The notes beneath the pieces were generated by a model, which saw nothing but the letters and a program-made list of their open reading frames with translations, ran no database searches and was not told the origin of the DNA. A DNA stretch of 64,000 bases from Escherichia coli. Lineage in GTDB: Bacteria; Pseudomonadota; Gammaproteobacteria; Enterobacterales; Enterobacteriaceae. The DNA lies in the NCBI GenBank assembly GCA_902500055.1, contig GCA_902500055.1_4131.1; one strand, written 5' to 3'. The translations under genes were made by a program, and so were the position numbers. Positions 1 through 64,000 of this stretch are shown here, one piece after another; position 1 is the stretch's first letter; the number at the start of each line of letters is the position of its first letter.

Positions 1-564
1 TCTAGCGTTGCTCGCGAATGGTGGGGTGGTAATAACGGTTTCGTTACCATCGTAATCGATCTACCAACTGATGTTGAACTAGGTACTACCAAAGTTACTT
101 CTGACGGTTCTGATGTTCAAGCTGAAGCGTATCAAACTGCTCTAAGTAATGCTCAATATAACCTATTCATGGTTACCCAACTACTACAACAACGTGCAGT
201 TCTAGTTACTACCTCTCTACTAGCTCTTGATTCAGAAGTTGTTATTCCTGCTGATTTCAAAAATGCTAATCCAAACGTAGTTGCGTTCGGCACTAGTGGT
301 GCTGATGTAGCAGGTGGTGCTAATTCTGTTGCATTGACTTTCATCTGTGAACGTCAAGACGTATTTAACAAGCAAGAAGTTCGTCCTGGTTCAGCATGTC
401 CTGCTCCAGTTGATCCAACTGTTGACCTAGCTAAGTCTATCGCTCAAGCTAAAGTTTTCCGTACCAAAACTTTCGTAAGTCAAGGTACTGATGGTGTTGG
501 TGATGCAGGTGCATCTACTGCTGTAGCAATTAAAGTACGTGCTGCTCTTCCTGTTCAACTATAA
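1..564 (+). CDS. Virion structural protein, paralog A (5' partial, continues upstream of window)
   Basis: Frame 1 is open from nt 1 to the stop at 562-564 (the ORF track starts it at the first Met, 169). C-terminal half is paralogous to the next ORF (VQQRAV..., F(I/L)xER.xVFNK motifs). Codon use looks like a highly expressed late gene. Function not identified. Confidence 0.7.
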   Translation, partial: SSVAREWWGGNNGFVTIVIDLPTDVELGTTKVTSDGSDVQAEAYQTALSNAQYNLFMVTQLLQQRAVLVTTSLLALDSEVVIPADFKNANPNVVAFGTSGADVAGGANSVALTFICERQDVFNKQEVRPGSACPAPVDPTVDLAKSIAQAKVFRTKTFVSQGTDGVGDAGASTAVAIKVRAALPVQL

Positions 565-578
565 TAGGAGGATAGATT

Positions 579-1268
579 ATGTCATATACTAATACTTCTT
601 TTGAACGTATCAATGGTTATTCCTTTGAACGTATTCTAGGTTACTTTTGTGGCACTAACGCCCTAGCATCCATTGCTATCAGTAAGCTAGGAAACGTAAA
701 CGTTCTAGTTACTGGTGCAGTTTCTTCTTATGCTGGTCTACAACGTTTTCTAAACACTGATATTCCAGAAGAAATTCTAGCATATCTAAATGATAAAGGT
801 ATCAAACGTATTGATGGAACTGCATTTGTTCTTGGCACACTAGAAGCTGATTACAATGCATCTTATGCAGCACAAACTAACGTTAAACGTATTGTCGATG
901 TTGTTCAACAACGTGCGGTTATCATCGCTACCTCTAACATCGCAGGTAATGGTCTTGAAGTATTTCCAGTTACTGGTTTCACCAACGCACCTGATGGTGT
1001 ATTGAGTGCAGGTTCAGTTAGTATTGCTGATGCTTCCGTTGTAACCTTCCTAGTTGAACGTGCTGGTGTCTTTAACAAAGATCTTAAATCACCACAAGGT
1101 GTACCAAGTACTGAATCCGAAGAAGGCCGTCTACTAATTGATGATCTAACTGGTGTTCCACTACTTGCTAAAGATGGTGTTACCGAAGTTTACCTACGTT
1201 CCCAATCTGCTGATGCAGCAGGTGATTTCGGTGTTAAACTTTTCCAATACATCCCAGCATTGGTTTAA
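579..1268 (+). CDS. Virion structural protein, paralog B (function unknown, possibly tail-associated)
   Basis: 229-aa ORF with AGGAGG RBS at 566-571; paralogous to the upstream ORF; followed by a hairpin terminator. Confidence 0.7.
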   Translation: MSYTNTSFERINGYSFERILGYFCGTNALASIAISKLGNVNVLVTGAVSSYAGLQRFLNTDIPEEILAYLNDKGIKRIDGTAFVLGTLEADYNASYAAQTNVKRIVDVVQQRAVIIATSNIAGNGLEVFPVTGFTNAPDGVLSAGSVSIADASVVTFLVERAGVFNKDLKSPQGVPSTESEEGRLLIDDLTGVPLLAKDGVTEVYLRSQSADAAGDFGVKLFQYIPALV

Positions 1269-1285
1269 TATTTTTCAAAAGAAAA

Positions 1286-1309
1286 GGAGAGCATTTGCTC
1301 TCCTTTTTT
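1286..1309 (+). terminator. Rho-independent terminator (GGAGAGC-loop-GCTCTCC plus T-run)
   Basis: 7-bp GC-rich stem, 4-nt loop, followed by TTTTTT; A-run upstream makes it potentially bidirectional. Confidence 0.6.
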
Positions 1310-1314
1310 ATATG

Positions 1315-2040
1315 TTATCTATATGAACGAAATCCTTCAGGCAAACCAGGTAGCTTGTCTAATCCTTCGTTCGCACTCACCAGCTTTGTGTCGTAATCAT
1401 CACTGAAATCATCCGTAGCAAGTTTACGCCCCAAGTCTCTCACAAAGTTATCGATAATTTCTTCTTCATCATTTCCTGGATGACCTTCAGCTTTCAACTT
1501 TTTCCAGAAATATTCATTATAGTCAAATACAAACTCAACTTCATTAGTTTCAGGATCAAGAACAACATCCAAATCAATCCAAGGTTCTTTACGAAGTGTG
1601 TATATTTCCTTAGAATATTCACTTTGTGTGATTTCATCGTAACGATATGCAAATTCAATAGCCTTAAGCCTTTTTTCATCACCTTCTGGCATTAACTCAA
1701 TGATTTCCATATCATATTCTTTTTCTGTAATAACTCCAATACTTAGTTTTGCATCAAGAACTTTAACATCATACTGTTCACGAGTAATTTTAGAATATTT
1801 TAGTTCAACATCAAGTACAGCAATTAGATATTCCAAATCTCCAATTACGCTATATTTCTTTTTAATATCCAATTGGGCCACTTCAACTTCATATGGAGTT
1901 AGATATGTCAATTCAGCAACTTTCATATCAGCTTCATAATCATCATTGTAGTAATATGCTTTAGCTATCTCTTTTGCCTTTCCAGAAAGTCCCCAGTGAG
2001 CAGGGACCATCCAAAATGGAATAAATTTCTTTTTAGCCAT
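1315..2040 (-). CDS. Hypothetical protein (acidic, about 241 aa)
   Basis: Long minus-strand ORF immediately downstream of the GroES-like gene. Start taken at the MAKKK Met (2040); the track's 2052 start overlaps the GroES stop. No motif recognised. Confidence 0.55.
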   Translation of the reverse strand: MAKKKFIPFWMVPAHWGLSGKAKEIAKAYYYNDDYEADMKVAELTYLTPYEVEVAQLDIKKKYSVIGDLEYLIAVLDVELKYSKITREQYDVKVLDAKLSIGVITEKEYDMEIIELMPEGDEKRLKAIEFAYRYDEITQSEYSKEIYTLRKEPWIDLDVVLDPETNEVEFVFDYNEYFWKKLKAEGHPGNDEEEIIDNFVRDLGRKLATDDFSDDYDTKLVSANEGLDKLPGLPEGFRSYR

Positions 2041-2332
2041 TTTTCTTACCAAAAATCTCTTCGATTTTCATTACATAATATGTATCTTCGCCGCCACCAA
2101 GATCTTCAGTCAGTGGTGTGTTCAAAGATGAACGACCAAACACAACCATATCACCTTCTTTAATATTATGTTCTGCAAGTTGTCCGTTCGGAAGAATTTT
2201 ACCTGGACCAACGGAAATTACCATCCCAATACATGGTGGTTCAACATTACCTAGAATAATACCACCAGTACTTTTATTCTGTGCTTCAATTTGTCGAACA
2301 AGAACGTAATCATTAATCATTTTAATTTTCAT
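2033..2332 (-). CDS. groES: Co-chaperonin GroES (Cpn10) homolog
   Basis: MKIKMINDYVLVRQIEAQNKSTGGIIL...VGPGKILPNGQL...IKEGDMVVF aligns motif-for-motif with E. coli GroES (HDRVIVKR..KSAGGIVL, VGNGRILENGEV, VKVGDIVIF). GGAGGT RBS upstream of the ATG at 2332. Confidence 0.85.
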   Translation of the reverse strand: MKIKMINDYVLVRQIEAQNKSTGGIILGNVEPPCIGMVISVGPGKILPNGQLAEHNIKEGDMVVFGRSSLNTPLTEDLGGGEDTYYVMKIEEIFGKKNG

Positions 2333-2333
2333 A

Positions 2334-2540
2334 TTAGTAACCTCCAGTATTTGCAAACCATTTTCCACGGAAATAAAGATTAGCACCCTTATCACCTGGA
2401 GTGAACACTTCCAACTTCATAGTTTTTTCACCATTACATTTAGGACAATCATGAGGTTCATCACGATTTGCAATTTTAACAATTTTTTCCATGCTATGTT
2501 TGCATTCTTCTTTTTCACAACGATATGTATATAATGGCAT
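2334..2540 (-). CDS. FmdB-family zinc-ribbon protein
   Basis: 68 aa, MPLYTYRCEKEEC...CPKC: N-terminal Y.Y.C..C plus distal CPxC, the FmdB-type putative regulatory zinc-ribbon pattern. Confidence 0.5.
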   Translation of the reverse strand: MPLYTYRCEKEECKHSMEKIVKIANRDEPHDCPKCNGEKTMKLEVFTPGDKGANLYFRGKWFANTGGY

Positions 2541-2604
2541 TTTGTATTCCTTTACTTTTTAAATCAAACTAATTTGGGGAACATAGTGTTCCCCGTTATT
2601 TATA

Positions 2605-3336
2605 TTAGCAGCCTGTTACGTAAAATTTGTATACTGCAATTCCAGTATCTAGTGTTACATTTAGCATACCAGTTTTAGTAATACCAAGTGATACTGATTC
2701 GGCATTAGATACGCGAGATAATGCTTGAAGTACGCGATCAATATTATAACCAAAACCAAGACCTAATTCACCTTCAGTTTTAGAAAAAGCTAGAGAACCA
2801 ACGTGGTTACTTTTGTTTTTCTCACCAACGTGAAAGTATAGGGTGTCGCCTTCAGTATACGGAGTTACAAGAGAACTAAAAGATTTAAATACACCAGAAA
2901 AACTCTTTAGTTCCTGAACTTTTGCTGCACTAGGAATAACCTGTACGTCATATGGTTGTTCATGAAAACGTGGTTGAACTGGAATAAGTTTTTCAGCTTG
3001 TACCATAAATGTAGTGCTTGCATCTTCAGATTTAAATGCCAGACTTTTAACTGAACCATCTTTAACATTTGATGTGATTGTGGTTCCTTCGGTACTGTAT
3101 GTTTTTAGAGACATTAGACCCTGAAGAAGACCTAGATTACCTAAGCCAAAACGACCCTGAACTTCAGGAACATCTTCTTTAGTATATGCTCGCATTACAA
3201 GAGTTCGGTCATCTGTGTACGCTTCTAGATATACACGTTGTCCTTCACCACGGTCTTCACTGCTTACTGCAATACAAGAGAAGTCAATACCACTGGTTGT
3301 GTTTACGAGGTCACGTAGTACGTTGCGTAGATCCAT
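2605..3336 (-). CDS. Possible DNA polymerase sliding clamp (gp45-like); otherwise hypothetical
   Basis: 243 aa, close to gp45 size. N-terminus (LRDLVNTTSGI) and an internal GRFGLGNLGLLQGLMSL block resemble T4 gp45 (LLKNFATINSGI; YDLNGFLGILSLV) as recalled from memory. Sits in the replication block near the polymerase. Confidence 0.35.
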   Translation of the reverse strand: MDLRNVLRDLVNTTSGIDFSCIAVSSEDRGEGQRVYLEAYTDDRTLVMRAYTKEDVPEVQGRFGLGNLGLLQGLMSLKTYSTEGTTITSNVKDGSVKSLAFKSEDASTTFMVQAEKLIPVQPRFHEQPYDVQVIPSAAKVQELKSFSGVFKSFSSLVTPYTEGDTLYFHVGEKNKSNHVGSLAFSKTEGELGLGFGYNIDRVLQALSRVSNAESVSLGITKTGMLNVTLDTGIAVYKFYVTGC

Positions 3337-3400
3337 TATATAATTCTCCGTTTTATTTGTTAATCAAAAAATGTTTTTATGTAAGATTACTACAAGCACC

Positions 3401-3430
3401 ATTATATCTCAAAAATGATGCTTGTCTCAA
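3401..3430 (-). promoter_or_regulatory. Sigma70-like promoter upstream of the 2605-3336 gene
   Basis: On the minus strand: TTGAGA (-35), 18-nt spacer, TATAAT (-10), about 60 nt upstream of the ATG at 3336; GGAGAA RBS in between. Confidence 0.4.
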
Positions 3431-3437
3431 TTTTTTA

Positions 3438-3737
3438 TCAGTATTTTGTATTCCAACGTTGAAGATAAGGCTTATCAATTGTAGAACTCATGCCAATTTT
3501 ATCTCGTAATTTTTTCAAGTCTTTTAATGTATGTACATCATCGACAAAAACAACTTTACGCTTTTTCACAAGAGTGTAAACATCAGCAATCTCTCCGTCA
3601 ACTTCCACTGAACCAGTGCGAGTAAAACCCGCACCAATTAGAACTACTTCTTCATCATTATCATATGCTAGTACAGAATTAATGATGCCATTACCTTCTA
3701 ATACTTCACCAATACGCTTATATATATTACTCATCAT
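3438..3737 (-). CDS. Hypothetical protein (99 aa)
   Basis: ORF begins ATGATG, overlapping the end of a small upstream ORF (translational coupling). No motif recognised. Confidence 0.55.
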   Translation of the reverse strand: MMSNIYKRIGEVLEGNGIINSVLAYDNDEEVVLIGAGFTRTGSVEVDGEIADVYTLVKKRKVVFVDDVHTLKDLKKLRDKIGMSSTIDKPYLQRWNTKY

Positions 3738-3876
3738 TTTTACCTTGTAATGAAGTCCATTCTACATATTTTTCCCATGCCTCATTTACACTTTCTTCAG
3801 TAAGATTCAACATCTCATTAGTGAAAGTATCGTTTACTTCGTCATAGTTTAGTTCAATTTCATTTACAATAACCAT
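3727..3876 (-). CDS. Small hypothetical protein (49 aa), translationally coupled to the DNA polymerase
   Basis: ATG at 3876 preceded by AAGGAG that overlaps the polymerase stop codon; its own stop overlaps the start of the next gene. Not in the ORF track (below size cut-off); translated by hand. Confidence 0.35.
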   Translation of the reverse strand: MVIVNEIELNYDEVNDTFTNEMLNLTEESVNEAWEKYVEWTSLQGKNDE

Positions 3877-3887
3877 ATTATTACTCC

Positions 3888-6800
3888 TTACCAAGTGAAG
3901 AATCCATTGTTTACTGACGCAGTACTTTTTTCATGAATACCAATATCCATATCCAAAATACCAAAAATATTCTCTAATTTTTTAGTTAGAACAATCTCTT
4001 CCATTTTTTCAGTATCAAATGGTAGTTCCAAGAACCATTCTGGAAGATACTCAACACAGTCAATTGGATAACCAACTGCTTTAATTCCCATAGGATTATC
4101 TTTTAAGTTACAGACAATTACTTTTGTTCCATCTGTTACTTCTGGAACAGATTTATCATCATAAACTTCACGTAGACGGTTCCATTGGATACCAGCAAGA
4201 ACGTGACCAACTTTACACTTACCAGTTAGCTGATATTCAGCCTCTAAATTAGTGTAGTTTTTTACAGTTTTTGGTGAACCTTTTTCATGTACAGGCATAT
4301 CCTTAAATACGTCCTTAAACTCACGTACACGCTGTTTTAGCTGTTGTTCACTCTCACCTACCAGTAATGCGATTAGAGTCTCTTCTAGGAAGTTCTGGAT
4401 GTATTTTGGCGTGTCTGAGCGTTTAATTTCAAGACCCATCGCTTTGATTTCACCTGGTTTACCATCAATATCTTTACGGAACCCATCTTCCCAGTACTTC
4501 AGAATTGCATAACGTTTTTTCTTCAAGAATAGGCCACGCGAACCAACCATCTCAAGGTCTGCACCAACAATCTTACCTTTTTCAATACCAGTGTTGAACA
4601 TCTCATGCATAAATGATGGGAAAGATTCACCAACTTCTTCACCAATTTTAATATACATATCAACAATCTCTTCTTTAGATAGATTATATGGAATACCTTG
4701 TTCTTTCAGATAATGAGTTACACTAAAGTAAACTGAGTCAGTATCACCATAAATTACTGAACCACCTTGGTGGTTATATACACCAGTAGTAATTTCATTG
4801 ATACGACTTGCCATATGTTTGGTCATAGAACGTCCAGTTAATGTTACGGATTGACCTAAACGTTTGTCAAAAAAACGAGAACCTTTGTTCAATAGTGCAC
4901 CATATAGACTGTTTAGAAGAATCTTACGAATCTGTTGGTTCTGTTTCCAGAAAGCACTACGTTGTTTGAAGTAATCTTTTTCTTCTTTAGGACAGAAAAT
5001 ACGACCATCTTTTAGTACTAATCCGTTTTCTACAATCAACTTAGCAACTTCATCCCACTGTCCTTTACCAATTTCTTTACGAAGTAAGTATACAGGATCA
5101 TTATCATGAATATTAGTTCTAAACATTGTACCAGGGGTATAGTTTGATAGTAGTGGTTCGACTTTTTCATAGCCATTAAACTCCCAACCATCAGTATACA
5201 TATGTTTGTAGTCAATGACCATTTTTTGCTGTGCTTTACGTTCAGAATACCATTGAGTTAGAATGTCAGGAATTACACCAGACTTAGACTTATCAAAAAG
5301 TGTTCCGTTTGCACTAAGTACAATAGTACTATCTTCTGCAAAAATAATATCATATAGCTCTTTGCCCGTTGCTTTAAAAGAACTCCCATCTTCTAAATCA
5401 ACAATCAATGTTTCTTCTGACTTTTCATGAACCATTGTAAATTCAACAGCAGCAAATAAACCATGCCATGCCGCAGTCCAATCTGGTTCAAATGATTTAG
5501 ATTTAGATTTGTTCTTCTGTTCTTGGATTTTAGCTGCAAGATACGCATCGGTGTAATCTTGACGTAATTGACCAAGAATACATTCAGTACTCATACCCAA
5601 AGTACGTAGAACAGTAGGGTAAAGAGAGTTAAAGTCAGTACACCCAAGGTCACTTACAAGTCCTAGTACTGGATCTTGTACCCATGCACCTGCTGCTTTT
5701 GCACTAATTTTCTCATCTTCATCTTCACCATCTTCACCATAATATTCCATTTCTGGATCAAACTCAAGATCATCTTTCGGTGCTTTGTTGAAAACAACTT
5801 CACCACGAGTATGTGCTAAGTTGATAATAGCAGTGTCGATTAGTGCTACTGAACCCATTGTTGTACTGATAAGTACACATTCTTTGTGTGCAAGTCGATT
5901 GTGTAGGTTGATATAGTCACATTTAGCATCAATCTTTTTAAGAAGAATACTATCCTGTTTAGAATAACGCAAGAAAGTAATGTAATCCTCTCTGTAAAGT
6001 TTATCCAATGAACCTTCATATGATACTTTATTTTCTTTAGTTACTTTTTCAGCAATATAATCTAGTTTATAAGATTGTTCAACTTGACCAGCATGTTTCT
6101 TATACAAAGCCAAATAATCAAGATGGACGCGACCTACCAGATCATATGTTTGAACAGTTTTACCAAAGTTGTCTGCTTCACGTGAATTTGGTTTTTTATT
6201 CCATAAACACCAACGAGCAGTTGTTGCTTCATTGAAGATTTTTTTAGTTCGATTGATCATATATGGAATATCAAAGAATTCACTATTCCATCCTGAAATA
6301 ACATCAGAATCATCAATTAAACTAAAGAATTCCATAAACATTTCCTTTTCGTCTGTATATAAAATTACAGTACTGTTAGGATCGTTTGTTTCTTCATTTA
6401 GTTGGCGAACAATATCTTGTGCTTCATAAATTTCCATATCAGCAGGTGGTAAAGTAAGTACATAATCCTTTCCAGTCCATGATTGATATAGAGAAATAGC
6501 GGTTACTCGGTTAAACGGGTCTGATGGTGGAGCATAACCAAATTTCTTATGGAAATCAGTCTCGATATCGAAGAACACGATGTTCAAATCGGGTGAACCT
6601 TTTCCCATATATTCTTTAGCTAATGTTTTAAATGTAATGTTACAATCACTTTCAAAAATACGTAGACCTTCACTTTTGTGTTGCTCTACACTTTTATTCA
6701 TTTGAGCTTGAGTTTGAAACTCAAAATGTTTAGCCATTGTACCATAAACAGTTTTATGTGTTCCTTGTGGGGATTCAACATAATATTCATATACTGGTTC

Positions 6801-6893
6801 TAATTCGCGTAGAATACGTTTACCATTCTTACGTTCAACTACATGAAGAATATCACCAGTACGTTTACGTTCCATATAAGCATCGATATACAT
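3888..6893 (-). CDS. gp43: Family B DNA polymerase with 3'-5' exonuclease (T4 gp43-like)
   Basis: 1001 aa. Exo I motif FFDIETD; Pol motif A DFNSLYPT; motif B KILLNSLYGALLN; motif C YGDTDS. AAGGGA RBS upstream of the ATG at 6893. Confidence 0.95.
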   Translation of the reverse strand: MYIDAYMERKRTGDILHVVERKNGKRILRELEPVYEYYVESPQGTHKTVYGTMAKHFEFQTQAQMNKSVEQHKSEGLRIFESDCNITFKTLAKEYMGKGSPDLNIVFFDIETDFHKKFGYAPPSDPFNRVTAISLYQSWTGKDYVLTLPPADMEIYEAQDIVRQLNEETNDPNSTVILYTDEKEMFMEFFSLIDDSDVISGWNSEFFDIPYMINRTKKIFNEATTARWCLWNKKPNSREADNFGKTVQTYDLVGRVHLDYLALYKKHAGQVEQSYKLDYIAEKVTKENKVSYEGSLDKLYREDYITFLRYSKQDSILLKKIDAKCDYINLHNRLAHKECVLISTTMGSVALIDTAIINLAHTRGEVVFNKAPKDDLEFDPEMEYYGEDGEDEDEKISAKAAGAWVQDPVLGLVSDLGCTDFNSLYPTVLRTLGMSTECILGQLRQDYTDAYLAAKIQEQKNKSKSKSFEPDWTAAWHGLFAAVEFTMVHEKSEETLIVDLEDGSSFKATGKELYDIIFAEDSTIVLSANGTLFDKSKSGVIPDILTQWYSERKAQQKMVIDYKHMYTDGWEFNGYEKVEPLLSNYTPGTMFRTNIHDNDPVYLLRKEIGKGQWDEVAKLIVENGLVLKDGRIFCPKEEKDYFKQRSAFWKQNQQIRKILLNSLYGALLNKGSRFFDKRLGQSVTLTGRSMTKHMASRINEITTGVYNHQGGSVIYGDTDSVYFSVTHYLKEQGIPYNLSKEEIVDMYIKIGEEVGESFPSFMHEMFNTGIEKGKIVGADLEMVGSRGLFLKKKRYAILKYWEDGFRKDIDGKPGEIKAMGLEIKRSDTPKYIQNFLEETLIALLVGESEQQLKQRVREFKDVFKDMPVHEKGSPKTVKNYTNLEAEYQLTGKCKVGHVLAGIQWNRLREVYDDKSVPEVTDGTKVIVCNLKDNPMGIKAVGYPIDCVEYLPEWFLELPFDTEKMEEIVLTKKLENIFGILDMDIGIHEKSTASVNNGFFTW

Positions 6894-6920
6894 CGTTTGT
6901 ATTCCCTTACGTTTATTAAG

Positions 6921-6950
6921 TTAAAAAGAAAGCCTCCGTCATTGGAGGCT
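6921..6950 (-). terminator. Hairpin terminator between the 6973-7275 gene and the polymerase gene
   Basis: AGCCTCC-loop-GGAGGCT stem followed on the minus strand by TTCTTTTT; lies directly upstream of the polymerase RBS. Confidence 0.5.
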
Positions 6951-6972
6951 ATTTAATATATTTTAGTACTAA

Positions 6973-7275
6973 TTAGTAATCATCTGCTTGTGGAAGATTA
7001 TTAGTAACACTAAGAATAGTTTCGATATTATCGAGTTTATTTTGTTTGTCAAAGTAATCACCTTTGTACATACGTTGTGCAGCTTGTTTGATATCAGATG
7101 CATCGATACCAAGTTCATCAGAAACACTAGAAACAAAATCAGATAAGGATGCTTTGGTATCATCAATGAAAGTTAGTTGTACAACAATGTTGTTAAGTGC
7201 GTCACCGAGACGTTTACGTTGTTCATCGTTTAGATCACGAATTTCAACTTTAACTTCTTTTTTAGATTTAGCCAT
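6973..7275 (-). CDS. Hypothetical protein (about 100 aa)
   Basis: Start chosen at the MAKSKKEV Met, which has a GGAG RBS; the track start at 7302 has none. No motif recognised. Confidence 0.5.
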   Translation of the reverse strand: MAKSKKEVKVEIRDLNDEQRKRLGDALNNIVVQLTFIDDTKASLSDFVSSVSDELGIDASDIKQAAQRMYKGDYFDKQNKLDNIETILSVTNNLPQADDY

Positions 7276-7365
7276 TTTGTATTTCTCCATGTGTGTTTTC
7301 AAAAAAATGTCACCTCACCACAATCGGTGAGATGACTTAATTGTATCACGTCTTTACGTGTTGTC

Positions 7366-7881
7366 TCATTTTTTTTCCGGTTTAACTGGAAATGAAAATG
7401 TTTTCTTGATCATGTCTGCTGGTTTGATTGAATTCAATTGCGTTACATAATCTTTCAATTTTACAAACAATACAGCTTCTTCATCAGTTGCTAACTCAAG
7501 ATCCATAGCAGTTTTTAAGTGTCCAAGTTCTTGAATTGCAATGTATTTCAAATTAGATAATTCATTTTTTAGGCGTTCAATTTTTTCTTCTTTAGTTTCA
7601 ATATAGTCATGAATAGTATTTCCATCGTAAACCATACCATAAAGTTTGTTAATATCACCATCATATTCAATTTCAGAAACACTAAAACCTAAAGGTACTA
7701 GATCATAAATGTTATATGATGCTGAAACAATTAAACCGTTAATATCATACATAAATTTTGCTTTATTAATGTCAAACAATTCACGAGATTCATACCAATC
7801 CATACCTTCATCGGACATCATATACAAAGAATTAGGATTACCACCTTCTTTTTCATACATCTTAAAATTTGTTAGTTGCAT
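7366..7881 (-). CDS. Tail fibre assembly chaperone (Tfa-like)
   Basis: Immediately downstream of the tail fibre gene. C-terminus (LKDYVTQLNSIKPADMIKKTFSFPVKPE) fits the conserved Tfa C-terminal pattern. Start set at 7881 (AAGGAA RBS) rather than 7923. Confidence 0.6.
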   Translation of the reverse strand: MQLTNFKMYEKEGGNPNSLYMMSDEGMDWYESRELFDINKAKFMYDINGLIVSASYNIYDLVPLGFSVSEIEYDGDINKLYGMVYDGNTIHDYIETKEEKIERLKNELSNLKYIAIQELGHLKTAMDLELATDEEAVLFVKLKDYVTQLNSIKPADMIKKTFSFPVKPEKK

Positions 7882-7891
7882 TACACATTCC

Positions 7892-9502
7892 TTATTGTTG
7901 ACGTACTGTTTCCCAGTTACCATTTATTTGCATTTGAACATAGCGATAACTAATTCGTTCTAAGTGAGTGCCTGAACTACCATTAACAGAAATCCATACG
8001 CCATCCATAAATGCACCTTCTGGTGTATATGTCCATGAAGAATCAGGTATTTTACGTGTTTCAATACGTGCACTCAAACGAATACTTTGTACGTTATTAG
8101 TACTAATTTGCAAAGTAACGTTGCCACTAGCATCAGCAGCAGTACCGTTAATTGAACGAACAATATTTTTACCACCAACAGTAGCTGAGTTGTTAGAAAC
8201 AGTTAATGATGGAGCAGCTAAAGTACCAGAAGAGTTTACAGTAACTTCTGCTCCACCGGAACGCAATCTCAATGTATTATTTGAAGAGTTATGATACACT
8301 GCCGCACGCTCACCACCGCTTGCGTTACGGAAATATAGAACTAATGATGTATCATTTGACTTAATTGACGCACTGTTTGCAATAGTCAATGAACCAGTCA
8401 TTGTATCACCAGTTTTTAGTACATAACGAGTGTTTGCAACTTTTTCACTCAATGCAACGTTAGATTCAGCAATGTTATATAGATATGCAACGTTAAAGTG
8501 TTCCACATCAATGTTACTAATACCATGATAGTGTGGTTGGTTTCCACCAAGTGTGTTAGTGTTTCCACTAAATGAGTGAATGTGGTCTGGTGCTTCGTTA
8601 ATGTTATTGATTACAGTTGGTATACCGTTATCATTACTTGAAGTTATCGCATTTAGACCACTACGGTCCATACCTTTTAGTGCTTGACTATGACCATGAC
8701 GACCAGCAGCCCCTGTGGTCCCACTAAAACTAAATGAGTGTGATGGTAATTGGGCAACACTTAATACTGTGCCGCTAATATTACCGCTACTACCAATAAC
8801 ACTATCAGTTTTAGTTACACCAGATGTAGATATACCTTTTAAGTACGCTTTTTGGTTAAGGTTTGGTACTTGTTTAGTAATTGTACCATTTTCCCCCTCC
8901 CATTGCCACCACATACCATCAGCAAAACACCAACCGTCAGACGTTTTCCACGGAGCACCTTGTGAACCGTTTCTCCCACTTTGTCCATTCGATTGTCCTG
9001 ACATTTGTTCACGTATACTAGCAACAGATTGACCAGAAGTCAATGAATATTGTGTAATAGCACCAGGTTTAAGTGAAGTGTAAAGACCAGTTGGACCAGA
9101 ACCACCACTAGAAGCAGTAGGGAATACAATGTTTAAGGTTGTTCCACTAATACTTGCACTAGGAACAGTACTACTACTGTATGTTACACTTTCTACTTTT
9201 AAATTTAATTTTCGGTTTACTTCATCTAATGAAATTCTAATTGGTTCCAAAATAGTATCAGTATCATATACTGCAACCCAACTTGTACCGTTATGATACT
9301 TCAAAACTAATTCGCTTCGATCAAAAACCATTGCACCTTGTTCACCAGTAGGTAAAGTTTGTACTGGTATAATAACTGATGACGAATTAAAACGAATAGG
9401 TCTTGGGTTAGTTGGTGTACCACCAAGCACTATTAGTTCTAAAGATCCATTAGCACCAGTACTGGTCATTGTATCCAATGGGTTATTAAAACTTATGCTC
9501 AT
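7892..9502 (-). CDS. Tail fibre protein with His-x-His motifs (gp12/gp37-like receptor-binding fibre)
   Basis: 536 aa, Ser/Thr/Gly/Asn-rich fibrous composition. Contains GRHGHS, PDHIHSF and PHYHG (HxH motifs typical of T4-type fibre tips). Followed by a Tfa-like chaperone gene. Confidence 0.75.
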   Translation of the reverse strand: MSISFNNPLDTMTSTGANGSLELIVLGGTPTNPRPIRFNSSSVIIPVQTLPTGEQGAMVFDRSELVLKYHNGTSWVAVYDTDTILEPIRISLDEVNRKLNLKVESVTYSSSTVPSASISGTTLNIVFPTASSGGSGPTGLYTSLKPGAITQYSLTSGQSVASIREQMSGQSNGQSGRNGSQGAPWKTSDGWCFADGMWWQWEGENGTITKQVPNLNQKAYLKGISTSGVTKTDSVIGSSGNISGTVLSVAQLPSHSFSFSGTTGAAGRHGHSQALKGMDRSGLNAITSSNDNGIPTVINNINEAPDHIHSFSGNTNTLGGNQPHYHGISNIDVEHFNVAYLYNIAESNVALSEKVANTRYVLKTGDTMTGSLTIANSASIKSNDTSLVLYFRNASGGERAAVYHNSSNNTLRLRSGGAEVTVNSSGTLAAPSLTVSNNSATVGGKNIVRSINGTAADASGNVTLQISTNNVQSIRLSARIETRKIPDSSWTYTPEGAFMDGVWISVNGSSGTHLERISYRYVQMQINGNWETVRQQ

Positions 9503-9542
9503 GTATAAATCCCTTTATGATTAATATATACTATATTTATTC

Positions 9543-9869
9543 CTATAGCAAGTCGTTATCCATATCATCCCACACAGAATCAATGATGTTTGCTGCTATC
9601 TTTTTAGACATTTTAAACCACTCCGTGTTTGGTTGTCTAGTTGCATTCATTTGTTTAAGCCTTTTATGTATCTCTTTTTCAGCTAAACGTGCGTCTTCAA
9701 AGTGAACTTCATGATAAACTTCAAAATCACGAAACGGGGTAGCTGTCTGATACGTTCTCAAACGCTCTGTCATTTCAGATTTAGAAGTGAAACCAATCTT
9801 AACATAGTCAGGCCATGCAGAGTTTATTATAACATAACATATCTGTGACATAGATTCAATCTCCATCAT
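9543..9869 (-). CDS. Stand-alone T5orf172 / GIY-YIG-like domain protein (homing-endonuclease-related)
   Basis: 108 aa; ICYVIINSAWPDYVKIGFTSK...ERLRTYQT matches the T5orf172-type pattern (hydrophobic strand, KIG.T, R..RL). Confidence 0.55.
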   Translation of the reverse strand: MMEIESMSQICYVIINSAWPDYVKIGFTSKSEMTERLRTYQTATPFRDFEVYHEVHFEDARLAEKEIHKRLKQMNATRQPNTEWFKMSKKIAANIIDSVWDDMDNDLL

Positions 9870-9890
9870 TAATATGGAGATATTTATCTA

Positions 9891-10250
9891 TCAATTAATA
9901 GTGAATTTTAAACCAATATCAATTAAACGTTGAAAAGGATTATGTGGCTGAAATTCCGAGGGTTCTTGTGCAATGTTTAGCACAGGAGCATCAGAATGCA
10001 GCAGCGACATACGTTCTCTATAATGATCGATGTATTCTTCATACAACATATCTTCAGTATGTGTATTAAGTATATCTTCTATGAAAGAATCTAAACTATA
10101 ATCTAATCTATCATCATTATAATACAATGTTTCAGTGGCTTCATCGTATCCAACTAACGTACCATAAGGAACATTTATTTCTATATTTGAGTACTGGCTC
10201 TTTAAGTACTCTTCTCTTTTAAATTTGTATACAGTTAACATCCGTGTCAA
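9891..10250 (-). CDS. Hypothetical protein (119 aa)
   Basis: ORF only; acidic, no motif recognised. Confidence 0.5.
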   Translation of the reverse strand: MTRMLTVYKFKREEYLKSQYSNIEINVPYGTLVGYDEATETLYYNDDRLDYSLDSFIEDILNTHTEDMLYEEYIDHYRERMSLLHSDAPVLNIAQEPSEFQPHNPFQRLIDIGLKFTIN

Positions 10251-10264
10251 CTCCTTTAGATTGT

Positions 10265-11419
10265 TTACTTAAAGGTATTTACAATTTCCAGTACAGATTT
10301 TAGATACTTTTCATCAAACGTTTCAGTAAATCCTGACGGCAACTCTTCAGTACTTACTACTCCACTTTCAATGTACTGCTTGATAAACTTTTCCAGTAAG
10401 AGGGGTTTATTACCATCTTCGAAGAAACGTTCTACTAGTACTTCATGGACGAATTCAGAATCACGACTCTGTTCGTTCACTCTACGTTTCATATCACCAG
10501 TGATTCCATATTTGTAAACGGTTTTATCTTTATTAGTTAGTTTCTGTACATAAAAATATCCAGGCTTGGAAGTCTGATAACCATACTTACCGCATTTTGG
10601 ACAACCACGACCTGTCAAATGTGCTTTAGGTTGCTGATGAAAAATATTTTTACAATTGTTGCATTTTATCTCGACCATTTTTTCACTATGCTCATACATA
10701 ACAGATGAGTAATCATAATTATTGTTATGAACTTTTACAGCTTCTGCAATAAATTGCTCGGTTGTTCTCCCACCTTTACCTGAACATATACCACATCCTG
10801 ACTTCCCAAGTATCAATGTTTTTGGATCAACTTCCCAATCATGATTTCCTTCATTGCAATGCACTGTGACTTTTGTTGTTCTGTTAATATAGTTGGTTTT
10901 TTGGAAACTAAATTTATCACCATAATTACGTTTAACAATTTTTATAAATTCATTATTCGTATGCACTACATTAATATTACAAACGTTACATCCAGCACCA
11001 GTTAATAACTTATTTGGTGTTATGTGAAAATAACCATTATGTTTAGTGCAGAATATTGTAACTGGAGTTTTTGCATTAACATAAACCAATTTATCAAATT
11101 TAAATTTTTCAGTCCCGAATTTCTTTTCAACTTTTAAAATGAAATCATCATTATTGGAACGCTGGGACATGTTACTATAACAGTTAGAGCAAGTACATGA
11201 GATATGACGAATTGCAGACTTTGTATTTTCAATACCACATTTGTTACATTTCAAGGTAGTTTTGCTAGATTTAAAAATCATCGAATTAAAATCAAACTCA
11301 CCATACATTCCATATTTTTCATTCATTTTCTTTTTGAAATTTTCAATTAACATTTTCAATTTACTCAACTTGGTTTCGATTTGATAATTATATATAATTA
11401 AAAATATTCTGTCAAGCAT
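10265..11419 (-). CDS. Homing-endonuclease-like protein: four zinc-ribbon repeats plus C-terminal T5orf172/GIY-YIG-like domain
   Basis: Repeated units ending in paired Cys (CNKC, GCNVC, GCGIC, GCPKC). C-terminus GYFYVQKL...YKYGITGDMKRRVNEQ. Start ambiguous: 11419 chosen because the track start at 11560 would overlap the capsid gene; no RBS seen. Confidence 0.55.
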   Translation of the reverse strand: MLDRIFLIIYNYQIETKLSKLKMLIENFKKKMNEKYGMYGEFDFNSMIFKSSKTTLKCNKCGIENTKSAIRHISCTCSNCYSNMSQRSNNDDFILKVEKKFGTEKFKFDKLVYVNAKTPVTIFCTKHNGYFHITPNKLLTGAGCNVCNINVVHTNNEFIKIVKRNYGDKFSFQKTNYINRTTKVTVHCNEGNHDWEVDPKTLILGKSGCGICSGKGGRTTEQFIAEAVKVHNNNYDYSSVMYEHSEKMVEIKCNNCKNIFHQQPKAHLTGRGCPKCGKYGYQTSKPGYFYVQKLTNKDKTVYKYGITGDMKRRVNEQSRDSEFVHEVLVERFFEDGNKPLLLEKFIKQYIESGVVSTEELPSGFTETFDEKYLKSVLEIVNTFK

Positions 11420-11430
11420 TTTTTTAACAC

Positions 11431-11457
11431 AAAAGAAAAGGGACTCCGAAGAGTCCC
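11431..11457 (-). terminator. Rho-independent terminator of the major capsid gene
   Basis: GGGACTC-CGAA-GAGTCCC hairpin followed on the minus strand by TTTTCTTTT, 45 nt downstream of the capsid stop. Confidence 0.7.
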
Positions 11458-11501
11458 TATTGTTTTTATATTCTTGATTAAATCTTTTAAATCGTTTATA
11501 A

Positions 11502-12677
11502 TTACATGAAAGTAACGTTTTTGATAGCGATTTTGCTGTAGTAGTCAGCAGCGTTACCAAGAGATGAAGTACTGTCGGTTAGCTGAACGTAGCCATAGCG
11601 TGTTAAAAATGTGGTCACGAGTTCACCAGTGTTAGGGTCCATTACAGTACCAGAAGCCATTAGTGGGATGTATGGGCAATAGAATACACCAGCATCAGTT
11701 TCCGCATTACCTTTATAACCAATTAGAATATCTTCTGCATCACTAGCATAGGTATCAACGAAAATACGCATAGTGCTGTTTAGAGTACCTACAAACTTAA
11801 CGTTAGTTGGTGCTTCAAAAGTACCTTCAGTGGTACGTGCAAAGCTAGAAGTAGTAGCAGATTGTAGAATGGTTAGTGCAGTTGGGGAAACAACAGCCCA
11901 GTTTGCAGCACCACGCTTAGTACGACGAGCAACTTCGTTTGCTTGACGGTTAATTAGAGTAGCTAGAGCAGCGTGCTCATCACCAACGAAGGTTGCAACA
12001 CCAGTAACTTTAGATTGGTCATAAGTTACAGCAGCAGCACCAGGTAGTGCACGTAGACGGCTTAGTAGCTCTTGGTCGATTTCTACAGTAACTTCTTGAG
12101 CGATTGCAGCCATTAGTTCTGCTTCAACGTCAACACCATGTTGGGATTGAGCATCTTGTGCAGATTCAACAGTCCAACGTGCAGATAGACGACGAGATTT
12201 CGCTTCAACAGTTTCACGTAGAATACGGATGTTAACGCGACGACCCATAGTACCTTCTAGTTGGCTAGTAGGAGCAGCTTGTGGGTTGCTATTATCCGCA
12301 TTTAGATCACCAGAGTAGGATTTAGCGATTTTGTATGGAGAAAGCATTTCTTCACCAGCGATTACACCAGGTGCGTTATCAGCATATTGTACACGTAGGG
12401 TGTGGATCTGACCAACTGGACCAGTCATAGGTTGAACACCGATGATTTCGTTAGCAATAACGGTTGGCATTACACGACGCATAATTGGTAGAATCACTTT
12501 GTTTAGAGTAGCGATGTTACCAGCGGTAGTTGCACCAGAAGTTGCGGATTCAGTTAGCATAACTTTACGATGGTTATCAAGAACAGTTTCCATTACAGAC
12601 TTACGAGTACCCTGTAGACCTTCAACTAGTTTCTCTTTTACTGCTACCCATTTGGATTCATTTAGTAGTTGTGACAT
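11502..12677 (-). CDS. gp23: Major capsid protein (T4 gp23-like)
   Basis: NEIIGVQPMTGPVGQIHTLR, IEAKSRRLSARWTVESAQDAQSQHGVDVEAEL and GYKGNAETDAGVFYCPYIPL match conserved gp23 blocks. AAGGAG RBS; late promoter upstream; terminator downstream. Confidence 0.9.
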   Translation of the reverse strand: MSQLLNESKWVAVKEKLVEGLQGTRKSVMETVLDNHRKVMLTESATSGATTAGNIATLNKVILPIMRRVMPTVIANEIIGVQPMTGPVGQIHTLRVQYADNAPGVIAGEEMLSPYKIAKSYSGDLNADNSNPQAAPTSQLEGTMGRRVNIRILRETVEAKSRRLSARWTVESAQDAQSQHGVDVEAELMAAIAQEVTVEIDQELLSRLRALPGAAAVTYDQSKVTGVATFVGDEHAALATLINRQANEVARRTKRGAANWAVVSPTALTILQSATTSSFARTTEGTFEAPTNVKFVGTLNSTMRIFVDTYASDAEDILIGYKGNAETDAGVFYCPYIPLMASGTVMDPNTGELVTTFLTRYGYVQLTDSTSSLGNAADYYSKIAIKNVTFM

Positions 12678-12722
12678 TATATATCTCCTTAAAGATGTTA
12701 TATTCGTTTTTCAGTATGATAT

Positions 12723-12730
12723 TATTTATA
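12723..12730 (-). promoter_or_regulatory. T4-type late promoter box TATAAATA upstream of the capsid gene
   Basis: Exact TATAAATA on the minus strand, 45 nt upstream of the ATG; embedded in a longer block repeated upstream of the 14595-15419 gene. Confidence 0.6.
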
Positions 12731-12768
12731 GAACTGAAAAATTTGATTATTAAAATGCTTTAAAATGT

Positions 12769-13884
12769 TTATTTTTTATTGATACCTGAAAGAACATCGA
12801 GTTCTTTTAGGAATGCCATATCGTCAGCGGTCATTTCTTCGCTTTCAACAATAGCCTGACGGTTGCCAGTGATTACTTTACCTTCTGCAAGAGTTTTCTT
12901 AGCGGAAGACTGAACTGCTTGACGAGTGGTAGCAGATTCATTTACTTTAGTACCGTTAAGTACTGACTTATGGTACTTGCTGAAATCTTCTTTAAGCTTT
13001 TCAGTAGGTGAAGTAGCTAGAAGAGATTCCATAATTTGTTTTTGCTGTGCAGTTAGTGGTTTTACTAGTTCAGACATAATCGCATTACGTGCTTGTGCAT
13101 CTTCCATAATACGTAGTTTGGTTTTAGCAGCTTTAACCGCATTAGCAGTTTCATGTAGTTCTTGCTTAACTTGAGCAATTTCATCTTCTTTAGATTTAAT
13201 TGATTCAGTTAGGGAACGTAGCAATGAGTTTTCATTAAATTGTTTGACATTAAACTCTTGAGCAAATGCTTCAAAGATTTTACGACCAAACATATTTTGT
13301 TTTGCTTCCACTAGATCTTGTTTCAACGCATATAGATTCTTCTGAGTGGTTTCTGCAATATATTTAGCAGCACTTTCAGATGTACGTTTGATGAAGTTAT
13401 TACGAGCTTCAGCAATTTGACGTGAACCTTCAGCAAGTAGTTTAACGCGAGTTTCAACTAGTTGACGTTTTTCAGTGTGGAATTCTTTTAGCTCTTCTGC
13501 TAGGATACCGTTAGAAAAATTAACGAATTTACCCATGCATTCATGAAGATGCTTACGTTCTTTACGCATTTGTTTAACTTCTTCAGCCAAAACAGAGTTT
13601 GAAAACGCAGAGAAATTGCTTAGTGTTTTACGTAGAGTTACACGATCTTCAACAAGACGTTTTTTCTCTTCATATACAGCACCCATTTCTTCAGCAATGA
13701 CTTGAGTAACCATAGTGTTCAAACCTTCGGTTAGTTCAGCCAAATCTTGCTGATAACGGCCTTTCATTTCTTCACGCATCTCTGCGGCTAGTGTGTTCTT
13801 TTCTTCATTCCATGCTTCCTGAATTAGCTGTTTTGCCTCATCAGAAAGAGATGATTCTTTTAGAAGCTTTTCTAATTTAGACAT
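12769..13884 (-). CDS. Prohead scaffolding protein (gp22-like, coiled-coil rich)
   Basis: 371 aa, E/K/Q/A-rich with heptad-like periodicity; sits between the gp21 protease and the gp23 capsid gene as in T4. Confidence 0.6.
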   Translation of the reverse strand: MSKLEKLLKESSLSDEAKQLIQEAWNEEKNTLAAEMREEMKGRYQQDLAELTEGLNTMVTQVIAEEMGAVYEEKKRLVEDRVTLRKTLSNFSAFSNSVLAEEVKQMRKERKHLHECMGKFVNFSNGILAEELKEFHTEKRQLVETRVKLLAEGSRQIAEARNNFIKRTSESAAKYIAETTQKNLYALKQDLVEAKQNMFGRKIFEAFAQEFNVKQFNENSLLRSLTESIKSKEDEIAQVKQELHETANAVKAAKTKLRIMEDAQARNAIMSELVKPLTAQQKQIMESLLATSPTEKLKEDFSKYHKSVLNGTKVNESATTRQAVQSSAKKTLAEGKVITGNRQAIVESEEMTADDMAFLKELDVLSGINKK

Positions 13885-13931
13885 TCGTTCTCTCCTTTAA
13901 GTACTGAAATATCTGTACTTCAACATACAGA

Positions 13932-13939
13932 TATTTATA
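13932..13939 (-). promoter_or_regulatory. T4-type late promoter box TATAAATA upstream of the scaffold gene
   Basis: Exact TATAAATA on the minus strand, 48 nt upstream of the ATG at 13884; overlaps a 9-bp perfect inverted repeat (13909-13917 / 13926-13934). Confidence 0.55.
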
Positions 13940-13950
13940 TTTTTAAAATG

Positions 13951-14574
13951 TTAACCTTTTAATTTCTTGAAAAAATCGTATATTTCAGAATCTAAATTAT
14001 TTACTTTTTTAGATTCAGTGATTTTTTTAGAACTATTACAAGGTGATCCGTACTTACTCATCAGAGATTCAAATACCGCTGTTGGGTATGCTTCTGGAGC
14101 ACTAGGTTGAGCAACAATATCAATAGTGATAATTTCAAAATCAGAAACTATTCCATTATAATCAACGTTACCGGAACCGCGAGAACTTACACCAAGTTTT
14201 ACACCAGCCTCTAGCATTTTACGGATATTTTGACCATGTGCAGTATCAAGTAGTTTGATTTCTGCCATACCATTAGCACCTTCCATCCAAACCTTAGTAA
14301 TCATTGCTGCTACTCGGTCTAGGTTAATAGTTAGTGTTTCTGGATGGTCACATTCAACAAGAATGCTTTCACCTTTAGCTAAACGCTGGTTCATGTTATT
14401 TACTGCCCTTGTAATTTCAGATAAAGGGTAAATTCTCTCGTTCAAATTTCGTTGGTCGGCTTGAATAGCAATACCACGAAGATAGCAGTCACGCCCACCA
14501 AATCCATTATCACGATGTTCCAAAACAACTTTAGAATCATTGAATGAAGACCATTCACGAATCATACTACTCAT
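13951..14574 (-). CDS. gp21: Prohead core protease (T4 gp21-like)
   Basis: YLRGIAIQADQRNLNERIYP, ECDHPE, LGVSSRGSGNV and IITIDIVAQPSA match gp21 signature blocks. AAGGAG RBS. Confidence 0.9.
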   Translation of the reverse strand: MSSMIREWSSFNDSKVVLEHRDNGFGGRDCYLRGIAIQADQRNLNERIYPLSEITRAVNNMNQRLAKGESILVECDHPETLTINLDRVAAMITKVWMEGANGMAEIKLLDTAHGQNIRKMLEAGVKLGVSSRGSGNVDYNGIVSDFEIITIDIVAQPSAPEAYPTAVFESLMSKYGSPCNSSKKITESKKVNNLDSEIYDFFKKLKG

Positions 14575-14594
14575 AATGATCTCCTTTCAGATAT

Positions 14595-15419
14595 TTATTT
14601 TAGTTTAGGTTGTGCTTTGCTTAGTGGTGATTTAGAATTAGATGCAGTAGTTTTTGGTGCTTTAACATCTTTCATTTCACCGCGAGCATTTTTACCAAGA
14701 TCTAGACTATCTTTTGGTAGAACAGATTTATCATCTAGGTCTAGTAGTGGTGCTTGGTCAGTTTTCTTAGCGAATTTAACTGGCTCTGCTCCTGCTACTG
14801 GAGATTTAGCTTCTGGTGCTACTGGAGATTTGGAATGAGTGCCAGCTTTTTCTTTCTTATCAACTGGAGCAACTTTTTCTAGTTTGAAGGATTCACCGAA
14901 TTTTTCATCACCGAATTCAACATCAGCAAATTCGTCGTCACCGTCAACGCCAACTTCTTCTTCGCTATCTTCTACTTCTTCTTCAGAATCTAGATCAACT
15001 TCACCGTCACCGATTTCATCAAACATTTGTTGTAGGCCACGGAAAGCATCTTGGATTGATTCCCATTGGTCTTCGGAAGGAACATCAGCATCAGCTTTCA
15101 CTTCAACGTCAACATCGTCTTCACCGTCACCATCTTCATCAGCAGAGAATTCAACTTCTTCTTCTGCACTTTCATCTTCTTCACCAAGGGTGTATTCGAT
15201 TTCAGCATTTAGACCTTCGTCTGGTTGTACATCAAAATCTTCGTCAAGCTTTTCTTCATCTTTGACTTCACAATCTTCATCTTCCATGCTTTCTTCTAGT
15301 TGTTTGTTAATTTCTTGAGCTTGCTCAACGAAATACTTACGCATTTTTTTATCAGCAATATCTTGTTCGCCATTTGCAAACGCCGCAATTGCTTCTTGTA
15401 GTAGTTTTAAATTCGCCAT
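14595..15419 (-). CDS. Highly acidic prohead core / scaffold-associated protein
   Basis: Long D/E tracts in the middle, basic Lys/Pro-rich C-terminus; lies between portal and protease genes. Start set at the Met with a GGAGGA RBS (15419). Confidence 0.6.
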   Translation of the reverse strand: MANLKLLQEAIAAFANGEQDIADKKMRKYFVEQAQEINKQLEESMEDEDCEVKDEEKLDEDFDVQPDEGLNAEIEYTLGEEDESAEEEVEFSADEDGDGEDDVDVEVKADADVPSEDQWESIQDAFRGLQQMFDEIGDGEVDLDSEEEVEDSEEEVGVDGDDEFADVEFGDEKFGESFKLEKVAPVDKKEKAGTHSKSPVAPEAKSPVAGAEPVKFAKKTDQAPLLDLDDKSVLPKDSLDLGKNARGEMKDVKAPKTTASNSKSPLSKAQPKLK

Positions 15420-15520
15420 TATATCCTCCATAGATATATTACATTCGTATAAAGTATGATATTATTTAGTACTGAATAAAATCGCCTTTTTTAAAAGCTT
15501 TAAAAAGTGCGATTTTTGAT

Positions 15521-15748
15521 TTACATTAACCCAGAACCGTCACCTGTTGGTGCAGCGGCATAAACAACTGCAACCACATTTTTGCGGCGTTGTTCTTCAT
15601 GTGCTTTAAATTCACGGTACTTTCTTAAGTTGTTTAATACTTGTAATGTTAGTTTCGGTTTTCTGGAATCAGTAATTTTATATACGTTCTGATCATCTTC
15701 AGGGTCGTACATTGAATCACTGCTAGATTCAAAGATGTCCTTTAACAT
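15521..15748 (-). CDS. Small hypothetical protein in the head module (75 aa)
   Basis: ORF between the portal and acidic core genes; function assigned by position only. Confidence 0.45.
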   Translation of the reverse strand: MLKDIFESSSDSMYDPEDDQNVYKITDSRKPKLTLQVLNNLRKYREFKAHEEQRRKNVVAVVYAAAPTGDGSGLM

Positions 15749-15820
15749 TTGATCTCCTTGAAATATGCATTATAAATGAGGGTAAAATAAACCCTCATTC
15801 TTATACACTGTTATTTATGT

Positions 15821-17560
15821 TTAAAAAGAATTGCCTAAATTATTAGGGTCAAAACCACCACTTCCACTCTGTTGCTCTTGATATTCGGCATCAGCACTTT
15901 CCAAATTACCTTCTCCATCAATACCAAGATCCATTCCAGGATCATTTGGAGCATCAATACCAACAGACTGCAATCCTGCGGAATCTTCTTCACCACCAGA
16001 AGGTTGGGAACCATCTTGTGGATTCTCTTGTAACCACATTTGTTCATTCTTAACAATATCAGCTTTAGAAAAGCCCATTTTTTCAAGAATTGTTTGTTTC
16101 GCCATATAAGGCAAGTCATTAAGAGGAAGATATGTATTAATTAGTTTAGCATCTAGTTCAGCTTTACGATAAGAAGCTAAGTTAATAGGTGGATTCATAA
16201 TAACTTCAAAAGATGAAGTACTAATGTTATATCCATTTTTAACCATAAATCTTTTGAATTCAGCATCAAAATGTTTTGCAACTAAACGTTGATAACGCAT
16301 ACATTGATTATTGAATCGCAATTCACTTGCCATAGCTTGTGTAGCACCATCACCAAATAATGAAACACCACCATCATCTGGACCTTGTGGTAGATATGAA
16401 GCTGGTATTTGAAGACCACGAATCAATTTATTATTGAAATAACGTAAGTCATCAATTTGTCCTAAGTTATCACCGCCTGGTAATGTTTGAACATCTGAAC
16501 CACGACCTTCAGAAGTTTGTGGGAAAAAGTAGTCTTCTAAAATGCTTAATGGATTATACGCTGCATCCATTAGTGAAGTACTTCCACCTTTGTTTGAAGG
16601 TATTCTACGCTGGTGGATTTCATTTTTAAATCTTTCAACATATGCCATTGCTTGGTGAGCTTGCATATCACCGACATCGATTTTAAATACGCGACGTTCC
16701 GGTGCACGTTGAACACGATAGATAATAATACTATCTTCCAGAAGTTCTTTTTGTTTATAGACTTTAAATACGTCCTCAAGTATACTAGTACCAAAGGGCC
16801 ATACTCCATCTTGTCCTGTATTTAGTGTCAGGTGAATAACGTGTTCTGCACCTACTGGGATAACATCTAGTTGACCGTTAGTACTGAATGGATCAGCAGT
16901 ATTTCCTTGACTTGTAAAACCAGATGCACCACCCGCAGCTACTGAACCACCACCACCCATTGTTGTCGGAATAGCTCCTGGATAAGCGGTTTTATCAAAT
17001 CCTACTTGAAGGTTACTAAAAACTTTATCTTTCAAATTTAATGATACGTCACGTATATAATAAATTACTGGTGTTTTACCAGTGGCTTCGTTAACAAATA
17101 CTTGCTCAACATTTTTGGGACTTACCCAATACCAATCGAATGTTTCTGGATCTCGAATGAAAAATTGATCACCATATTTCAGAAGACCACGCACAATTTC
17201 ATACATTCGTGTTTTAAAATCATTTTGTTCAGTCCATGCATCTAAACGATCTTCAATAGTCGTTACTTCAGTATCACCAATATCATCTTTATATTTGATT
17301 TTATATGGTAAACCAAAATCTTCAGTACTTTGGGTACAAAAGTCAGCAATTATATTCAATGCAGTTCTAATTTCAGGATCTTGGTCCATTTGCTCATACT
17401 GACTATAACGCTCAGTACGGTTTGCCAATCCATTATATACAACAGGAAGATAGGAAGCGAAATTTGTTTTCGTTCCTGTTGATTTATTGCTATTACTGGA
17501 CTGATTTGGGATGGTCGATAGTTTAGACCTTCCCACTGTCATATGTCGTTTCCAACTCAT
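15821..17560 (-). CDS. Portal vertex protein (gp20-like), by size and position
   Basis: 579 aa, immediately upstream of the core, protease, scaffold and capsid genes on the same strand; Gly/acidic C-terminal tail. No motif verified. Confidence 0.55.
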   Translation of the reverse strand: MSWKRHMTVGRSKLSTIPNQSSNSNKSTGTKTNFASYLPVVYNGLANRTERYSQYEQMDQDPEIRTALNIIADFCTQSTEDFGLPYKIKYKDDIGDTEVTTIEDRLDAWTEQNDFKTRMYEIVRGLLKYGDQFFIRDPETFDWYWVSPKNVEQVFVNEATGKTPVIYYIRDVSLNLKDKVFSNLQVGFDKTAYPGAIPTTMGGGGSVAAGGASGFTSQGNTADPFSTNGQLDVIPVGAEHVIHLTLNTGQDGVWPFGTSILEDVFKVYKQKELLEDSIIIYRVQRAPERRVFKIDVGDMQAHQAMAYVERFKNEIHQRRIPSNKGGSTSLMDAAYNPLSILEDYFFPQTSEGRGSDVQTLPGGDNLGQIDDLRYFNNKLIRGLQIPASYLPQGPDDGGVSLFGDGATQAMASELRFNNQCMRYQRLVAKHFDAEFKRFMVKNGYNISTSSFEVIMNPPINLASYRKAELDAKLINTYLPLNDLPYMAKQTILEKMGFSKADIVKNEQMWLQENPQDGSQPSGGEEDSAGLQSVGIDAPNDPGMDLGIDGEGNLESADAEYQEQQSGSGGFDPNNLGNSF

Positions 17561-17571
17561 TATTTTCGTCC

Positions 17572-19776
17572 TTAACTGTTTCTCTCACCTTGAGTGTTTT
17601 CAGAGATAGTTCTTAGATAGTTATTTGTCTGTTGCACAGCAGATAGAGATTGCTCATTAACATCAGCAAGTTTTTTAAGTAACTCTTTCATGTCTTCTGA
17701 TATTGTGGCATTATTATTAGCATTTGCCATACTACTACCACTATTTATCATCGCTTTCATGGCCTCATAATCGTCCGGTTCAGCTTGAATTGGTGGTTCA
17801 TTTGGACCCCATGCTGATTTATCAAAAGTTTTTGGAGTTATGGTAACATATGGTGCAACATGTTCAGATTTTTCGATTCTCGCAGTTGCTCTTGGCTTAT
17901 TTTCAAGACCACTACTAATAAGTTTTTCAGCAACTGATTCATCAAGGGGTTTTGGTTGTTTAAAGTTTCTACTTGAATTCCATTTTAAAAAACCATCAAA
18001 TGAACTAGAAATATAATCACCAAATGAATTCATTTTTTCTTCAAAATAATTATTAACTTTTTCTGCACCATCGGTAACAGAATTGTTTTCTACTTTTACT
18101 TTGTCGTCTGATCCACCAAACCAACCTTTAACAGAATCCCAAAGTTTACCAGGAAGATCCATTAGGTTATTCATAAAGCTATCAAATGCTTCTGAAACTT
18201 TATTATATCCACTACCAAAAATTTCAGTACCTAACCCTTCTAACCACTGCTCAAACTCACCACCAATCCTATCCAAATACGCAACTGCATCTTTCGCAAT
18301 AGGAACCAAACCAAAACCATCAAGTGCTAACTCTCCGATGAATTCCCATGCACCATCAGTACGGTCTGCAATATCAGTAAGGTAATCCGCAATAGAATTT
18401 TGTGTATCTGCATACATTTTATTAAATGGTTCAGTAAATTCTTTACTAATCCATCTATTGAATCTATCAGTGAATTGTGTTAGTTTATCTGCTGGTTGAC
18501 TCTTAGGATCATTAATCGCAGCTTCCATATCAAGTAGTTGTTGGTTGAAGGTTGCTGCCGTAGTGTTTCCTAATTGTATTTGATTTAATAAATCTTGCTT
18601 TATTAGTTCTTTGTTCTTTTTAACAAATTCCAATTGTTGACGGCGAATTTCTTGTGAATCAGTAACACCACTACGTACCAAGTTCTCACCTAAATCAGCA
18701 AATTGGTTCAGTACTGGAGTCAATAAATCATCTGGTACTCCACCAATAGTTAAACGATGTGAAATTAAACGTAGAAAATCTGCACCAGCATCACCCATAC
18801 TGGCAGCAGCTTCGTTAAATGCTTTTGATGTTGCAACTGCTGCTTTACTAGATAATCCAGAATAGTTTTGTAATGCGATTTGCATTGAACGTGTGTCTAA
18901 TGATTTATCTAAGTTTTGTGTTTTATTTAATAGTGCATCAACTGACTCACCCATACTTTTACTGAACTTAGTCATGCTCATGATAAACTGTTCAGTACTT
19001 TTTGCTTGATCCATACTACGTAACATTTCTCTTCCACCAAATTGCTTTTGGAATTTAATATTACGTGCAGTTAAATCAGTTAATGTTTTTTGAGAAACAC
19101 CATATAAACCTAATTGATTTTGTGCTTGTTGCACAGTACCCAATAATTTACCAAATGTAGAAACACCATCACCATATGCACCATCTAATTGTGCAACAAC
19201 GGCACTATGAGTTTGTAATGCTTCACCAAATGCATCAATACTCATCATTGATGCACCAGCACCTTTTAATATGGAGCCGTAACCTTCAGATAGAGCGACA
19301 CCAGCACTGTTTATTCTATTATAAACTTCAAGCTGTGCATTTAACACATTATAAACTGCTAAACCAGCGTCAGCAACCAATTTGAATGCAGATGCTGCTG
19401 CACCAACTGGACCTGGGATCATTGCTAATGAACCAGCAAATGAAGATGCACTCATTCCTAGTGAGTTTACAACATTGCTAACGTTTGCAGACGTACTCAT
19501 CATAGTTTTGCCGACATTCGATACTTCAGATGATAATGATTTGAATATTTTTCCAAATTCTTTACCATCATCAGCTTTGTTATTTGTTCGAGAGCCACGG
19601 TTTCCAGTACTTGATGAATTACTTCCATTACGTTTTCCACTTTTAGAACCGGATTTCTTTCTATCATTTTTTATATTTTCAGCCAATAACTCACGTATAG
19701 CACTCAAACTATCGTTGTTATCTTTAGTTTGATTAACCAACTGCTGGAGTAGGTAATCACTTGTATTTCCAGCCAT
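17572..19776 (-). CDS. Large hypothetical virion protein (734 aa; possibly tape-measure-like or internal protein)
   Basis: Ala/Gln/Ser/Gly-rich, predicted helical, basic Ser/Gly/Arg-rich N-terminal region; directly upstream of the portal gene. Function is a guess. Confidence 0.5.
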   Translation of the reverse strand: MAGNTSDYLLQQLVNQTKDNNDSLSAIRELLAENIKNDRKKSGSKSGKRNGSNSSSTGNRGSRTNNKADDGKEFGKIFKSLSSEVSNVGKTMMSTSANVSNVVNSLGMSASSFAGSLAMIPGPVGAAASAFKLVADAGLAVYNVLNAQLEVYNRINSAGVALSEGYGSILKGAGASMMSIDAFGEALQTHSAVVAQLDGAYGDGVSTFGKLLGTVQQAQNQLGLYGVSQKTLTDLTARNIKFQKQFGGREMLRSMDQAKSTEQFIMSMTKFSKSMGESVDALLNKTQNLDKSLDTRSMQIALQNYSGLSSKAAVATSKAFNEAAASMGDAGADFLRLISHRLTIGGVPDDLLTPVLNQFADLGENLVRSGVTDSQEIRRQQLEFVKKNKELIKQDLLNQIQLGNTTAATFNQQLLDMEAAINDPKSQPADKLTQFTDRFNRWISKEFTEPFNKMYADTQNSIADYLTDIADRTDGAWEFIGELALDGFGLVPIAKDAVAYLDRIGGEFEQWLEGLGTEIFGSGYNKVSEAFDSFMNNLMDLPGKLWDSVKGWFGGSDDKVKVENNSVTDGAEKVNNYFEEKMNSFGDYISSSFDGFLKWNSSRNFKQPKPLDESVAEKLISSGLENKPRATARIEKSEHVAPYVTITPKTFDKSAWGPNEPPIQAEPDDYEAMKAMINSGSSMANANNNATISEDMKELLKKLADVNEQSLSAVQQTNNYLRTISENTQGERNS

Positions 19777-19864
19777 AACATTCCCTTTTAATAGATGTAT
19801 TATAGAAATATTTATGAAACTATAGAGAATATAAAAATTAGTTTAATTTAATCTTTTTTAGTCT

Positions 19865-19872
19865 TATAAATA
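19865..19872 (+). promoter_or_regulatory. T4-type late promoter box TATAAATA upstream of the 19907 gene
   Basis: Exact TATAAATA on the plus strand, 34 nt upstream of the ATG at 19907. Confidence 0.5.
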
Positions 19873-19906
19873 CTAAAACACATTTATTACATGGAGATTT
19901 AATAAA

Positions 19907-20743
19907 ATGGCTATGAATCCACTTGCTAAGTACACTAAAATTGAAGAGATCAGTACTAAGTTAGTTACAAACGGCGTTATTCCTTATAAAGAAGGAGTTC
20001 TAGGTCCAAAAGGTGTCAAATGTGGAGTTTGTGCACGTAGTGCACGTGATGAAATGACACTTAATACCCCCGATATGTTACTAAACGGAGATGCAGTATC
20101 CCGTGTTATTGAAAACTGTGTTCCTAATGTAATTGACGCTGATGAGTTGTATGTAAATGACGTTGAAATGCTTCTTATTGCTATTAAAGTTGCTTCTAAA
20201 GAAGAAACATATGATATTAACGTTGTATGTCCTGAATGTGAAAAAGAAGGTCGATTTGAACGTAATCTATCATATCTTCTTGAAACTGCACAAGCATTTG
20301 AAGAAATCCCATCAATTGATTTAGATAATGGACTCCGTTTAGAATTTAGACCACTGACATGGAAAGAATATTCATCGTTTGCTGAACGCATGTTCAGTGA
20401 GCAGCAGAAGACTAAGTTTCTTGAAACTGCTGATATTGATAAAGATGAAAAAGTAAAAATATTTTCTGAAGTATTTGAAAACATGGCTCAACTTAACTTC
20501 GATATGATTGGTGGAGTTATTGCAAAAATTATAACACCAGATGGTGATGAAGTAGTTGAAAAAGAATTTATTAATGAATGGCTTGGACAACAATCGAAGG
20601 GAGTACTTAAACTAATTCGTGAAAAAATGGATGAAGTACTTGAAATTGGTGTATCTCATAGTATGGAAGTAGAATGTGATGGATGTAATCATCAATGGGA
20701 AATTGATGGACTAAAATATGATCCTAGTCATTTTTTCGAGTAA
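19907..20743 (+). CDS. Zinc-ribbon (multi-CxxC) protein of unknown function
   Basis: 278 aa with three CxxC pairs (CGVC, CPEC, CDGC); late promoter upstream; stop overlaps the next start (TAATG). Confidence 0.6.
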   Translation: MAMNPLAKYTKIEEISTKLVTNGVIPYKEGVLGPKGVKCGVCARSARDEMTLNTPDMLLNGDAVSRVIENCVPNVIDADELYVNDVEMLLIAIKVASKEETYDINVVCPECEKEGRFERNLSYLLETAQAFEEIPSIDLDNGLRLEFRPLTWKEYSSFAERMFSEQQKTKFLETADIDKDEKVKIFSEVFENMAQLNFDMIGGVIAKIITPDGDEVVEKEFINEWLGQQSKGVLKLIREKMDEVLEIGVSHSMEVECDGCNHQWEIDGLKYDPSHFFE

Positions 20744-20952
20744 TGCTTCTCCAGTCATCTCCTGAAGAAATACAAGAAGTACTGAAGGAGATAGAACTGA
20801 ATAAGTCAGAAATCAAAAATGCACTAATGGAATGTTCTGTATATATGGATAACATTGACTATGGAACACTCCTTAATATGCCATTAATAGATAGAGACTT
20901 ATTAGTTAAGTCTTTTAATAAAAAAATTAAAAAACAAAACGAGAAGCACTAA
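20743..20952 (+). CDS. Hypothetical protein (69 aa), translationally coupled
   Basis: ATG overlaps the upstream stop; followed by a terminator hairpin. Confidence 0.45.
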   Translation: MLLQSSPEEIQEVLKEIELNKSEIKNALMECSVYMDNIDYGTLLNMPLIDRDLLVKSFNKKIKKQNEKH

Positions 20953-20963
20953 TTTTCATATAG

Positions 20964-20989
20964 CCAGCACATTGTTGCTGGTTTTTTTT
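20964..20989 (+). terminator. Rho-independent terminator
   Basis: CCAGCA-cattgt-TGCTGG hairpin followed by TTTTTTTT. Confidence 0.6.
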
Positions 20990-21159
20990 GGTTTTAAACT
21001 ACAGAATTATTTGAATTGAATTATGAAAGGATTAATTTTAATATTATTGGATTCATCTAACTCATTTCATTCGTTAGCTGAAGAATATTCGTTACTACGT
21101 AACTCATATTCATTTAATTAAATTAATTATAAAGAACTTTAAAAGATTTAATACTTGAC

Positions 21160-21660
21160 GGGATTTGTTGAGGACATTTTCATCCCCCCGCAGGGGAATG
21201 AAGACAATAAAAAAGAGACAATGAAGTCTCTATTTCTTGACGCTGATGGTTTCAGCATTTATTGTATTGCGAATTTCTTAAAAATATATTAAGAACGAAA
21301 GCGGGTTGCTCTGTTTCTCTCTATCGCAGTCATGTGCAACGGTCGTCAGTCTTAATCATCCTGACACTCACCTGAAAGTCTATACAATCAAACTTCAGGC
21401 TGTTTATTAAAATCACTTAATAAACTCCCTTAGCAAATCTGGTAAGGTGCGATCCTTATATGTCTATCTAGGAACTCTCTGTATGCTTATCGGAGTTCTT
21501 TATTGAGCCGCATTGCCGTGAGGGGTTCAAACTATGCCCACATCTAACGGGTTTCTTTTGCTCATCGCACTGTTGAACTGCTCATCTGCCATCTACATTT
21601 TCGATAGGATCAGGTTCTAATTTATATGCATTTCTGCATTCAACAGGATTGTCATTACTA
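21160..21660. other. Candidate structured RNA or foreign-DNA remnant inside an ORF-free interval (20990-21790)
   Basis: No ORF of 60 codons or more on either strand across about 800 bp in an otherwise gene-dense genome. An 80-nt sample (21301-21380) counted by hand is about half G+C. Several imperfect hairpins. Strand and identity undetermined. Confidence 0.3.
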
Positions 21661-21735
21661 CAACAAACATTATAGCACTATTTTTAAAATCTTCCCACTA
21701 ATATCATAAAAAAATAAAAAAGTACTTAGTACATT

Positions 21736-21771
21736 TTTGAAGTATAAAAAAACCAAGTAACAAAACATTAC
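21736..21771 (-). terminator. Hairpin terminator downstream of the 21790-22341 gene
   Basis: CCAAGTAA-loop-TTACTTGG 8-bp stem followed on the minus strand by a T-run. Confidence 0.45.
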
Positions 21772-21789
21772 TTGGTTCATAAAAACTAT

Positions 21790-22341
21790 TCAATAATTTA
21801 TATTTTTTGATATGAAGTCTTTTATAATTTTAATGTGGTCATCTGAATACTTTATTCTAAGTAAAGTAATATTATTATCATAACAATACTTATTCTTAAT
21901 TTCATCATTTCGTTGTTGTTCAGCTAAACCTTCTTCTCCACCGAAGTATTCTATTGGTTTGAAGTGTTGGATACCATCATATTCTATTAGTAGATTAAGT
22001 TCAGGAATATAAAAATCAAATGGTAAATGATTGATGTTTTTACAACTATCAAATTTCTTTTCCATTTCAAACATTATATCACACGTTTTTAAAAAATTCT
22101 GAATTTCAATAACAGGTTTTGATTTTAGTTCTTGGTCTGAACAAACTGGACACCCTTGTTTTGCAGAAATGTGTTTATTAGGAACTACTGTGAAGTCACC
22201 GTGAATGTTACACGTAACAGTTATTGGATGGTGTGCATTGACATATATTGTTTTATTGTATGTGTAAATACTACCATGAATATTCATTGATTTATCTATG
22301 AATTGTTGTTGTGTAATTTTAGCTATTCTTGTGTACCTCAC
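21790..22341 (-). CDS. Homing-endonuclease-like protein: zinc-ribbon module fused to a PD-(D/E)xK (DUF559-like) nuclease domain
   Basis: N-terminus shares the zinc-ribbon repeat of the 10265-11419 protein (ITVTCNIHGDF...KQGCPVC). C-terminus FDFYIPELNLLIEYDGIQHF...LLRI resembles the DUF559/Vsr-like fold. Confidence 0.55.
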   Translation of the reverse strand: MRYTRIAKITQQQFIDKSMNIHGSIYTYNKTIYVNAHHPITVTCNIHGDFTVVPNKHISAKQGCPVCSDQELKSKPVIEIQNFLKTCDIMFEMEKKFDSCKNINHLPFDFYIPELNLLIEYDGIQHFKPIEYFGGEEGLAEQQRNDEIKNKYCYDNNITLLRIKYSDDHIKIIKDFISKNINY

Positions 22342-22386
22342 AAAACTTTTTAATATACATTATTTACAGAAACAGGACAAAACGCT

Positions 22387-22878
22387 ATGAAAAAGAGATT
22401 GAAAAATCCCAATGAAGCAGCAGCTTACAGAAAAGAACTACTAAAAAAACAAAATGGTATTGACCCCATTATAGGAATAAAAATAACTAAACCAGTACTT
22501 GACCACTATCATGGTGGAAATCAACATTGTAGACAGGTTCTTCAAAATGAGGTGAATGGATGGGAAGGAAGGGTCGCAAATTCATTTAAACGCTGTCTGG
22601 GCCATTTAACTGATAAACCTCTTCATGAAGTACTAAGAAATCTGGCAGATTATCTTGAAAAGAACAATAACATTCCACCTGAAGAGCAAGTCATACATCA
22701 CACAGCACTAACTGTGGATGTTAATAAGTTTAAAAGGCTTCCAGCAACACAGCAAAACGCGATTCTGGAAGGGTTAGGAGTTGTCCCTGGTAGTAACACT
22801 ACTGCTCGTGTAAAGCAAGCTAGAAAGCTGATTAAGGACGGTAAATTAAATATGGTTGATATAAAAAAAGGGAGCTAA
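22387..22878 (+). CDS. Possible endonuclease VII-like protein; otherwise hypothetical
   Basis: 163 aa; LDHYHGGNQHCR loosely resembles the DHDH...C block of T4 endonuclease VII as recalled. Weak. Confidence 0.3.
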   Translation: MKKRLKNPNEAAAYRKELLKKQNGIDPIIGIKITKPVLDHYHGGNQHCRQVLQNEVNGWEGRVANSFKRCLGHLTDKPLHEVLRNLADYLEKNNNIPPEEQVIHHTALTVDVNKFKRLPATQQNAILEGLGVVPGSNTTARVKQARKLIKDGKLNMVDIKKGS

Positions 22879-22889
22879 GGCTCCCTTTA
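22862..22889. terminator. Bidirectional hairpin terminator between convergent genes
   Basis: GGGAGC-TAAG-GCTCCC stem flanked by an A-run and a T-run, between the 22387-22878 (+) and Rad50-like (-) genes. Confidence 0.6.
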
Positions 22890-22896
22890 TCTTTAA

Positions 22897-25044
22897 TTAG
22901 AAAACATCGTCAAGGGTTGCATATTCAACAGTACTGAAACCGTCCTCTTTAACAACTTTGAGGATTTTTTCAGTCTTAGATAGTAACTCTTCTCTGTGGG
23001 AAATAGCATAAACGTTCTTACCACGTACAGCAGCCATATCTTGGAAGATAGACCACACACGTAGAACACCACTTGAGTCAAGACCTTGGTCAATCATCTC
23101 ATCAATGATAAGAATATTAATACTTTGGTATAATGACTCATATGTATCACGGAAAGCACAAGATAATGCGATGTTTACCCTTGTACGCTCACCTCTACTA
23201 AGCTGTTTATAGTCAAAGTACTGTCCACTCTTCTCAATTTCAACACTCAAATCATTCAAAAACACAACATTATGCTCAGAACCGCACATATCGATATAGT
23301 ACTGAAGTCGTGTATTCAAATATGAGATATTTTGCTCAATAATACGTTTACGGACATAAGAATCCTTGTTTAAAAGTAATTTAACCAAGAAATCTTGGTG
23401 ATTTGACATTTTATCAAGATTATTATAGTCGCTATAATCGATTGGTACTAAAGAATCAGTCTTCAGGGTATTAATTTGGCTAATAAATGTGTTAGTAGTC
23501 TTCAATTCACGATCTAATTGCTGTGATAATGAATTTACAGTCATTTCTAACTCTTTAACTTCATATTTGTTTAATGTATCTGGAACTTCCATTAGTTCAT
23601 ATGAGTTAAGTTCATCATATGATGACATAAGTTCATTTGCATAGATGTTTATTTGTTCTTCTTCACTCTTTCTGACCAATTCTTGAAGCTTATGTTCATG
23701 CATTTGTGCTTCTGAAAGTGTATTATAATATGTCACAGGCTTAGGTGGCATATCAAAAATCTCAATACTATCAATTTCTTGAAGTAATGTTTCAATTTCC
23801 GAAGAAGAACTATCAATTTTAGCTTGAAGATCATTAATAGTACTTTGGATTTTGTCTTTAATTGAAGAAGTATGTTCGTTATGTTCTAATTCAGACATAC
23901 AAAGTGGACATTTGCTGTTTTCAACTGTTGATAATTTGTCAATTTCAGCATTAATTGAACATTCATATCCTTTTAAAGCTATTTTTAGTGAGTTTAGTTT
24001 TTGTTCTTTGAAACGTTTTTGGTTATTATTCTCTTTTAGAATACCCTCTAACTGTTTCCATATCTCCAACTCATTATGATTTTCCAATTCTGCACTAATA
24101 TCAATAGTTTTTAGCTTATCAATGCTTAGATTTAATGCTCTTTTAGATCTTTCAAGTTCACGGTCATATGCATCAAATTTTAAAGCCAACTCTTGTACAC
24201 GGCGTTCGATTTCACCACGCTTTGCGTTATGAATAAGAGCTTTCTCTTTTATGTCAGCAGCTTCATAGAGGTCATTAAAGTCTAAAGTTTTATATATATT
24301 CAACTCTTCATTTAACTTAGATACTCTATTATTTTTATCAATTTCAAACTGGTTTGCCTGTTCTTGTAGTGCCTCAATACTTTTTTGAATACGTTCATTA
24401 CTTGCAGCTACAGTTTCATTTTTGAACTTTTCTTGTTCGGCTAAACGTTTAGTATCCTTATACATCTCCTTTAGCATTTCAGCTTTTTCCGTCAACTGTG
24501 TTATTCCAAGAAGTTCTTCTATCATATCACGTTGTTTTTGTGTGGATAAAGCTAAGAAAGGTTCAACGTTAGCATTCAGTACTACAATATGTTCAAATAA
24601 TAATTGAGATATACCAAGAATTTCATTCAAATCTTCTTGTGTGTCTTTCTTTTCTCCCCTTGATTCATCTTCAATTTTATTATCTTTCCCTAAAGTAACA
24701 AAATTGAAATACGTGGGACTTCTCCCACGTTCAACCAAATATTGTACACCATCTTTTTCAAACTCTACAACTACTTCACAATTTTTTCCATTAGTTTTAT
24801 TGACTAGGTTAGGAATTTTAATATCGTTACCAATACTTTTACCAAATAATCCAAAAACTAATCCTTGAATAATAGCACTTTTCCCTACACCATTTCGACG
24901 TCCGGTACTGTCACCACCTTCAATAACTGCATCATTATTTTGACCCAGTACTAATGAAATGTCGGAACCATTTAAATCAATTGATTGTGGTGCATTACCA
25001 AATGAAAAGAAGTTCCTCATAGATATACGTGTAATGTTTAGCAT
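22897..25044 (-). CDS. gp46: Rad50/SbcC-like recombination ATPase (T4 gp46-like)
   Basis: N-terminal Walker A GRRNGVGKSAI, long central coiled-coil with a CPLC zinc hook-like motif, C-terminal ABC signature LSRGERTRV and Walker B LIIDE. Confidence 0.9.
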   Translation of the reverse strand: MLNITRISMRNFFSFGNAPQSIDLNGSDISLVLGQNNDAVIEGGDSTGRRNGVGKSAIIQGLVFGLFGKSIGNDIKIPNLVNKTNGKNCEVVVEFEKDGVQYLVERGRSPTYFNFVTLGKDNKIEDESRGEKKDTQEDLNEILGISQLLFEHIVVLNANVEPFLALSTQKQRDMIEELLGITQLTEKAEMLKEMYKDTKRLAEQEKFKNETVAASNERIQKSIEALQEQANQFEIDKNNRVSKLNEELNIYKTLDFNDLYEAADIKEKALIHNAKRGEIERRVQELALKFDAYDRELERSKRALNLSIDKLKTIDISAELENHNELEIWKQLEGILKENNNQKRFKEQKLNSLKIALKGYECSINAEIDKLSTVENSKCPLCMSELEHNEHTSSIKDKIQSTINDLQAKIDSSSSEIETLLQEIDSIEIFDMPPKPVTYYNTLSEAQMHEHKLQELVRKSEEEQINIYANELMSSYDELNSYELMEVPDTLNKYEVKELEMTVNSLSQQLDRELKTTNTFISQINTLKTDSLVPIDYSDYNNLDKMSNHQDFLVKLLLNKDSYVRKRIIEQNISYLNTRLQYYIDMCGSEHNVVFLNDLSVEIEKSGQYFDYKQLSRGERTRVNIALSCAFRDTYESLYQSINILIIDEMIDQGLDSSGVLRVWSIFQDMAAVRGKNVYAISHREELLSKTEKILKVVKEDGFSTVEYATLDDVF

Positions 25045-25052
25045 ATAGTCCC

Positions 25053-26084
25053 TTATAACGATCTGTAAATTTGGATTAGAAGATTTTTATCAAACATTGG
25101 TGAATCAATTTCCATAATTTGCTGTAAAACTATCTCATCAACTGATTCAGTACTTTCAAAACTAACACCATCTTCGATTAATTCTGAAATACTTTGCTTG
25201 CTAGTTACAACATTAAACTCCCTAATGTTATAAAGTTTAGTAAATGTATCACGAATAAAACTAATCTCATCAGTTGTTATTGATATATCAACTTGAACTT
25301 TTGATATTGTGTTATCTTGTAGATAATAGCTTGGATCAGTCAACAATTCAGAAAGTGTGAATGTTCTATATTTTGGTGCATTATCCCATGACTTGAAAAT
25401 AGGTTCTTTACCATGTTCAAGAATCATCACACCTCTTGCATCATCCCATGTATCGGAAAAATTATGTGGAAAACAATTACCAGTATAAACTACACGAGTT
25501 CCTTTTGAAGTTGTTTTTGACTGCCTTTTATGAAAATGCCCACTAAAAACATACTCACAACCACCAAAAGAACCTTCTGTTTCTTTTCCATGATCAGGCA
25601 TTTCTACCATCTTGTTAAGCAAGTAACCTGGTAACTCTAAGTGACCAAAAACATACTTACTTTTTAGTTGAGGTAACAACTTATATTCATCTTCAATCAT
25701 AAATGGAATGAAAGTACAATCATCAAATGTTGTAATTTCATTAATGAATTCTATATTTTCATAAACTTGAGCCATATTGATACTTGTTATATCACGTTTG
25801 TTTTTATGATACATATCATGGTTGCCTACTAAAAAATATACTTTTTCAAAATTATCATTTAATAATTGAAGAATTTGTAAACCATAGTTTAGTGTTTGGA
25901 TATTGATATTACTTCTATTATGAAAATAATCTCCCATAAAAACACAAACTTTGATATTATTTTTTTTAGCTACATCAATCATGAATTTAATGAAGTTTAA
26001 ACAATCTTCATTGTGTTGCTTGCTGTTATTCTTTAAACCTAAGTGAATATCAGTGAATGTAATTGCTTTATCAAACAGAGCCAT
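25053..26084 (-). CDS. gp47: Mre11/SbcD-like nuclease (T4 gp47-like)
   Basis: Calcineurin-type phosphoesterase motifs: ITFTDIHLG, VCVFMGDYFH, LVGNHDMY, GHLE, FSGHFH. Track start is a TTG; start set at an ATG with AAGGA RBS (26084). Confidence 0.85.
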   Translation of the reverse strand: MALFDKAITFTDIHLGLKNNSKQHNEDCLNFIKFMIDVAKKNNIKVCVFMGDYFHNRSNINIQTLNYGLQILQLLNDNFEKVYFLVGNHDMYHKNKRDITSINMAQVYENIEFINEITTFDDCTFIPFMIEDEYKLLPQLKSKYVFGHLELPGYLLNKMVEMPDHGKETEGSFGGCEYVFSGHFHKRQSKTTSKGTRVVYTGNCFPHNFSDTWDDARGVMILEHGKEPIFKSWDNAPKYRTFTLSELLTDPSYYLQDNTISKVQVDISITTDEISFIRDTFTKLYNIREFNVVTSKQSISELIEDGVSFESTESVDEIVLQQIMEIDSPMFDKNLLIQIYRSL

Positions 26085-26910
26085 CTTCATTTTTCCTTTC
26101 AATCATGTTCAATTCAATTTCAATTTGACGTGTATGTGATGGCGTAAAGCCATGCATTTCAAGTAAATCATCACGTATATTTCGAACATTTTTCTCACTA
26201 TTCAATATAGAACGAAAACTATTGTTTACGAATGATGTATAGTAAGAGAAAGGATTTAGCTGAACTGCTGGTTTATCTTTTTTATAAAGAATGCTCTCTT
26301 TAAAGAGAAGTGCGTTTTTAACTAATTGTATTCTTGCATCACCCATCATTTCATCTAAGTATGTATAGTTTCTGTAATTAGATTTGTGTGAGATTTCCTC
26401 TGCAAGTTTAATGAACATCTTCCCAAGTTCATTTGTAATTTTACCATGAACAGTACTGAATTCACCAGTTTCAAGGTCGCCTTTCCAGTGAGAACGACAA
26501 ACTTCATAGAGAATACCTTCATTATCTACAATATAATGCTTGAATGGTTCAAAGTTAACTCTAGTATCTGGTGGAATATGTTCATCTGTAATAACACGAA
26601 TAACAACTTCATCAATTGGAACGTCAGTGATAACTAAATTGTGTTCATCTGCATATTCTTTAGCTTTTTTAGCACTCATATTTTCCTTTTCACGAATACT
26701 ATCAAGCATTTCATTGTTCAGTCGTTTAATTCGGGCTGCCTTAGCTTTTTCTAGTAACTCAGCAGTAATTTCTGACTCATGAAAAACAATATAATCATAC
26801 ATACTATATGATTTGTCTAATAACCAGCAATATGAAATTTTACTTTTTTGTATTTCACGCAGTAAATCAGCATTATTGAGATACTTTTTACGCTTTGGTC
26901 TATTTGTCAT
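26071..26910 (-). CDS. gp55: Late-transcription sigma factor (T4 gp55-like) with extra sequence
   Basis: 279 aa. Three blocks resemble T4 gp55 as recalled: YLNNADLLREIQKSK, LGKMFIKLAEEISHKSNYRNYTYLDEMMGDA, NPFSYYTSFVNNSFRSILNSEK. GGAGAG RBS. Consistent with the TATAAATA late promoters in this window. Confidence 0.6.
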   Translation of the reverse strand: MTNRPKRKKYLNNADLLREIQKSKISYCWLLDKSYSMYDYIVFHESEITAELLEKAKAARIKRLNNEMLDSIREKENMSAKKAKEYADEHNLVITDVPIDEVVIRVITDEHIPPDTRVNFEPFKHYIVDNEGILYEVCRSHWKGDLETGEFSTVHGKITNELGKMFIKLAEEISHKSNYRNYTYLDEMMGDARIQLVKNALLFKESILYKKDKPAVQLNPFSYYTSFVNNSFRSILNSEKNVRNIRDDLLEMHGFTPSHTRQIEIELNMIERKNEDGSV

Positions 26911-26998
26911 TGTATTTTACTCTCCATGTTTAAATCCAATAGGTACAATCCTTGTACCATCAATGTTATTATAGCACCAAAAAGCAGTTTGTCCCACG

Positions 26999-27006
26999 TA
27001 TAAATA
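26999..27006 (+). promoter_or_regulatory. T4-type late promoter box TATAAATA upstream of the baseplate block
   Basis: Exact TATAAATA, 36 nt upstream of the ATG at 27042. Confidence 0.55.
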
Positions 27007-27041
27007 CATCAAATGTTCCCTTATTATGGAGAATCAAAAAG

Positions 27042-27773
27042 ATGATTGATCGTAGAATTCGATTACGACCTAAAGCCGCAGGTGCTAACTATGTATATGG
27101 TGATTTTGGAGATAGCTCCGAACCAACTCTACTTTCGTTTCTGCGTCCAACTAATGGGTTGGTTTGGACTGTAACACCAACAATTACTGAACAAAGGTCA
27201 ATTCAGTATGAAACACAGTCCCCTATACATACTAACAGTAACTATAACAACTATAAGAACACTACTAATACAGTTTTCACGATTCAGGGTGAATTTTATG
27301 CGAATACAGCAGCAGAAGCTATGTATGCGTTGGCATGTGTTCATTTTATACGTTCTGTTTCGTTGATGGATTTTGGTAGACAAGCTGCTTCGGCTAATAA
27401 CCCCGAACTCGCAATTGCAGGTGCACCACCACCAATCTTACTTCTAAGTGGATATGGTCGTTATACATATAATGATATTCCTGTTATTTTAAAATCTTAT
27501 AATTTTACTTACCCAAATGATGTTTCTTATATTCAAGTTCCGTTGAATAGTAGCGATAGTACTTTTAATTTATCCGACATGGATAGTAGAAAATTCTTCG
27601 AACAACTTAGAAGTACTGGATATATGAACCCACAAGATGAAGTTTGGGTTCCACAAAAAATCTCAGTTATGTTACAACTTGAAGAACAACCAACATCGGA
27701 TTATATGACTAAAACGTTCAACCTCAATGCATTCAAACGTGGTGAACTATTACGTAAAGGAGGATTCATTTAA
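27042..27773 (+). CDS. Hypothetical baseplate/tail protein (243 aa)
   Basis: First gene after the late promoter in the baseplate block; start at the Met with a GGAGA RBS. No motif recognised. Confidence 0.5.
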   Translation: MIDRRIRLRPKAAGANYVYGDFGDSSEPTLLSFLRPTNGLVWTVTPTITEQRSIQYETQSPIHTNSNYNNYKNTTNTVFTIQGEFYANTAAEAMYALACVHFIRSVSLMDFGRQAASANNPELAIAGAPPPILLLSGYGRYTYNDIPVILKSYNFTYPNDVSYIQVPLNSSDSTFNLSDMDSRKFFEQLRSTGYMNPQDEVWVPQKISVMLQLEEQPTSDYMTKTFNLNAFKRGELLRKGGFI

Positions 27774-28087
27774 TGTCCAACTATAGTCAATACTCACCTT
27801 ACGCTAAGGTGAAACAAACATGGTATCTTGGGTATAATTTACCACGTGATATTGTTCCGGCTGATACTGATGATTTTTATGAGATCCCATTGAAATATGA
27901 ATATCAACCTTGGCGTTTAGCATACGAAATGTATGGTAATGAACGCTTATATTATATTTTCGCATTGTTAAATCCAGACATACTAGGAGAAGATCCTATA
28001 TATAATTTTAAAAGTGGAGTAACAATTAGAATACCAGCAAATCAAAGAGTACAAAATTATCTTAATGGTACTCGAAACATAGGCTAA
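27773..28087 (+). CDS. Small baseplate protein, gp53-like / LysM-like
   Basis: LAYEMYGNERLYYIFALLNPDI resembles T4 gp53 (LANAIYGNPQLYWVLLMCNDNY, recalled) and a LysM-like tail protein X motif; TAATG overlap with the upstream gene. Confidence 0.4.
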   Translation: MSNYSQYSPYAKVKQTWYLGYNLPRDIVPADTDDFYEIPLKYEYQPWRLAYEMYGNERLYYIFALLNPDILGEDPIYNFKSGVTIRIPANQRVQNYLNGTRNIG

Positions 28088-28098
28088 TGGAGTAACGT

Positions 28099-30348
28099 AT
28101 GGCAGATTTACGAAGTACAGTTGATAATTTTCAAAATGATATTACAAGTATTACTGGTAAGGCTAAAACCACCACATCTAATGCACTTGATAGTTTGAAA
28201 GCTACAGCAAATACATTACAAAATGATGTGAAAACTATTACAAAAAATAATTACAAAGCAAATGTAAGTAATGTAGTATCATTACCAAAACAAAGTGCTA
28301 GTGTTGATCAAGTTTATGAAGATCTAGATTTAAGTCAGTTTGTAATACCGTATGACAATAAATTATTGAAATATGATAATCCAACATGGCACTTTTGTTT
28401 ATTTGCCTTAGATAAAGATGATTTTAAAAACTTTTGGCTTTACCCAGATGCAGAAGTGCAACGACATGTGATATCAGAAAGTGGTGTTACTGGCAAATAT
28501 AATATCACTAGTGTACAAATGACACAAGCTGGACCTTCAACACCAGGAATGACAACAAACTATTGTTTTAATACAGCAGTACTTAATATGTCTGAAAATA
28601 ATAGTATGAGTCTTTATGATGAATTAATTTCGTTAAGTAACAAACTTAGATATCATAAATTTATGGACTTGCCATTGATCTTGGAATTAAAGTTTATTGG
28701 CTTTAATAAAAATGGAATACCTGAAATTATCCCAGAAACAACAAGACGCTGGTCAGTTAAAATTAATAGTGTTACTGCAAGTGCTTCACAAAGTGGTAGT
28801 ACTATGATGTATACTATGAACTTAGTTCATAATAGAGCAGCTTTAGTTGATAACATTGAATGGACCTTAAAAGAACCATTCAATTGTACTGCTGAAAACT
28901 TTGGTGACTTCTGCTTTGATTTAGAAGATAAATTAAATCAGATGGCTGACCAACAATATGGTTATCTTAGATATAAATTTGGTGAATTATCCGAAGGTAA
29001 ATTTTTCGAATTTAAAGTAGCACCTGATTTGCAAGATTTGTTTATAAACTATGATTCTAAACAAATGGCAGAGGCCGGAACAACTAAAAGTGGTGCACAA
29101 GGTTCTAAAAACTTTTCATGGAACCCAAGTACTCCTATATCTCGAATTATTGATGACGTTATTGATACATGTACTGTACAAGCCGATGATAGTACTAGTG
29201 TGCGTCAATTTGTAAACATTATACCAGTTAAACAATACGTTGGTTTTGATAATTATCGTAATACTTCTGTTTATAAAGTAATTTTTTATATTGTTAGATT
29301 TAAAATAGGTGATATTGTTCATGAATCGGATTTACAACCTGAAAATTTCACATTTGAGTACTTTTTCGAGAACGCAGAAAAATACGTAGATCCTAATGAT
29401 CAAAAACCAAAAATAAACATGAAAACTTATAATTATCAATTTAGTGGGCTTAATAGTGAGATACTTGATTTGGATTTGAAATTCGATCAGCAATTTTTCG
29501 TAGCCACTACACGTAACCCTGGTCCGATACAAGATGTAGCGAACCATGCAGGTACACATACATCCCAAGAACTCAATATTCAAGGTGTACAATACAATAG
29601 TATACCAGACGCATGGGCAAAAACAAGTGATTTACGTGTAACTCGTGATTTAGGAGGGATGTTAACACAAGCCCAACAACAATTGTTAACTGAAGTTGAA
29701 ACTTTAGCAAAAAATCAAATGCAGGTTGGTAACGCAGAAGAACAAGACCGTTATAATAACTATCAAGTCAATGTTTTACCTCAATATATTGAGGATTATG
29801 TAACCACTTATGAAGAAAACGATGGCGGTACTGATGGTGTTGGTCACCGTTATGGTGAAGTGTTCACAATGCCAACCGAAGCAACTAACAATGAAACAAC
29901 TTTATCCGCTTCGTTAAACGATAACAGCAGCACATATGAAATGGATAGACGTAAAATACGTGACAACTATTACAATAGACCTTTTTTGTGTAAACTCGAT
30001 ATGCGTGTAGTAGGCGACCCGTACTGGTTAGGGTGGAGTGATTACTCTTACTTACAATATCTAGAACAAGTAATTAATGGTGAAGATATGGAAATTAACC
30101 CAGATGATTATCATGTAGCAAATTATATAACATCTGAAGCGTATCTATTACTGAAATTACAACCAGTAATATCAATAAATGATAACACTGGTGTTTTGGA
30201 TATTAATACACCAACCACATTTAACCAAACAATTTATCGTGTTAATAAAATTGTTCATGATTTTGGTGCAGGTGGTTCTTTTACACAACAAATTCAAGCT
30301 GCAATTGTAATTCGTGCACTCAAACGTCACGATAGTATAGTTGATTAA
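28099..30348 (+). CDS. Baseplate hub candidate (gp27/gpD-like by position), 749 aa
   Basis: Immediately upstream of the gp5-like spike gene; C-terminal YRVNKIVHDFGAGGSFTQQIQA resembles hub/gpD-family C-termini. Assignment mainly by synteny. Confidence 0.4.
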   Translation: MADLRSTVDNFQNDITSITGKAKTTTSNALDSLKATANTLQNDVKTITKNNYKANVSNVVSLPKQSASVDQVYEDLDLSQFVIPYDNKLLKYDNPTWHFCLFALDKDDFKNFWLYPDAEVQRHVISESGVTGKYNITSVQMTQAGPSTPGMTTNYCFNTAVLNMSENNSMSLYDELISLSNKLRYHKFMDLPLILELKFIGFNKNGIPEIIPETTRRWSVKINSVTASASQSGSTMMYTMNLVHNRAALVDNIEWTLKEPFNCTAENFGDFCFDLEDKLNQMADQQYGYLRYKFGELSEGKFFEFKVAPDLQDLFINYDSKQMAEAGTTKSGAQGSKNFSWNPSTPISRIIDDVIDTCTVQADDSTSVRQFVNIIPVKQYVGFDNYRNTSVYKVIFYIVRFKIGDIVHESDLQPENFTFEYFFENAEKYVDPNDQKPKINMKTYNYQFSGLNSEILDLDLKFDQQFFVATTRNPGPIQDVANHAGTHTSQELNIQGVQYNSIPDAWAKTSDLRVTRDLGGMLTQAQQQLLTEVETLAKNQMQVGNAEEQDRYNNYQVNVLPQYIEDYVTTYEENDGGTDGVGHRYGEVFTMPTEATNNETTLSASLNDNSSTYEMDRRKIRDNYYNRPFLCKLDMRVVGDPYWLGWSDYSYLQYLEQVINGEDMEINPDDYHVANYITSEAYLLLKLQPVISINDNTGVLDINTPTTFNQTIYRVNKIVHDFGAGGSFTQQIQAAIVIRALKRHDSIVD

Positions 30349-30361
30349 GGAATAAAATATT

Positions 30362-33025
30362 ATGGCAGATACAAGTAAAAAGTATGCACAACAGCAGTTG
30401 GGTCGTTTTGACCCATCTTATCCGCAGTTAGCAACTGTTATGGATAACAGAGATCCAACTAAATCAGGAAAACTGAAAGTTTGGATACAAGGTTCTCAAA
30501 GTGATAAAAACTCAAAAGAATCATGGATAGAAGCATCTTACATGTCTCCTTTTGCTGGCAAAACACCAGGTATTCCAAGTGCTGATGCATATGGTCAATA
30601 TCCAAAAGGATATGGTTTTTGGGCAGTACCACCAGATGTAGGGTGTACAGTTGTTGTAATTTTTGCACAAGCCCGTACATTCCAAGCATATTGGATTGGT
30701 TGTGTATATGACCAGCGTATGAATACTATGGTTCCTGGTATGGCAACTGAAGTAAGTAATTATGGTGGAACTGATATGCCACTTCCTGTTACTGACTATG
30801 ATCGTAACACTATCACTACCGATATGCAAGACAAATATGCTAACGTTCCAATTATCGCAGGTCTTAAAAAGCAAAACCTTTTATATGACGAAGAAGCTGG
30901 GTTGGCGAATCGTAGTAGTACTCGTCAAACCACCAGTACTGTATATGGTATGTCTTCGCCACGTGGTAATAGTTTTATTATTGATGATGGATATACTGAA
31001 GAGGAATTAACAGCACCAACGTGGGATCAAGACCCAGATGGATATCAAGATACACAATTTAATAACCCAGTAAACGATACACGTGTTGGTTCTCGTAAAA
31101 ATGAAGGTGTCGTAATAAAAACACGTAGTGGTGCACAACTTCTTTTATCAGAAGCTACTGGTGATGTTCTTTTAATTAACCGTGATGGCACTGCACGTAT
31201 AAAATTCACTGGTGAAGGTGATATTGACATGCACTGTGATAAGAATATTAATATTCGTGCTGGTCAAGATATTAATATTACTGCTGGACGTTCATATAAT
31301 ATTGAAACCGGACAAGATTTCAATGCACGAGTTGGTGCAAATACTAAATTAGATCTAATTGGTGCTCTTGATGCAAAAGTTGGTGGTCAAGTTGTTGTTA
31401 ATTCTGGGGCAGACCTTCGTTTAGTTACTGCTGCATCATTACGTATGCAAAGTGGTAGCAGTACTGATATTACGGCTGGTTCAAATGCTTCTATTTCTGC
31501 CGCAACATCTGCAAACCTAATTGGATCATCATCAGCAATTATTAGTGGTGGTGGTCAAACATTAACAGTTAATAGTGGTGGTAATAGCGGTACTGCTGAA
31601 TTTACTGCACCAAACTTTAGAACACCATCTGCTGGTCTTAATGAACACATTCATGATATTGCTGCATGGGTTAACGCTGAAAATCATGGTAGTTATGTTG
31701 AACCACCAAGACAAGGTGGTGGAAGTGGTTCTAGTGAATCACCAGTACAACCACAACCAGCAAATGATGTATCACCAGAATTACCCGTAGCACAAGACAC
31801 TGAAGCTGTTCAGTTTGTTAACTATACATCAGAAACTGAACAAGTTCAATCACAAGATTTGATGACATCTGATCCTGGGATGACTGGATATAGTATTACA
31901 TATGAAGGTTTACATATGTTAATGCCATGTAGCGGTACTATTCGCCAATATGGTTATTGGGGGAAAGGTGTTCCAACACAAAGTGGTGGGAAGTCAGATC
32001 GTTCTGGATGGGAAATACAATGTAAAGGTGATGTAGTTGCACCAGATGGTGGTGTGGTAGTAATTACTAATGGTGCTCTTTTAATACAACATAAGTCTGG
32101 ATATAAATCTATTTTTTATAATATTCAATCTGATTTATTAAACAAAGATGTTGTTCAAAAAGGTCAAGTTGTTGGAAAAGCAAATGGTGTCATACAGTTT
32201 GAAATTCGTGTTACATCAGCAAATGTTCTTGGATTCAGTGGTTCTGTTGACCCAGGATTATTTTATGCTTCACAAACAGGAACAGGGTCTGATGCGGCGA
32301 ATAAAACATTAATTGGTGGTCAAGCAACTAATCAATCTGCTCCAAAAGCAGTTGTACAACCTTCAGTTGATAGTGATGAATTGGTAGTTACAACAAAAAT
32401 CAAAACGATAGGTACTGGATATTCTCAACGTGGTTCTCGTCATGTGCCTCGTAGGAGAAGAACACAGAGAAGTGGAGCTTCAACAACTCCGGTGGAGCAA
32501 CCTACCTATAATATTGGAAATGTTGATAAAACTGCAATCGATTGGAAAGTTGTTCCAGGTGATGCACAGTTTATTTCTGAATTAAAAGAATATGAAGGTA
32601 CATTACAATACCAACAAGCAAAAGGATATTATCGTAATGGTAAATTCTGGCGTTATTTGGATAGTCGTGGGTATCCAACTATTGGTTATGGTCACTTGAT
32701 TATTAGTGGTGAAAACTTTTCAGATGGAATAACTGAACAGCAAGCCAACGATATGTTAGTTCGTGATAGTAGTAAAGCAATTTATGATGCCAAATCAATT
32801 TATGCATCATATAACATGAAAACTCCTTATCTTGCTCAACAAGTACTATGCCAAATGGTATTTCAGATGGGTAAAGGTGGTGTATTGAAATTTAAAACTA
32901 TGTTATCAGAAATGGCAAAAGGTAATTACAAACAAGCAGCGGCACAAATCCGTAATTCTGCTTGGTATCGCCAAACTACACGCCGTGCGGAGTTAATGGC
33001 TCGTCGTTTGGAGGCATGTCAATAA
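30362..33025 (+). CDS. gp5: Baseplate central spike with C-terminal lysozyme domain (gp5-like)
   Basis: 887 aa. Middle has a beta-helix-like repetitive region (IRAGQDINITAGRSYNIETGQDFNARVGANTKLDLIG...). C-terminal 150 aa is a T4-lysozyme-like GH24 domain (EGT..YQ, LDSRGYPTIGYGH, MVFQMG, WYRQTTRRAE) preceded by a basic HVPRRRRTQR linker. Confidence 0.8.
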   Translation: MADTSKKYAQQQLGRFDPSYPQLATVMDNRDPTKSGKLKVWIQGSQSDKNSKESWIEASYMSPFAGKTPGIPSADAYGQYPKGYGFWAVPPDVGCTVVVIFAQARTFQAYWIGCVYDQRMNTMVPGMATEVSNYGGTDMPLPVTDYDRNTITTDMQDKYANVPIIAGLKKQNLLYDEEAGLANRSSTRQTTSTVYGMSSPRGNSFIIDDGYTEEELTAPTWDQDPDGYQDTQFNNPVNDTRVGSRKNEGVVIKTRSGAQLLLSEATGDVLLINRDGTARIKFTGEGDIDMHCDKNINIRAGQDINITAGRSYNIETGQDFNARVGANTKLDLIGALDAKVGGQVVVNSGADLRLVTAASLRMQSGSSTDITAGSNASISAATSANLIGSSSAIISGGGQTLTVNSGGNSGTAEFTAPNFRTPSAGLNEHIHDIAAWVNAENHGSYVEPPRQGGGSGSSESPVQPQPANDVSPELPVAQDTEAVQFVNYTSETEQVQSQDLMTSDPGMTGYSITYEGLHMLMPCSGTIRQYGYWGKGVPTQSGGKSDRSGWEIQCKGDVVAPDGGVVVITNGALLIQHKSGYKSIFYNIQSDLLNKDVVQKGQVVGKANGVIQFEIRVTSANVLGFSGSVDPGLFYASQTGTGSDAANKTLIGGQATNQSAPKAVVQPSVDSDELVVTTKIKTIGTGYSQRGSRHVPRRRRTQRSGASTTPVEQPTYNIGNVDKTAIDWKVVPGDAQFISELKEYEGTLQYQQAKGYYRNGKFWRYLDSRGYPTIGYGHLIISGENFSDGITEQQANDMLVRDSSKAIYDAKSIYASYNMKTPYLAQQVLCQMVFQMGKGGVLKFKTMLSEMAKGNYKQAAAQIRNSAWYRQTTRRAELMARRLEACQ

Positions 33026-33037
33026 ATATTTTAGCAC

Positions 33038-33045
33038 TATAAATA
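33038..33045 (+). promoter_or_regulatory. T4-type late promoter box TATAAATA upstream of the endolysin gene
   Basis: Exact TATAAATA, 17 nt upstream of the ATG at 33062. Confidence 0.5.
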
Positions 33046-33061
33046 AAACGAGGATATCTTT

Positions 33062-33550
33062 ATGAGTAAATGGGAAATTAAAAATACAGATGAGCAATTT
33101 TTTAAGGAAATTAAAGAATTTGAAGGAACTATTGCTTATCAGAAAAAACTTGGTTATTTTAAAAATGATAAGTTTTGGGTATATAAAGACAGTTTAGGTC
33201 TTGATACTATTGGTTATGGTCATCTAGTTCTTCCTGGTGAAAATTTCAAGAATGGTTTGACCGAAGCTCAAGCTGACCAACTTCTTCTCAAAGATGCTCA
33301 AACTGCGTACAATGATGCAAAATCAATTTATGAACAATTCGGTATGACTGCACCAGTACAGGTACAACGTGTATTATGGTTAATGGTATTCCAAATGGGA
33401 AAAACCAAAGTTTTGAAATTTAAAAAAGCAATGACCGCATTAGGTAAAGCTGATTACAAAACTGCTGGTAAAGAATTGCGTGATAGTACATGGTATAAAC
33501 AAACCACTTCACGAGCGGAAAAGATGGCACGTATCGTTGAATCCGTATAA
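33062..33550 (+). CDS. Endolysin, T4-lysozyme-like (GH24 muramidase)
   Basis: 162 aa; catalytic-region motifs EFEGT..YQ, YKDSLGLDTIGYGH, MVFQMG, WYKQTTSRAE match T4 lysozyme (E11, D20, T26 equivalents present). Confidence 0.9.
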   Translation: MSKWEIKNTDEQFFKEIKEFEGTIAYQKKLGYFKNDKFWVYKDSLGLDTIGYGHLVLPGENFKNGLTEAQADQLLLKDAQTAYNDAKSIYEQFGMTAPVQVQRVLWLMVFQMGKTKVLKFKKAMTALGKADYKTAGKELRDSTWYKQTTSRAEKMARIVESV

Positions 33551-33565
33551 TAAAGGAAATAGACA

Positions 33566-33961
33566 ATGGCAGTTGTTTTTAAAGGGTTTTCTACCCCTGT
33601 AGTTGGTAGAACTGAAACATTGTATGATAGTGAATTGGTTCGCCAAGATTTAATGAATCATTTCAATACAAAAAAAGGTGAACGAGCATTTGATGCTGAC
33701 TATGGGTTTATTGCATGGGATTTGCTATTTGAATTGGAAGGTTATAATACTATCAACCTTTTAGAAGCAGATGCCCGTAGAATAATTAGCTTAGACCCAC
33801 GTTTAAATCTTAAAAAATTACAAATTTCAAGAATAGAATATGGATACCAAATGAATATTGTATTACAGTACGTAGTATTGGACACATTAGAAGAACTTAC
33901 TATAGTATTTGATGCAAGAAGTAATAATCGAATGGCAACATATTCAGTTTCGTCTTTATAA
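33566..33961 (+). CDS. gp25: Baseplate wedge protein gp25-like (GPW family)
   Basis: 131 aa (T4 gp25 is 132 aa). FNTKKGERAFDADYGF matches gp25 TRKGSRPFDPEFG; downstream ISLDPRL...VLQYVVLD fits the gp25 C-terminal pattern. Confidence 0.7.
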   Translation: MAVVFKGFSTPVVGRTETLYDSELVRQDLMNHFNTKKGERAFDADYGFIAWDLLFELEGYNTINLLEADARRIISLDPRLNLKKLQISRIEYGYQMNIVLQYVVLDTLEELTIVFDARSNNRMATYSVSSL

Positions 33962-33968
33962 TTATAAA

Positions 33969-33996
33969 AGCACTCTTCGGAGTGCTTTTCTTTTTG
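33969..33996 (+). terminator. Rho-independent terminator after gp25
   Basis: AGCACTC-TTCG-GAGTGCT hairpin followed by TTTTCTTTTT. Confidence 0.65.
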
Positions 33997-34030
33997 AATA
34001 AATATTTCTATATAAATCATGGAGTGATGT

Positions 34031-34738
34031 ATGAAAAGATATTATGGTTTCATTTATCAATGGGAAGATTGTTCCAATGGTATAAAATATATAGGTTCTC
34101 ATTATGGAACAACTGATGACAAGTACGTGTCTTCTAATATTATAGTTAATCGCATTTATAAGAGTAGACCCCTTGATTTATCAAGAGTCGTTTTGGAATA
34201 TATTATTGTTAATGATAAGAATTTTTTATTGGAAAGAGAACAAAAATACTTAGATTTAATACTTCCGTCTGAATTGTATACTAGTACCAATAGAAAAAAC
34301 AAAACCGTAAAATATTACAACATGAAAAAGAATGCATGTGGTGGTAACGGTGGTATTGGAAGTAATGGTATATTGAAAAATAAAATAAAATATTTTAATA
34401 AAAATACTTTAGAACAGAAATTCTTTCATTATAATGATGACATATCGGATGATTGGATTAAAGGTGTACCCCCATCTAAGGTTAGTTGTTCAGGTAGTAT
34501 TTGGTATCTAAATATACATACTGGAGAAAATAAAAGATTTAGACATAACCCTGGTATAGATTGGATTGAAGGAAAACGCAATACTTCAACAACACCAAAA
34601 AAGGTAAGCACACCATATGGGATTTTCGAAAGTGCATCTGAATGTAGTAGACAAACTGGAATAAAACAAGGAACTGTATCATTTAGGTGTCGTTCCAAAT
34701 CAACTAATATGACAAATTGGTTTTATATAGAGGAATAA
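34031..34738 (+). CDS. GIY-YIG homing endonuclease (Seg/I-TevI-like) inserted between gp25 and gp6-like genes
   Basis: N-terminal YYGFIYQWEDCSNGIKYIGSH (GIY...YIG motif); C-terminal SECSRQTGIKQGTVSFRCRSKS resembles a NUMOD/helix-turn-helix DNA-binding tail. Confidence 0.8.
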   Translation: MKRYYGFIYQWEDCSNGIKYIGSHYGTTDDKYVSSNIIVNRIYKSRPLDLSRVVLEYIIVNDKNFLLEREQKYLDLILPSELYTSTNRKNKTVKYYNMKKNACGGNGGIGSNGILKNKIKYFNKNTLEQKFFHYNDDISDDWIKGVPPSKVSCSGSIWYLNIHTGENKRFRHNPGIDWIEGKRNTSTTPKKVSTPYGIFESASECSRQTGIKQGTVSFRCRSKSTNMTNWFYIEE

Positions 34739-34741
34739 ATT

Positions 34742-37700
34742 ATGTCACAACAAAAAAGACAGTCTAATTTATATAGTGGTGAGGATTGGACCCAGGTATA
34801 TGAAAGTTTTTATAAGATCAATCTCACTGCATTTGATTTTGACACTATTCGTCAAAGTATGATTGATTATCTACGTGCAACTTACCCAGATTCATTTAAC
34901 GACTGGATCGAAAACGATCAGTTTATTTTTATTTTAGATACGATTTCTATGCTAGGACAGAACTTGGCATTTCGTATGGATTTGAACACGCGTGAAAACT
35001 TTTTAGATACTGCAACTCGTCGTGCGTCAGTACTAAAACTAGCTAAAATGATTTCTTACTCACCACGCCGCTCATATCCAGGTCGTGCAGTTGCTAAATT
35101 AACCGAAATTAAAACAAACCAAGATGTTCGTAATAGTTTTAATGAATCATTAAAAGATAAAATCATTCGTTGGAATGACCCGATGGATGCTAACTGGTAT
35201 GAAAACTTTATTCTAGTAATGAACAGTTCATTTGTCAGTACTAACCAATTTGGTAATCCAGTCAAGCGTATTGATGTTAATGGTGTCTCCCGCCAACTAT
35301 ATCGAATGAACACCATCCCAATGACAGCACCCAGTATTCCATTTGTTGCAACTGTCAATGGTGAATCTATGACATTTGAAGTAGTGAATCCTGATATTAC
35401 GTCTGTTGGTGTTGAAGAACGACATCCAGAACCACAAGAGCAAAAATATATTGTTTATCAAAATGATGGTAATGGATTTAGCTCACCAAATACTGGGTTT
35501 TTTGTATATTTCGTACAAGGTACATTGACATATCAAGATTATCAATATGCTATCCGTGAAGAGAACCGTATACAAGATATTAACGTTGATAATATCAACG
35601 AAACTGATGTATGGGTTCAAGAAATAAATGAAGATGGTATTGTTCGTACCAAATGGACAAAAGTTCCATCAATGGAAAGTATTGCATATAACACTGTTAA
35701 TCGTCAATTAAAAACAATTTTTGCTGTTACTACTCGTGATAAAGACCAAATAACAATTAAGTACCCAGACTCAAGAAGTGGTGTTGTTCCCCGTGGGACG
35801 TTCCGTGTATGGTATCGTGTTAGTAATGGTAAAACATATAACATTAAAACTTCTGAAATTCAAAATAAAAGCGTAAAATATACATATCGTACAAAAACAC
35901 AGTCAAGTTATGAATCTAGTACATTGGATATACGTTTTTCATTACAATATGAGTCCGACCGTGCACAAAGTGCAGAGACTATTGAGCAGATTAAAGCACG
36001 TGCACCACAAATGTACTATACACAAAACCGTTTTGTCAATGGTGAAGATTATAATATTGCACCACTTAGTTTAGGCAATACTGTACTTAAATCTAAAGCT
36101 ATTAATAGAATTTATAGTGGACAATCAAGATTTATTGATATTAATGATCCTACTGGTAAGTATCAAAATACCGATGTTTTTAGTGATGATGGTGCATTAT
36201 ATCAAGAAAACACACAATTTAATAGATCATTATTGCTACCAACTACAAAAACAAATGCTAGTATTGTTATTGACAATATTCAACCATTGATTGGTGAAAA
36301 TGCGGTAATACAACGTTACCAAGCGTTTCCATCAAATACAATTGGTATTGAAATACAACAAGCATGGACTCCGGTATACAATTCAAATTATACAACTAAC
36401 ACATATGGTAGAATTTTGGGTTCATCTGGTACAGTTTATGGTTCATATCAGGTTGGTACTCTAATTAAATTTTCTAATTCTGGAACTACTATATGGGCTA
36501 GTGTAGTTAGTGTATTGGATAATGGATTTTATGTACTGAGTACATCGGTTCCAAGTGGAATGCAAGCCATAGAGTACATTTTACCATATAGAACTAGATT
36601 TAACTCGGTTGAAGTTCAAGCAATTTCTGCTATGCTAGATAAAAAAACTGATTTTGTTATTGTACATGACAAAGAAACGACATCATGGGTTCCTATTGAA
36701 GTAAGTACCAATGATGATACTATTGTATATAATGGAAATGAAGTTTTAATTATAATTAATGTAAAATATACAGCAGAAACTTGGGAATTTGATGCTAACG
36801 GTATTGAATATATTTTTGTGGGTGGAGAAAAAGTAAGATTTTACTTTGTATCATCTAAAAAAATTACTGATATTAGTACTGGTACAGTTCAAAGTGATAA
36901 GATTGAAATTTTATCATCTAACACTACTAGTAGTAGTAATTCAGGATTGACAAGTAATATAGATTTTCAAATTTATGACACAATTCAACAAGAGAATGGC
37001 TATCTAGATGGTTCTCGTGTTATTGTTACATCTAGGAAAGTAGATAGTAATGGTATACCATTGGAACCAAACCAATTTAAAGAAATTGTTCCTACTTGGA
37101 CTGGAACCGATGCATTAAAATATGGTGGTATTTTGGTATTTCAGGAAAATAGTGATTTCACTATATCAGTACTGTCGTTACCAAATGATACCTTCACACT
37201 TCTTGATTCATCGTGGTCTTATACAATGGAACAAGCCTTGGCAGAGCCGAATGCATATAAAAGAACTGAATTTGTTAGAAATAACGCAATTCGTTCAACC
37301 ACATTGAGTGGATTATATAGTAAAGGTTCTGGATTTTTAGTTGGTTTTAACTATGATGGTAAATATTATTTTATTGAACAAACAGTTGGTAATAACAATG
37401 ATCGTTTAGGACAGCTAATTAGTAATTTAACTTATTCCGATGATACTGGCACTGTTAGTCCTGAATTGGCTTTTTATCGTGCAATTAATAACATGGGAAC
37501 TAATGCTGACGAGAATCAGAAGCTAGATTATTATGGATACAAAGATGTTACTTCACAGTACACTGTTAAAACTAATGCACGTACTAGTATAGACTTCCAT
37601 TGGAAACACTATGCACCTGACGACAATCGCATTGATCCTAGTAGAACAAACTTAATTGATATGTATGTATTAACCAATTCATATAAAACTGAAGTTGACG

Positions 37701-38203
37701 TTTGGTTGAAAAATAATGCTGTTGGTAGTATTCCTAAACCACCAACATCGGTTGAATTAAAAGATATGTTCAAAGATGTTGAACAAAAAATAGTCATTAG
37801 TGATAGTATCATTTGGCATAGTGCTGAGTACTTACCTTTATTTGGAAACAGTGCTGCTGAAGATTACAAAGCTGATTTTAAAGTAGTGAAATTACCAAAC
37901 AGCACAATGAGTGATGATGAAATTCGTCAAAATGTCATAGCATTAACTAATGAATACTTCAATGTTGATAACTGGGATTTCGGTGAAAGTTTCTATTATA
38001 CTGATTTGTGTACTTACATACACTCACAGTTAGGTAGACATATTAGTACTATTGTTATAGTTGCACAAAATCCAAATTCAAAATTTGGTTCTCTATTTGA
38101 AATCCCTTCACGTTCAGACCAAATATTCTTGAGTACTGCATCTGTTGAAAATGTTCAAATTGTTAACTCACTAGCTAAAAGTAATATTAATATCGGTTCT
38201 TAA
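34742..38203 (+). CDS. Baseplate wedge protein gp6-like (baseplate J family), enlarged to 1153 aa
   Basis: N-terminal region (DFDTIRQSMIDYL...FIFILDTISMLGQNLAFRMDLNTRENFLDTATRRASVLKLAKMISYSP) parallels the T4 gp6 N-terminus as recalled; follows gp25 as in T4. Confidence 0.55.
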   Translation: MSQQKRQSNLYSGEDWTQVYESFYKINLTAFDFDTIRQSMIDYLRATYPDSFNDWIENDQFIFILDTISMLGQNLAFRMDLNTRENFLDTATRRASVLKLAKMISYSPRRSYPGRAVAKLTEIKTNQDVRNSFNESLKDKIIRWNDPMDANWYENFILVMNSSFVSTNQFGNPVKRIDVNGVSRQLYRMNTIPMTAPSIPFVATVNGESMTFEVVNPDITSVGVEERHPEPQEQKYIVYQNDGNGFSSPNTGFFVYFVQGTLTYQDYQYAIREENRIQDINVDNINETDVWVQEINEDGIVRTKWTKVPSMESIAYNTVNRQLKTIFAVTTRDKDQITIKYPDSRSGVVPRGTFRVWYRVSNGKTYNIKTSEIQNKSVKYTYRTKTQSSYESSTLDIRFSLQYESDRAQSAETIEQIKARAPQMYYTQNRFVNGEDYNIAPLSLGNTVLKSKAINRIYSGQSRFIDINDPTGKYQNTDVFSDDGALYQENTQFNRSLLLPTTKTNASIVIDNIQPLIGENAVIQRYQAFPSNTIGIEIQQAWTPVYNSNYTTNTYGRILGSSGTVYGSYQVGTLIKFSNSGTTIWASVVSVLDNGFYVLSTSVPSGMQAIEYILPYRTRFNSVEVQAISAMLDKKTDFVIVHDKETTSWVPIEVSTNDDTIVYNGNEVLIIINVKYTAETWEFDANGIEYIFVGGEKVRFYFVSSKKITDISTGTVQSDKIEILSSNTTSSSNSGLTSNIDFQIYDTIQQENGYLDGSRVIVTSRKVDSNGIPLEPNQFKEIVPTWTGTDALKYGGILVFQENSDFTISVLSLPNDTFTLLDSSWSYTMEQALAEPNAYKRTEFVRNNAIRSTTLSGLYSKGSGFLVGFNYDGKYYFIEQTVGNNNDRLGQLISNLTYSDDTGTVSPELAFYRAINNMGTNADENQKLDYYGYKDVTSQYTVKTNARTSIDFHWKHYAPDDNRIDPSRTNLIDMYVLTNSYKTEVDVWLKNNAVGSIPKPPTSVELKDMFKDVEQKIVISDSIIWHSAEYLPLFGNSAAEDYKADFKVVKLPNSTMSDDEIRQNVIALTNEYFNVDNWDFGESFYYTDLCTYIHSQLGRHISTIVIVAQNPNSKFGSLFEIPSRSDQIFLSTASVENVQIVNSLAKSNINIGS

Positions 38204-38211
38204 TATAACGG

Positions 38212-38235
38212 GCGTTCTTCGGAACGCCTTTTTTA
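38212..38235 (+). terminator. Hairpin terminator/attenuator between gp6-like and the giant ORF
   Basis: GGCGTTC-TTCG-GAACGCC stem followed by TTTTTT. Confidence 0.6.
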
Positions 38236-38282
38236 TATCATAAATAAATCAAATGAATGAACGAATTATATGGAGTCCAAAA

Positions 38283-41200
38283 ATGACTAATAATTTTAAG
38301 TTTCAACCTACACAGATGGCTGAAGCAGTACAGAAGAAGCTTTTTATTAAAAGATTGCCTGAGTGGATGCAAGGCTTAGAAGATATTCAAAAAGTCAGTG
38401 ATGATGTTATTCAACAATGGTTTAATCCGGCTGAAAACGAATTAGTTGACGGCTATATTGGTGATATGGGTTCTCCTGCCGCTGCTGGTAATATCTTCTT
38501 ACATGAAAGTACTGTAGCACGTCAACTTTATCAGTTGTCCACTGCTTACGTCTCAAAAAATGATGATTCGACAATTCGTTCAATTCAATTTTATGATGAT
38601 CTAGTTGGATACATGAATCATTATGGAGCACTAACCGATAATGAAAGCCGTTTGTTCAACGGTAAGTTTTATGCATGGACTCCAGCTATTAACCCAAATA
38701 AAATGAACAATTTTAGCTCATATCTTTGGGATACTAAAAACTCTTATAATATTACTTCACCTGATTACATTGTAATGGAACGTGGAGCACTTAATGGTAA
38801 TACATGGTCACTACAAAACTTTTGGTATACTTTAGGTGAAACATTAGAAGATGGCTCAATATTAACTGAAGAATTAATGCAAGATTCACGTTTTATTCGT
38901 GCACGTGCACCAATTATTGAATATAATAAAAATATTGAGCTAATTAACTACGGTACAAAATTCCGTGGAACTGTTGATCTGTTCTCTGATATTATTAAAC
39001 CTGAAGATATCGTTCAAAAAGATATTAATAGTGGTATACGTATTGATGGTATTATTCCGCAAGATGGAATGCGTATTCTATTCACCAGTATTGGTAACAA
39101 TGGTGAAAACAATAGAATTTATAATGTATATGTGAAAAAAATGCAAGATGGTACTCGTGTTTATGGTTTAGCACTAGATCCAGAAGAAGAAACCGAATCA
39201 CGCCCAAGTGGTGAACCACAAGATGGTGATGTTGTTCTAATCACTAAAGGTAATGAGTATGGTAATAGTTCTATGTACTGGAATGGATCTTTGTGGGTTC
39301 GTGCACAATCAAAAACTAGTGTTAACGTATTCCCTAAATTCCAACTTTATGATCGTAATGGTATCAAACTTGACAACAGTACTACATATCCATCAAGTAA
39401 CTTTAAAGGTTCAGAGTTGTTTGGTTTTAAAATAAATTACAACTATGCAACTGATAGTGTATATGGATATAACATTGAACTTGGTGATTATAATTATTAC
39501 ATTTATGAAAACTTTTTACAATCCCAACGTTATACCTATGACCATCTTGGAAAAGAAGTTGAAATTGATGGTTTATACTATTATAACATTATTGATGAAA
39601 ATAATGAAATGAATCTTCAAACCGATTGGGTTCGTTCAGAAGAGTACTCTAAACAATTTGTAAAACAAACTCCACAAGTCAAACGTACTGATATGTATCG
39701 TGTATTCAGTACTGTTTATGATATGGAAGTTTTTAAAGAACCAGTTGATGGTATGTATGCATATGTTATTGAAGTTGATAGAACCTATCAGTACTATAAA
39801 GCAGACCGCGAAACTTATCTAGACTGGCATCCAATCACTGGTGATGGTGTTCAGATTGTAAAATATGACCATACATTCGAATTGGCACAAAAAGTTTTAG
39901 ATAATGATTCTGATATTATTGAAGTTGTGGTTGATGGTGTTGATGTGTCCAAATATACCAAAAATGTTTCAAAAGGTCAAGTACAAAGCATCACTCTAGA
40001 TAGTACTGTAGATTTGGATGAAGATTCTGTTATTCAAATCAGAACTTATAGCAGTACTGTAACTCCTAATAAAGAATTAGGTGCATATGAAGTTCCAATC
40101 AACCTACAAAATAACCCATATAATTCTAATATTATATACATTAACCAAGGTGACTACACTTTACATTTTCAGGATATTATTCAAAAGAACATTACACGTG
40201 GTTCTTCTGATGATTTCAATGACTATGAAGAACGTTTGGCTAAAGGATTGGTTAATAATGGCGTAGGTACTAAAATTATCCAAAATGAAGCATCTATGCT
40301 TCCATTGATGGCACATACTGCAAATGAAGATATTGATTTGTTTGAAGCAACTATGTTTATGCAATCTGAATATTTTAGATTCATTAATAAATTTAATACA
40401 CAAATGCTTCGTATGTATGATGAAAATCCATCAGACTTTTTACAAAATAGTGCTGCAAACATTGTTGATGCAATTTTAACTACTATTAATATGGGACGTG
40501 ATAGTTCATTCCCATTCTATTATGATAATGTTGGAAGTACTTCTGGATTCATTCGTGCATTTATACCACCAACACCACAGTTCTTAGGTATTCTTCAAGC
40601 ATATGTACCAGAAAAAGCGACATTCCTCACTGCTGGTAGTAAACCAAGCTGTTATAACATCAGTCATACTGGTATTATTTCCAAAGCATACCGTGTTATC
40701 AATGGTGTTGATAAAATGGATGATGTTGTATATGAATTAGAAAATAGAATTTTTAATAGTATTGATAATAAATTCAAAGATGTTGATTACGTACCAGTAT
40801 TGAATAGTGATGACCTTTTCCCTACACCATATTTCACTAAAACTGAATATAGTGCTGAAGAGAAACAAACATTATTACTACGTGGATACATTAACTTCAC
40901 CGCAACTAATGGTATCAGTAATAGTACACATGATTATGATCCTAACAATTGGAGAACTTGGAACTATACTGGCACTTATTATGTAGTTAATGGTCAAAGT
41001 ACTGAAATTCCTGCTCGTGGTTCATGGCGTGCAATTTATACTGACCAATATGGTACATATCGCCCTGCAACACATCCGTGGGAAATGTTTGGCTTTTCAC
41101 AGCGTCCAACTTGGTGGAACCAAGAATATGAACCAACTGCTGTTCAAGTTGGTGAGCGTGATAGTGATGTGGTATATGTATATGAAGCACTTGTTATGAA

Positions 41201-44200
41201 TGAACAAGGAGATTTAGTTCCTAGTGGTCTATGGGATATCGACGGCACTATCGGAGATAGTAGTACTGGTACTATTTTGTCTGGTGATCGCCGTGGACAG
41301 TATGACAAATATAAAAGATTTGGTGTACAGCCATTTAAAATCACAAAAACTGGTAATAAAACATCTTCCGGTATTGATATTTGTGTTGTTGAATATATTG
41401 CACCTGAAATTTTAGGTTTAGTGTCTGGTTCTTTAAATCATAGAGCAGAACCTTGGGCATATGGTGACATGGGTGACATGGAATTTACATACATGAACAC
41501 TACATTGTTTGCATATGACCAAATGCTACTTTTGTATAAAGCTAAACCTGCACAATTTGCTAACTATTTTTGGGATACCCGAAATGACAATTTAAAAGAA
41601 GTATTCACTGATGGTTCACAATTCCTTTATGGTGATACACGTAAGCGTATTAATTTTGATAAAAACACTGTAGTTCATGGTGAAAATAACACAAGAACAA
41701 TTGGTTATCAAATGTTTGTTAGTGATTATTTGATGTATCAAAATAAAAACATTACAACCAAATATGGGGATGTAGTTCGTTCTTCTTATATAAATGTTGG
41801 TCATAAAATTGGTGGTTTTACTAAAGCAGATCAGCTAACATTCAATGCTAAATCATTTGGTCTTATTTCACAAGAAAACCAAACTATTGGTCTTGTTCGC
41901 TCGAATAATATTCGTGATGAACAAATGAGTGCTATCAAAATTACTTGGAATGGTAGTGCATATCAGATTGATGGATATGATTTAGTTGGTGCTAAATTCA
42001 AATATAAACTGCCAGTGAAAAATGGTAGAAAAGTAACTCTTAAATTAGAAAACCGCAATGTTGTTCATTATAACGAATGGAAATCTGAAGCTTCCATTGA
42101 ATATGGTAAAGTTTTTAATAGTTACCAAGAAGTTTATACTTTTATTTGTGGTTATGGTGAATATCTTAAAGAACATGGCTGGATTTTTGAAGATGTAAAT
42201 GATAGTGGTGCTCAACAAGATTGGAACACTATTGCTAAAGATTTTGTGATCTGGAGTCAGAATTCTCTGGTAACGGGTGAATTTATTTCTTGTACACCAA
42301 GTGCAGCAAATGCTAAATTTGGTGCAGACTTTGGTTCAGTTCAATCTATTACACAAAATAACGGTGGTGTGTGGTCATTACTTGATGATAACAACCAAGG
42401 TATACGTCAATATGAAATTGAAACTTCTCGTATTGGTAATATCTTTACTGTTAGAACTTTAGAATCCAATAAACGTATAGCATTAATTCGTTTAAGTTTG
42501 TGTTCATATGAACATGCTGTTATTTTTGATGATAAGACTATTTTTGGTGATTATATCTATCAGCCAACTTATGGTTCTATTCAAGAATTAATTAAAATGT
42601 ATGGCTACATTACTGGTTCATGGACTGGTCGTCTACAAGCTCCTGGATTTATTATCTTGGAAGCTGGAACACTACCATCATTTGAAAAATTAGTGTCGGA
42701 TTTCCAACATTATTATGATAGTGAAACTCCAGTAAGTGATGTACAATTACAAGAGTTGTCAAACCATTTGATTGGTTATCAATCTCGTGATTATCTACAG
42801 CGTATGATTAGTAGTGATGTTAGTCGTGTTGATTTCTATAAAGGATTCATTCATGATAAAGGTACTAACCAAGTTTTAGAACGTGTACTTCGTGTTTCTA
42901 AATCATATGACACAGATGAATATAAAGCATTACAAGAATGGGCATTTAAAATTGGTACATATGGTAATATTGATGGTAAGAAAAACCTTCAATTTAAACT
43001 AATCAATGACCAATTTAAACAACAACCACAAATGGTATCTTTTGATGTAAACGCTACTTCAAATGGAAATGGAAACAATATTGTATACTTCGGCGAACAA
43101 GGTAAAGATCCTCGTTGGATTACACGTCCAAATGGTAAGTTCTCATTCCCGATGCGTAGTGGAAGAAGTGAAAACATTCAACTTCCAGATATTGGTCCAG
43201 TAACATTGGATGAAGTATCTTACACTACAAAAGATTTCAGTACTGCATATAATGACCGTATAACTTACACTAATGGTAAAGGTGAAAACCCTGAATCTGT
43301 TTGGATGTTTAAAGACGGAAATGGTTTATGGAATATTTTTGAATTAGTTGATACTAATGTGCAAATGGTTTCTATAACACCTATTGAAAATACCGATGTG
43401 TATGCTGAACAATTTTGTAAAGTAACTTTAACTGATAATGTGCCACTTGAAGATGGTGATTATTATTATTTTGTTGATGAAACTAACTTTATGCCAGATA
43501 CTTTAACAGTAGAAAGTCAATATTATACTGCTGGTTCTGATCCTAAAGTTATGGTAGTTCCATTTGACACTTCTATTGATATTGAATTTACTGATCCAGA
43601 TACACGTCCACGTTTGTATCGTTATGTATCACGTTTTGCCAGTGCAGAAGAGCGTCAAGCATATATTGACAAAAAGTATAGTTACAAAGCACCACAAAGT
43701 ACTTTTTTTGACCGTCCAACTACATATGATGAACGTACTAACATTACTGCATTATATCTAAATGTGTATGACCCTATCAATGGGGTTATTCCTGGTGCAG
43801 CAATGCAAAACGTAACTTATACGTCACCAATAGACCCAGCACAATATAATAGCAATGGTGAATTAATTCAGGCTTGGGGTGCTGATAAAGTTGGTCAAGT
43901 ATGGTGGAACACTAGCACTGCATTTTATTTGGATTATACTCGTGCAATTTATGACGCAGACGGTAATGTTGACATTGATGCAACCAATGAATACAAACGT
44001 TACAACTGGGGTCGTTTATTACCACATAGTACAATTGATGTGTTAGAGTGGGTTTGTTCACCAGTTGAGCCATATAACTGGGACAAATACTGTAAAGATG
44101 TTGCTAAGAAAAACAAAAATAATACTATGTATCTACCAAGTGGAACTGCACTTGAAGATAATTATAGTACATTTTTGGAATATGATAGTTCAACTGATAG

Positions 44201-47200
44201 TTATGTGACAAAATACTATTTCTGGGTACGTGATACAATTTATGTACCACCACTACATACCAGAACAAAATCATGTACTGACATTGCTCGTATTATTAAA
44301 GATCCAACACAGCTAAACATTCCTTGGTTCGCTCCAATCAATGAAAACTCGTTTATTCTTAGTAATATGCAATTTAAAGTGAATGATGATACCAGTATTT
44401 TAACTGTTTCTTATTACATGGATAGTACTGAAGTTGTTAAACATGACCAGTATCAACTATGTAAAGAAGGTGACAGCTATAACTTTAACCCACTAATTTG
44501 GGATTCAATGTGGAACTCACTAATTGGTCAAGAAACAACTGAATCAGGTTCTGTGATTAATTTATTATATCCAGATGTTGATAACGGTTTAGGTTCAAAC
44601 AAAACTTGGTTCCAAAATGTTATAGAAGCTCGTAGAAACTTTGTAGAAAGTGCTAATAATTATTATAGGTCACAAAACATAACCACTAATAGTGTTGTTA
44701 TGAAAGATGTGTTTAATGTTAAAACCACTGAAGTTAACCCTAATGAAGTTTCTTTCCGTGTCTTGTCTTACAATAATGAATTAGTTATTGCAGTTGAAAG
44801 TGATAAATTTAAAGAAAATGACGCTGTTATTTTAAGTACTAGTGGATATCTACCAAATCCATTAACTTCTAGTGCTGTTTATTTTATTCACTTCGACGAA
44901 AATGGATATATTCAGTTAATGAATAGTCCAGCAAACGCGGGTAGTGTTGTTACTATAACGTTAGAGAACAAAGGTGAGGGACAACATAAAATGATTAAGC
45001 AATCTGATTATGTTGAATCACTAGGAACTTCATTAGACATGACTCAGTACTGGTCATATGCTGATTGGTATGATGTTGGGTATGATAGTAACACGACTTA
45101 TACACAAGAGTCAAGCTTAGAAGATGCTAATACTAAAAACTACCAAGTTGGCGATATTATCAGAGTTACCGATAGTGAAAACATTTGGACATTGTATATT
45201 AAATCACAATCACGCGATTCAATTTATTGGAAAGCGATTGGTCGTGAAAACAGTACAGTTGAACTCAATGATATGCTTTACGCAGATTATAGTGTTCATA
45301 ATGATAATGGTTCACTAAGCAATCGTGAAATCAACGTTCGTAAAGCACTAGCTTTACTCAAAAATTCTTTCGATTTACATCAAAGCGAAATTGTTTTTGA
45401 TATGGTCAAATATGTACATGTTGAACAAAGTGTTGTGGATTGGGTATTTAAAACATCATATATCTATATTGTTGGTTTGGAACAATCATTAGTTCAAAAC
45501 TATTCAAACGATAATTTGATTAATCAAATTGTTGAATATTTTGAAGAAGTTAAACCTTATAGAACTAAAATTCGTTCACAAATAGAGCAAAAGACATCTG
45601 ATGATGATTTAATAAAAGGTCTATGTAATGATTTAGATCCTAATGGATATATTTTCGTTGATGGTTCTTGGATCAAAACTGAAAAAGATATTTGGGATTA
45701 TGAGTACGCTCAATTTAATGAAATTACCCAAAAATGGGAACAGGTAGGTTCACTACCAAGTGATTTCGTTACACCAAATAGAAGATTCCAAGAAATTGAT
45801 ATTATTATGCATTATGATAATATTCAGTGTAAACCAAATGAAGATTTGGCAAGCATAAATGAATTAGTAAGTGTTAATAACAAATATCAATCCAATGAAA
45901 AGGATGCTGTTAGTAACTATGAATTACAACGTTATATATATTCTTTCCCAGAATATAGTGAAGAAACTTTCGATCTTCTTATTGCTTATCAAATGCAAAT
46001 CTACTATCCAGAATTGGATGTAACACTAGGAACAGCATATGGCGTTAACCAGTGGTATAAAGACCATGCGGAAGATTTAGAAGCAACTGATGAATTCACT
46101 GCTACATTGGAACGTGTTTATAAAGAATCAACGCATAACGATATGTTTACTGACCTTAGACAATATGTTCAGTATAACACATTGGCAAACCGTTTGAAAC
46201 TTTATAAAGATATAAGTGATGAGAAAATTCACGATGAAGTTGGATGTGGATTTAGTGGACTTACTTATAATGACAATCCTAGTACTAGACTTCCATTAGG
46301 CTTTTCTTCTAGTAATGATTATAACTATGGATATTTTGAAATAAGCAGTGAATTGTATCAAAAATACATTTCATTAATTAAAGATAAAAATCCTGACGCA
46401 TCAGACTATGAAGTAAAAGTTAAACTTGAAGTTGAGTATGGTGTATATGTTTATCGTTATGATGAAGTAGGTGGTGATACCCGTTTCTATACTGATGCTA
46501 TTCACGTATTAGCAGGTATGAGAGGGTTATTCGACAAAGACGCTACTGATAAGTACGAAAAAGCTGAAGAGATTCTTAGTAAGACCCCAATTGATATCTA
46601 TGCAATTACAATGATTCCACGAAAATATGTTTACTTAAATGTTAACGGTGTATATCAAAGTATACCTGATGAACAAAGTATTGATGATTTCATGGAAGAT
46701 TATTTTATCACAAATGGTGAAATGGTTGAACTAGCTGAAATAAATCTTGATGATTTACCACTAGATCAAAATAATCCAATGTATTCTGATTATCAATATA
46801 TACTTGATAGTATTACTGAAGCTAAGTACTTCAATGATATGAATGCATTTGATAACCTAGCATTAGAATCTCAAACTTCTTCAATAAAATGGGAAGTTAA
46901 AGATGATGAGGTTGATCCTTATATTGTGGATATATCTGACATAAACCCTTCTGGGCGTGATGTTGGTCAAATTAGATTTACAGTTGATGGATATGGGTTT
47001 GACAATGTATCTCTTGTACAATTACGTGATAACAGCAGATATCAAACTGAAGGTATGGCAATTATCAATCCATATAAACATACAGAAGCAATTGTTAGTA
47101 TTCCTTCATATGCTAAGATTGAAAATGATATTAATAAAACAACATCGAAGTTTGATGAAAAATATTTCTATCGTGTGAGATCTATTAATAGCTTAACTGA

Positions 47201-48254
47201 AGCAGAAATAGTTGACAATGACCTATCTGATGGTGATAAGGTGATGATTTTCACTCCTGATGGTGAAGATTTTGTGAGATATCAAAATCACACATGGGAA
47301 ACAATCTTGCGTGTATCTAACATCAAAAACAATACAACTCCGATCCTATTCACTGTAAGAAATACAGGTAAGGAAACGATTGAATTGATTGATGAGAGTA
47401 CTGGTGCAGTTCTCCGTTATGATAACATCACTCTTGCACAACAAAATGAGCCAGTACAGCCTCTAGCATTGAACATTGTTCGTGTTAGAACATTTGCTGA
47501 CCCTGAATTTGTCAAGAATGGTATTAAATTGTATGAACAAAATAGAAATTACACCATTGATGTAATTAATTATGATGTTTTCTACGATACTACTTTAAAT
47601 GGTGGTAAGTACAATGACGGAATAACACCAGATGACGTTGACGTTTGGATAATCTCTAATGAAATATTTGATGTTGATGGAATTACTATCGATAACGGTT
47701 ATAACTTACCAATTACGGGTGCGGGAGTTCTTAGTGAATTGGCAAGAACTAAAATGACTGATAGTTTAGAAATCAACGTTATCGAATATGATTCAAGTGT
47801 TATTCAACCGTTTAGAAATAATGAAGGGATATGGGTTTATGGATTCCCAATGGTTGACGGTATGTATATCGGTGTTGTTGGTGGTACTGTTACTAACATC
47901 ACAACCATTAGTGAAGAAAATACAACCTATGTTTCTCAACCTAAATCAATAAGTCCTTATAGTATTAGAAATAATGTTTTATCCGGTTCAGCCGCAAACA
48001 TGAATGATATTATATCGATTGGATATGAAAAAGTTGAAGTTAGAAATGCAAATAATTTACTCCGTGGTGTAATGTATAGTGCAGAACATGATTTTAAACT
48101 TAATACTACATATTCTTTCAATGGAATTAATTTAGGTAATTATGATATGTTAAAACGTTACACACAAAATAGTTACACTATAGATCTTTCAGTATACACT
48201 GATAGTCTACAAGTTAGTGGTAATGATATTAAAAATATATTATTAGTTAAGTAA
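38283..48254 (+). CDS. Giant virion protein (about 3,323 aa), probable baseplate/fibre-network protein
   Basis: Uninterrupted 10-kb ORF; start set at the Met with a GGAG RBS (38283). No catalytic motif recognised; Asn/Tyr/Asp/Thr-rich. Synteny (after gp25 and gp6) suggests a gp7-like component. Confidence 0.75.
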   Translation: MTNNFKFQPTQMAEAVQKKLFIKRLPEWMQGLEDIQKVSDDVIQQWFNPAENELVDGYIGDMGSPAAAGNIFLHESTVARQLYQLSTAYVSKNDDSTIRSIQFYDDLVGYMNHYGALTDNESRLFNGKFYAWTPAINPNKMNNFSSYLWDTKNSYNITSPDYIVMERGALNGNTWSLQNFWYTLGETLEDGSILTEELMQDSRFIRARAPIIEYNKNIELINYGTKFRGTVDLFSDIIKPEDIVQKDINSGIRIDGIIPQDGMRILFTSIGNNGENNRIYNVYVKKMQDGTRVYGLALDPEEETESRPSGEPQDGDVVLITKGNEYGNSSMYWNGSLWVRAQSKTSVNVFPKFQLYDRNGIKLDNSTTYPSSNFKGSELFGFKINYNYATDSVYGYNIELGDYNYYIYENFLQSQRYTYDHLGKEVEIDGLYYYNIIDENNEMNLQTDWVRSEEYSKQFVKQTPQVKRTDMYRVFSTVYDMEVFKEPVDGMYAYVIEVDRTYQYYKADRETYLDWHPITGDGVQIVKYDHTFELAQKVLDNDSDIIEVVVDGVDVSKYTKNVSKGQVQSITLDSTVDLDEDSVIQIRTYSSTVTPNKELGAYEVPINLQNNPYNSNIIYINQGDYTLHFQDIIQKNITRGSSDDFNDYEERLAKGLVNNGVGTKIIQNEASMLPLMAHTANEDIDLFEATMFMQSEYFRFINKFNTQMLRMYDENPSDFLQNSAANIVDAILTTINMGRDSSFPFYYDNVGSTSGFIRAFIPPTPQFLGILQAYVPEKATFLTAGSKPSCYNISHTGIISKAYRVINGVDKMDDVVYELENRIFNSIDNKFKDVDYVPVLNSDDLFPTPYFTKTEYSAEEKQTLLLRGYINFTATNGISNSTHDYDPNNWRTWNYTGTYYVVNGQSTEIPARGSWRAIYTDQYGTYRPATHPWEMFGFSQRPTWWNQEYEPTAVQVGERDSDVVYVYEALVMNEQGDLVPSGLWDIDGTIGDSSTGTILSGDRRGQYDKYKRFGVQPFKITKTGNKTSSGIDICVVEYIAPEILGLVSGSLNHRAEPWAYGDMGDMEFTYMNTTLFAYDQMLLLYKAKPAQFANYFWDTRNDNLKEVFTDGSQFLYGDTRKRINFDKNTVVHGENNTRTIGYQMFVSDYLMYQNKNITTKYGDVVRSSYINVGHKIGGFTKADQLTFNAKSFGLISQENQTIGLVRSNNIRDEQMSAIKITWNGSAYQIDGYDLVGAKFKYKLPVKNGRKVTLKLENRNVVHYNEWKSEASIEYGKVFNSYQEVYTFICGYGEYLKEHGWIFEDVNDSGAQQDWNTIAKDFVIWSQNSLVTGEFISCTPSAANAKFGADFGSVQSITQNNGGVWSLLDDNNQGIRQYEIETSRIGNIFTVRTLESNKRIALIRLSLCSYEHAVIFDDKTIFGDYIYQPTYGSIQELIKMYGYITGSWTGRLQAPGFIILEAGTLPSFEKLVSDFQHYYDSETPVSDVQLQELSNHLIGYQSRDYLQRMISSDVSRVDFYKGFIHDKGTNQVLERVLRVSKSYDTDEYKALQEWAFKIGTYGNIDGKKNLQFKLINDQFKQQPQMVSFDVNATSNGNGNNIVYFGEQGKDPRWITRPNGKFSFPMRSGRSENIQLPDIGPVTLDEVSYTTKDFSTAYNDRITYTNGKGENPESVWMFKDGNGLWNIFELVDTNVQMVSITPIENTDVYAEQFCKVTLTDNVPLEDGDYYYFVDETNFMPDTLTVESQYYTAGSDPKVMVVPFDTSIDIEFTDPDTRPRLYRYVSRFASAEERQAYIDKKYSYKAPQSTFFDRPTTYDERTNITALYLNVYDPINGVIPGAAMQNVTYTSPIDPAQYNSNGELIQAWGADKVGQVWWNTSTAFYLDYTRAIYDADGNVDIDATNEYKRYNWGRLLPHSTIDVLEWVCSPVEPYNWDKYCKDVAKKNKNNTMYLPSGTALEDNYSTFLEYDSSTDSYVTKYYFWVRDTIYVPPLHTRTKSCTDIARIIKDPTQLNIPWFAPINENSFILSNMQFKVNDDTSILTVSYYMDSTEVVKHDQYQLCKEGDSYNFNPLIWDSMWNSLIGQETTESGSVINLLYPDVDNGLGSNKTWFQNVIEARRNFVESANNYYRSQNITTNSVVMKDVFNVKTTEVNPNEVSFRVLSYNNELVIAVESDKFKENDAVILSTSGYLPNPLTSSAVYFIHFDENGYIQLMNSPANAGSVVTITLENKGEGQHKMIKQSDYVESLGTSLDMTQYWSYADWYDVGYDSNTTYTQESSLEDANTKNYQVGDIIRVTDSENIWTLYIKSQSRDSIYWKAIGRENSTVELNDMLYADYSVHNDNGSLSNREINVRKALALLKNSFDLHQSEIVFDMVKYVHVEQSVVDWVFKTSYIYIVGLEQSLVQNYSNDNLINQIVEYFEEVKPYRTKIRSQIEQKTSDDDLIKGLCNDLDPNGYIFVDGSWIKTEKDIWDYEYAQFNEITQKWEQVGSLPSDFVTPNRRFQEIDIIMHYDNIQCKPNEDLASINELVSVNNKYQSNEKDAVSNYELQRYIYSFPEYSEETFDLLIAYQMQIYYPELDVTLGTAYGVNQWYKDHAEDLEATDEFTATLERVYKESTHNDMFTDLRQYVQYNTLANRLKLYKDISDEKIHDEVGCGFSGLTYNDNPSTRLPLGFSSSNDYNYGYFEISSELYQKYISLIKDKNPDASDYEVKVKLEVEYGVYVYRYDEVGGDTRFYTDAIHVLAGMRGLFDKDATDKYEKAEEILSKTPIDIYAITMIPRKYVYLNVNGVYQSIPDEQSIDDFMEDYFITNGEMVELAEINLDDLPLDQNNPMYSDYQYILDSITEAKYFNDMNAFDNLALESQTSSIKWEVKDDEVDPYIVDISDINPSGRDVGQIRFTVDGYGFDNVSLVQLRDNSRYQTEGMAIINPYKHTEAIVSIPSYAKIENDINKTTSKFDEKYFYRVRSINSLTEAEIVDNDLSDGDKVMIFTPDGEDFVRYQNHTWETILRVSNIKNNTTPILFTVRNTGKETIELIDESTGAVLRYDNITLAQQNEPVQPLALNIVRVRTFADPEFVKNGIKLYEQNRNYTIDVINYDVFYDTTLNGGKYNDGITPDDVDVWIISNEIFDVDGITIDNGYNLPITGAGVLSELARTKMTDSLEINVIEYDSSVIQPFRNNEGIWVYGFPMVDGMYIGVVGGTVTNITTISEENTTYVSQPKSISPYSIRNNVLSGSAANMNDIISIGYEKVEVRNANNLLRGVMYSAEHDFKLNTTYSFNGINLGNYDMLKRYTQNSYTIDLSVYTDSLQVSGNDIKNILLVK

Positions 48255-48291
48255 TAAAAAAAGGAGAGCATTATGCTCTCCTTTTCTTTTT
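48255..48291. terminator. Bidirectional rho-independent terminator shared by the giant ORF (+) and ClpA (-)
   Basis: A-run, GGAGAGCA-tta-TGCTCTCC hairpin, T-run; same stem sequence as the terminator at 1286-1309. Confidence 0.7.
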
Positions 48292-50580
48292 TTATACTAG
48301 TGCTTTATCTACAGCTTTGGTACGTTTCGGCTTAATACCGATTTTACCATCAATAACATCAAATGTAATGTTACCACCATTCACAAGTGAACCACACAAC
48401 ATTTCTTTAGCTAGTGGTACACGAATGTTTTGTTCAATGGTACGTTTCATTGGACGTGCACCCATGCCAACTTTTACCCCATTTTTCGCAAGCCATTCAC
48501 GTGCAGCTTTTGTTAATGTAACTTTAACATTACGGTCTTTGACTTGTTCATTCAAACCACCCATGAACTTATCAATGATGCTGTCAATAGCTTCACTGCT
48601 TAGGTCTTTAAACGTAACGATACTATCAATACGGTTAATAAACTCTGGTGGCAAGAATGCTTTAATTGCCTTGTCCTGTGCAGTGTCACTACCGCTCATA
48701 CCAATGCTACGCTTTGTTGAATCAGCCGCACCAAGGTTTGTAGTCATAATAACAGTTACGTTATTAAAATATACAGTTTTACCTTGAGAACCAGTCAGAC
48801 GACCTTCATCCAAAACCTGTAGGAAGGTTAGTAGTACTTTACGATCTGCTTTTTCAATTTCATCAAGTAACAGTACTGCATTAGGGAACTGCTCAATTTT
48901 ATCCAACAGTAAACCGTTACCAGAATCATGACCAACATAACCTGGAGGTGAACCAATTAGTTTAGAAACAGTATGTTCTTGAGAAAATTCTGACATATCA
49001 AAGCGAATCAGTTCCGCACCAGTTGCATCTGCTAATGCTTTGGTAATTTCTGTTTTACCAGTACCAGATGGTCCAACAAACATAAATGCACCCTGAACAC
49101 TAGATTTGTCACGCAGTCCTGCACGAGCTACCATCACGTTATCAACTAATTTTTGAATAGCTTCCTCTTGACCGTATACACGTGAGCGTAGTGCATCTGG
49201 TAGATTACGCATACGATCACTTTCAGTACATGCAACCACGTTGATATCCAAATTGGCAATACCAGCAACAACTTCTTGAATCAAATTGGCAGTAATAAGC
49301 TTACTATTGTTGTCACGTGAACGAACTTTTGCAGCGGCAGCGTCCATTAGATCAATTGCTTTATCTGGGAAGTGCTTATTCTTCAGGAATTTATCACTGA
49401 GAGAAATTACAGCATCCATTGCATCAGTTGTGAACTCAACATTATGGAATTTTTCATAAGTTGGTTTCAAACCATTAACAATTGCACGAGTTTCATCAAT
49501 TGACGGCTCAACTACATCAATTTTCATAAAACGACGAGTTAATGCACTATCTTTCTCGATATTTTTACGATATTCATCATATGTTGTTGCACCAATTACA
49601 CGAATCTCACCACGTGAAAGTGCTGGCTTAAGCATATTGCTCATGTCCATAGAACCATTACTTGCGGAACCAGCCCCAACCATAATATGAATTTCATCAA
49701 TGAAAACAATAGTATTTTCACGTTTCTTTAGTTCTTTTAGCAAATTGTCGATGCGTTCTTCAAACTCACCACGATACTTAGTACCAGCAGTCAATGCACC
49801 AACATTTAGTGAAAGAATTTCAACGTCTTTCAGGTGTTCAGGTACGTTGCCGTCAGCAATAGCTTGTGCAAGACCGTCGATGATTTGTGTTTTACCTACA
49901 CCAGCTTCACCAGTAAGAATAGCATTCTTTTTGGTTTTGCGAGCAAGAGTCTCAATCAATGCAGACAATTCTTTCTGGCGACCAATCATAGGATCTAGTT
50001 TGCCTTCTTTTGCAAGAGCAGTTAGATTCGTTGTATAGTCTTCCAAACCTTTTTGTTTAGATGATTGCTGCTGTTGGGCCACTTTTTTATCTCCAATCGG
50101 TTCGTCATTAATACTTTGTAAGTTGATACCCTTATCAAGTGACTCAACGTGTTTTTGCAATGCACGTGCAGCTTCAGTACAGCTAACACCTTCTTCTTTC
50201 AACGCAGCTTCTAGTGCTGTGTTAGGGAAAGACAGACATTCGAATAGAACAAAATATGCATCAATCGAAAAATCATCACTTTTTAGTTGTTCAATAACTG
50301 ATTTTTTAGAAAGCTCATGTACAACGCGATTCACTAGAAGTGAAGTGCGATTCGCGTCTTCATCTTTAACACTTTTTGGTGCATGTGGAACTGTTGTATT
50401 TTTAAGATAGTTCATCAGGCGGTTGTGCAGTTTGTCTGCATCAATGTTCATATCTTCAAATACGTTCTTGATGCTATCAATAGTCAGTACTGTGGCACTT
50501 ACGTGGTCAATAGTCAAGAATGTATGACCTAGAGATGTTGCCAGTTCGTCGCTTTTTTTGAACAATTGAGTAAGATTCAT
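48292..50580 (-). CDS. clpA: ClpA-type AAA+ unfoldase (two AAA modules, no ClpB middle domain)
   Basis: D1 Walker A GEAGVGKT, Walker B IVFIDEIH; D2 Walker A GPSGTGKT, Walker [11 protein letters not shown]1 leads directly into D2. D2 has KRSIGMSGS where ClpA carries its ClpP-docking IGL loop. Start set at the Met with AGGAG RBS (50580). Confidence 0.9.
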
Positions 50581-50620
50581 GTATTCTCCTATGTGATTCA
50601 CGTCACTCTAATTAATAAAC

Positions 50621-50649
50621 ATTATATCACATTCTTACGGTTTGTCTAC
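50621..50649 (-). promoter_or_regulatory. Sigma70-like promoter with extended -10 upstream of ClpA
   Basis: On the minus strand: TAGACA (-35), 17-nt spacer, TGaTATAAT; about 40 nt upstream of the ClpA start. Suggests host-RNAP (early) expression. Confidence 0.45.
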
Positions 50650-50690
50650 AAGGTAAATAAAGATATACCCGATTTATTTTGGAGACAAAC

Positions 50691-52184
50691 ATGACATATA
50701 GAATGTGGAAAAAAGGTAGAACCAATGATTACAAGTTCATTGATTCTGCCATTGCTGAACAATACAACATTGGTGGAGTTGACATGTGGCTTTATGCATA
50801 TGTCGGTCCAAAACAAGTTGCTGACAACACTGACTTATCCTATGGAGGTGATTATACATCTTCAGGATCAGTTGTGTCAAGTATTGGCGATTTAATTTTT
50901 GGTGACACACCAAACAGAAACTACAACCTTGAAGCTATCACACTTAGTTGTGTCTATCAAGTTCAAGAAGCAACTCCAGACTTGAAAATCCCAGGATTGT
51001 TCTTTAATTTCAACACTATGGACATCACAATCCATTATAATACAATGATGCAGCGTTTAGGTAGAAAAATCATGCCAGGGGATGTGATAGAACTACCAAA
51101 TTTACGTGATTTTGATGTATTGGGTAAAGATACAGGTCTAAACCGCTTCTATGTCGTCCAAGATGCATTTCGTACATCTGAGGGATACTCGGTTACGTGG
51201 CAACATCACATTTATAAACTTAGAGTTAAACCGCTAACCGACTCACCTGAGTACTCCGATTTACTCGGTAACAATAATTATCCTGATAATCCAGATGACC
51301 CTAATAATGGTAATGGAAATACCGATGATGGTTCGTCGGAAAACAGTAACTATGGCAATGAAATGGATATCATGAACCGTATCATCATGCAAGCTGATGA
51401 TGAAGTACCCTATATTCATTATACAAATGAACATTTGTATGATGATCGACCTGATACAGTAGATTTATCAAAATATATGCTTAACGGTTATGATTTTCCA
51501 GAAGAACCTGCCGATGGAATGTATTTTTTGAAAAAAACATACCCAGTACTCAAAGAGTTTGTTAATGATACATGGATTTCTGTGGAAGTCAAGCGTGGAA
51601 CCATCTTTCCCAGAAAACCAATGGATGGTGACTTCTTCTTTAAAGAAAATGACGCAGATGTGACAGGTTATACGTTGTATCAATATGATAAAAGTGCTAA
51701 AAAATGGTTAAATTGTGATGTAGAATATACTACCAGTGATGTTCCACCAGAAGATGTGGAAGATTTTTGTATTTTTTATAAAGAACCACACATTTATCAG
51801 TATAATGATGACAAGTGGGGGGAACCAAAGGTAACTTATGTCAATGAACCATTCACGTCCAATTGTGTATATGGTAATATTGATTCGCAACAAGATTATC
51901 GTCCTAAAATTCCACCAGCACGAGGTACAGTCCCTGAAGGAAATATGTTCCCAACTGATGCAGTAGATGGTGACTATTTCTATCGCACCGATTATACTCC
52001 AGTTACGTTATGGGAATTCAATGCAACTAAGAATTCATGGGTTATTTTTGATTATGGTGGAAGAAAACCGTGGGAAGGTGCAGACTTAGCACTTACACAG
52101 TTTGTAAATAGTGATAACAAAGTTCCATTACATGACGCAGTTAAACCTAATACTGTTTATCGCATACATAAGGACACAGAATGA
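50691..52184 (+). CDS. Hypothetical virion protein (possible neck protein), about 497 aa
   Basis: Directly upstream of the gp15-like gene, where T4 has neck genes 13/14. Start set at the ATG with a GGAGA RBS (the track start is a TTG). Contains a Gly/Asn/Asp-rich linker. Confidence 0.45.
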   Translation: MTYRMWKKGRTNDYKFIDSAIAEQYNIGGVDMWLYAYVGPKQVADNTDLSYGGDYTSSGSVVSSIGDLIFGDTPNRNYNLEAITLSCVYQVQEATPDLKIPGLFFNFNTMDITIHYNTMMQRLGRKIMPGDVIELPNLRDFDVLGKDTGLNRFYVVQDAFRTSEGYSVTWQHHIYKLRVKPLTDSPEYSDLLGNNNYPDNPDDPNNGNGNTDDGSSENSNYGNEMDIMNRIIMQADDEVPYIHYTNEHLYDDRPDTVDLSKYMLNGYDFPEEPADGMYFLKKTYPVLKEFVNDTWISVEVKRGTIFPRKPMDGDFFFKENDADVTGYTLYQYDKSAKKWLNCDVEYTTSDVPPEDVEDFCIFYKEPHIYQYNDDKWGEPKVTYVNEPFTSNCVYGNIDSQQDYRPKIPPARGTVPEGNMFPTDAVDGDYFYRTDYTPVTLWEFNATKNSWVIFDYGGRKPWEGADLALTQFVNSDNKVPLHDAVKPNTVYRIHKDTE

Positions 52185-53524
52185 AAATAGATTATTATTA
52201 TGACGGTCAATTTCGCAGAGTACTGAAACATCTTATCAGAGTTTTTGGTGAATTTCAAGTACAAAATGGTATTGATGCTAATGGAAACCCAAAATACAAA
52301 AAGGTTCCATGTCGCTATGCCGATATTTCAAGAATGGCAGCAGCAATTATAAATGGGAATAGTGAAAATGTTCTCCCATCAGCACCTATAATGACCATAA
52401 GTGTTAATCAACTAAAGTTGGATCGTAAAAATATTCGTTCTAATGCCAACGAAACTATAGTAATGGGGTCTAACAAGTCCCCTGCTATTAATGAGTACAC
52501 AAAAGATCTTGACACACAATACAAAATTGTAAGACATAACCCAGTACCTTGGACTTTTACGTTTGATTTGAATATTTGGGTAACTCAAACTCAAACTAAA
52601 ATGGAATTATTCGAACAAATCTCAACTTTGTTTGCACCTAGTATACAACTTCAATTATCTGATAACCCGTTAGATTGGACATCGCTTAGTGATGTTGAAC
52701 TAATAGATTGTCAGTTTTCTACTCGTGGTTTTCCACAAGGAACTGACCCAGATTTGGATATAATGGTTTTAACATTTGAAACGACAATATGGTTTTCTTT
52801 ACCAGCTATTGTTGAAAAACCAAAATTAATCCAACAGATTACTACAAATATTAAAGGTGCTCGTGACGAATTTGATTTTGAAATGGGAAATTATTCAGAT
52901 ATAATAACAGATGTTTTTACACCCAAGAATTTATGCATTAAAGTTGAAGAAATTACTAATTCCAAGTATAATTTACCTGATACATACCAACTTACCTTGG
53001 TTAGCCAATCGCTATCTGCGGTTTCTCCCAACGGTGGAATATATTCATGGGAAAAATATCTTAAATATCTAGAACCAAATTTTGATGACAAAAAAGTAGG
53101 GATTAAATTTCAACAATCTATTGAAGAAGACAACCCACTAAAAGGTCATATAGCGTCGTATGGTGAAAATGAAGATGCCAACAAAATTATAGTACAGCTT
53201 GATAATACCAATTATACTGTTGATTACACTATACATGGGTTTGTGCAGAAAGATTCAGTACTTTCAAGTGCATTACCTGAACAATATTATGTAAATAACA
53301 GTATACATAACATCATTTATAAAGAAACCGAAATCCCATCAAATTATTTGTTTAAAATTACAAATGATGGTGCACAATTAATTGATCCATCTACTGTACG
53401 AAATTACATTTATAATAAAGAAGACAATGGTTATTATAGATATAATGACAAATTTAAATGGCATAAAAGTATCATGCCTGTGTATCGTCAGGGATATTGG
53501 AAAATAACTTTCACTGACAAATAA
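52181..53524 (+). CDS. gp15: Tail sheath stabiliser / tail completion protein gp15-like (extended)
   Basis: N-terminal 200 aa parallels T4 gp15 as recalled (YYYDGQFRR; KYKKVPCRYA; QYKIVRHNPVPWTFTFDLNIW...LFEQI; LTFETTIWFSLP). ATGA overlap with the upstream gene. Confidence 0.6.
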   Translation: MKIDYYYDGQFRRVLKHLIRVFGEFQVQNGIDANGNPKYKKVPCRYADISRMAAAIINGNSENVLPSAPIMTISVNQLKLDRKNIRSNANETIVMGSNKSPAINEYTKDLDTQYKIVRHNPVPWTFTFDLNIWVTQTQTKMELFEQISTLFAPSIQLQLSDNPLDWTSLSDVELIDCQFSTRGFPQGTDPDLDIMVLTFETTIWFSLPAIVEKPKLIQQITTNIKGARDEFDFEMGNYSDIITDVFTPKNLCIKVEEITNSKYNLPDTYQLTLVSQSLSAVSPNGGIYSWEKYLKYLEPNFDDKKVGIKFQQSIEEDNPLKGHIASYGENEDANKIIVQLDNTNYTVDYTIHGFVQKDSVLSSALPEQYYVNNSIHNIIYKETEIPSNYLFKITNDGAQLIDPSTVRNYIYNKEDNGYYRYNDKFKWHKSIMPVYRQGYWKITFTDK

Positions 53525-53537
53525 AGGAGGTGTTGTT

Positions 53538-54002
53538 ATGAATGAAGCGGTTGGTGCTATATTTTTATCAAAAAGTACTGGACATATGATGTTAAACTTG
53601 CGTTCTGAAAGAAGTACCTATTCTAACAACTGGGCATTTGTTGGTGGAAAGCTTGAACATAACGAAACACCACTACAAGGTCTGATGAGAGAAATTAAAG
53701 AAGAGTTGGGCAACTCAATACCTAACATTATTGATATTATACCGTTTGATGTATTTTGTACAAAAAATGGTAAATTTAAATATTATTCATTTGTTATTGT
53801 AGTTGAGAATGAATTTGTACCAACTTTAAATCATGAAAGCTCTGGTTATGCTTGGGTTAGAATTGGTTCTTGGCCTAAACCATTACACCCTGGTGCTAAA
53901 AATACTTTACTTAACACAAACTTAATGAAAGATTTTTACTCACTATGGGAAAGTATACGTGAAGGTACACAGTTTGTCAACAGTTTACCATATAGATATT
54001 AA
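53538..54002 (+). CDS. Nudix hydrolase
   Basis: Canonical Nudix box GGKLEHNETPLQGLMREIKEELG (G-x5-E-x7-REUxEExGU). AAAGGAGG RBS. Confidence 0.85.
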   Translation: MNEAVGAIFLSKSTGHMMLNLRSERSTYSNNWAFVGGKLEHNETPLQGLMREIKEELGNSIPNIIDIIPFDVFCTKNGKFKYYSFVIVVENEFVPTLNHESSGYAWVRIGSWPKPLHPGAKNTLLNTNLMKDFYSLWESIREGTQFVNSLPYRY

Positions 54003-54032
54003 AACAAAAAGGAGCCGTGTGGCTCCTTTTTT
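54002..54032. terminator. Bidirectional hairpin terminator between Nudix (+) and the 54032-55132 gene (-)
   Basis: A-run, GGAGCC-GTGT-GGCTCC, T-run. Confidence 0.65.
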
Positions 54033-55132
54033 TATACTCCAATAATCGGAATACCTGTAATATTTAACAACACGGATGCTTGTAGTTTAACGGATTCACC
54101 AGCAGTTAGATTACTAATGCTACCATCAACTCGAAAACCTAAATTTTTATTTGAGTTTAGAGAATTGATAACCCAATTTTCATAATCAGCTTTAGATGTT
54201 CCATTAGGATTTGGGATAGATGGATCTACACCATTAATAACAATATTTACGTCCCAGTTTGGGCGACTACTGGTAATAACATCTTTTATGGATTCTAATT
54301 GTGTAATCCTACGTGGGTCTGGCATTTGACTTGCCCCCACCGAACCAGGAACAAAAGTTCCTTGATTATCTACATAAAATTGCCCTTTTATAAAAAAGGT
54401 TTTTGAATTGTATGGAAGAGAAACTATCTCACCAGAAGAATCATTTACTTCTCTAATCATAATTTTTAATTCATAGAAATAGTTGCTACCAAATTCAAAG
54501 ACACCAGTACCATTAGTTAATGTTGTCCAGTTATTTGTATCTACTTGTGAAGTACCACCTAAGTTAAAATACGCAATTGGTTTAGTACTGTTACTTTGTG
54601 TGAACTCTATATATTTTTTACCATTATCATAGTTAATATCTAATAATGATGAATACTCTTTGTTTTCTGGTCTAGATGTTTGAATTTCACGCCATTCTTT
54701 GTTTTTCATTAACACACGAAGAGAATCACCGTTACTAGTTAATACCATACGACCCATAACACTATTTTCACCATCAGGTACTGTGTTAAAAACAGTAATC
54801 ATAGGGATAGCCGCCCATTCAGCTTCACTTACCATATCAGCAGGTTGTCTAGCATTATCAACTAATGATATCAATAACTCACCAGTACTACCAGTGTTTC
54901 TATACCAAAGTTGACCATTGACGTTGCCACGTGGTGCAGATGCTGAACTGAAATTTTCAACTAAATGTAAAAAGTTTTCGTTCCATGCTTGACCGTAACT
55001 TACTTTATTTCTACCAACTAAATTTAACGGAACTGGGTTACTTCCGGGCTGGTTTGGTCCTAAAATAACATTATTTGGAATGGTAGCATAAACACTACCA
55101 TTACTTCTATAAATTGTATAATTAACACTCAT
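54032..55132 (-). CDS. Hypothetical virion structural protein (366 aa)
   Basis: Asn/Ser/Thr/Gly-rich, beta-rich composition; last gene of a three-gene minus-strand operon. No motif recognised. Confidence 0.5.
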   Translation of the reverse strand: MSVNYTIYRSNGSVYATIPNNVILGPNQPGSNPVPLNLVGRNKVSYGQAWNENFLHLVENFSSASAPRGNVNGQLWYRNTGSTGELLISLVDNARQPADMVSEAEWAAIPMITVFNTVPDGENSVMGRMVLTSNGDSLRVLMKNKEWREIQTSRPENKEYSSLLDINYDNGKKYIEFTQSNSTKPIAYFNLGGTSQVDTNNWTTLTNGTGVFEFGSNYFYELKIMIREVNDSSGEIVSLPYNSKTFFIKGQFYVDNQGTFVPGSVGASQMPDPRRITQLESIKDVITSSRPNWDVNIVINGVDPSIPNPNGTSKADYENWVINSLNSNKNLGFRVDGSISNLTAGESVKLQASVLLNITGIPIIGV

Positions 55133-55144
55133 TATATGTCCCCA

Positions 55145-55753
55145 TTATTGTAATTGTACACGAACTGTGTATTTAATTTGTAAGACACGGTTTGCACTTT
55201 TCTCAACTGGGTGAAAAATGATATGGGTTAAAGGAATACCACTATCGCCATCCGTGTATAATCCCAATTCATCAAACACATAAGTTCCATCCATGCTTGT
55301 CCCTGAGCTTACACCTTGGTCGGATGGTTCACCTAACCCTAGAGTACAAATACATACAATATCAGTATAGGACTGTCCTGGTATATGTACAGTTGTAATA
55401 TTATTGTATTGTGAATCAATACCTGCCGTAATTCGTGGGTTGATTTTTTTCAAATATGTTTGTGAATACAAACCACCAAATGATGTAACACGTGGTTTTT
55501 TATAAGTAACACGACCAGTACTTAAAACTACTGTACCACCATTACCAAAACGCATCTCGCTAATAGAACCAATAGGAATACCAGTACTGTCTTGATTATA
55601 TGCTAACGCATTAGCAATGGCAGTACTCATATTTTCAGGGTGAATAGCGTTAGATTTATCTAAAACGATTTTTTGATTTGATGGATCAGTAACGTCAGTA
55701 ATTAGGACATGACCTTTAACAAATAGTTTTGGTTGTTCTGTTTCTAATTTCAT
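55145..55753 (-). CDS. Hypothetical virion structural protein (202 aa)
   Basis: ORF in the same minus-strand operon; no motif recognised. Confidence 0.5.
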   Translation of the reverse strand: MKLETEQPKLFVKGHVLITDVTDPSNQKIVLDKSNAIHPENMSTAIANALAYNQDSTGIPIGSISEMRFGNGGTVVLSTGRVTYKKPRVTSFGGLYSQTYLKKINPRITAGIDSQYNNITTVHIPGQSYTDIVCICTLGLGEPSDQGVSSGTSMDGTYVFDELGLYTDGDSGIPLTHIIFHPVEKSANRVLQIKYTVRVQLQ

Positions 55754-55762
55754 TTCTAATCC

Positions 55763-56260
55763 TTAGTAGTTAATTAAAATTTGTTCTAACTTCCCAGCTA
55801 AACTTTTTTGGACATCTGATGGATACTTACTAATATAATCACGGTCTATACCAACTTTAAGGTAAGTAAAATTACCAGTTACTGTTTCAGCAAATGTTCC
55901 GGTAGTTCCTTGTTGTCTAATTAAATCTCCACCATTTGGATTTAAAATAACCATATCAGTAAATTCAAGATAATAATTACAACTTTCAGTGAATTTAATT
56001 GGAAACCAATCATCATCAGTAGGATTACTAGCTAATGTAGCTAACACATAAATTCTACCAATAAAATTACGTAGTGTAAATGAAATCGTATGTAAACCTG
56101 TAGTACAGCCATAGTAGCCACCACTTGCTAGTGGTAACGTTTGTTCATTCCAGTGATAATCCAAGTTAGCTGGATACCAGCTATCAGATTCAGGAAAATC
56201 TTGCCATGAACCATCTTTTGTTTTTCTTCTGAAGAGAAAGTCTTTTGATCTTAATGCCAT
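55763..56260 (-). CDS. Hypothetical protein (165 aa)
   Basis: First gene of the minus-strand three-gene operon; no motif recognised. Confidence 0.5.
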   Translation of the reverse strand: MALRSKDFLFRRKTKDGSWQDFPESDSWYPANLDYHWNEQTLPLASGGYYGCTTGLHTISFTLRNFIGRIYVLATLASNPTDDDWFPIKFTESCNYYLEFTDMVILNPNGGDLIRQQGTTGTFAETVTGNFTYLKVGIDRDYISKYPSDVQKSLAGKLEQILINY

Positions 56261-56370
56261 TGTTTAAGCCCTTTTAGTAGTGAACTTTCATTTATTTATT
56301 AATGATAACGAAATGTATTTTGTACTGATAAATATTGGTATATGACATTAACTCATACAAGGGAAATATT

Positions 56371-57498
56371 ATGACAATTTCATTTAACAATGGGTCCAGT
56401 GGTTCATGTAATAACTCCGGCATCAAAAGTCTAGTTATTAATGGTGCTGGGCATTTAATTGTAACCTATGCAGATAACACAATTCAAGATTTAGGTCTTG
56501 TTGTAGGACAGAATGGCGAGAATGGTAAAAACTTTTATCCTAATGAGATTGGTTTTGAAATTCCTTCCGAACAATTTAAAGTTGGTGAACCACTTGGGTG
56601 GTGCTACTTAAGCTTGGCTAACAACACCAGTACTCTATACTTTAAATCAAACGATGCACAAGATCCGACAAGTACATGGATTAGTGTTGAGTTTGGTAAA
56701 GGTGATACTGGTGAAGCGGGTAAGCCGTTCCACATTGATAGTGCTGGGACTACTTTCCCAACAACTGGTCTTTTTAATAACTATACATTTTATAATACTC
56801 AAGATGGTAAGCTTTATTTCTATCAAAGTGTAACTGCCACTTGGAGTGATGGTATCCCTTTCCGTGGTGAACAAGGTCCGCGTGGTCGTTTCCATATTGA
56901 TAGTAGTGGTGATCAATTTCCAAGTATTGAAAATCTTCCAGTTGATTATTGTTTTTATAACAACACTGATGGAAAACTATATTATGTTGATGAAGTAACT
57001 ACAACTACCCCTCCTTCAAAAGAGTGGAGTGATGGTATTCTATTCCGTGGTAAAGAAGGTCAGCAAGGTATTCAAGGTATACAAGGCGAACCAGGTGCAC
57101 CAGGTAAAGATACAATTTCTATTAGAAATACAATAGATAGCTCATGGACTAACGCACTATTAGTTATTGGTACGTGTCCTGCTGGATATGTAGTTTCTAA
57201 TATTGATGTAAACGTTATACAACCTTATTCTCTTCCTGTAACTGATATGTTTGTACGTTTTGGTGGTGAAGCACAAGAAGATATTGGTGGGACTGTAATT
57301 GCACCAACTTCCTACTTTGATATCAATCGTCAGATGCGTTTTATTGTTAATGAAACTAATCATGCAGCATCCGATGTTGATGAAATTATTTCATGTGTAT
57401 TCAACGATTCTGTTAACAACAGTCCTTATGGAAAAATGGAAATTATTTGTACTCTTTCATGGCAAGCTCCTATCCAACCGATTCAAGATAATATTTAA
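56371..57498 (+). CDS. Collagen-like (G-X-Y) repeat fibre protein
   Basis: Short Gly-X-Y runs (GENGKNFYP; GDTGEAGKP; GEQGPRGRF; GKEGQQGIQGIQGEPGAPGKD) and an internal duplication (FYNTQDGKLYFYQ...WSDGIPFRGEQG / FYNNTDGKLYYVD...WSDGILFRGKEG). Start set at the MTISFNN Met (AAGGGAAA RBS). Confidence 0.6.
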   Translation: MTISFNNGSSGSCNNSGIKSLVINGAGHLIVTYADNTIQDLGLVVGQNGENGKNFYPNEIGFEIPSEQFKVGEPLGWCYLSLANNTSTLYFKSNDAQDPTSTWISVEFGKGDTGEAGKPFHIDSAGTTFPTTGLFNNYTFYNTQDGKLYFYQSVTATWSDGIPFRGEQGPRGRFHIDSSGDQFPSIENLPVDYCFYNNTDGKLYYVDEVTTTTPPSKEWSDGILFRGKEGQQGIQGIQGEPGAPGKDTISIRNTIDSSWTNALLVIGTCPAGYVVSNIDVNVIQPYSLPVTDMFVRFGGEAQEDIGGTVIAPTSYFDINRQMRFIVNETNHAASDVDEIISCVFNDSVNNSPYGKMEIICTLSWQAPIQPIQDNI

Positions 57499-57512
57499 GG
57501 GAGGATGTCATA

Positions 57513-59654
57513 ATGGCAGTATTTTCTAATTTTGAAGGAACTATGCAGCCCAAATTCATATTGGGGAAAAAAGGTGCTTCAATAAATTTTATCAATGATT
57601 CAGTTTCTATAAAAGATTATCTAGGAGAACAGTTCCTACCACTGAAGGTAGGAACTTCATCTGATCCTAATTCAGCAGTTAACGTAAAATATCTTGAAGA
57701 TAACCCTAATGCATTATTTGGTGTTGTACCACCTACCGATGATATAGGAAAGAACAATAATACGTATTTTCAAATTGATGAAGATGGTATTGTTGATATT
57801 TTTGCAAAAAGCAATGGTACATGGGTAAAATCATTATACATTAATAAAAAAGTTCTATCCAGTAAAAATGGTGGAGATTTCATCGGACTTATTACTGGAG
57901 GTACAGTTCAACAGGCACAGTTTTATATAACACCAGAAGAATTTGGTGCTAAAGGTGATGGCGAAACTGATGACACTGCTGCTGTAAATTTATGTGCTGC
58001 TTATGCTAAAGAAAATAAAATCCAAATTCAGGCTGGTGGTAATTACCGTATCAAAACTGCAATATATCTGGAAGATGTAACTTGGTTTGGGGGAACTATT
58101 ACTGGTAACGGTGGTACTATGGTATCCGTTATTAATTCCCAAATACAATTTGCAACACTTACTGGATGTTATTTAAAATTCTTCGGCGGCGATGGTAAGT
58201 TTTATTTTAATAAATTTATAAACATCACAAGTACTGCTGCATTTTTAATGCAAGGTATGACACAACCAGGTACAATAGATTTTTGCTTTAATGAAATGAC
58301 CCAATGTAAGTATGGCGTTCTTCAACAAGGTACTGGTGAGAAAATGAAGGTTGGTAGATATTCATATAACCACATACATGATATATATGGTGATGCAATT
58401 GAACTAAACGTAATTAACTCACACTATCCTGATGGTTTTGTTATTGAAGGGAACATAATTGAAAACGTTGATGGTTCTAACGCTCCAATCCCACTTTCAA
58501 ACTGGGGTATTGGTATTGGAGTTGCTGGTTCTGGACCTTATGGTTTAGATGCACCAGACACACAATATGTAAGAAACTTTGTTATTAAAAATAACAGACT
58601 ATATAATGTTAGACAATGTATCCACGTTGAATTAGGCATGGACTTTAAAATACTTAATAATGAAGTTTATCCATCATCTTTAGTTTCTGTCGGTACTGGA
58701 TTAACCACTGCTGGTGTTATAACTTATGGTTCTAAAGAATTCATTATTGATGGGTTGACTGGTCATTTGCTTAATGATCCTTCTATCACAAATAGAATGG
58801 TTTCAATAAACTGGGGTGTAACTTCTGGTCGTTTTGCTGGACCACCTAGAAACTTTAAAATTTCTAATCTCTATATTCCAGAGTCTTCTATACTTGTTTA
58901 TACTTCCGGTTCTGATAATTGGTTAAATAATACAGAATTGAGCAATATCACCTGTTCTAAAATTCTTTGGCGTGGTTTGCCATCATCATCTAAATTTAGT
59001 GATATTAGAACTAAAGAATTAGATGTAATTGGTCAACACCTCTCTACAGAAGGCGAAGGTGGTGGTATATATACTCGCTCTAAATATACTTATACTAATT
59101 GGACTAACTGTGTTGTTCAAGATGATTGTAATGTTTCAAAATATAGTTTTTCTAAAATGTATGTAGACAGAATAGACCAATCATCTAATAACTTTAAAGT
59201 TACAACTGCAATCGATGGTACAGGTCACCGTGGCCCAGTACTGATACCTGTAGTTGAACAATATTATATTCCATATGATACTTTTCCAGGGGGACGCTAT
59301 TTCTCTGAAGGCACGATTATTCATAAACAATCGGGTGGAAAATATATTGTAACTGTTGGTGGTTCTTTTTTCGGAAAATATGACACAATTAGACAAACGG
59401 TAGCAGGACAAACATACATAGAAGCATTGGGTGTGTCATGGGGTGAAAACCAATATGCAAAAGCTGCTGGTACTGAGATTATTATATCTGGTGCTGGTGA
59501 AAATGGTGGTGATTTGAGAACGTATATAACTCGTGCAGTGTATGTTGTAAACAACGTATATAGAATTGATATTGCAGATCCTATCATAACAGCAACTGCC
59601 GCTGGTGCAGCATTAAAAGCCGCCCAACCCGTAACTTACATAACCCTACCATAA
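57513..59654 (+). CDS. Tailspike with pectate-lyase-like beta-helix (putative polysaccharide depolymerase)
   Basis: 713 aa. N-terminal MAVFSNFEGTMQPKFILGKKGA module shared with the next gene. FGAKGDGETDDTAAVNLCAAYA is the signature of pectate-lyase-fold depolymerases. GGGAGG RBS. Confidence 0.7.
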   Translation: MAVFSNFEGTMQPKFILGKKGASINFINDSVSIKDYLGEQFLPLKVGTSSDPNSAVNVKYLEDNPNALFGVVPPTDDIGKNNNTYFQIDEDGIVDIFAKSNGTWVKSLYINKKVLSSKNGGDFIGLITGGTVQQAQFYITPEEFGAKGDGETDDTAAVNLCAAYAKENKIQIQAGGNYRIKTAIYLEDVTWFGGTITGNGGTMVSVINSQIQFATLTGCYLKFFGGDGKFYFNKFINITSTAAFLMQGMTQPGTIDFCFNEMTQCKYGVLQQGTGEKMKVGRYSYNHIHDIYGDAIELNVINSHYPDGFVIEGNIIENVDGSNAPIPLSNWGIGIGVAGSGPYGLDAPDTQYVRNFVIKNNRLYNVRQCIHVELGMDFKILNNEVYPSSLVSVGTGLTTAGVITYGSKEFIIDGLTGHLLNDPSITNRMVSINWGVTSGRFAGPPRNFKISNLYIPESSILVYTSGSDNWLNNTELSNITCSKILWRGLPSSSKFSDIRTKELDVIGQHLSTEGEGGGIYTRSKYTYTNWTNCVVQDDCNVSKYSFSKMYVDRIDQSSNNFKVTTAIDGTGHRGPVLIPVVEQYYIPYDTFPGGRYFSEGTIIHKQSGGKYIVTVGGSFFGKYDTIRQTVAGQTYIEALGVSWGENQYAKAAGTEIIISGAGENGGDLRTYITRAVYVVNNVYRIDIADPIITATAAGAALKAAQPVTYITLP

Positions 59655-59670
59655 AGGAGATTATATTAAA

Positions 59671-60567
59671 ATGGCAGTTTTTTCTAATTTAGAAGGAACC
59701 ATGAAGAAGTCCTTCATTCTTGGGAAGAATGGTGCACAGATTACCACAAATGGTAGTGTTGTGCAAATTCAAAACTACTCAGGAACACAACTTCTTCCAA
59801 TTTCAGCAGGTGAACCAACTGCAAACACACACTTGGTTACATTGGGATATTTAAACGCACACAGTGGTGGTGGTAGTTCTGGTATCTTACGTGGAACAAC
59901 AGCACCATCCGATTCTATTGGTCTAGATGGTGACGTTTACTTTTTGGTTGATAGTACTAATGTTCTTCAAATTTATATTAAAGATCTTGGTATTTGGAAA
60001 CCATTTAAAGGTAGCTCACCGGGAACTGATAGCTCATATGTAACTACTGAAATAGTTCCTGTTTCTGCATTTACATTAGTACCAGATACTACTGATCATT
60101 ATACTTACACACTACCAGAATCAGTTCATGGTAGAGGTTCTGATATTATGATTCAACTACAAGGTGACCCAGGTAATGTTGCATTGGAATCAGTATTCCA
60201 AACCACAGTAACAGTTAGTGGTATTGGGGATATAACAATTGATGTGATTGGTCAAATCACAGATTATGCAAGTGTTAAAGTAAACATTATAGGAGCAACA
60301 ACAATGACAGTACCTTATAGTAAATTAGTAAACCAAGCCGATTGGGTTTCTAGTGCTGGTGATTTCACAATCACTATTCCAGCATCCGAACACAATCAAA
60401 CCCCAGATAATTTGTATATTTCAATTTATGCAAATAAAACACCTGGAAGTGTTGCGTCATCTCCATTCGAGTTGGTAGTGACTGATACACAAATTAGTAG
60501 TACTGGTGATGTAATCTTCACTTCTGATATTTCTTTCAGTGGTAAGATTGTCATCTCCGGTAAGTAA
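59671..60567 (+). CDS. Tail fibre/spike protein sharing the N-terminal anchor module with the preceding tailspike
   Basis: 298 aa; N-terminal 20 residues nearly identical to the 57513 gene (MAVFSNLEGTMKKSFILGKNGA), different distal domain. AAGGAG RBS. Confidence 0.6.
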   Translation: MAVFSNLEGTMKKSFILGKNGAQITTNGSVVQIQNYSGTQLLPISAGEPTANTHLVTLGYLNAHSGGGSSGILRGTTAPSDSIGLDGDVYFLVDSTNVLQIYIKDLGIWKPFKGSSPGTDSSYVTTEIVPVSAFTLVPDTTDHYTYTLPESVHGRGSDIMIQLQGDPGNVALESVFQTTVTVSGIGDITIDVIGQITDYASVKVNIIGATTMTVPYSKLVNQADWVSSAGDFTITIPASEHNQTPDNLYISIYANKTPGSVASSPFELVVTDTQISSTGDVIFTSDISFSGKIVISGK

Positions 60568-60575
60568 CAAATTAA

Positions 60576-60608
60576 CCAGGCTTGTTCTAAATAAGTCTGG
60601 TTTTTTAT
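60576..60608 (+). terminator. Rho-independent terminator after the fibre cassette
   Basis: CCAGGCTT-loop-AAGTCTGG stem (one G-U pair) followed by TTTTTT. Confidence 0.6.
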
Positions 60609-60704
60609 TATATTTGCTTTTGTCAAATAATGTATTAATTGTTGGATAACAGCATAATAAAACTAAATATATACATATTAACAAGGTTATAATGGAGGGT
60701 ATAA

Positions 60705-63700
60705 ATGTACTCAATAAAAACTGACTTAGATATTACTGGTGCTGGTACGGTTGGTAAGGATCTTTTAGTCAAAGGAAATGCTGTTTTCAATAATAACCTA
60801 ACTGTAAATGGTACTGTAACTTTTGCAAATGCAACTTTTACTGCCATTGAATCATCAACTGCCAATATTACATCTACTTTAGATGTAGGTGGCAAAGCAA
60901 CACTTTCTGGTGGTCTTGGTGTTGAGGGTAATACTACAATCGGTAGTGCAGTGGTCGGGTCTGATACAGCAACAATTAATTCAAACGCTACCTTTAACGG
61001 TACTGTATCAGTTGGTTCTGATTTTACACAAACTGCTGGTACAACCACTCTACAAGCAACTAAAGTTAAAAACTTAGAAGTTGCTGAAACAACAGCATTT
61101 AAAGGTAATATTACTGCTGATGTTGGTACTACTGCTGCATTTGATAAAATTACTGCTAATACCGCAGAAATTACTAATGTAAGTACAACCGATATTAGTA
61201 GTACTGGTACTGCTACATTTAAAGATGTGACAATTAGTGGTACACTTGGTGGTGAGTTTAATCTATCTGACTTAAATGCAGTAACATTGAACGTTACTGG
61301 TGCATCTAACCAACAAGGTGCAGTAACTTTCGGTGCTAACGTAACTGGTATTAACAGTACTGCTACTTTTAAAGACATTCGTATTGGTTCTAACTCTGAA
61401 TCTCAAACCTTCAGATTAAGCTTCCCTTACACTGCTCCTGGTAAACGCCCAACTGTTATTCTACAAAACGAAATTCAGTCCGAGTTAATGTCACCTGCAA
61501 ACTTAACAGTTTTGACATCTGCTTCTTTTGGTAATGCGTCATTATCTTCTTATGGTATTACTGGTAATGGTCTAAACAAATTAGATTATCTAACAGTTTC
61601 TGGTAACAATACACAATCACCAGACACCCCACTATTAGAAGTTCAAAAAGGAAAAACCAAAGTTGCCGATTTTGAAGTTACAGGAACCGCAACTATACCA
61701 AATATTGAAAGTACTGGAACTGCTAATTTTAATAATATTAATATTTCTGGTGTTCTTGGTGGAACATTCCAACTAGATGATATTAATGCAGTAACATTGA
61801 ACGTTACTGGGGCCACTTCGTTAGTTGGTGGTGTTACTCTTGGTTCTAATATTACTGGTTATAATAGTACTGCTACCTTTAAAGCTATTAGCTTAGGTCA
61901 AAATAGTCAAGATGCAGCAGTGAAACTAGGTTTTGGATATACTGCACCCGGTCAACGCCCAACAGTTATTCTACCTAATGAAGTTCAATCAGAAGTAGTT
62001 TCTCCTTCTACATTGAACGTTCTTAAAACTGCAACTTTTGGTAATGCGTCATTATCGTCTTATGGCATTACTGGTAATGGCCTAAACAAATTAGATTATC
62101 TAACAGTTTCTGGTAACGAAACACAAGCTCCAGATACACCACTATTAGAAGTTCAAAAAGGAAAAACCAAAGTTGCTGACTTTGAAGTCACCGGAACTGC
62201 AACTATACCAAATATTGAAAGTACTGGAACTGCTAATTTTAATAATATTAATATTTCTGGTGTTCTTGGTGGAACATTCCAATTAGACGATATTAATGCA
62301 GCATCTTTGAACGTTACTGGTGCAACTTCATTAGTTGGTGGTGTTACTCTTGGTTCTAATATTACTGGTTATAACAGTACTGCATCATTTAAAGCTATCA
62401 GCTTAGGCCAAAGTAGTCAAGATTCTGCTGTAAAACTTGGATTTGGATATACTGCACCAAGTCAACGTCCAACCGTGATTTTACCTAACGAAGTTCAATC
62501 AGAATTAGTTTCTCCTTCAACACTGAACGTTCTAAAAACGGCAACTTTTGGTAATGCTGCACTTTCTACGTATGGTATTACTGGTAATGGCCTAAACAAA
62601 TTAGATTACCTAACCATTACAGGTAACGCAACACAAGACCCTAGTACACCATTCCTACAAGTTGGTGGTAAAGCAATTCTTAATGATGTTGAATTTACTG
62701 GAACAGTAACTGGGTTAACTGTTGATGTAAGTGGTCAGGATCTAACACCAAACTCAGTTGTTGCTGCGACAAATATTAAAGGTGCAACCCTTGAAAGTAC
62801 TGGTAACACTACTGTGGGTGCTAAACTAACTGTTACTGGTGATATTGCTGGTACAACTGCAACTCTTTCTGGTGCATTATCTGCTGGTTCAATAAGTTCT
62901 GGTGTTATTACTGGTACAACTTCAGTTTCAGCACCAACAATTAGTGCATCTACTGAAGTAACTGCTCCTACTATCACTGCTAGTGGGACTTTAAGTGGTC
63001 AAACTATTAACGGAACTAATATTAGTGCAACAACTCTTACTGCACCAACTATTAGTGGTAATACAAACTTTACAGAAAATGTTGATATTACTGGCAACCT
63101 AACCGTTACTGGCACAGTAACGCCAGGTACGATTGATTTGAGCACAACTGATGTAAGTGCGAAATCTATTACTACTACCGCTGGTGCAAATATTGGTGGT
63201 GATCTTGTGGTTCAAGGTTCTTTTGATTTATCATCAGCAGACATTAGCGTTAAATCACTAACTGCTTCTGGTATTGTTAAAAGTAATGATCTTGTTAATG
63301 CTAACGTACTTCCAGTACTTAATAGTACTACTGCAACAATTAATACTGTTAATGCAACTGAACTTGCGGTAACAGGTCCATCCAATCTAGCATCTGTTCG
63401 TACAAGTGCTGATGTTGTAGTCGGAACAACTTTAAATGTAAGTGGTGAAACAACAACTGCATCTCTAGTTACTCCATCTATTTCCAATGCAACTGGTGTT
63501 ACAATTGGTAATAATACTTCTATCACTGGTGACTTAACTGTTAGTGGTGCTGTGATTCCTGGATCTATCGACCTAGCATCAACTGATGTTAACGCTAAAT
63601 CAATCACAACAACTGCTGGTGCAACAATTGGTGGAAACTTAACCGTTAACGGTACAGTAGACCTAACTGCTGCTGATGTAACAGTTAAATCTCTAACCAG

Positions 63701-64000
63701 TACTGGTGCAATCATTAGTAATGAATCAACTATTAGTAGTGTTCTACCTAAACTACAAAGTACTGATGCGACAATTGCAACTCTAGGTTCTACTACTGCG
63801 AATATTACTAATTTGAATGTAACTGGTGCAACTTCTGTTGCTGATGTAACATCTTCTGGTAAAGTTACAGCAGTTTCTATTGAAGTTCCAACCATTGGTA
63901 ATACTGCGGGTGTATCTATTGCTAATAATACATCTATTACTGGTGACCTAACAGTTTCTGGTACAGTGACACCAGGTGCTATTGATTTAACAACAACTGA
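60705..64000 (+). CDS. Very long repetitive fibrous protein (3' partial, runs off the window)
   Basis: Translated by hand: the frame starting at the ATG at 60705 (GGAGGG RBS) stays open to nt 64000, so at least 1,098 codons. Thr/Gly/Ala/Asn/Val-rich with two families of long in-frame tandem repeats. Absent from the ORF track, presumably because no stop lies in the window. Confidence 0.75.
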   Translation, partial: MYSIKTDLDITGAGTVGKDLLVKGNAVFNNNLTVNGTVTFANATFTAIESSTANITSTLDVGGKATLSGGLGVEGNTTIGSAVVGSDTATINSNATFNGTVSVGSDFTQTAGTTTLQATKVKNLEVAETTAFKGNITADVGTTAAFDKITANTAEITNVSTTDISSTGTATFKDVTISGTLGGEFNLSDLNAVTLNVTGASNQQGAVTFGANVTGINSTATFKDIRIGSNSESQTFRLSFPYTAPGKRPTVILQNEIQSELMSPANLTVLTSASFGNASLSSYGITGNGLNKLDYLTVSGNNTQSPDTPLLEVQKGKTKVADFEVTGTATIPNIESTGTANFNNINISGVLGGTFQLDDINAVTLNVTGATSLVGGVTLGSNITGYNSTATFKAISLGQNSQDAAVKLGFGYTAPGQRPTVILPNEVQSEVVSPSTLNVLKTATFGNASLSSYGITGNGLNKLDYLTVSGNETQAPDTPLLEVQKGKTKVADFEVTGTATIPNIESTGTANFNNINISGVLGGTFQLDDINAASLNVTGATSLVGGVTLGSNITGYNSTASFKAISLGQSSQDSAVKLGFGYTAPSQRPTVILPNEVQSELVSPSTLNVLKTATFGNAALSTYGITGNGLNKLDYLTITGNATQDPSTPFLQVGGKAILNDVEFTGTVTGLTVDVSGQDLTPNSVVAATNIKGATLESTGNTTVGAKLTVTGDIAGTTATLSGALSAGSISSGVITGTTSVSAPTISASTEVTAPTITASGTLSGQTINGTNISATTLTAPTISGNTNFTENVDITGNLTVTGTVTPGTIDLSTTDVSAKSITTTAGANIGGDLVVQGSFDLSSADISVKSLTASGIVKSNDLVNANVLPVLNSTTATINTVNATELAVTGPSNLASVRTSADVVVGTTLNVSGETTTASLVTPSISNATGVTIGNNTSITGDLTVSGAVIPGSIDLASTDVNAKSITTTAGATIGGNLTVNGTVDLTAADVTVKSLTSTGAIISNESTISSVLPKLQSTDATIATLGSTTANITNLNVTGATSVADVTSSGKVTAVSIEVPTIGNTAGVSIANNTSITGDLTVSGTVTPGAIDLTTT
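61201..62730 (+). repeat. Three tandem in-frame repeats of about 510 bp (170 codons)
   Basis: Anchor strings recur at exactly 510-nt spacing (61201, 61711, 62221). Copies 2 and 3 are near-identical over most of their length; copy 1 is diverged in its 5' half. Confidence 0.85.
63085..64000 (+). repeat. Second tandem repeat family (period about 420-440 bp), at least two copies plus a partial one
   Basis: Recurring ITG(D/N)LTV(S/T)G.V.PG.IDL..TDV.AKSITTTAGA.IGG... units at roughly 63090, 63530 and 63950; more diverged than family 1; continues past the window end. Confidence 0.6.

Follow-up and report, generated by a model that had tools for sequence, protein, structure and literature searches.

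The window analysed here, a stretch of DNA of 64,000 nucleotides, contains an open reading frame at 48292..50601 on the minus strand, which counted 769 aa from the GTG at 50601 in the ORF list. The biological start of this clpA-like gene is the ATG at 50580 and not the GTG, with an AGGAGA located just upstream of the ATG (Table 1). The resulting length of 762 aa is the same as in the annotation of phAPEC6 gp246c. Judged by its sequence, the window belongs to an Asteriusvirus genome, a PBECO4/121Q-like giant E. coli phage, and it was 99% identical to PBECO4/121Q/phAPEC6. The clpA-like product shared 99.7% amino-acid identity with the annotated ClpA of PBECO4, slurp01 and SP27, 75% with the counterpart in RaK2 and 62% with that in GAP32, and scored 1035 bits against phrog_4871. 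The gene is already known: many GenBank records label its product as ClpA-like (phrog_4871), and two papers refer to it (PMC6102473, PMC7824862). It is the same gene, with identical synteny, as in other Rak2-like phages (121Q ORF581, PBECO4, phAPEC6 gp246c, RaK2_00069, GAP32 and CBB); nothing material sets it apart, and the window is another Asteriusvirus genome. The clpA-like gene is a clade-wide core gene of the Rak2-like phages and no new discovery.

Table 1. Positions of the features described in the text (window coordinates unless another record is named)
Feature	Position	Strand	Residues	Remarks
clpA-like CDS	48292..50580	-		762 aa; start ATG 50580, stop TAA 48292-48294
N-domain	50131..50580	-	1-150	Clp_N type, all-alpha, eight helices
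Flexible linker	50041..50130	-	151-180	Gln/Lys-rich; from AF2 pLDDT and conservation
D1 AAA+ module	49246..50040	-	181-445	Pfam AAA, AAA_lid_9
D1 Walker A	49888-49911	-	224-231	GEAGVGKT
D1 pore loop	49768-49779	-	268-271	KYRG
D1 Walker B	49687-49710	-	291-298	IVFIDEIH
D2 AAA+ module and D2-small	48331..49245	-	446-750	Pfam AAA_2, ClpB_D2-small
D2 Walker A	49051-49074	-	503-510	GPSGTGKT
D2 pore loop	48931-48942	-	547-550	GYVG
D2 Walker B	48847-48873	-	570-578	LLLDEIEKA
Docking tripeptide IGM	48697-48705	-	I626-G627-M628	aligned with IGL of E. coli ClpA
D2 sensor-2	48442-48462	-	707-713	GARPMKR
Promoter P1	50621..50648	-		-35 TAGACA 50648-50643, 16-nt spacer, -10 TATAAT 50626-50621
Candidate promoter P2	50851..50880	-		TTGACA-N18-TATAAT, 12/12; within plus-strand ORF
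RBS	50585..50590	-		AGGAGA, 4 nt before ATG; GGAG core 50586-50589, 5 nt before
Bidirectional intrinsic terminator	48259..48285	both		separates the stop codons of clpA and the 3333-aa ORF
TAAATA	50654..50659	+		late-promoter-like; faces the divergent tail genes; same intergenic region as P1
Phage clpP	OR844650.1 238,989-239,681	-		about 82 kb from clpA

The initial annotation had described the product as a full ClpA layout of N-domain, D1 and D2 without the middle domain of ClpB, and this was confirmed by profile searches and a three-way alignment. The NCBIfam ClpA model TIGR02639 gave one collinear match over model positions 4-732 of 734, and the E. coli ClpA structure 1ksf was matched in a single stretch (E 1e-180). 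The TIGR02639 score of 754.8 bits did not reach the equivalog cut-off of 993.15 bits, and the PRK11034 score of 655.7 bits was below the threshold of 1350. By the NCBI criterion the product is therefore classed, from its profile scores, as a divergent ClpA-type protein and a non-equivalog. The ClpB and ClpC models matched in two pieces, compared to one for ClpA, and in the three-way alignment with E. coli ClpA and ClpB the M-domain of ClpB faced a gap of some 120 residues. ClpB/Hsp104 and ClpC belong to the same class I double-AAA+ family, and E. coli ClpB was 40% identical to the phage protein. However, ClpB carries a coiled-coil middle domain, which the phage protein is without, and FGE in place of the docking tripeptide. 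A ClpB or ClpC identity was rejected on the missing middle domain and the two-piece matches to both families.

The four ATPase motifs pointed out initially (GEAGVGKT, IVFIDEIH, GPSGTGKT and LLLDEIEKA) were all present and intact. Walker A and B motifs, pore loops, arginine fingers and sensor-2 were invariant or nearly so among 120 homologues. E. coli ClpA (1ksf, 6w1z, 7uiv), 44% identical to the phage protein, has the N-D1-D2 order without a middle domain in common with it, as well as the Walker, pore-loop, Arg-finger and sensor motifs and the place of the docking loop. The phage protein differs from E. coli ClpA in having IGM for IGL, extra residues inserted into the second repeat of the N-domain, and another linker, rich in Gln and Lys. 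D2 was recognized with 168 bits by AAA_2 and 77 bits by ClpB_D2-small, and in Foldseek the D1-D2 fold matched the ClpA chains of the ClpAP complexes 6w20 and 7uix with a TM of 0.88 and an rmsd of 3.8 Å. The N-domain was more variable, with a column identity of 49% compared to 75-78% for the large domains of D1 and D2. Pfam Clp_N covered one repeat only and scored 21.7 bits at a cut-off of 20.7; in the matches to NCBIfam and PDB it lined up collinearly with the N-domain of ClpA, and the AF2 model placed eight helices within residues 3-148. In the linker, AF2 pLDDT was below 50 at residues 156-176 and conservation was 36%. The clpA-like gene is a real and intact gene for a ClpA-type double-AAA+ unfoldase, which is predicted to be active as a hexamer.

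The tripeptide IGM aligned exactly with the IGL of E. coli ClpA, i.e. at the ClpP-docking position where the initial annotation had put it. The loop was flexible in the AF2 model (pLDDT below 50 at residues 624-630). Its third residue, Met, departs from the canonical [LIV]-G-[FL], where Leu or Phe is expected. Across the clade the tripeptide was found as IGM, LGL, IGV, IGA, IGG, M[NS]M, LGM, MGM, LGF and VGF. Most of the clade has kept a hydrophobic tripeptide; the IGA, IGG or M-N-M of some members would make poor canonical ClpP anchors. This unusual plasticity is an observation that goes against a self-contained phage machine.

clpA is located on the minus strand and both of its neighbours on the plus strand, in agreement with the orientation opposite to the flanking late genes that had been noted for it. 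The gene converges on a 3333-aa ORF (38253-48254, +) and diverges from the tail genes that begin at 50691 (+); it sits antisense inside the tail/baseplate module. This position was kept in relatives down to 53% identity. In six relatives of 88% to 53% identity, phages of Escherichia, Klebsiella, Salmonella, Cronobacter and Xanthomonas, clpA was always found between the gene for a protein of about 3330 aa and the 495-aa, gp15-like and NUDIX genes. clpA is of cellular type and forms a transcription unit of its own in antisense, and it could have been a moron, i.e. a recently captured host gene that serves no dedicated role in the phage, or a copy in decay. Such an origin is highly improbable, and recent host capture was rejected: the identity to E. 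coli ClpA was only 44%, the G+C of 0.37 is phage-like, the synteny is the same throughout the clade and all catalytic motifs are invariant.

The sigma70-like promoter TAGACA...TGaTATAAT assigned initially to clpA is present, but with a spacer of N16 and not N17. This promoter, P1, reached 11/12 plus the TG in the promoter scan (extended -10 TGaTATAAT 50629-50621, TG at 50629-50628). With a -35 match of 5/6 or better required, P1 was the one TGnTATAAT of the 64-kb window, at an expectation of 0.21, and all seven relatives in the alignment, as far out as 53% identity, have kept its extended -10. Phage-wide, the class GACA-N13-TGnTATAAT had 18 copies on the minus strand and 0 on the plus strand, at an expectation of 0.2. 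The promoters of clpA and of the phage clpP both read xxGACA-N13-TGaTATAAT. General promoter enrichment was not observed in 47.8-51.2 kb (11 found, 12.9 expected); only the extended -10 class is significant. The best reading of this class from its sequence is that of pre-late promoters serving many non-structural phage genes. Early expression by host polymerase, as proposed initially, is plausible but too specific, as the class could be early or middle. The timing for clpA is read from promoter sequence; no transcriptome for the clade was found in the literature on Asteriusvirus, phAPEC6, Sharanji, CBB and PA5oct, and the usable literature consisted of the promoter-motif predictions for CBB.

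Upstream of clpA a GGAG/AGGAG element was conserved among the relatives. Downstream, the terminator hairpin GGAGAGC/GCUCUCC lies between an A-run and a T-run, with 12 pairs and a T-tract on the plus strand and a mirrored T-tract on the minus strand. clpA appears to be a monocistronic unit with its own promoter and terminator. About 270 nt upstream of clpA a candidate second promoter, P2, was found, with equivalents of 11-12/12 in 5/6 relatives across a variable spacer; protein-coding constraint could also account for its conservation. In the TAAATA, 5/6 columns were invariant (T42 A43 T44 T46 A47 of alignment A1). It resembles the late motif ATAAATA of CBB and GAP32 (PMC5259590).

The conserved antisense site in the tail/baseplate module could point to a morphogenetic role, which would speak against a self-contained proteolytic machine. 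ClpA alone remodels proteins, and the phage protein could work without ClpP, as a chaperone or remodeller in virion morphogenesis that helps in the folding, translocation or assembly of parts of the tail and baseplate, e.g. of the 3333-aa virion protein encoded next to it. The constant position of clpA beside the same genes in six relatives fits this explanation, as do the weak docking tripeptides (IGA, IGG) of some clade members, and a translocase or assembly role was suggested by Iyer et al. (PMC7824862). A morphogenetic function is nevertheless quite unlikely. clpA lies on the opposite strand and has a non-late promoter of the sigma70 type, whereas the divergent tail genes have the late-type TAAATA; most of the clade keeps a hydrophobic tripeptide, and ClpP and ClpS co-occur with ClpA throughout. 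Furthermore, ClpA is missing from the virion proteome of phAPEC6: among its 62 proteins, ClpA gp246c and ClpP gp353c were absent and the flanking gp245 and gp248 were present (PMC7247149). ClpA and ClpP as virion components were rejected on these data. For CBB, ClpP was detected in virions by a single peptide only (PMC5259590), an observation which goes against a self-contained machine.

Homologues of ClpP, ClpS and ClpX were all absent in a six-frame phmmer search of the 64-kb window, and as to ClpP the initial annotation was right. From the absence of ClpP it had concluded that the protein may dock onto host ClpP or stand alone, and it had named a phage clpP elsewhere as evidence against this. 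Both clpP and clpS-like genes were located in near-identical relatives outside the window, and the 98.5-99% identical genome OR844650.1 encodes ClpP. The hijack of host ClpP for want of a phage ClpP, the one novel element of that first reading, is not supported once the genome beyond the window is considered. The ClpP of OR844650.1 matched E. coli ClpP in phmmer (E 1.5e-32) and Pfam CLP_protease with 141 bits, and ClpP is also encoded by PBECO4, 121Q, phAPEC6 (gp353c), RaK2 and GAP32. The catalytic triad S113/H139/D188 was intact in OR844650.1 and in five other phage ClpPs. Pharokka/PHROG labels the ClpP-like protein "head maturation protease" (phrog_94). A prohead role was rejected, because the head module is occupied by a gp21-type protease, as the initial annotation had recognized (Peptidase_S77 gene at 13951-14574(-) between the portal and major capsid genes; 74.6 bits; phrog_207). 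The role was also rejected by the threefold higher score with the true-ClpP model TIGR00493 (152 bits, compared to 51 bits with the head-maturation ClpP-related model) and by the location of the clpP-like gene among nucleotide-metabolism genes.

Compared to host ClpP, the phage ClpP differed at 12/16 positions of the ADEP site (residue list from bioRxiv 10.1101/2023.03.01.530711). V44K, Y60T/V and L114G were found clade-wide in the pocket, and position 82 was variable. The phage ClpP also carries a conserved C-terminal extension. As the C-terminus of ClpP is close to the IGL loop (PMC7707817), the extension would by analogy lie beside the docking cleft. The ClpA/ClpP pairs were IGM/S82 in Asteriusvirus, IGV/Y82 in RaK2, LGM/N82 in GAP32 and M-N-M/C82 in SE_PL/7t3. 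Covariation of tripeptide and pocket is suggestive only, four pairs being too few for any statistic.

Docking of the phage ClpA via IGM on E. coli ClpP, by which host proteolysis would be re-directed, instead of or besides pairing with the phage ClpP, is unlikely. In its favour, the change from IGL to IGM in the alignment is conservative, the fold of the phage D2 can be superposed on that of ClpA from ClpAP complexes, abundant host ClpP is available from the start of infection, and mixed pairing with host and phage ClpP is compatible with everything tested. However, hijack is unneeded, since the clade carries its own ClpP, catalytically intact by its triad and under the same promoter class. 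The tripeptide varies widely even though the ClpPs of the hosts are very similar; under constraint by a conserved pocket of the host such variation would be unexpected, and it therefore counts against hijack. The divergent ADEP site and the conserved extension of the phage ClpP point in the same direction.

A ClpS-fold protein is encoded by OR844650.1 and corresponds to phAPEC6 gp164c and its homologues. It scored 24.7 bits with Pfam ClpS (cut-off 23), its family profile matched PDB ClpS with an E of 3.6e-8, and its AF2 model superposed on ClpS with a Foldseek TM of 0.88-0.92 and an rmsd of 1.2 Å. The protein has two domains, the extra one being N-terminal. Its pocket differs from that of E. 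coli by N34D, M40A and H66N, and the Ala at the gatekeeper position suggests an altered N-degron pocket. E. coli ClpS E79 and K84 have roles in the contact between ClpS and the ClpA N-domain; E79 was kept as the invariant E128 of the ClpS-like family and K84 was replaced. A literature search on the residues of this interface gave nothing usable. For the clpS-like gene, the closest member of the P1 class (75,796, OR844650.1) was more than 3 kb upstream and apparently inside a coding region, and was not assigned to the gene as its promoter.

In the phage collection, ClpA-like proteins of at least 60% identity were found in 71 records, ClpP-like proteins of at least 60% identity in 70 and ClpS-like proteins in 72, all from the same genera. 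About 70 Rak2-like phage records contained all three clp genes. In E. coli, clpS is the direct neighbour of clpA, whereas the phage clpA is not beside clpS and is under a phage promoter. The clpS-like gene is about 82-83 kb from clpA, on the side opposite to clpP, so that the three genes are dispersed, each about 82 kb apart. This dispersal, without a bacterial-style operon, is an observation against a self-contained machine.

The phage ClpA, ClpP and ClpS-like proteins probably constitute a self-contained system that is expressed before the late genes. We infer that the three proteins would work together, in this pre-late period, on host or phage targets. clpA would be transcribed singly from the extended -10 promoter of the sigma70 type and transcription would end at the bidirectional hairpin. 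The ClpA hexamer would unfold substrates via the KYR and GYVG pore loops, and its IGM loops would dock it onto the phage ClpP 14-mer, into which the unfolded substrate would be fed. The ClpS-fold adaptor, with its extra N-terminal domain, may select or re-direct the substrates.

It is tentatively possible that Rak2-like phages run a private, orthogonal ClpAPS protease, insulated from host ClpX, ClpA and ClpP. This idea is based on the lineage-recoded tripeptide of the Met type, the remodelled pocket and extension of ClpP, and the two-domain ClpS-like protein with its altered pocket. If true, such a protease could be aimed at host proteins, of defence or housekeeping, during the long infection cycle of jumbo phages.

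Phages manipulate host proteolysis through small inhibitors or adaptors. A virus carrying a complete ATP-dependent set of unfoldase, peptidase and adaptor is much less studied, and no functional work on a virus-borne set of this kind was found in the searchable literature. Should ClpA, ClpP and the ClpS-like protein make up one dedicated machine, they would be a tractable case of virus-owned regulated proteolysis in bacteria, and synthetic degradation systems could draw on them for natural, orthogonal ClpAP pairs. An adaptor-like protein of phage SPO1 is reported to act on B. subtilis ClpCP (PMC6873191). Modulators of the SPO1 type are small adaptor-like proteins on the host machine and, like the case described here, touch Clp-dependent proteolysis; unlike them, Asteriusvirus brings the ATPase, peptidase and adaptor genes itself. 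The jumbo phages Atu_ph07 (Agrobacterium) and PA5oct (Pseudomonas) likewise encode an unfoldase and a peptidase. Both are of different clades, with ClpA 38-41% and ClpP 33-40% identical to the proteins described here. PA5oct has ClpA and ClpP, and the set described for Atu_ph07 is ClpX, ClpA, ClpB, ClpP and ClpS (PMC6102473). ClpX and ClpB are thus extra in Atu_ph07; in the Asteriusvirus genome the ClpA-like protein is the only such ATPase.

The open reading frame of the phage ClpA-like gene, clpA, was present in the ORF list and is real, GTG 50601 being merely its earliest possible start. ATG 50580, with AGGAGA upstream at a suitable spacing, gives a product of 762 amino acids, the same as the GenBank annotation of the phAPEC6 counterpart, gp246c. 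The product matched phrog_4871 end to end (1035 bits). In megablast the clpA interval matched 56 phage records; PBECO4, 121Q, phAPEC6, slurp01, SP27 and Sharanji are among the 19 that reached at least 99% identity. Judged by these identities, the window is a piece of Asteriusvirus, a Rak2-like jumbo coliphage of ~350 kb. That clpA was captured recently from a host, or is a host gene in decay, was effectively excluded.

Pfam domains Clp_N (weak), AAA, AAA_lid_9, AAA_2 and ClpB_D2-small were identified in the protein. The top NCBIfam model was ClpA (TIGR02639), matched in a single stretch over model positions 4-732 of 734, with a score of 754.8 bits that lies below the equivalog cut-off of 993 bits. 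The NCBIfam models for ClpB, ClpV, ClpK and ClpG matched in two pieces. The best solved structure was E. coli ClpA (E 1e-180, one stretch), followed by ClpC, ClpB and Hsp104, each in two stretches. In a three-way alignment the phage protein shared 44% identity with E. coli ClpA and 40% with ClpB, and the ClpB middle domain faced a gap. The catalytic and pore motifs are complete and, among 120 homologues, fully or almost invariant. The AlphaFold model (pLDDT 79.5) showed an eight-helix N-domain (residues 3-148) and a disordered linker (156-176), followed by D1 and D2, with a protruding low-confidence loop at 624-630; its D1-D2 body gave a TM score of 0.88 against the ClpA chains of ClpAP cryo-EM structures. 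The initial annotation had described an N-domain, D1 and D2 without a ClpB middle domain, and this was confirmed by Pfam, NCBIfam, structure matches and alignment. The IGM tripeptide it had placed at the ClpP-docking position of D2 (I626-G627-M628) aligned exactly with IGL of E. coli ClpA, where ClpB has FGE. The clpA product thus has the architecture of a divergent ClpA-type protein, but not the NCBI equivalog score. The gene as such is already known and its earlier protein description was accurate; Iyer et al. (PMC7824862) mentioned phage ClpA, ClpX, ClpP and ClpS. Labels for ClpP and the ClpS-like protein exist already in several GenBank records, and a literature search found no experimental study of phage ClpA, ClpP or ClpS-like protein.

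No homologues of ClpP, ClpS or ClpX were found in the 64-kb window by six-frame phmmer, in agreement with the earlier observation that the window lacks a ClpP gene. The prohead protease, described as gp21-type, was likewise found as a Peptidase_S77 gene between the gp20-like portal and gp23-like capsid genes. The window covers 64 kb of a ~350-kb genome, and the complete phage genome OR844650.1 was used as a stand-in for the whole; identity was 98.5-98.9% over 107,322-169,052 and ~86% over the last ~2 kb to 170,383. Six-frame ORFs of OR844650.1 were searched with E. coli ClpP, ClpS, ClpX, ClpA and ClpB. Besides the ClpA-like gene, two relevant matches were obtained, a ClpP homologue ~82 kb from clpA and a protein with a ClpS core, both seen in near-identical relatives rather than in the remainder of the window's own genome. 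From the missing ClpP, the initial annotation had proposed that phage ClpA may hijack host ClpP or act as a stand-alone remodeller, adding that a phage clpP elsewhere would turn the hijack into a self-contained protease. The gene in OR844650.1 removes the ground for the proposal, and the mechanistic suggestion shifts from hijack to a probably self-contained system.

Features of the window and of the related phage genome OR844650.1
Feature	Sequence	Coordinates	Strand	Remarks
431-aa ORF	window	10265-11560	minus	
gp23-like major capsid gene	window	11502-12677		
Prohead protease gene	window	13951-14574	minus	Peptidase_S77
Further copy of phage promoter class	window	26968	minus	
3333-aa ORF	window	38253-48254	plus	convergent on clpA
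clpA ORF	window	48292-50601	minus	
clpA promoter	window	50648-50621	minus	promoter scan; TAGACA-N16-TATAAT with TG extension
Weak terminator-like hairpin	window	50718-50747	minus	
TTGACA-N18-TATAAT	window	50851-50880	minus	
NUDIX hydrolase gene	window	53538-54002	plus	
ClpS-like protein	OR844650.1	72,118-72,660	minus	181 aa; ClpS core at residues 64-140
ClpP homologue	OR844650.1	238,989-239,681	minus	

The phage ClpP was 37% identical to E. coli ClpP (E 1.5e-32), with Ser-His-Asp intact, and scored 141 bits on Pfam CLP_protease. TIGR00493 (clpP) gave 152 bits and the model of ClpP-related head-maturation proteins 51 bits, and the phAPEC6 counterpart, gp353c, is annotated ClpP. Pharokka-annotated and RefSeq records label the ClpP-like protein 'head maturation protease' (phrog_94), likely a systematic mis-annotation because the genuine prohead protease is the gp21/S77 gene. 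For RaK2_00489 (ClpP; RaK2 JQ513383.1 299998-300993) the second Met is the probable start, 16 codons downstream of the annotated one: the annotated 5' end contains a TTGACA-N17-TGtTACAAT promoter as well as a GAGGAAA RBS, and both point to it.

The ClpS-like protein scored 24.7 bits on Pfam ClpS (cut-off 23). A profile of 14 homologues searched against PDB gave E 3.6e-8, and the top ten matches were all ClpS. Its AlphaFold model (pLDDT 81) matched E. coli and Caulobacter ClpS in Foldseek with TM scores of 0.88-0.92 and an rmsd of 1.2 Å; a conserved N-terminal beta-rich domain and a C-terminal helix are additional. The pocket is conserved within the phage family yet unlike that of E. coli (N34D, M40A and H66N, E. 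coli numbering). M40 is a specificity gatekeeper of ClpS, and the phage protein may conceivably accept a different range of N-degrons. The phAPEC6 counterpart, gp164c, is annotated hypothetical and adjoins an IF-3-like gene, gp165c; it lies directly downstream with a 13-nt gap (phAPEC6 94412-95474), so the two are probably co-transcribed.

A tblastn search of 50,697 phage records found the ClpA-like protein in 71 and the ClpP-like protein in 70 records at 60% identity or more, and the ClpS-like protein in 72. The host genera are shared: Escherichia, Klebsiella, Salmonella, Erwinia, Yersinia, Pectobacterium, Serratia, Cronobacter and Xanthomonas. Co-occurrence was assessed by counting records within each genus and identity band. 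It seems reasonably probable that the three genes encode a phage ClpA-ClpP protease with its own adaptor. A ClpA-type hexamer would pair with the phage's own ClpP as the protease, the ClpS-fold protein would serve it as adaptor, and all would be made ahead of late gene expression. This reading is the simplest because an intact ClpA, a catalytically intact ClpP and a ClpS-fold protein are co-retained down to 53% ClpA identity, and because clpA and clpP have promoters of one class. The phAPEC6 virion proteome of 62 proteins contains gp245 (the 3333-aa protein) and gp248, encoded on either side of clpA, but neither ClpA nor ClpP (PMC7247149), which points to an intracellular role for ClpA and ClpP.

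The docking tripeptide of ClpA is not fixed in the clade. IGM, LGL, LGM, IGV (RaK2), IGA and IGG were found among homologues, with M-N-M and M-S-M in the SE_PL group, MGM and LGM in the GAP32 group, and further LGF and VGF (XaC1). At 16 ADEP/IGL-loop pocket residues of E. coli ClpP (list from bioRxiv 10.1101/2023.03.01.530711), Asteriusvirus ClpP was identical at only 4. V44K and L114G were common to all four enterobacterial-phage ClpPs compared, Y60 was replaced in all four (T in three, V in RaK2), and position 82 varied among phages (S, Y, N, C). The phage ClpPs all bear a conserved C-terminal extension of ~20 residues (…KRRGGVEEWV). The ClpP C-terminus is so close to the ClpA IGL loop that engineered disulfides can link the two (PMC7707817), which would place the extension at the docking site. 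The pattern, from four ClpA/ClpP pairs, would fit a co-evolving and possibly orthogonal interface, orthogonality being a speculative reading beside the main one; the IGG and IGA tripeptides could equally mean weakened docking. Hijacking of host ClpP by phage ClpA, alone or alongside phage ClpP, is unlikely: Met in IGM is a conservative replacement for Leu, but a varying tripeptide and pocket would be less expected if a conserved pocket of the host constrained the loop.

The sigma70-like promoter proposed for clpA was found again, with a spacer of N16 and not N17 as first stated. Sigma70-like matches are generally not enriched in the AT-rich clpA region (11 found, 12.9 expected), but no other TGnTATAAT anywhere in the window has five or more of the six -35 positions matched (0.21 expected). 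The locus was compared in six relatives with protein identities of 88, 85, 75 (RaK2), 70 (SE_PL), 62 (GAP32) and 53% (XaC1). The extended -10 was kept at equal distance from the start codon in the six aligned relatives. The -35 varies: the closer relatives have TTGACA or TAGACA, GAP32 and XaC1 have GGAACG or TGAAACA, and the latter type resembles a second promoter class reported by the CBB authors (PMC5259590). In the complete OR844650.1 genome, GACA-N13-TGnTATAAT occurred in 18 copies on the non-structural-gene strand and in none on the other (0.2 expected). The clpP promoter is of the same type (TGGACA-N16-TGaTATAAT, ~35 nt ahead of the clpP RBS). The conserved -10 and the genome-wide, strand-biased promoter class make the clpA promoter credible. 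The phage-specific class can be written [GT]GGACA/TAGACA-N16-TATAAT, where the TG extension is obligatory; versions with the canonical TTGACx are grouped at 3-50 kb in OR844650.1.

In the 110-nt intergenic region upstream of clpA, the opposite strand carries a conserved TAAATA facing the tail genes (five of six alignment columns invariant), which resembles the late motif ATAAATA (PMC5259590). A hairpin with flanking A- and T-runs, a predicted bidirectional terminator, separates the clpA stop codon from that of the convergent 3333-aa gene. With its own promoter and terminator and a late-type element on the opposite strand, clpA thus has the layout of a self-contained, antisense, non-late transcription unit within the late module. 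Early or middle expression is predicted; a literature search for transcript data on the Rak2-like clade found none. That ClpA is a ClpP-independent morphogenetic chaperone, as suggested also by Iyer et al. (PMC7824862), would suit the strict conservation of its antisense location, with the giant virion protein on one side and the gp15-like tail genes on the other. As the whole story this is decidedly unlikely, given that the promoter is non-late, that virions lack ClpA and that ClpP and ClpS are retained along with it.

A second, perfect TTGACA-N18-TATAAT was observed inside a plus-strand tail-gene ORF ~270 nt upstream of clpA, followed by a weak terminator-like hairpin. Its hexamers are kept at 11-12 of 12 positions in five of the six relatives, with a varying spacer. 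The site could be a second clpA promoter or an antisense-RNA start against the 5' end of late tail mRNA; protein-coding constraint (…DY…/…VSSIGDLIFGD) may explain the conservation. The 3333-aa protein, found in phAPEC6 virions as gp245 (382 kDa), has no recorded Pfam match in relatives and is 3322-3346 aa long in all six. The 431-aa ORF, directly downstream of and slightly overlapping the capsid gene, has a treble-clef zinc-finger (DUF4379) and a HypA-like match, which is odd beside a capsid gene. Within the tail module, the NUDIX hydrolase gene directly follows that of the gp15-like tail-sheath stabiliser, an arrangement kept in 6/6 relatives.

Follow-up and report, generated by a model that had tools for sequence, protein, structure and literature searches.

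The 64-kb window (the whole stretch of DNA that was analysed) contains two consecutive genes whose products begin with almost the same residues and continue into unrelated distal parts, which raises the question of whether one attachment module is shared by two different phage proteins and what these proteins do for the phage. The window has a DNA identity of 99.5% with vB_Eco_slurp01 and of 98% with PBECO4/121Q, and its proteins are 99.3–100% identical to the PBECO4 and 121Q counterparts; judged by these identities, the source phage is an Asteriusvirus jumbo coliphage from the 121Q/PBECO4 group. Taken as one whole, the region is best explained as the conserved gp574-gp573-gp572 tail-appendage unit of Asteriusvirus, a reading to which we assign a probability of about 0.78. 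The cassette is not new, as dozens of published genomes have it annotated. The features of the region are as follows:

56371..57498, + strand: gp574 orthologue, upstream 'tail protein', first gene of the tight three-gene unit (phrog_13565, E 8.6e-225)
57513..59654, + strand: colanidase tailspike gene, 713 aa, 121Q gp573 / PBECO4 colanic-acid-degrading protein (phrog_6117, PDB 6E0V)
57513..57830, + strand: putative N-terminal attachment module of the colanidase, aa 1–106 (homology to the gp572 N-terminus; AF2 model)
57831..57932, + strand: junction/neck, aa 107–140, where the anchor homology stops and the homology to colanidase bodies with other anchors starts
57933..59651, + strand: colanidase body, aa ~141–713, predicted right-handed beta-helix of the WcaM/phi92 gp150 type (6E0V homology)
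59671..60567, + strand: conserved 298-aa virion fibre/baseplate accessory protein (121Q gp572; GAP32_221; CBB_227; phrog_10468, E 5.5e-100)
59671..60003, + strand: putative N-terminal attachment module of the 298-aa protein, aa 1–111, paralogous to that of the colanidase
60007..60288, + strand: predicted beta-sandwich domain d1 of the 298-aa protein, aa 113–206
60289..60564, + strand: predicted beta-sandwich domain d2 of the 298-aa protein, aa 207–298 (pLDDT 84–96; phmmer matches)
60574..60602, + strand: terminator-like hairpin closing the gp574-gp573-gp572 unit, 13-bp stem followed by a T run
60705..64000, + strand: start of the long tail-fibre gene, 121Q gp571 orthologue, which continues past the window end; the variable gene of the region

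The gp573 and gp572 ORFs were both confirmed at these positions, with the Shine-Dalgarno-like sequences GGGAGG and AGGAG, respectively, located 8–10 nt upstream of their ATG codons. The spacers within the unit are 14 and 16 nt long, giving an operon-like layout, and a scan for tandem repeats and promoters returned nothing notable apart from the strong terminator-like hairpin that follows gp572. The mechanically called gp574 ORF begins with a TTG at 56335, with the annotated ATG located at 56371. Its product is 100% identical to the PBECO4 counterpart and contains a short collagen-like stretch, GKEGQQGIQGIQGEPGAPGKD (nt 57049–57111), for which the Pfam Collagen match is weak. A gp574 orthologue is found directly upstream of the gene carrying the N-terminal module in 121Q, vB_Ec-M-J, GAP32, CBB, K64-1 and RaK2, and gp574 may be considered a candidate docking partner of the module-bearing proteins.

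Colanic acid is the mucoid exopolysaccharide made by E. coli under envelope stress. The work of Kim et al. 2015 is said to concern enzyme activity, the purified PBECO4 enzyme reportedly being active in trans, and as far as found does not address the shared anchor. The 713-aa protein of the window shares 711 out of 713 residues (99.7%) with the PBECO4 "colanic acid degrading protein" and with 121Q gp573, matches phrog_6117 'colanic acid degradation' (E 4.5e-264) and aligns with phi92 gp150 (PDB 6E0V; E 1.8e-235, 57% identity over 617 aa) from residue 96 to residue 712 against chain residues 11–623, that is, over the whole catalytic body. There is also a partial match to WcaM (E 5e-26). The FGAKGDGETDDTAAVN motif, on which the original prediction of a depolymerase was founded, occupies aa 144–159 (nt 57942–57989) within the colanidase body; the Pfam PF12708 (pectate-lyase-like) match covering it is sub-threshold, with 23.9 bits against a cut-off of 27, and homologues of the body carry PF27800 / PF13229. 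Together with the homology to the solved 6E0V chain, these matches point indirectly to a right-handed parallel beta-helix. The identity to the PBECO4 enzyme and the 6E0V match support the assignment of the protein as a tailspike of the beta-helix type that depolymerises polysaccharide, so the prediction was correct but, since both the PBECO4 enzyme and phi92 gp150 are matched, concerned an activity already known. According to PMC13450770, which cites Xu et al. 2025, the linkage in colanic acid that phi92 gp150 cleaves is the beta-1,4 Glc-Fuc bond, and PMC10059673 links PBECO4 gp547 to the enzyme work of Kim et al. 2015. Within gp573, homology begins at aa 96–97 in comparison with phi92-like spikes and at aa 112–138 in comparison with spikes having other anchors.

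When the 713-aa protein was compared with the 298-aa protein using BLASTP, residues 1 to ~110 aligned with an E value of 9e-20. The local alignment of the two N-termini contains 42 identical residues out of 104 (40%), including 15 within the first 20. With these 20 residues removed, the module still scores 118 compared to 25.7 ± 4.7 for shuffled sequences (n = 1000, z = 19), while the distal parts of gp573 and gp572 align at chance level (z = 0.3). Nearly identical first 20 residues followed by complete divergence had been described for this pair; the likeness at the start and the unrelatedness of the distal parts hold, but the homology extends to residue ~105 and remains highly significant without the very beginning, well beyond a few residues. 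On these alignments, the shared module is real and approximately 105 residues long.

In the colanidase module, aa 1–~65 form a putative docking core with the pattern MAVFSNFEGTM...LGK.GA...P....AV..YL, followed at aa ~66–106 by a beta unit of four strands; the AF2 model of the module (pLDDT 84.9) has strands at 14–34, a helix at 58–63 and strands at 67–106. In the AF2 models of the two proteins, both built as monomers, the secondary-structure elements follow in the same order. Residues M1, F4, S5, N6, G9, T10, G18, K19 and G21 are invariant in both paralogues across genera. A profile search of the 64-kb window with the module found the gp573 and gp572 ORFs only, with no extra copies in gp574, the long fibre or the rest of the window, and TBLASTN revealed exactly two module loci per Asteriusvirus genome, with no third copy in any of them at E ≤ 1e-3, and a single locus in other Rak2-like jumbo phages. 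At the DNA level, gp573 and gp572 are highly identical only across the first ~36 nt and about 50% identical further on. The colanidase modules form a clade of their own, being at about equal distance (34–40% identity) from all gp572 orthologues. A recent tandem duplication or gene conversion is ruled out by the ~36-nt limit together with this separate clade. The two modules, 40% identical and belonging to separate clades, may bind different sites.

The 298-aa protein has 73 homologues, 72 of which cover 100% of the query. Phages infecting Cronobacter, Yersinia, Erwinia, Pectobacterium and Salmonella encode it over its full length with 41–57% identity, and all Rak2-like jumbo phages have this virion protein conserved from end to end. 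It keeps the phrog_10468 domain order of N-terminal module, d1 and d2. Domain d2 is similar to the C-terminus (aa 701–792) of the 792-aa colanidase P0079 (BLASTP E 5e-13) and is also found at the C-terminus of ~200-aa family members. The beta-sandwich domains are possibly glycan-binding. In 121Q, vB_Ec-M-J, GAP32 and CBB the gp572-type gene lies between the gp574-type tail protein gene and the long fibre gene, with Asteriusvirus being the exception to the direct gp574-gp572 adjacency, as the colanidase gene is intercalated there.

One adaptor on different bodies, as the original prediction had it, is borne out by comparison, since many distinct distal domains follow either the whole module or its first ~70 residues. 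The module stands alone as a 115-aa protein in K64-1/RaK2, which stops just past GIWKPL, and is joined to sandwich domains in ~200-aa (module and d2) and ~290-aa (module, d1 and d2) forms. Module, colanidase and d2 are combined in P0079, and the colanidase also occurs without a C-terminal sandwich. In metagenomes the first ~70 residues precede unrelated beta-helix and BNR fibres, including a 780-aa spike with a beta-helix and an S74 chaperone, a 705-aa beta-helix spike and BNR fibres of 1.2–1.4 kaa, and one 120-kb contig carries two such spikes. A conserved N-terminal anchor, with its invariant residues all within aa 1–21, is thus found on receptor-binding proteins (RBPs) with different bodies. 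The colanidase body, for its part, is located behind at least five other anchor types (PF26208, PF18668, PF12571, PF09008 and PF03906).

The module might instead be merely a trimerisation or folding nucleus of fibrous phage proteins, with attachment residing elsewhere and no common socket implied. The profile search divides it into positions 1–70 and 65–110, the latter being a common repeat of which collagen-like and other fibre proteins contain as many as 14 copies, and the only structural matches, all with low Z, are to the trimerisation domains of collagen XV/XVIII and to trimers of phage head fibres, which fits such a nucleus. The extreme N-terminus, however, is the most conserved part, lies outside the repeat and always starts at residue 1, and Alcyoneusviruses retain the 115-aa module-only protein in synteny, where there is nothing to fold. 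We therefore consider a mere nucleus unlikely and keep to an attachment module.

As for the virion, the gp572 orthologue CBB_227 was detected there by mass spectrometry with 5 unique peptides and 32% coverage (PMC5259590), and the gp574 orthologue gp253 of phAPEC6 with 65.6% coverage (PMC7247149). For the colanidase no proteomic detection in Asteriusvirus virions was found, the phAPEC6 table listing gp253 and gp256 but not gp254/gp255 (PMC7247149); the absence of the latter two is uninformative because the deposited record lacks both CDSs, which were maybe never searched. In the 121Q annotation 'structural protein' is noted for gp572 and gp574 and not for gp573. The missing detection, this annotation and the in-trans activity of the purified enzyme reported by Kim et al. 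2015 would all suit a soluble enzyme, freed at lysis and stripping the colanic acid of neighbouring cells, in which the N-terminal module is an evolutionary leftover. Yet the colanidase module is under clear purifying selection in all copies of the enzyme (60–86% identity among P0074–P0076, with the invariant motif kept), the gene lies within a tight structural operon, homologous bodies elsewhere all bear tailspike anchors, and phi92 gp150 is regarded as a tail fibre/spike candidate in PMC13450770. Such a soluble enzyme appears highly improbable, and the colanidase would rather be a spike built into the virion.

The locus had also been proposed to be the main host-range determinant and to follow a branched multi-spike architecture. 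Because the gp573 and gp572 genes are conserved across the genus (80–99.5% at the DNA level) and gp572 is kept in genera with other hosts, they seem not to be the chief determinant of host range; the variable, mosaic gene of the region is the downstream fibre, as is also indicated in PMC10059673. A true branched system of the CBA120, G7C, KP32 or RaK2 kind, broadening the host range, would require one protein to branch and the other to dock, with the pair as the main determinant. Related Alcyoneusviruses do have branched fibres assembled from nine proteins (PMC10253068), and in KP32-type phages it is a known principle that secondary RBPs dock by a conserved N-terminal peptide (PMC13352976). 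Against this, no T4gp10-like / XD or other branching domain was detected in gp573 or gp572, no docking partner was identified, and the two proteins carry the same kind of anchor and not an anchor and a socket. Considering also the conservation of both genes and the position of the mosaic gene, a branched host-range system is distinctly unlikely, and the conserved tail-appendage unit remains the preferred reading.

In that unit, gp573 would consist of the ~105-residue attachment module joined at approximately residue 107 to a WcaM/phi92-gp150-type beta-helix, the body presumably hydrolysing colanic acid so that the phage can reach the outer membrane. The gp572 protein would be an older, lineage-wide virion protein with a similar module followed by two small beta-sandwich domains. 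The first part of the module, aa 1–~65 with its nearly invariant first 21 residues, may serve as the docking core, and the second, the small beta unit of aa ~66–106 repeated in many collagen-like phage fibres, probably trimerises the chain. We infer that gp573 and gp572 are trimers which plug via the module into the baseplate or fibre network, using either one common socket or paralogous ones, with the co-transcribed gp574 'tail protein' as the first candidate socket. The order of events that we infer is that a horizontally mobile colanidase body was attached behind a copied gp572 scaffold or inserted into it, probably an ancient event compared with the divergence of the gp572 orthologues.

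A more far-reaching and tentative suggestion, with the odds clearly against it at present, is that the ~105-residue module may plug one conserved baseplate/fibre socket in all Rak2-like jumbo phages, the existing forms representing stepwise domain insertion. The series would run from the plug only (115 aa, Alcyoneusvirus) through plug with d2, plug with d1 and d2, and plug with colanidase and d2 to plug with colanidase, and the stand-alone 115-aa protein would be a cap keeping the socket filled after the loss of distal domains. If this were true, new depolymerases could be hung on jumbo phages by means of the first ~65 residues, which would act as a portable docking peptide.

The two-gene finding is real but ordinary, as the colanidase is already characterised and its neighbour is a small fibre protein that is conserved. 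The practical value is limited, the window being confirmed to carry the well-known 121Q/PBECO4-type colanidase, which lets such jumbo phages infect mucoid E. coli overproducing colanic acid. What is new, to a modest extent, is how the anchor is built, namely a ~105-residue module common to the neighbouring virion protein with a sharp junction at approximately residue 107, together with the range of natural variants, from the module alone up to module, enzyme and sandwich domain. If the docking site were mapped, the module would be the obvious part to use when other depolymerases are to be grafted onto jumbo phages, and the map would aid in reading the baseplate densities that are poorly resolved in phAPEC6 and 121Q.

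Among the known systems, the PBECO4 enzyme (ORF547; AGC35227.1) / 121Q gp573 has the same module and the same place between the gp574 and gp572 orthologues, and differs from the window protein by two amino acids and in nothing of substance. Phi92 gp150 (PDB 6E0V/6E0W; Pfam PF27800, WcaM-like) has a homologous body, corresponding to aa 96–712, and the same substrate according to PMC13450770, but phi92-type spikes start with ~188 residues (PF26208) that have no relationship to the module of the jumbo phages, and phi92 is a 148-kb Justusliebigvirus as opposed to the ~350-kb Asteriusvirus of the window. The 298-aa protein is a full-length member of phrog_10468 (GAP32_221, CBB_227, fHe-Yen9-04 g219) with 52–55% identity to these three proteins, 41% to the most distant homologue, and the same synteny, a family that has only the module in common with the colanidase. 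RaK2 gp061 / K64-1 gp067 (115 aa) are 60% identical to aa 1–115 of gp572 and occupy the same syntenic place after the gp574 orthologue; they represent the bare module, this locus lacks both the distal domains and the long fibre genes, and the Alcyoneusvirus depolymerases are encoded elsewhere, in gp526–534 (PMC10253068). The RBP2 proteins of KP32/K11/KP34, the tailspikes of CBA120, and G7C and K1-5/SP6 follow a like principle, in which a lineage-specific N-terminal anchor is combined with horizontally exchanged enzymatic bodies and several RBPs are present per virion. The anchors of the KP32/CBA120/G7C/SP6 type have no sequence or detectable fold relationship to the module of the window, and, unlike KP32/CBA120/G7C-type systems, the pair described here has no branching domain that could be found, and its two proteins carry paralogous copies of the same anchor.

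The 4.4-kb region considered here shows 99.5% identity to Escherichia phage vB_Eco_slurp01, 98% identity to PBECO4, 121Q, phAPEC6 and about 20 further Asteriusvirus jumbo coliphages, and 80–87% identity to a second clade including BF17, vB_Ec-M-J and others. The window proteins are 99.3–100% identical to those of PBECO4 and 121Q, and the gene names of the latter are used for the orthologues. Two consecutive genes with similar N-termini had been predicted originally, and both ORFs exist exactly as proposed within the following arrangement:

preceding gp573, + strand: gp574, "tail protein" in the 121Q annotation
57513-59654, + strand: gp573, 713 aa, "colanic acid-degrading protein" in the 121Q annotation
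59671-60567, + strand: gp572, 298 aa, "structural protein" in the 121Q annotation
60574-60602: terminator-like hairpin with a 13-bp stem, T-rich, closing the gp574-gp573-gp572 unit
60705-64000, + strand: long tail-fibre gene coming after gp572, orthologue of gp571 (1841 aa in 121Q), mosaic and running past the window end

The spacers inside the unit are 14 nt and 16 nt long, gp573 and gp572 are preceded by good Shine-Dalgarno sequences, and the fibre gene starts ~100 nt past the hairpin; gp574, gp573 and gp572 are likely to be co-expressed as late structural genes. The start of gp574 is ATG 56371 (MTISFNN...) in published annotations and the PHROG profile, the mechanically called ORF having a TTG start at 56335 and hence an extra stretch at 56335-56370.

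The first ~110 residues of the 713-aa and 298-aa proteins are aligned by BLASTP with an E-value of 9e-20, and the local alignment contains 42/104 identities, with 15/20 in the first 20 residues. When these 20 residues are removed, the score still exceeds that of shuffled controls by 19 standard deviations, so the shared element is a module of ~105 residues (hereafter N-module) and not a 20-residue leader, while the distal parts score at chance level. The near-identical start described originally therefore stands, and the divergence placed at residue 20 does not. The DNA of the two copies is nearly identical over the first ~36 nt only, which rules out a recent duplication and indicates old paralogues. 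A search of the 64-kb window with the module profile revealed no copies beyond these two ORFs; TBLASTN located the N-module at two places per Asteriusvirus genome and at one in every other Rak2-like jumbo phage.

In the structure model of the N-module, built on 33 sequences (pLDDT 84.9), three short strands at aa 14-34 are followed by one short helix at aa 58-63 and by a beta unit of four strands at aa 67-106, and the same order of elements is found in the N-terminal part of the 298-aa protein model. Invariant residues gather at the extreme N-terminus (M1, F4, S5, N6, G9, T10, G18, K19, G21). In a profile search against 1.84 billion representative proteins the N-module fell into two parts. Positions 1-~70 always form the start of the protein, from residue 1 on, and precede very different bodies: beta-helix spikes of 780 aa (with an S74 chaperone) and 705 aa, BNR-propeller fibres of 1.2-1.4 kaa and several short proteins. 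Positions ~65-110 (window 57708-57830 and 59866-60003) represent a repeat unit with the motif G..P....G..GD.Y.......I..I..K..G.W; hundreds of collagen-like and fibre proteins (411 at E <= 0.001) contain this unit, in as many as 14 copies, and its structure weakly resembles the trimerisation domains of collagens XV/XVIII. Because of this split, the N-module is read as a putative docking core followed by a probable trimerisation unit.

The bodies attached to the N-module vary in nature. GAP32 and CBB lack a colanidase at this locus, the order there being tail protein, ~287-aa protein and long fibre. The Alcyoneusvirus phages K64-1 (gp067, locus L003 9001-9348) and RaK2 (gp061, locus L005 4001-4348) possess, in the syntenic position behind the gp574 orthologue, a 115-aa protein which is the N-module alone, ending just after GIWKPL; their locus has neither the distal domains of the ~290-aa protein nor the long fibre genes. 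The usual variant carries the beta-sandwich domains d1 and d2 behind the module, ~200-aa proteins carry d2 only, and the Asteriusvirus variant carries the colanidase. The metagenomic 792-aa protein P0079 (locus L011 6320-8698) combines module, colanidase and d2, its C-terminal domain being homologous to gp572 aa 207-298 (E 5e-13), and looks like an intermediate form linking gp572 to the Asteriusvirus colanidase; its gene, on a Rak2-like contig, directly adjoins thymidylate synthase and is not placed after gp574.

A 120-kb metagenomic contig (L009) encodes two different beta-helix spikes, at 8001-10343 (the 780-aa protein) and 16571-18343 (the 705-aa protein), with the same ~65-residue anchor core. 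Two ~900-aa proteins encoded between these spikes have another N-terminus in common (MSKKI.G.L.V...). The arrangement looks like a second case of anchor pairing, in a phage unrelated to this one.

Conversely, the colanidase body is combined with no fewer than five further anchor types: PF26208 (phi92-like phages), PF18668, PF12571, PF09008 (P22-type) and PF03906 (T7-type). Homology of these proteins to gp573 begins at aa 96-138, so that the mosaic junction comes to lie near residue 107. The colanidase N-modules cluster in their own clade, about equally far from all gp572-type modules, which suggests that the fusion occurred once and long ago. The idea of a modular anchor is borne out, since the same module or core is carried by differing bodies and the colanidase body by differing anchors. 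Neither a branching domain in gp573/gp572 nor a docking partner for the N-module was identified, so the branched multi-spike architecture proposed originally is still hypothetical.

Residues 96-712 of gp573 match the phi92 gp150 structure (PDB 6E0V/6E0W; E 1.8e-235, 57% identity). The protein belongs to phrog_6117 "colanic acid degradation" (PHROGs, E 4.5e-264) and has a partial NCBIfam WcaM match, its homologues bear Pfam PF27800 (WcaM), and the FGAKGDGETDDTAAVN motif at aa 144-159 lies inside a sub-threshold pectate-lyase-like Pfam match. [quoted passage not shown] The latter protein is the gp573 orthologue with 99.7% identity. Purified ORF547 was reportedly shown by Kim et al. to degrade colanic acid and to restore T7 infection of mucoid mutants. 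Given the phi92 homology, the PHROG assignment and the PBECO4 orthology, the depolymerase reading is correct and already established. In phage vB_Ec-M-J (locus L002 13214-15356) the annotation splits the gene into two "colanidase tailspike" CDSs, and translation across their junction meets stops after ~residue 360, so the gene either contains a frameshift caused by a sequencing error or is a pseudogene.

The 298-aa protein belongs to phrog_10468 (E 5.5e-100) and has 73 database homologues, almost all full-length (41-85% identity), from phages of Cronobacter (GAP32_221), Yersinia, Erwinia, Pectobacterium and Salmonella. Its orthologue CBB_227 was found in virions of phage CBB by mass spectrometry (PMC5259590). 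As for the colanidase, no direct evidence of its presence in the Asteriusvirus particle was found, and gp254/gp255, which are the colanidase and the 298-aa protein of phAPEC6, do not appear in the proteome table of that phage. No CDS for either is present in the deposited phAPEC6 record (MK817115.1, locus L007 185866-189071), even though its DNA there matches the window at 98.5% identity, and an annotation artefact may be the reason why both are missing from the published virion proteome.

The region was also expected to be the main host-range determinant, which does not hold for the three-gene unit, as all 34 Asteriusvirus records that carry most of it retain 95-100% of its length. The variable gene is the long fibre, which reaches no more than 89.8% identity to that of vB_Eco_slurp01 and differs from it by indels, next to a cassette with 99.5% identity, has its best match in a different phage (CRJP21/JP4, 94.3%) and aligns with the BF17 clade over its first 44% alone (72% identity); the same pattern has been reported for BF17 fibres (PMC10059673). 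Such divergence beside a conserved cassette suggests that the long fibre is probably the specificity-determining gene of the region. The long antisense ORFs within it (60635-61378, 62735-62977 and 63212-63895, all on the - strand; 80-247 aa, V/A/T/L/P-rich) are most likely not genes but side effects of a fibre coding sequence that is repetitive and biased in composition.

[quoted passage not shown] Both genes are already known, one of them being experimentally characterised, and the modestly new content is confined to the description of the shared N-module and its natural variants.

Follow-up and report, generated by a model that had tools for sequence, protein, structure and literature searches.

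The 3′ end of the window (the whole 64,000-nt stretch of DNA that was analysed) likely encodes the N-terminal half of the large tail fibre of an Asteriusvirus-type jumbo myovirus of Escherichia coli, in which the repeats are shaft modules that have been changed by unequal recombination. In the proposed layout of this fibre, a 165-aa attachment region would be followed by the A shaft modules (three here), a linker, and B modules of ~140–155 aa. Past the window, orthology predicts 112-aa C modules and a C-terminal tip of ~185 aa, which presumably binds the receptor. Rare unequal recombination between neighbouring units would add or remove one whole module in frame, and each A unit gained or lost would shift the length of the shaft by ~10 nm, leaving both ends untouched. 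The feature is real but ordinary, as phage fibres are commonly built from repeated shaft segments.

The fibre gene and its orthologues

The plus strand between nucleotides 60705 and 64000 translates to 1,098 stop-free codons, and the frame is still open at the window end (64000), with the 3′ part of the gene located beyond it. This agrees with the initial annotation, which had described a gene of at least 1,098 codons running off the window. The same source had remarked that the gene is missing from the ORF track, and this is indeed the case because the list omits ORFs that run off the end of the sequence. The start region (60694–60707, + strand) comprises the ribosome-binding site GGAGGG at 60694–60699 and the ATG start codon at 60705, and the identical start is annotated in phages CRJP21, JP4, 121Q, G17, UB, ph0011, and UE-S1. 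Farther upstream, a terminator-like hairpin with a T-run (60574–60602, + strand) closes the gene of a 298-aa structural protein and sets it apart from the fibre gene. In phage G17, a terminator is annotated at the equivalent position. A sigma-70 promoter scan of the 137-nt spacer upstream of the fibre gene gave no score above chance. The 1,098 encoded residues are dominated by Thr (17.7%), Gly (10.8%), Ser (10.5%), Ala (9.2%), Val (9.0%), and Asn (8.4%), and Cys, His, and Trp are absent.

An antisense ORF at 60635–61378, which is an annotated gene in PBECO4, was rejected as a coding sequence, because it is broken in relatives and because the substitutions relative to these follow the + frame, falling mostly at its third codon positions. 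Of note, the PBECO4 reference record is without the fibre gene, and antisense ORFs are annotated there instead.

By sequence and gene order, the gene was identified as an orthologue of the Asteriusvirus tail-fibre proteins 121Q gp571 (YP_009102158.1) and phAPEC6 gp256. Orthologues were found by a DNA search combined with exact look-up of the neighbouring gene; those with named products also include CRJP21 gp_304 (WIL00823.1) and JP4 CDS0665 (XHY54301.1). The protein aligned gap-free with the first 1,098 aa of the CRJP21 and JP4 proteins, and the first 2.0 kb of the gene, the three-unit array included, are 99.5% identical to both phages. The Asteriusvirus orthologues share with this gene the locus, the start codon, the N-terminal region, and the A and B modules, whereas 121Q and phAPEC6 have two A units and one C unit fewer. 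As in this orthogroup, a conserved 165-aa N-terminus (MYSIKTDL...) is followed here by the A array from residue 166. This N-terminal region (60705–61199, + strand) is rich in beta-strand repeats and conserved in the fibres of jumbo phages, and presumably forms the end by which the fibre is attached. Among the four tandem fibre genes of Turkey5 and Ecwhy_1, three are 67–69% identical in this region, and Ecwhy1_208 is 39% identical. Some relatives have two tandem copies of the fibre gene with different C-terminal tips.

The order of the genes upstream is the same as in the orthologous loci, with a 713-aa WcaM-like depolymerase and the 298-aa structural protein preceding the fibre gene. The latter closes the baseplate/tail block, beside the depolymerase tailspike. 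In the orthologous loci, the fibre gene is followed by a gene for a 259-aa DUF4376 protein, a position that lies past this window. The complete fibre protein would, by orthology, be very long: 121Q gp571 and phAPEC6 gp256 have 1,841 aa, the CRJP21 and JP4 proteins have 2,129 aa, and intact complete orthologues span 1,827–2,129 aa. The profile of PHROG 4549 ("tail fiber protein") matched the protein with an E-value of 7.1e-174 in 5 matched stretches. Searches of Pfam and NCBIfam returned no family for the fibre protein; homologues carry the precomputed Pfam tag PF26209. Importantly, mass spectrometry of phAPEC6 virions identified gp256 (180 kDa) by 15 unique peptides (PMC7247149 Table 1). The presence of this orthologue in virions and the PHROG match support the earlier description of the gene as fibrous.

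Repeat units and their copy number

The A array is composed of three in-frame units of 510 nt at 61200–62729 (+ strand), only one base off the position first proposed for them (61201–62730). Each unit encodes 170 aa: unit 1 spans 61200–61709 (aa 166–335), unit 2 spans 61710–62219 (aa 336–505), and unit 3 spans 62220–62729 (aa 506–675), with the tail of unit 3 running into the conserved junction motif TGLTVDVSGQDLTPNSV. All three units are in codon register. The Thr/Gly/Val/Asn-rich peptide that had been quoted as an example of a module, VTLNVTGATSLVGGVTLGSNITGYNSTATFK, was found in unit 2. Identity at an offset of 510 nt within the array was 77.6%, whereas other in-frame offsets gave 31.0 ± 1.9% (maximum 35.9%). 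Neither the A nor the B array was detected by Tandem Repeats Finder, because the period of the former exceeds its 500-nt limit and the units of the latter are too diverged. Both arrays were defined instead by repeat finding and offset-identity scans.

Units 2 and 3 had been described as nearly identical, but they share only 79% of their DNA and 78% of their protein sequence. The corresponding values are 76% and 74% for units 1 and 2, and 62% and 55% for units 1 and 3 (DNA values in the register of the initial annotation). The identity between units 2 and 3 is unevenly distributed: the first ~45–60 nt are identical and the first ~300 nt are 90% identical, whereas the last 210 nt are only 64% identical. 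These last 210 nt of unit 2 are 88% identical to unit 1. The middle unit is thus a chimera of the head of unit 3 and the tail of unit 1, as would be expected if an unequal crossover had occurred in an ancestor with two units. The longest exact repeat in the array is 84 nt.

The A and B arrays are joined by a 119-aa linker (62730–63086, + strand), which holds a stretch with a 15-nt (5-aa) period at 63002–63054. The second family of ~430-bp units that had been noticed downstream corresponds to B unit 1 (63087–63521, 435 nt, 145 aa) and B unit 2 (63522–63935, 414 nt, 138 aa), both on the + strand, which share 54% of their protein and 62% of their DNA sequence. B unit 3 begins at 63936, with its first 21 aa encoded up to 64000, and continues beyond the window. 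Similarity to CRJP21 falls from 99.5% to ~87% around 62,690–62,813, and the exchange point in this phage coincides with the module boundary at the end of the A array. From ~62,800 onward, no record in the phage collection searched exceeds 87% identity to the B region. A megablast search of this region against E. coli genomes and plasmids gave no match, and a 50-nt exact pattern from it was absent from the viral and genome contig collections searched. The fibre gene of this phage is therefore a new mosaic allele within a family of fibres that is already known.

The suggestion that copy number may vary between isolates proved correct for the A units, of which isolates have two or three. Three units are present in this window, in CRJP21 and JP4, and in five genome-assembly contigs, so that the three-unit allele, 99.5% identical, is found in seven independent assemblies (CRJP21, JP4, and five NCBI assemblies). 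Two units are present in 121Q, G17, UB, PBECO4, ph0011, UE-S1, and others; two-unit orthologues show a 170-aa gap (alignment columns 393–562) where unit 2 stands. The three-unit gene of Turkey5 has a middle unit that copies unit 1, and its gain was therefore independent. P0007 and P0010, which belong to a distant clade, also have three A units. A units have been gained at least two times independently. The 112-aa C block is present once or twice among the orthologues (twice in UB, once in 121Q and phAPEC6), and natural alleles of 2,129, 1,959, and 1,841 aa differ by whole in-frame shaft modules.

Only two or three A units were seen in the ~22 Asteriusvirus-type fibre genes censused and in ~24 metagenomic homologues, and the two-unit state is retained even in homologues at ~30–35% identity. 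The A units are old and diverged, and the two-unit state is ancient. With this state, exact repeats of at most 84 nt, and no array of more than three units, the initial term "hyper-repetitive" is exaggerated. The hazard that the array was thought to pose for short-read assembly was likewise overstated: since the longest exact repeat is 84 nt, the risk is small, and the three-unit allele has been assembled seven times independently.

Fold of the modules and alternative readings

The fibre is most likely homotrimeric, intertwined, and beta-structured, and built from serial modules. In AlphaFold2 monomer models, the A and B units form extended chains that are nearly devoid of secondary structure within the chain. 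The confidence of these models was fair to high, with pLDDT >90 over residues 10–70 of the B unit. Such a near-absence of intrachain secondary structure is what a single chain taken from an intertwined multimer should show. An Ig-like fold, which had been suggested for the units, is not supported, because Pfam gave no match and the models are extended without a beta-sandwich. Foldseek searches of the PDB with the A and B monomer models gave no match, a result that is weakly informative for single extended chains. Hydrophobicity showed a weak period of about 6 residues, and one homologue had a near-threshold bactofilin match (27.7 versus 27.9 bits). Together with the extended, confident chains, these observations are compatible with a trimeric beta-helix, as far as monomer models can indicate. 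The number of repeats may tune the length of the fibre or its receptor reach, and might in this way affect adsorption.

In electron microscopy of phAPEC6 and 121Q, the only fibres reported are short ones at the baseplate and long "hairy" ones on the sheath and capsid (PMC7247149, PMC5646251). A fibre of >100 nm has no obvious fit to the reported "six short tail fibers".

Other readings of the array and of the fibre were weighed against the one proposed here. Mis-assembly of a true two-unit gene, with a duplicated or chimeric repeat, could be suspected because two-unit alleles are common in relatives and because the middle unit is chimeric between its neighbours. However, the middle unit differs by 10–12% from both neighbours where it resembles them, which an assembler cannot make from a two-unit template. 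The short exact repeats, the frame that is open throughout the array, and the 99.5%-identical allele in CRJP21, JP4, and five independent NCBI assemblies also argue against an artefact, which we consider extremely improbable. It is also very unlikely that the array is a fast contingency locus, with copy number changing often within a phage population. Isolates do differ in copy number, gains have occurred at least two or three times, and the second array, of 112-aa C units, is polymorphic as well. Nevertheless, just two states were encountered in the genes censused and their metagenomic homologues, homologues at ~30% identity still have two units, and units within a gene are only 55–78% identical in protein, with exact repeats of at most 84 nt. 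Moreover, the three-unit allele goes back to a single origin in all eight of its copies, which are 99.5% identical.

Alternatively, the protein could be a long, flexible "hairy" fibre of the sheath or capsid, rather than a receptor-binding fibre of the baseplate, in which case the repeats would set the length of the hair. The hairs of phAPEC6 have no assigned protein (PMC7247149), and 121Q has long fibres around its capsid and sheath too (PMC5646251). A trimer of 1,841–2,129 aa at ~0.6 Å per residue would be 110–140 nm long, a length more in keeping with a long flexible fibre than with "six short tail fibers", and the N-terminal anchor is unlike the baseplate anchor of phage phiTE. In contrast, the gene lies beside the depolymerase tailspike, where the baseplate/tail module ends, the shaft and the C-terminal tip have homology to a fibre that was modelled as part of the phiTE baseplate, and tandem copies with differing C-terminal tips, as in the relatives, are typical of receptor-binding proteins. 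Assignment to the hairs is thus unlikely. A broader idea, which we regard as quite unlikely, is that Asteriusvirus fibres occur in discrete length classes (two or three A units and one or two C units, with recurrent independent gain and loss) selected to match the thickness of the capsule or O-antigen, and that this polypeptide of >100 nm may be the long hairy fibre. If true, the repeat number would be a simple, engineerable genetic dial for fibre reach.

The preferred reading remains that of a large tail fibre with a modular shaft. Tail fibres decide the host range of phages, and Asteriusvirus phages are considered for therapy against pathogenic E. coli. The in-frame module differences between natural alleles and the exchange point at a module boundary offer a rational guide to the engineering of such fibres and to the interpretation of host-range differences.

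Comparison with known fibres

A counterpart in a solved baseplate was found in phage phiTE (Certrevirus, Vequintavirinae). In searches of the PDB, the A-unit profile matched residues 177–347 of 9CUY chain g (E = 6.5e-40), and the B-unit profile matched the same chain (E = 6.7e-12). The C-terminus of the CRJP21 orthologue (residues 1944–2126, beyond this window) also matched this chain (E = 5.2e-28). The chain (9CUY/9MJN chain g, "putative tail fiber protein") probably corresponds to the long tail fibre of phiTE, which is a trimer with a distal part predicted to form an extended beta-helix (PMC11972413). At 793 aa, it is about a third as long as the jumbo-phage fibres. Both have an A-type module, which in phiTE directly follows an N-terminal region of ~170 aa, and B-type segments, but the phiTE fibre has one A unit compared to two or three in the jumbo-phage fibres. 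The N-terminal anchor of phiTE, a helical bundle with a globular part (AVDQ...YFKTP...WWYAP), is unrelated to the beta-repeat N-terminus MYSIKTDL... of the jumbo phages. Accordingly, the N-terminal 185 aa of the single-unit fibres showed no similarity to the MYSIKTDL... region, and HMMER alignments start at chain residue 172 or later. In the phiTE structure, only residues 14–171 were built into density, and the part homologous to the jumbo-phage fibre is without an experimental structure.

Many database records name this gene "long tail fiber proximal subunit", as for T4 gp34. Homology to T4 gp34 was rejected, as the best BLASTP E-value was 2.0 and the hhalign probability was 0.1%; this label is therefore without sequence support. 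The likeness to gp34 is functional only, consisting of a very long subunit, repeated beta-structured segments, and a gene near baseplate and fibre genes. The T4 fibre is made of four proteins, whereas here one polypeptide covers a comparable length.

A comparable principle is known from the adenovirus fibre, a trimer in which in-frame repeats, lying between the conserved anchor and the tip that binds the receptor, determine by their number how long the shaft is. Its pseudo-repeats, which vary in number between serotypes, are 15 residues long and have another fold, in an unrelated protein of a eukaryotic virus.

Reading frame, identity and gene context of the fibre

The plus strand at 60705–64000 translated into 1,098 stop-free codons, starting with an ATG at 60705 preceded by GGAGGG. 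A terminator-like hairpin (60574–60602) ends the gene upstream of it. The same start codon is annotated for the orthologous gene in seven phages, and third codon positions of the plus frame take most substitutions between the fibre gene and its relatives. The initial annotation called this gene correctly and noted its absence from the ORF track; the feature is real, and it is missing only because the track leaves out ORFs that run off the source. Two antisense ORFs lie inside the fibre gene, of 247 aa (60635–61378, −) and 227 aa (63212–63895, −). In PBECO4 (KC295538; L002 8931–9674), antisense ORFs are annotated as genes (e.g., AGC35229.1) and the fibre gene is unannotated; the linear start of this GenBank record cuts through the fibre gene. 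The ORF at 60635–61378 was rejected as a gene because the substitution pattern is that of the plus frame and relatives lack an intact copy; it arises as a side effect of the Thr/Gly/Val/Asn codon bias.

The source of the window is an Asteriusvirus-type E. coli jumbo phage. Matches to the region came from 32 phage records; in 20 of these, the match covers 80% or more of the region. The fibre protein matched PHROG 4549 'tail fiber protein' (E 7e-174), and its orthologue in phAPEC6, gp256 (180 kDa), was detected by 15 unique peptides in purified virions and named tail fibre protein (PMC7247149). These two results support the proposed fibre identity. The orthologues have 2,129 aa in CRJP21 and JP4, 1,959 aa in UB, 1,841 aa in 121Q, G17 and phAPEC6, 1,834 aa in ph0011, and 1,827 aa in UE-S1. 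Judging from this comparison, a stop codon just beyond the window is very unlikely, because every intact complete orthologue examined, including those of nine further genome-assembly contigs, has at least 1,827 aa. The sole broken copy comes from the automated assembly Logan SRR12907740 (L017 11038–16564), where a single-base insertion near the end of A unit 1 (GCTGGACTTT in place of GCTGACTTT) splits the gene into 323 and 1,522 aa. The insertion may be a sequencing error or else mark a natural pseudogene; it has no relation to the repeats.

The fibre gene is the last of a baseplate/tail block that encodes a hub-lysozyme, a wedge protein, a 3,333-aa structural protein, a gp15-like sheath stabiliser, a tail protein, a WcaM/pectate-lyase-like depolymerase and a 298-aa structural protein. 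The 3,333-aa ORF (38253–48254, +) matches PHROG 10938 'virion structural protein' over its full length and looks like the 382-kDa gp245 of phAPEC6, as judged by size and gene order, not by alignment. The 713-aa gene that neighbours the fibre gene (57513–59654, +) encodes the WcaM/pectate-lyase-like 'colanic acid-degrading' tailspike (PHROG 6117). In JP4, the gene annotated at the depolymerase position (L004 2844–3449) measures just 606 nt, a length that points to a large deletion within the depolymerase of this phage or to its truncation.

Repeat arrays and variation in A-unit number

Direct-repeat analysis recovered three copies at an exact spacing of 510 nt, together with a second family whose spacings are 435 and 414 nt, in agreement with the two arrays described initially. 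Tandem Repeats Finder (TRF) missed both, as it handles periods up to 500 nt and the divergence between the B units is too high for it. In codon register, the 170-aa A units on the plus strand span 61200–61709 (A1), 61710–62219 (A2) and 62220–62729 (A3). B1 (63087–63521, 145 aa) and B2 (63522–63935, 138 aa), which share 54% protein identity, and a third B unit starting at 63936 follow on the same strand. Within the linker between the arrays, a short stretch (63002–63054) shows a 15-nt (5-aa) periodicity of PTISA/PTITA-like sequence (TRF: 3.5 copies, 71% matches). Within the A array, identity at offset 510 was 77.6%, compared to 31.0 ± 1.9% at other in-frame offsets, a repeat signal far beyond chance. 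Identity was 76% in DNA and 74% in protein for A1/A2, 79% and 78% for A2/A3, and 62% and 55% for A1/A3. A2 and A3 are close to identical, as first described, over their first ~300 nt (90%, with the first ~45–60 nt identical) but not over the whole unit.

In the multiple alignment, the window protein aligned gap-free with those of CRJP21 and JP4. All other orthologues in the alignment are short of exactly one 170-aa A unit, and in some a 112-aa block further along is missing too. The census found three A units in the window, CRJP21, JP4, five NCBI assembly contigs and one of the two fibre genes of Turkey5. Two units are present in 121Q, G17, UB, PBECO4, ph0011, UE-S1, four assembly contigs, the other Turkey5 gene and both Ecwhy_1 genes. 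Copy number thus does vary between isolates (2 vs 3), and the array never exceeds three units. Homologues of only ~30–35% identity still have two A units at the same position; two such homologues have three.

A2 of the window is a chimera, with nt 1–300 being 90% identical to A3 and nt 300–510 being 88% identical to A1. Such a product is expected when units 1 and 2 of a two-unit gene undergo unequal crossover, an event that would have created the extra middle unit. The flanking units are 98–100% identical to the two units of PBECO4, whereas the chimeric unit is 10–12% diverged from them, so the extra unit either is of old origin or came in from a diverged relative. In Turkey5, the middle unit instead duplicates unit 1 of the same gene (86% identity in one of the two parts, 81% in the other), and this gain was therefore independent. 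Expansion of the A array is recurrent but rare. With at most three units, a longest exact repeat of 84 nt and the same three-unit allele in seven independent assemblies besides the window, the locus matches neither a hyper-variable one nor a serious assembly hazard. The interpretation as a fibre of varying copy number stands; its hyper-repetitive character, near-identical units and assembly hazard were exaggerated.

Beyond the window, a third repeat family, the 112-aa C units (CRJP21, L001 protein columns 1486–1597), is also polymorphic, with two units in CRJP21, JP4 and UB and one in 121Q, G17, ph0011 and UE-S1. This polymorphism leads to the three fibre lengths observed (2,129, 1,959 and 1,841 aa).

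Mosaic junction and tandem fibre genes

As far as the A array reaches, the window matches CRJP21 and JP4 at 99.5% identity. From about 62,690–62,813 on, identity to CRJP21 falls sharply to ~87%, and no closer match to this distal part was found in any phage record or collection searched. The recombination junction thus falls on a module boundary, and the distal shaft in the window is a new allele. The fibre family itself is known, annotated and virion-verified, and the gene adds a new mosaic allele to it. The literature search found no paper describing fibre module polymorphism, which gives the finding a modest descriptive value.

In some Asteriusviruses, the locus holds two fibre genes in tandem, namely in Turkey5 (L010 526–5412 and 5551–11913) and Ecwhy_1 (L011 626–5560 and 5710–11409), all four with an A array. 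The N-terminal region is common to both Turkey5 genes (67–69% identical to the window). In Ecwhy_1, it is found only in the first gene; the second is 39% identical and its A array starts at aa 113. The C-terminal end of the first gene of each pair is unrelated to that of CRJP21, which suggests that the pairs may provide two receptor specificities.

Predicted fold, fibre length and relation to known fibres

AlphaFold2 monomer models of A2 (pLDDT 73) and B1 (pLDDT 79, >90 at residues 10–70) were extended chains with almost no intrachain secondary structure. This argues against the Ig-like domains considered initially. Such models have the look of one chain of an intertwined trimer, short of proof. 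A Foldseek search with the monomer models gave no match. The sequence also has a weak hydrophobic period of about 6 residues, which would fit the faces of a beta-helix. The protein is most likely a trimeric fibre in which the number of serial modules between the conserved anchor and the tip would set shaft length. Scaled by the phiTE prediction (512 Å per 793 aa) or by T4 gp5C (~0.6 Å per residue), one A unit would add roughly 10 nm to a fibre of roughly 110–140 nm. In published micrographs, 'six short tail fibers' are seen together with long hairs that decorate sheath and capsid (PMC7247149, PMC5646251), so the place of the protein among the tail fibres is probable, not certain; that it forms one of the long hairs seems unlikely.

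Many records name this tail fibre gene after T4 gp34, a relationship we rejected because no similarity was found. The A module is rare (53 clusters among 1.84 billion representative proteins) and nearly always starts at residue 150–185. By tblastn, it occurs in 236 phage records, as single units in rV5-like, Certrevirus-like and other ~130–150-kb phage records and as multiple units in Rak2-like jumbo phages (e.g., CBB, GAP32, Eneladusvirus). The A-unit profile matched one PDB sequence, the 793-aa 'putative tail fiber protein' of phiTE (9CUY/9MJN chain g), at residues 177–347 (E 6.5e-40). The B-unit profile also matched this chain (E 6.7e-12), and the C-terminus of the CRJP21 orthologue matched its C-terminus (E 5e-28). 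We infer that chain g is the long tail fibre described for phiTE, a trimer with N-terminal residues 14–171 built into the baseplate map and the remainder predicted as an extended beta-helix about 512 Å long (PMC11972413). In contrast to these modules, the N-terminal anchor is not common to the two groups: small-phage fibres start with an AVDQ...YFKTP...WWYAP domain, and those of jumbo phages with MYSIKTDL and, after it, beta-strand repeats.
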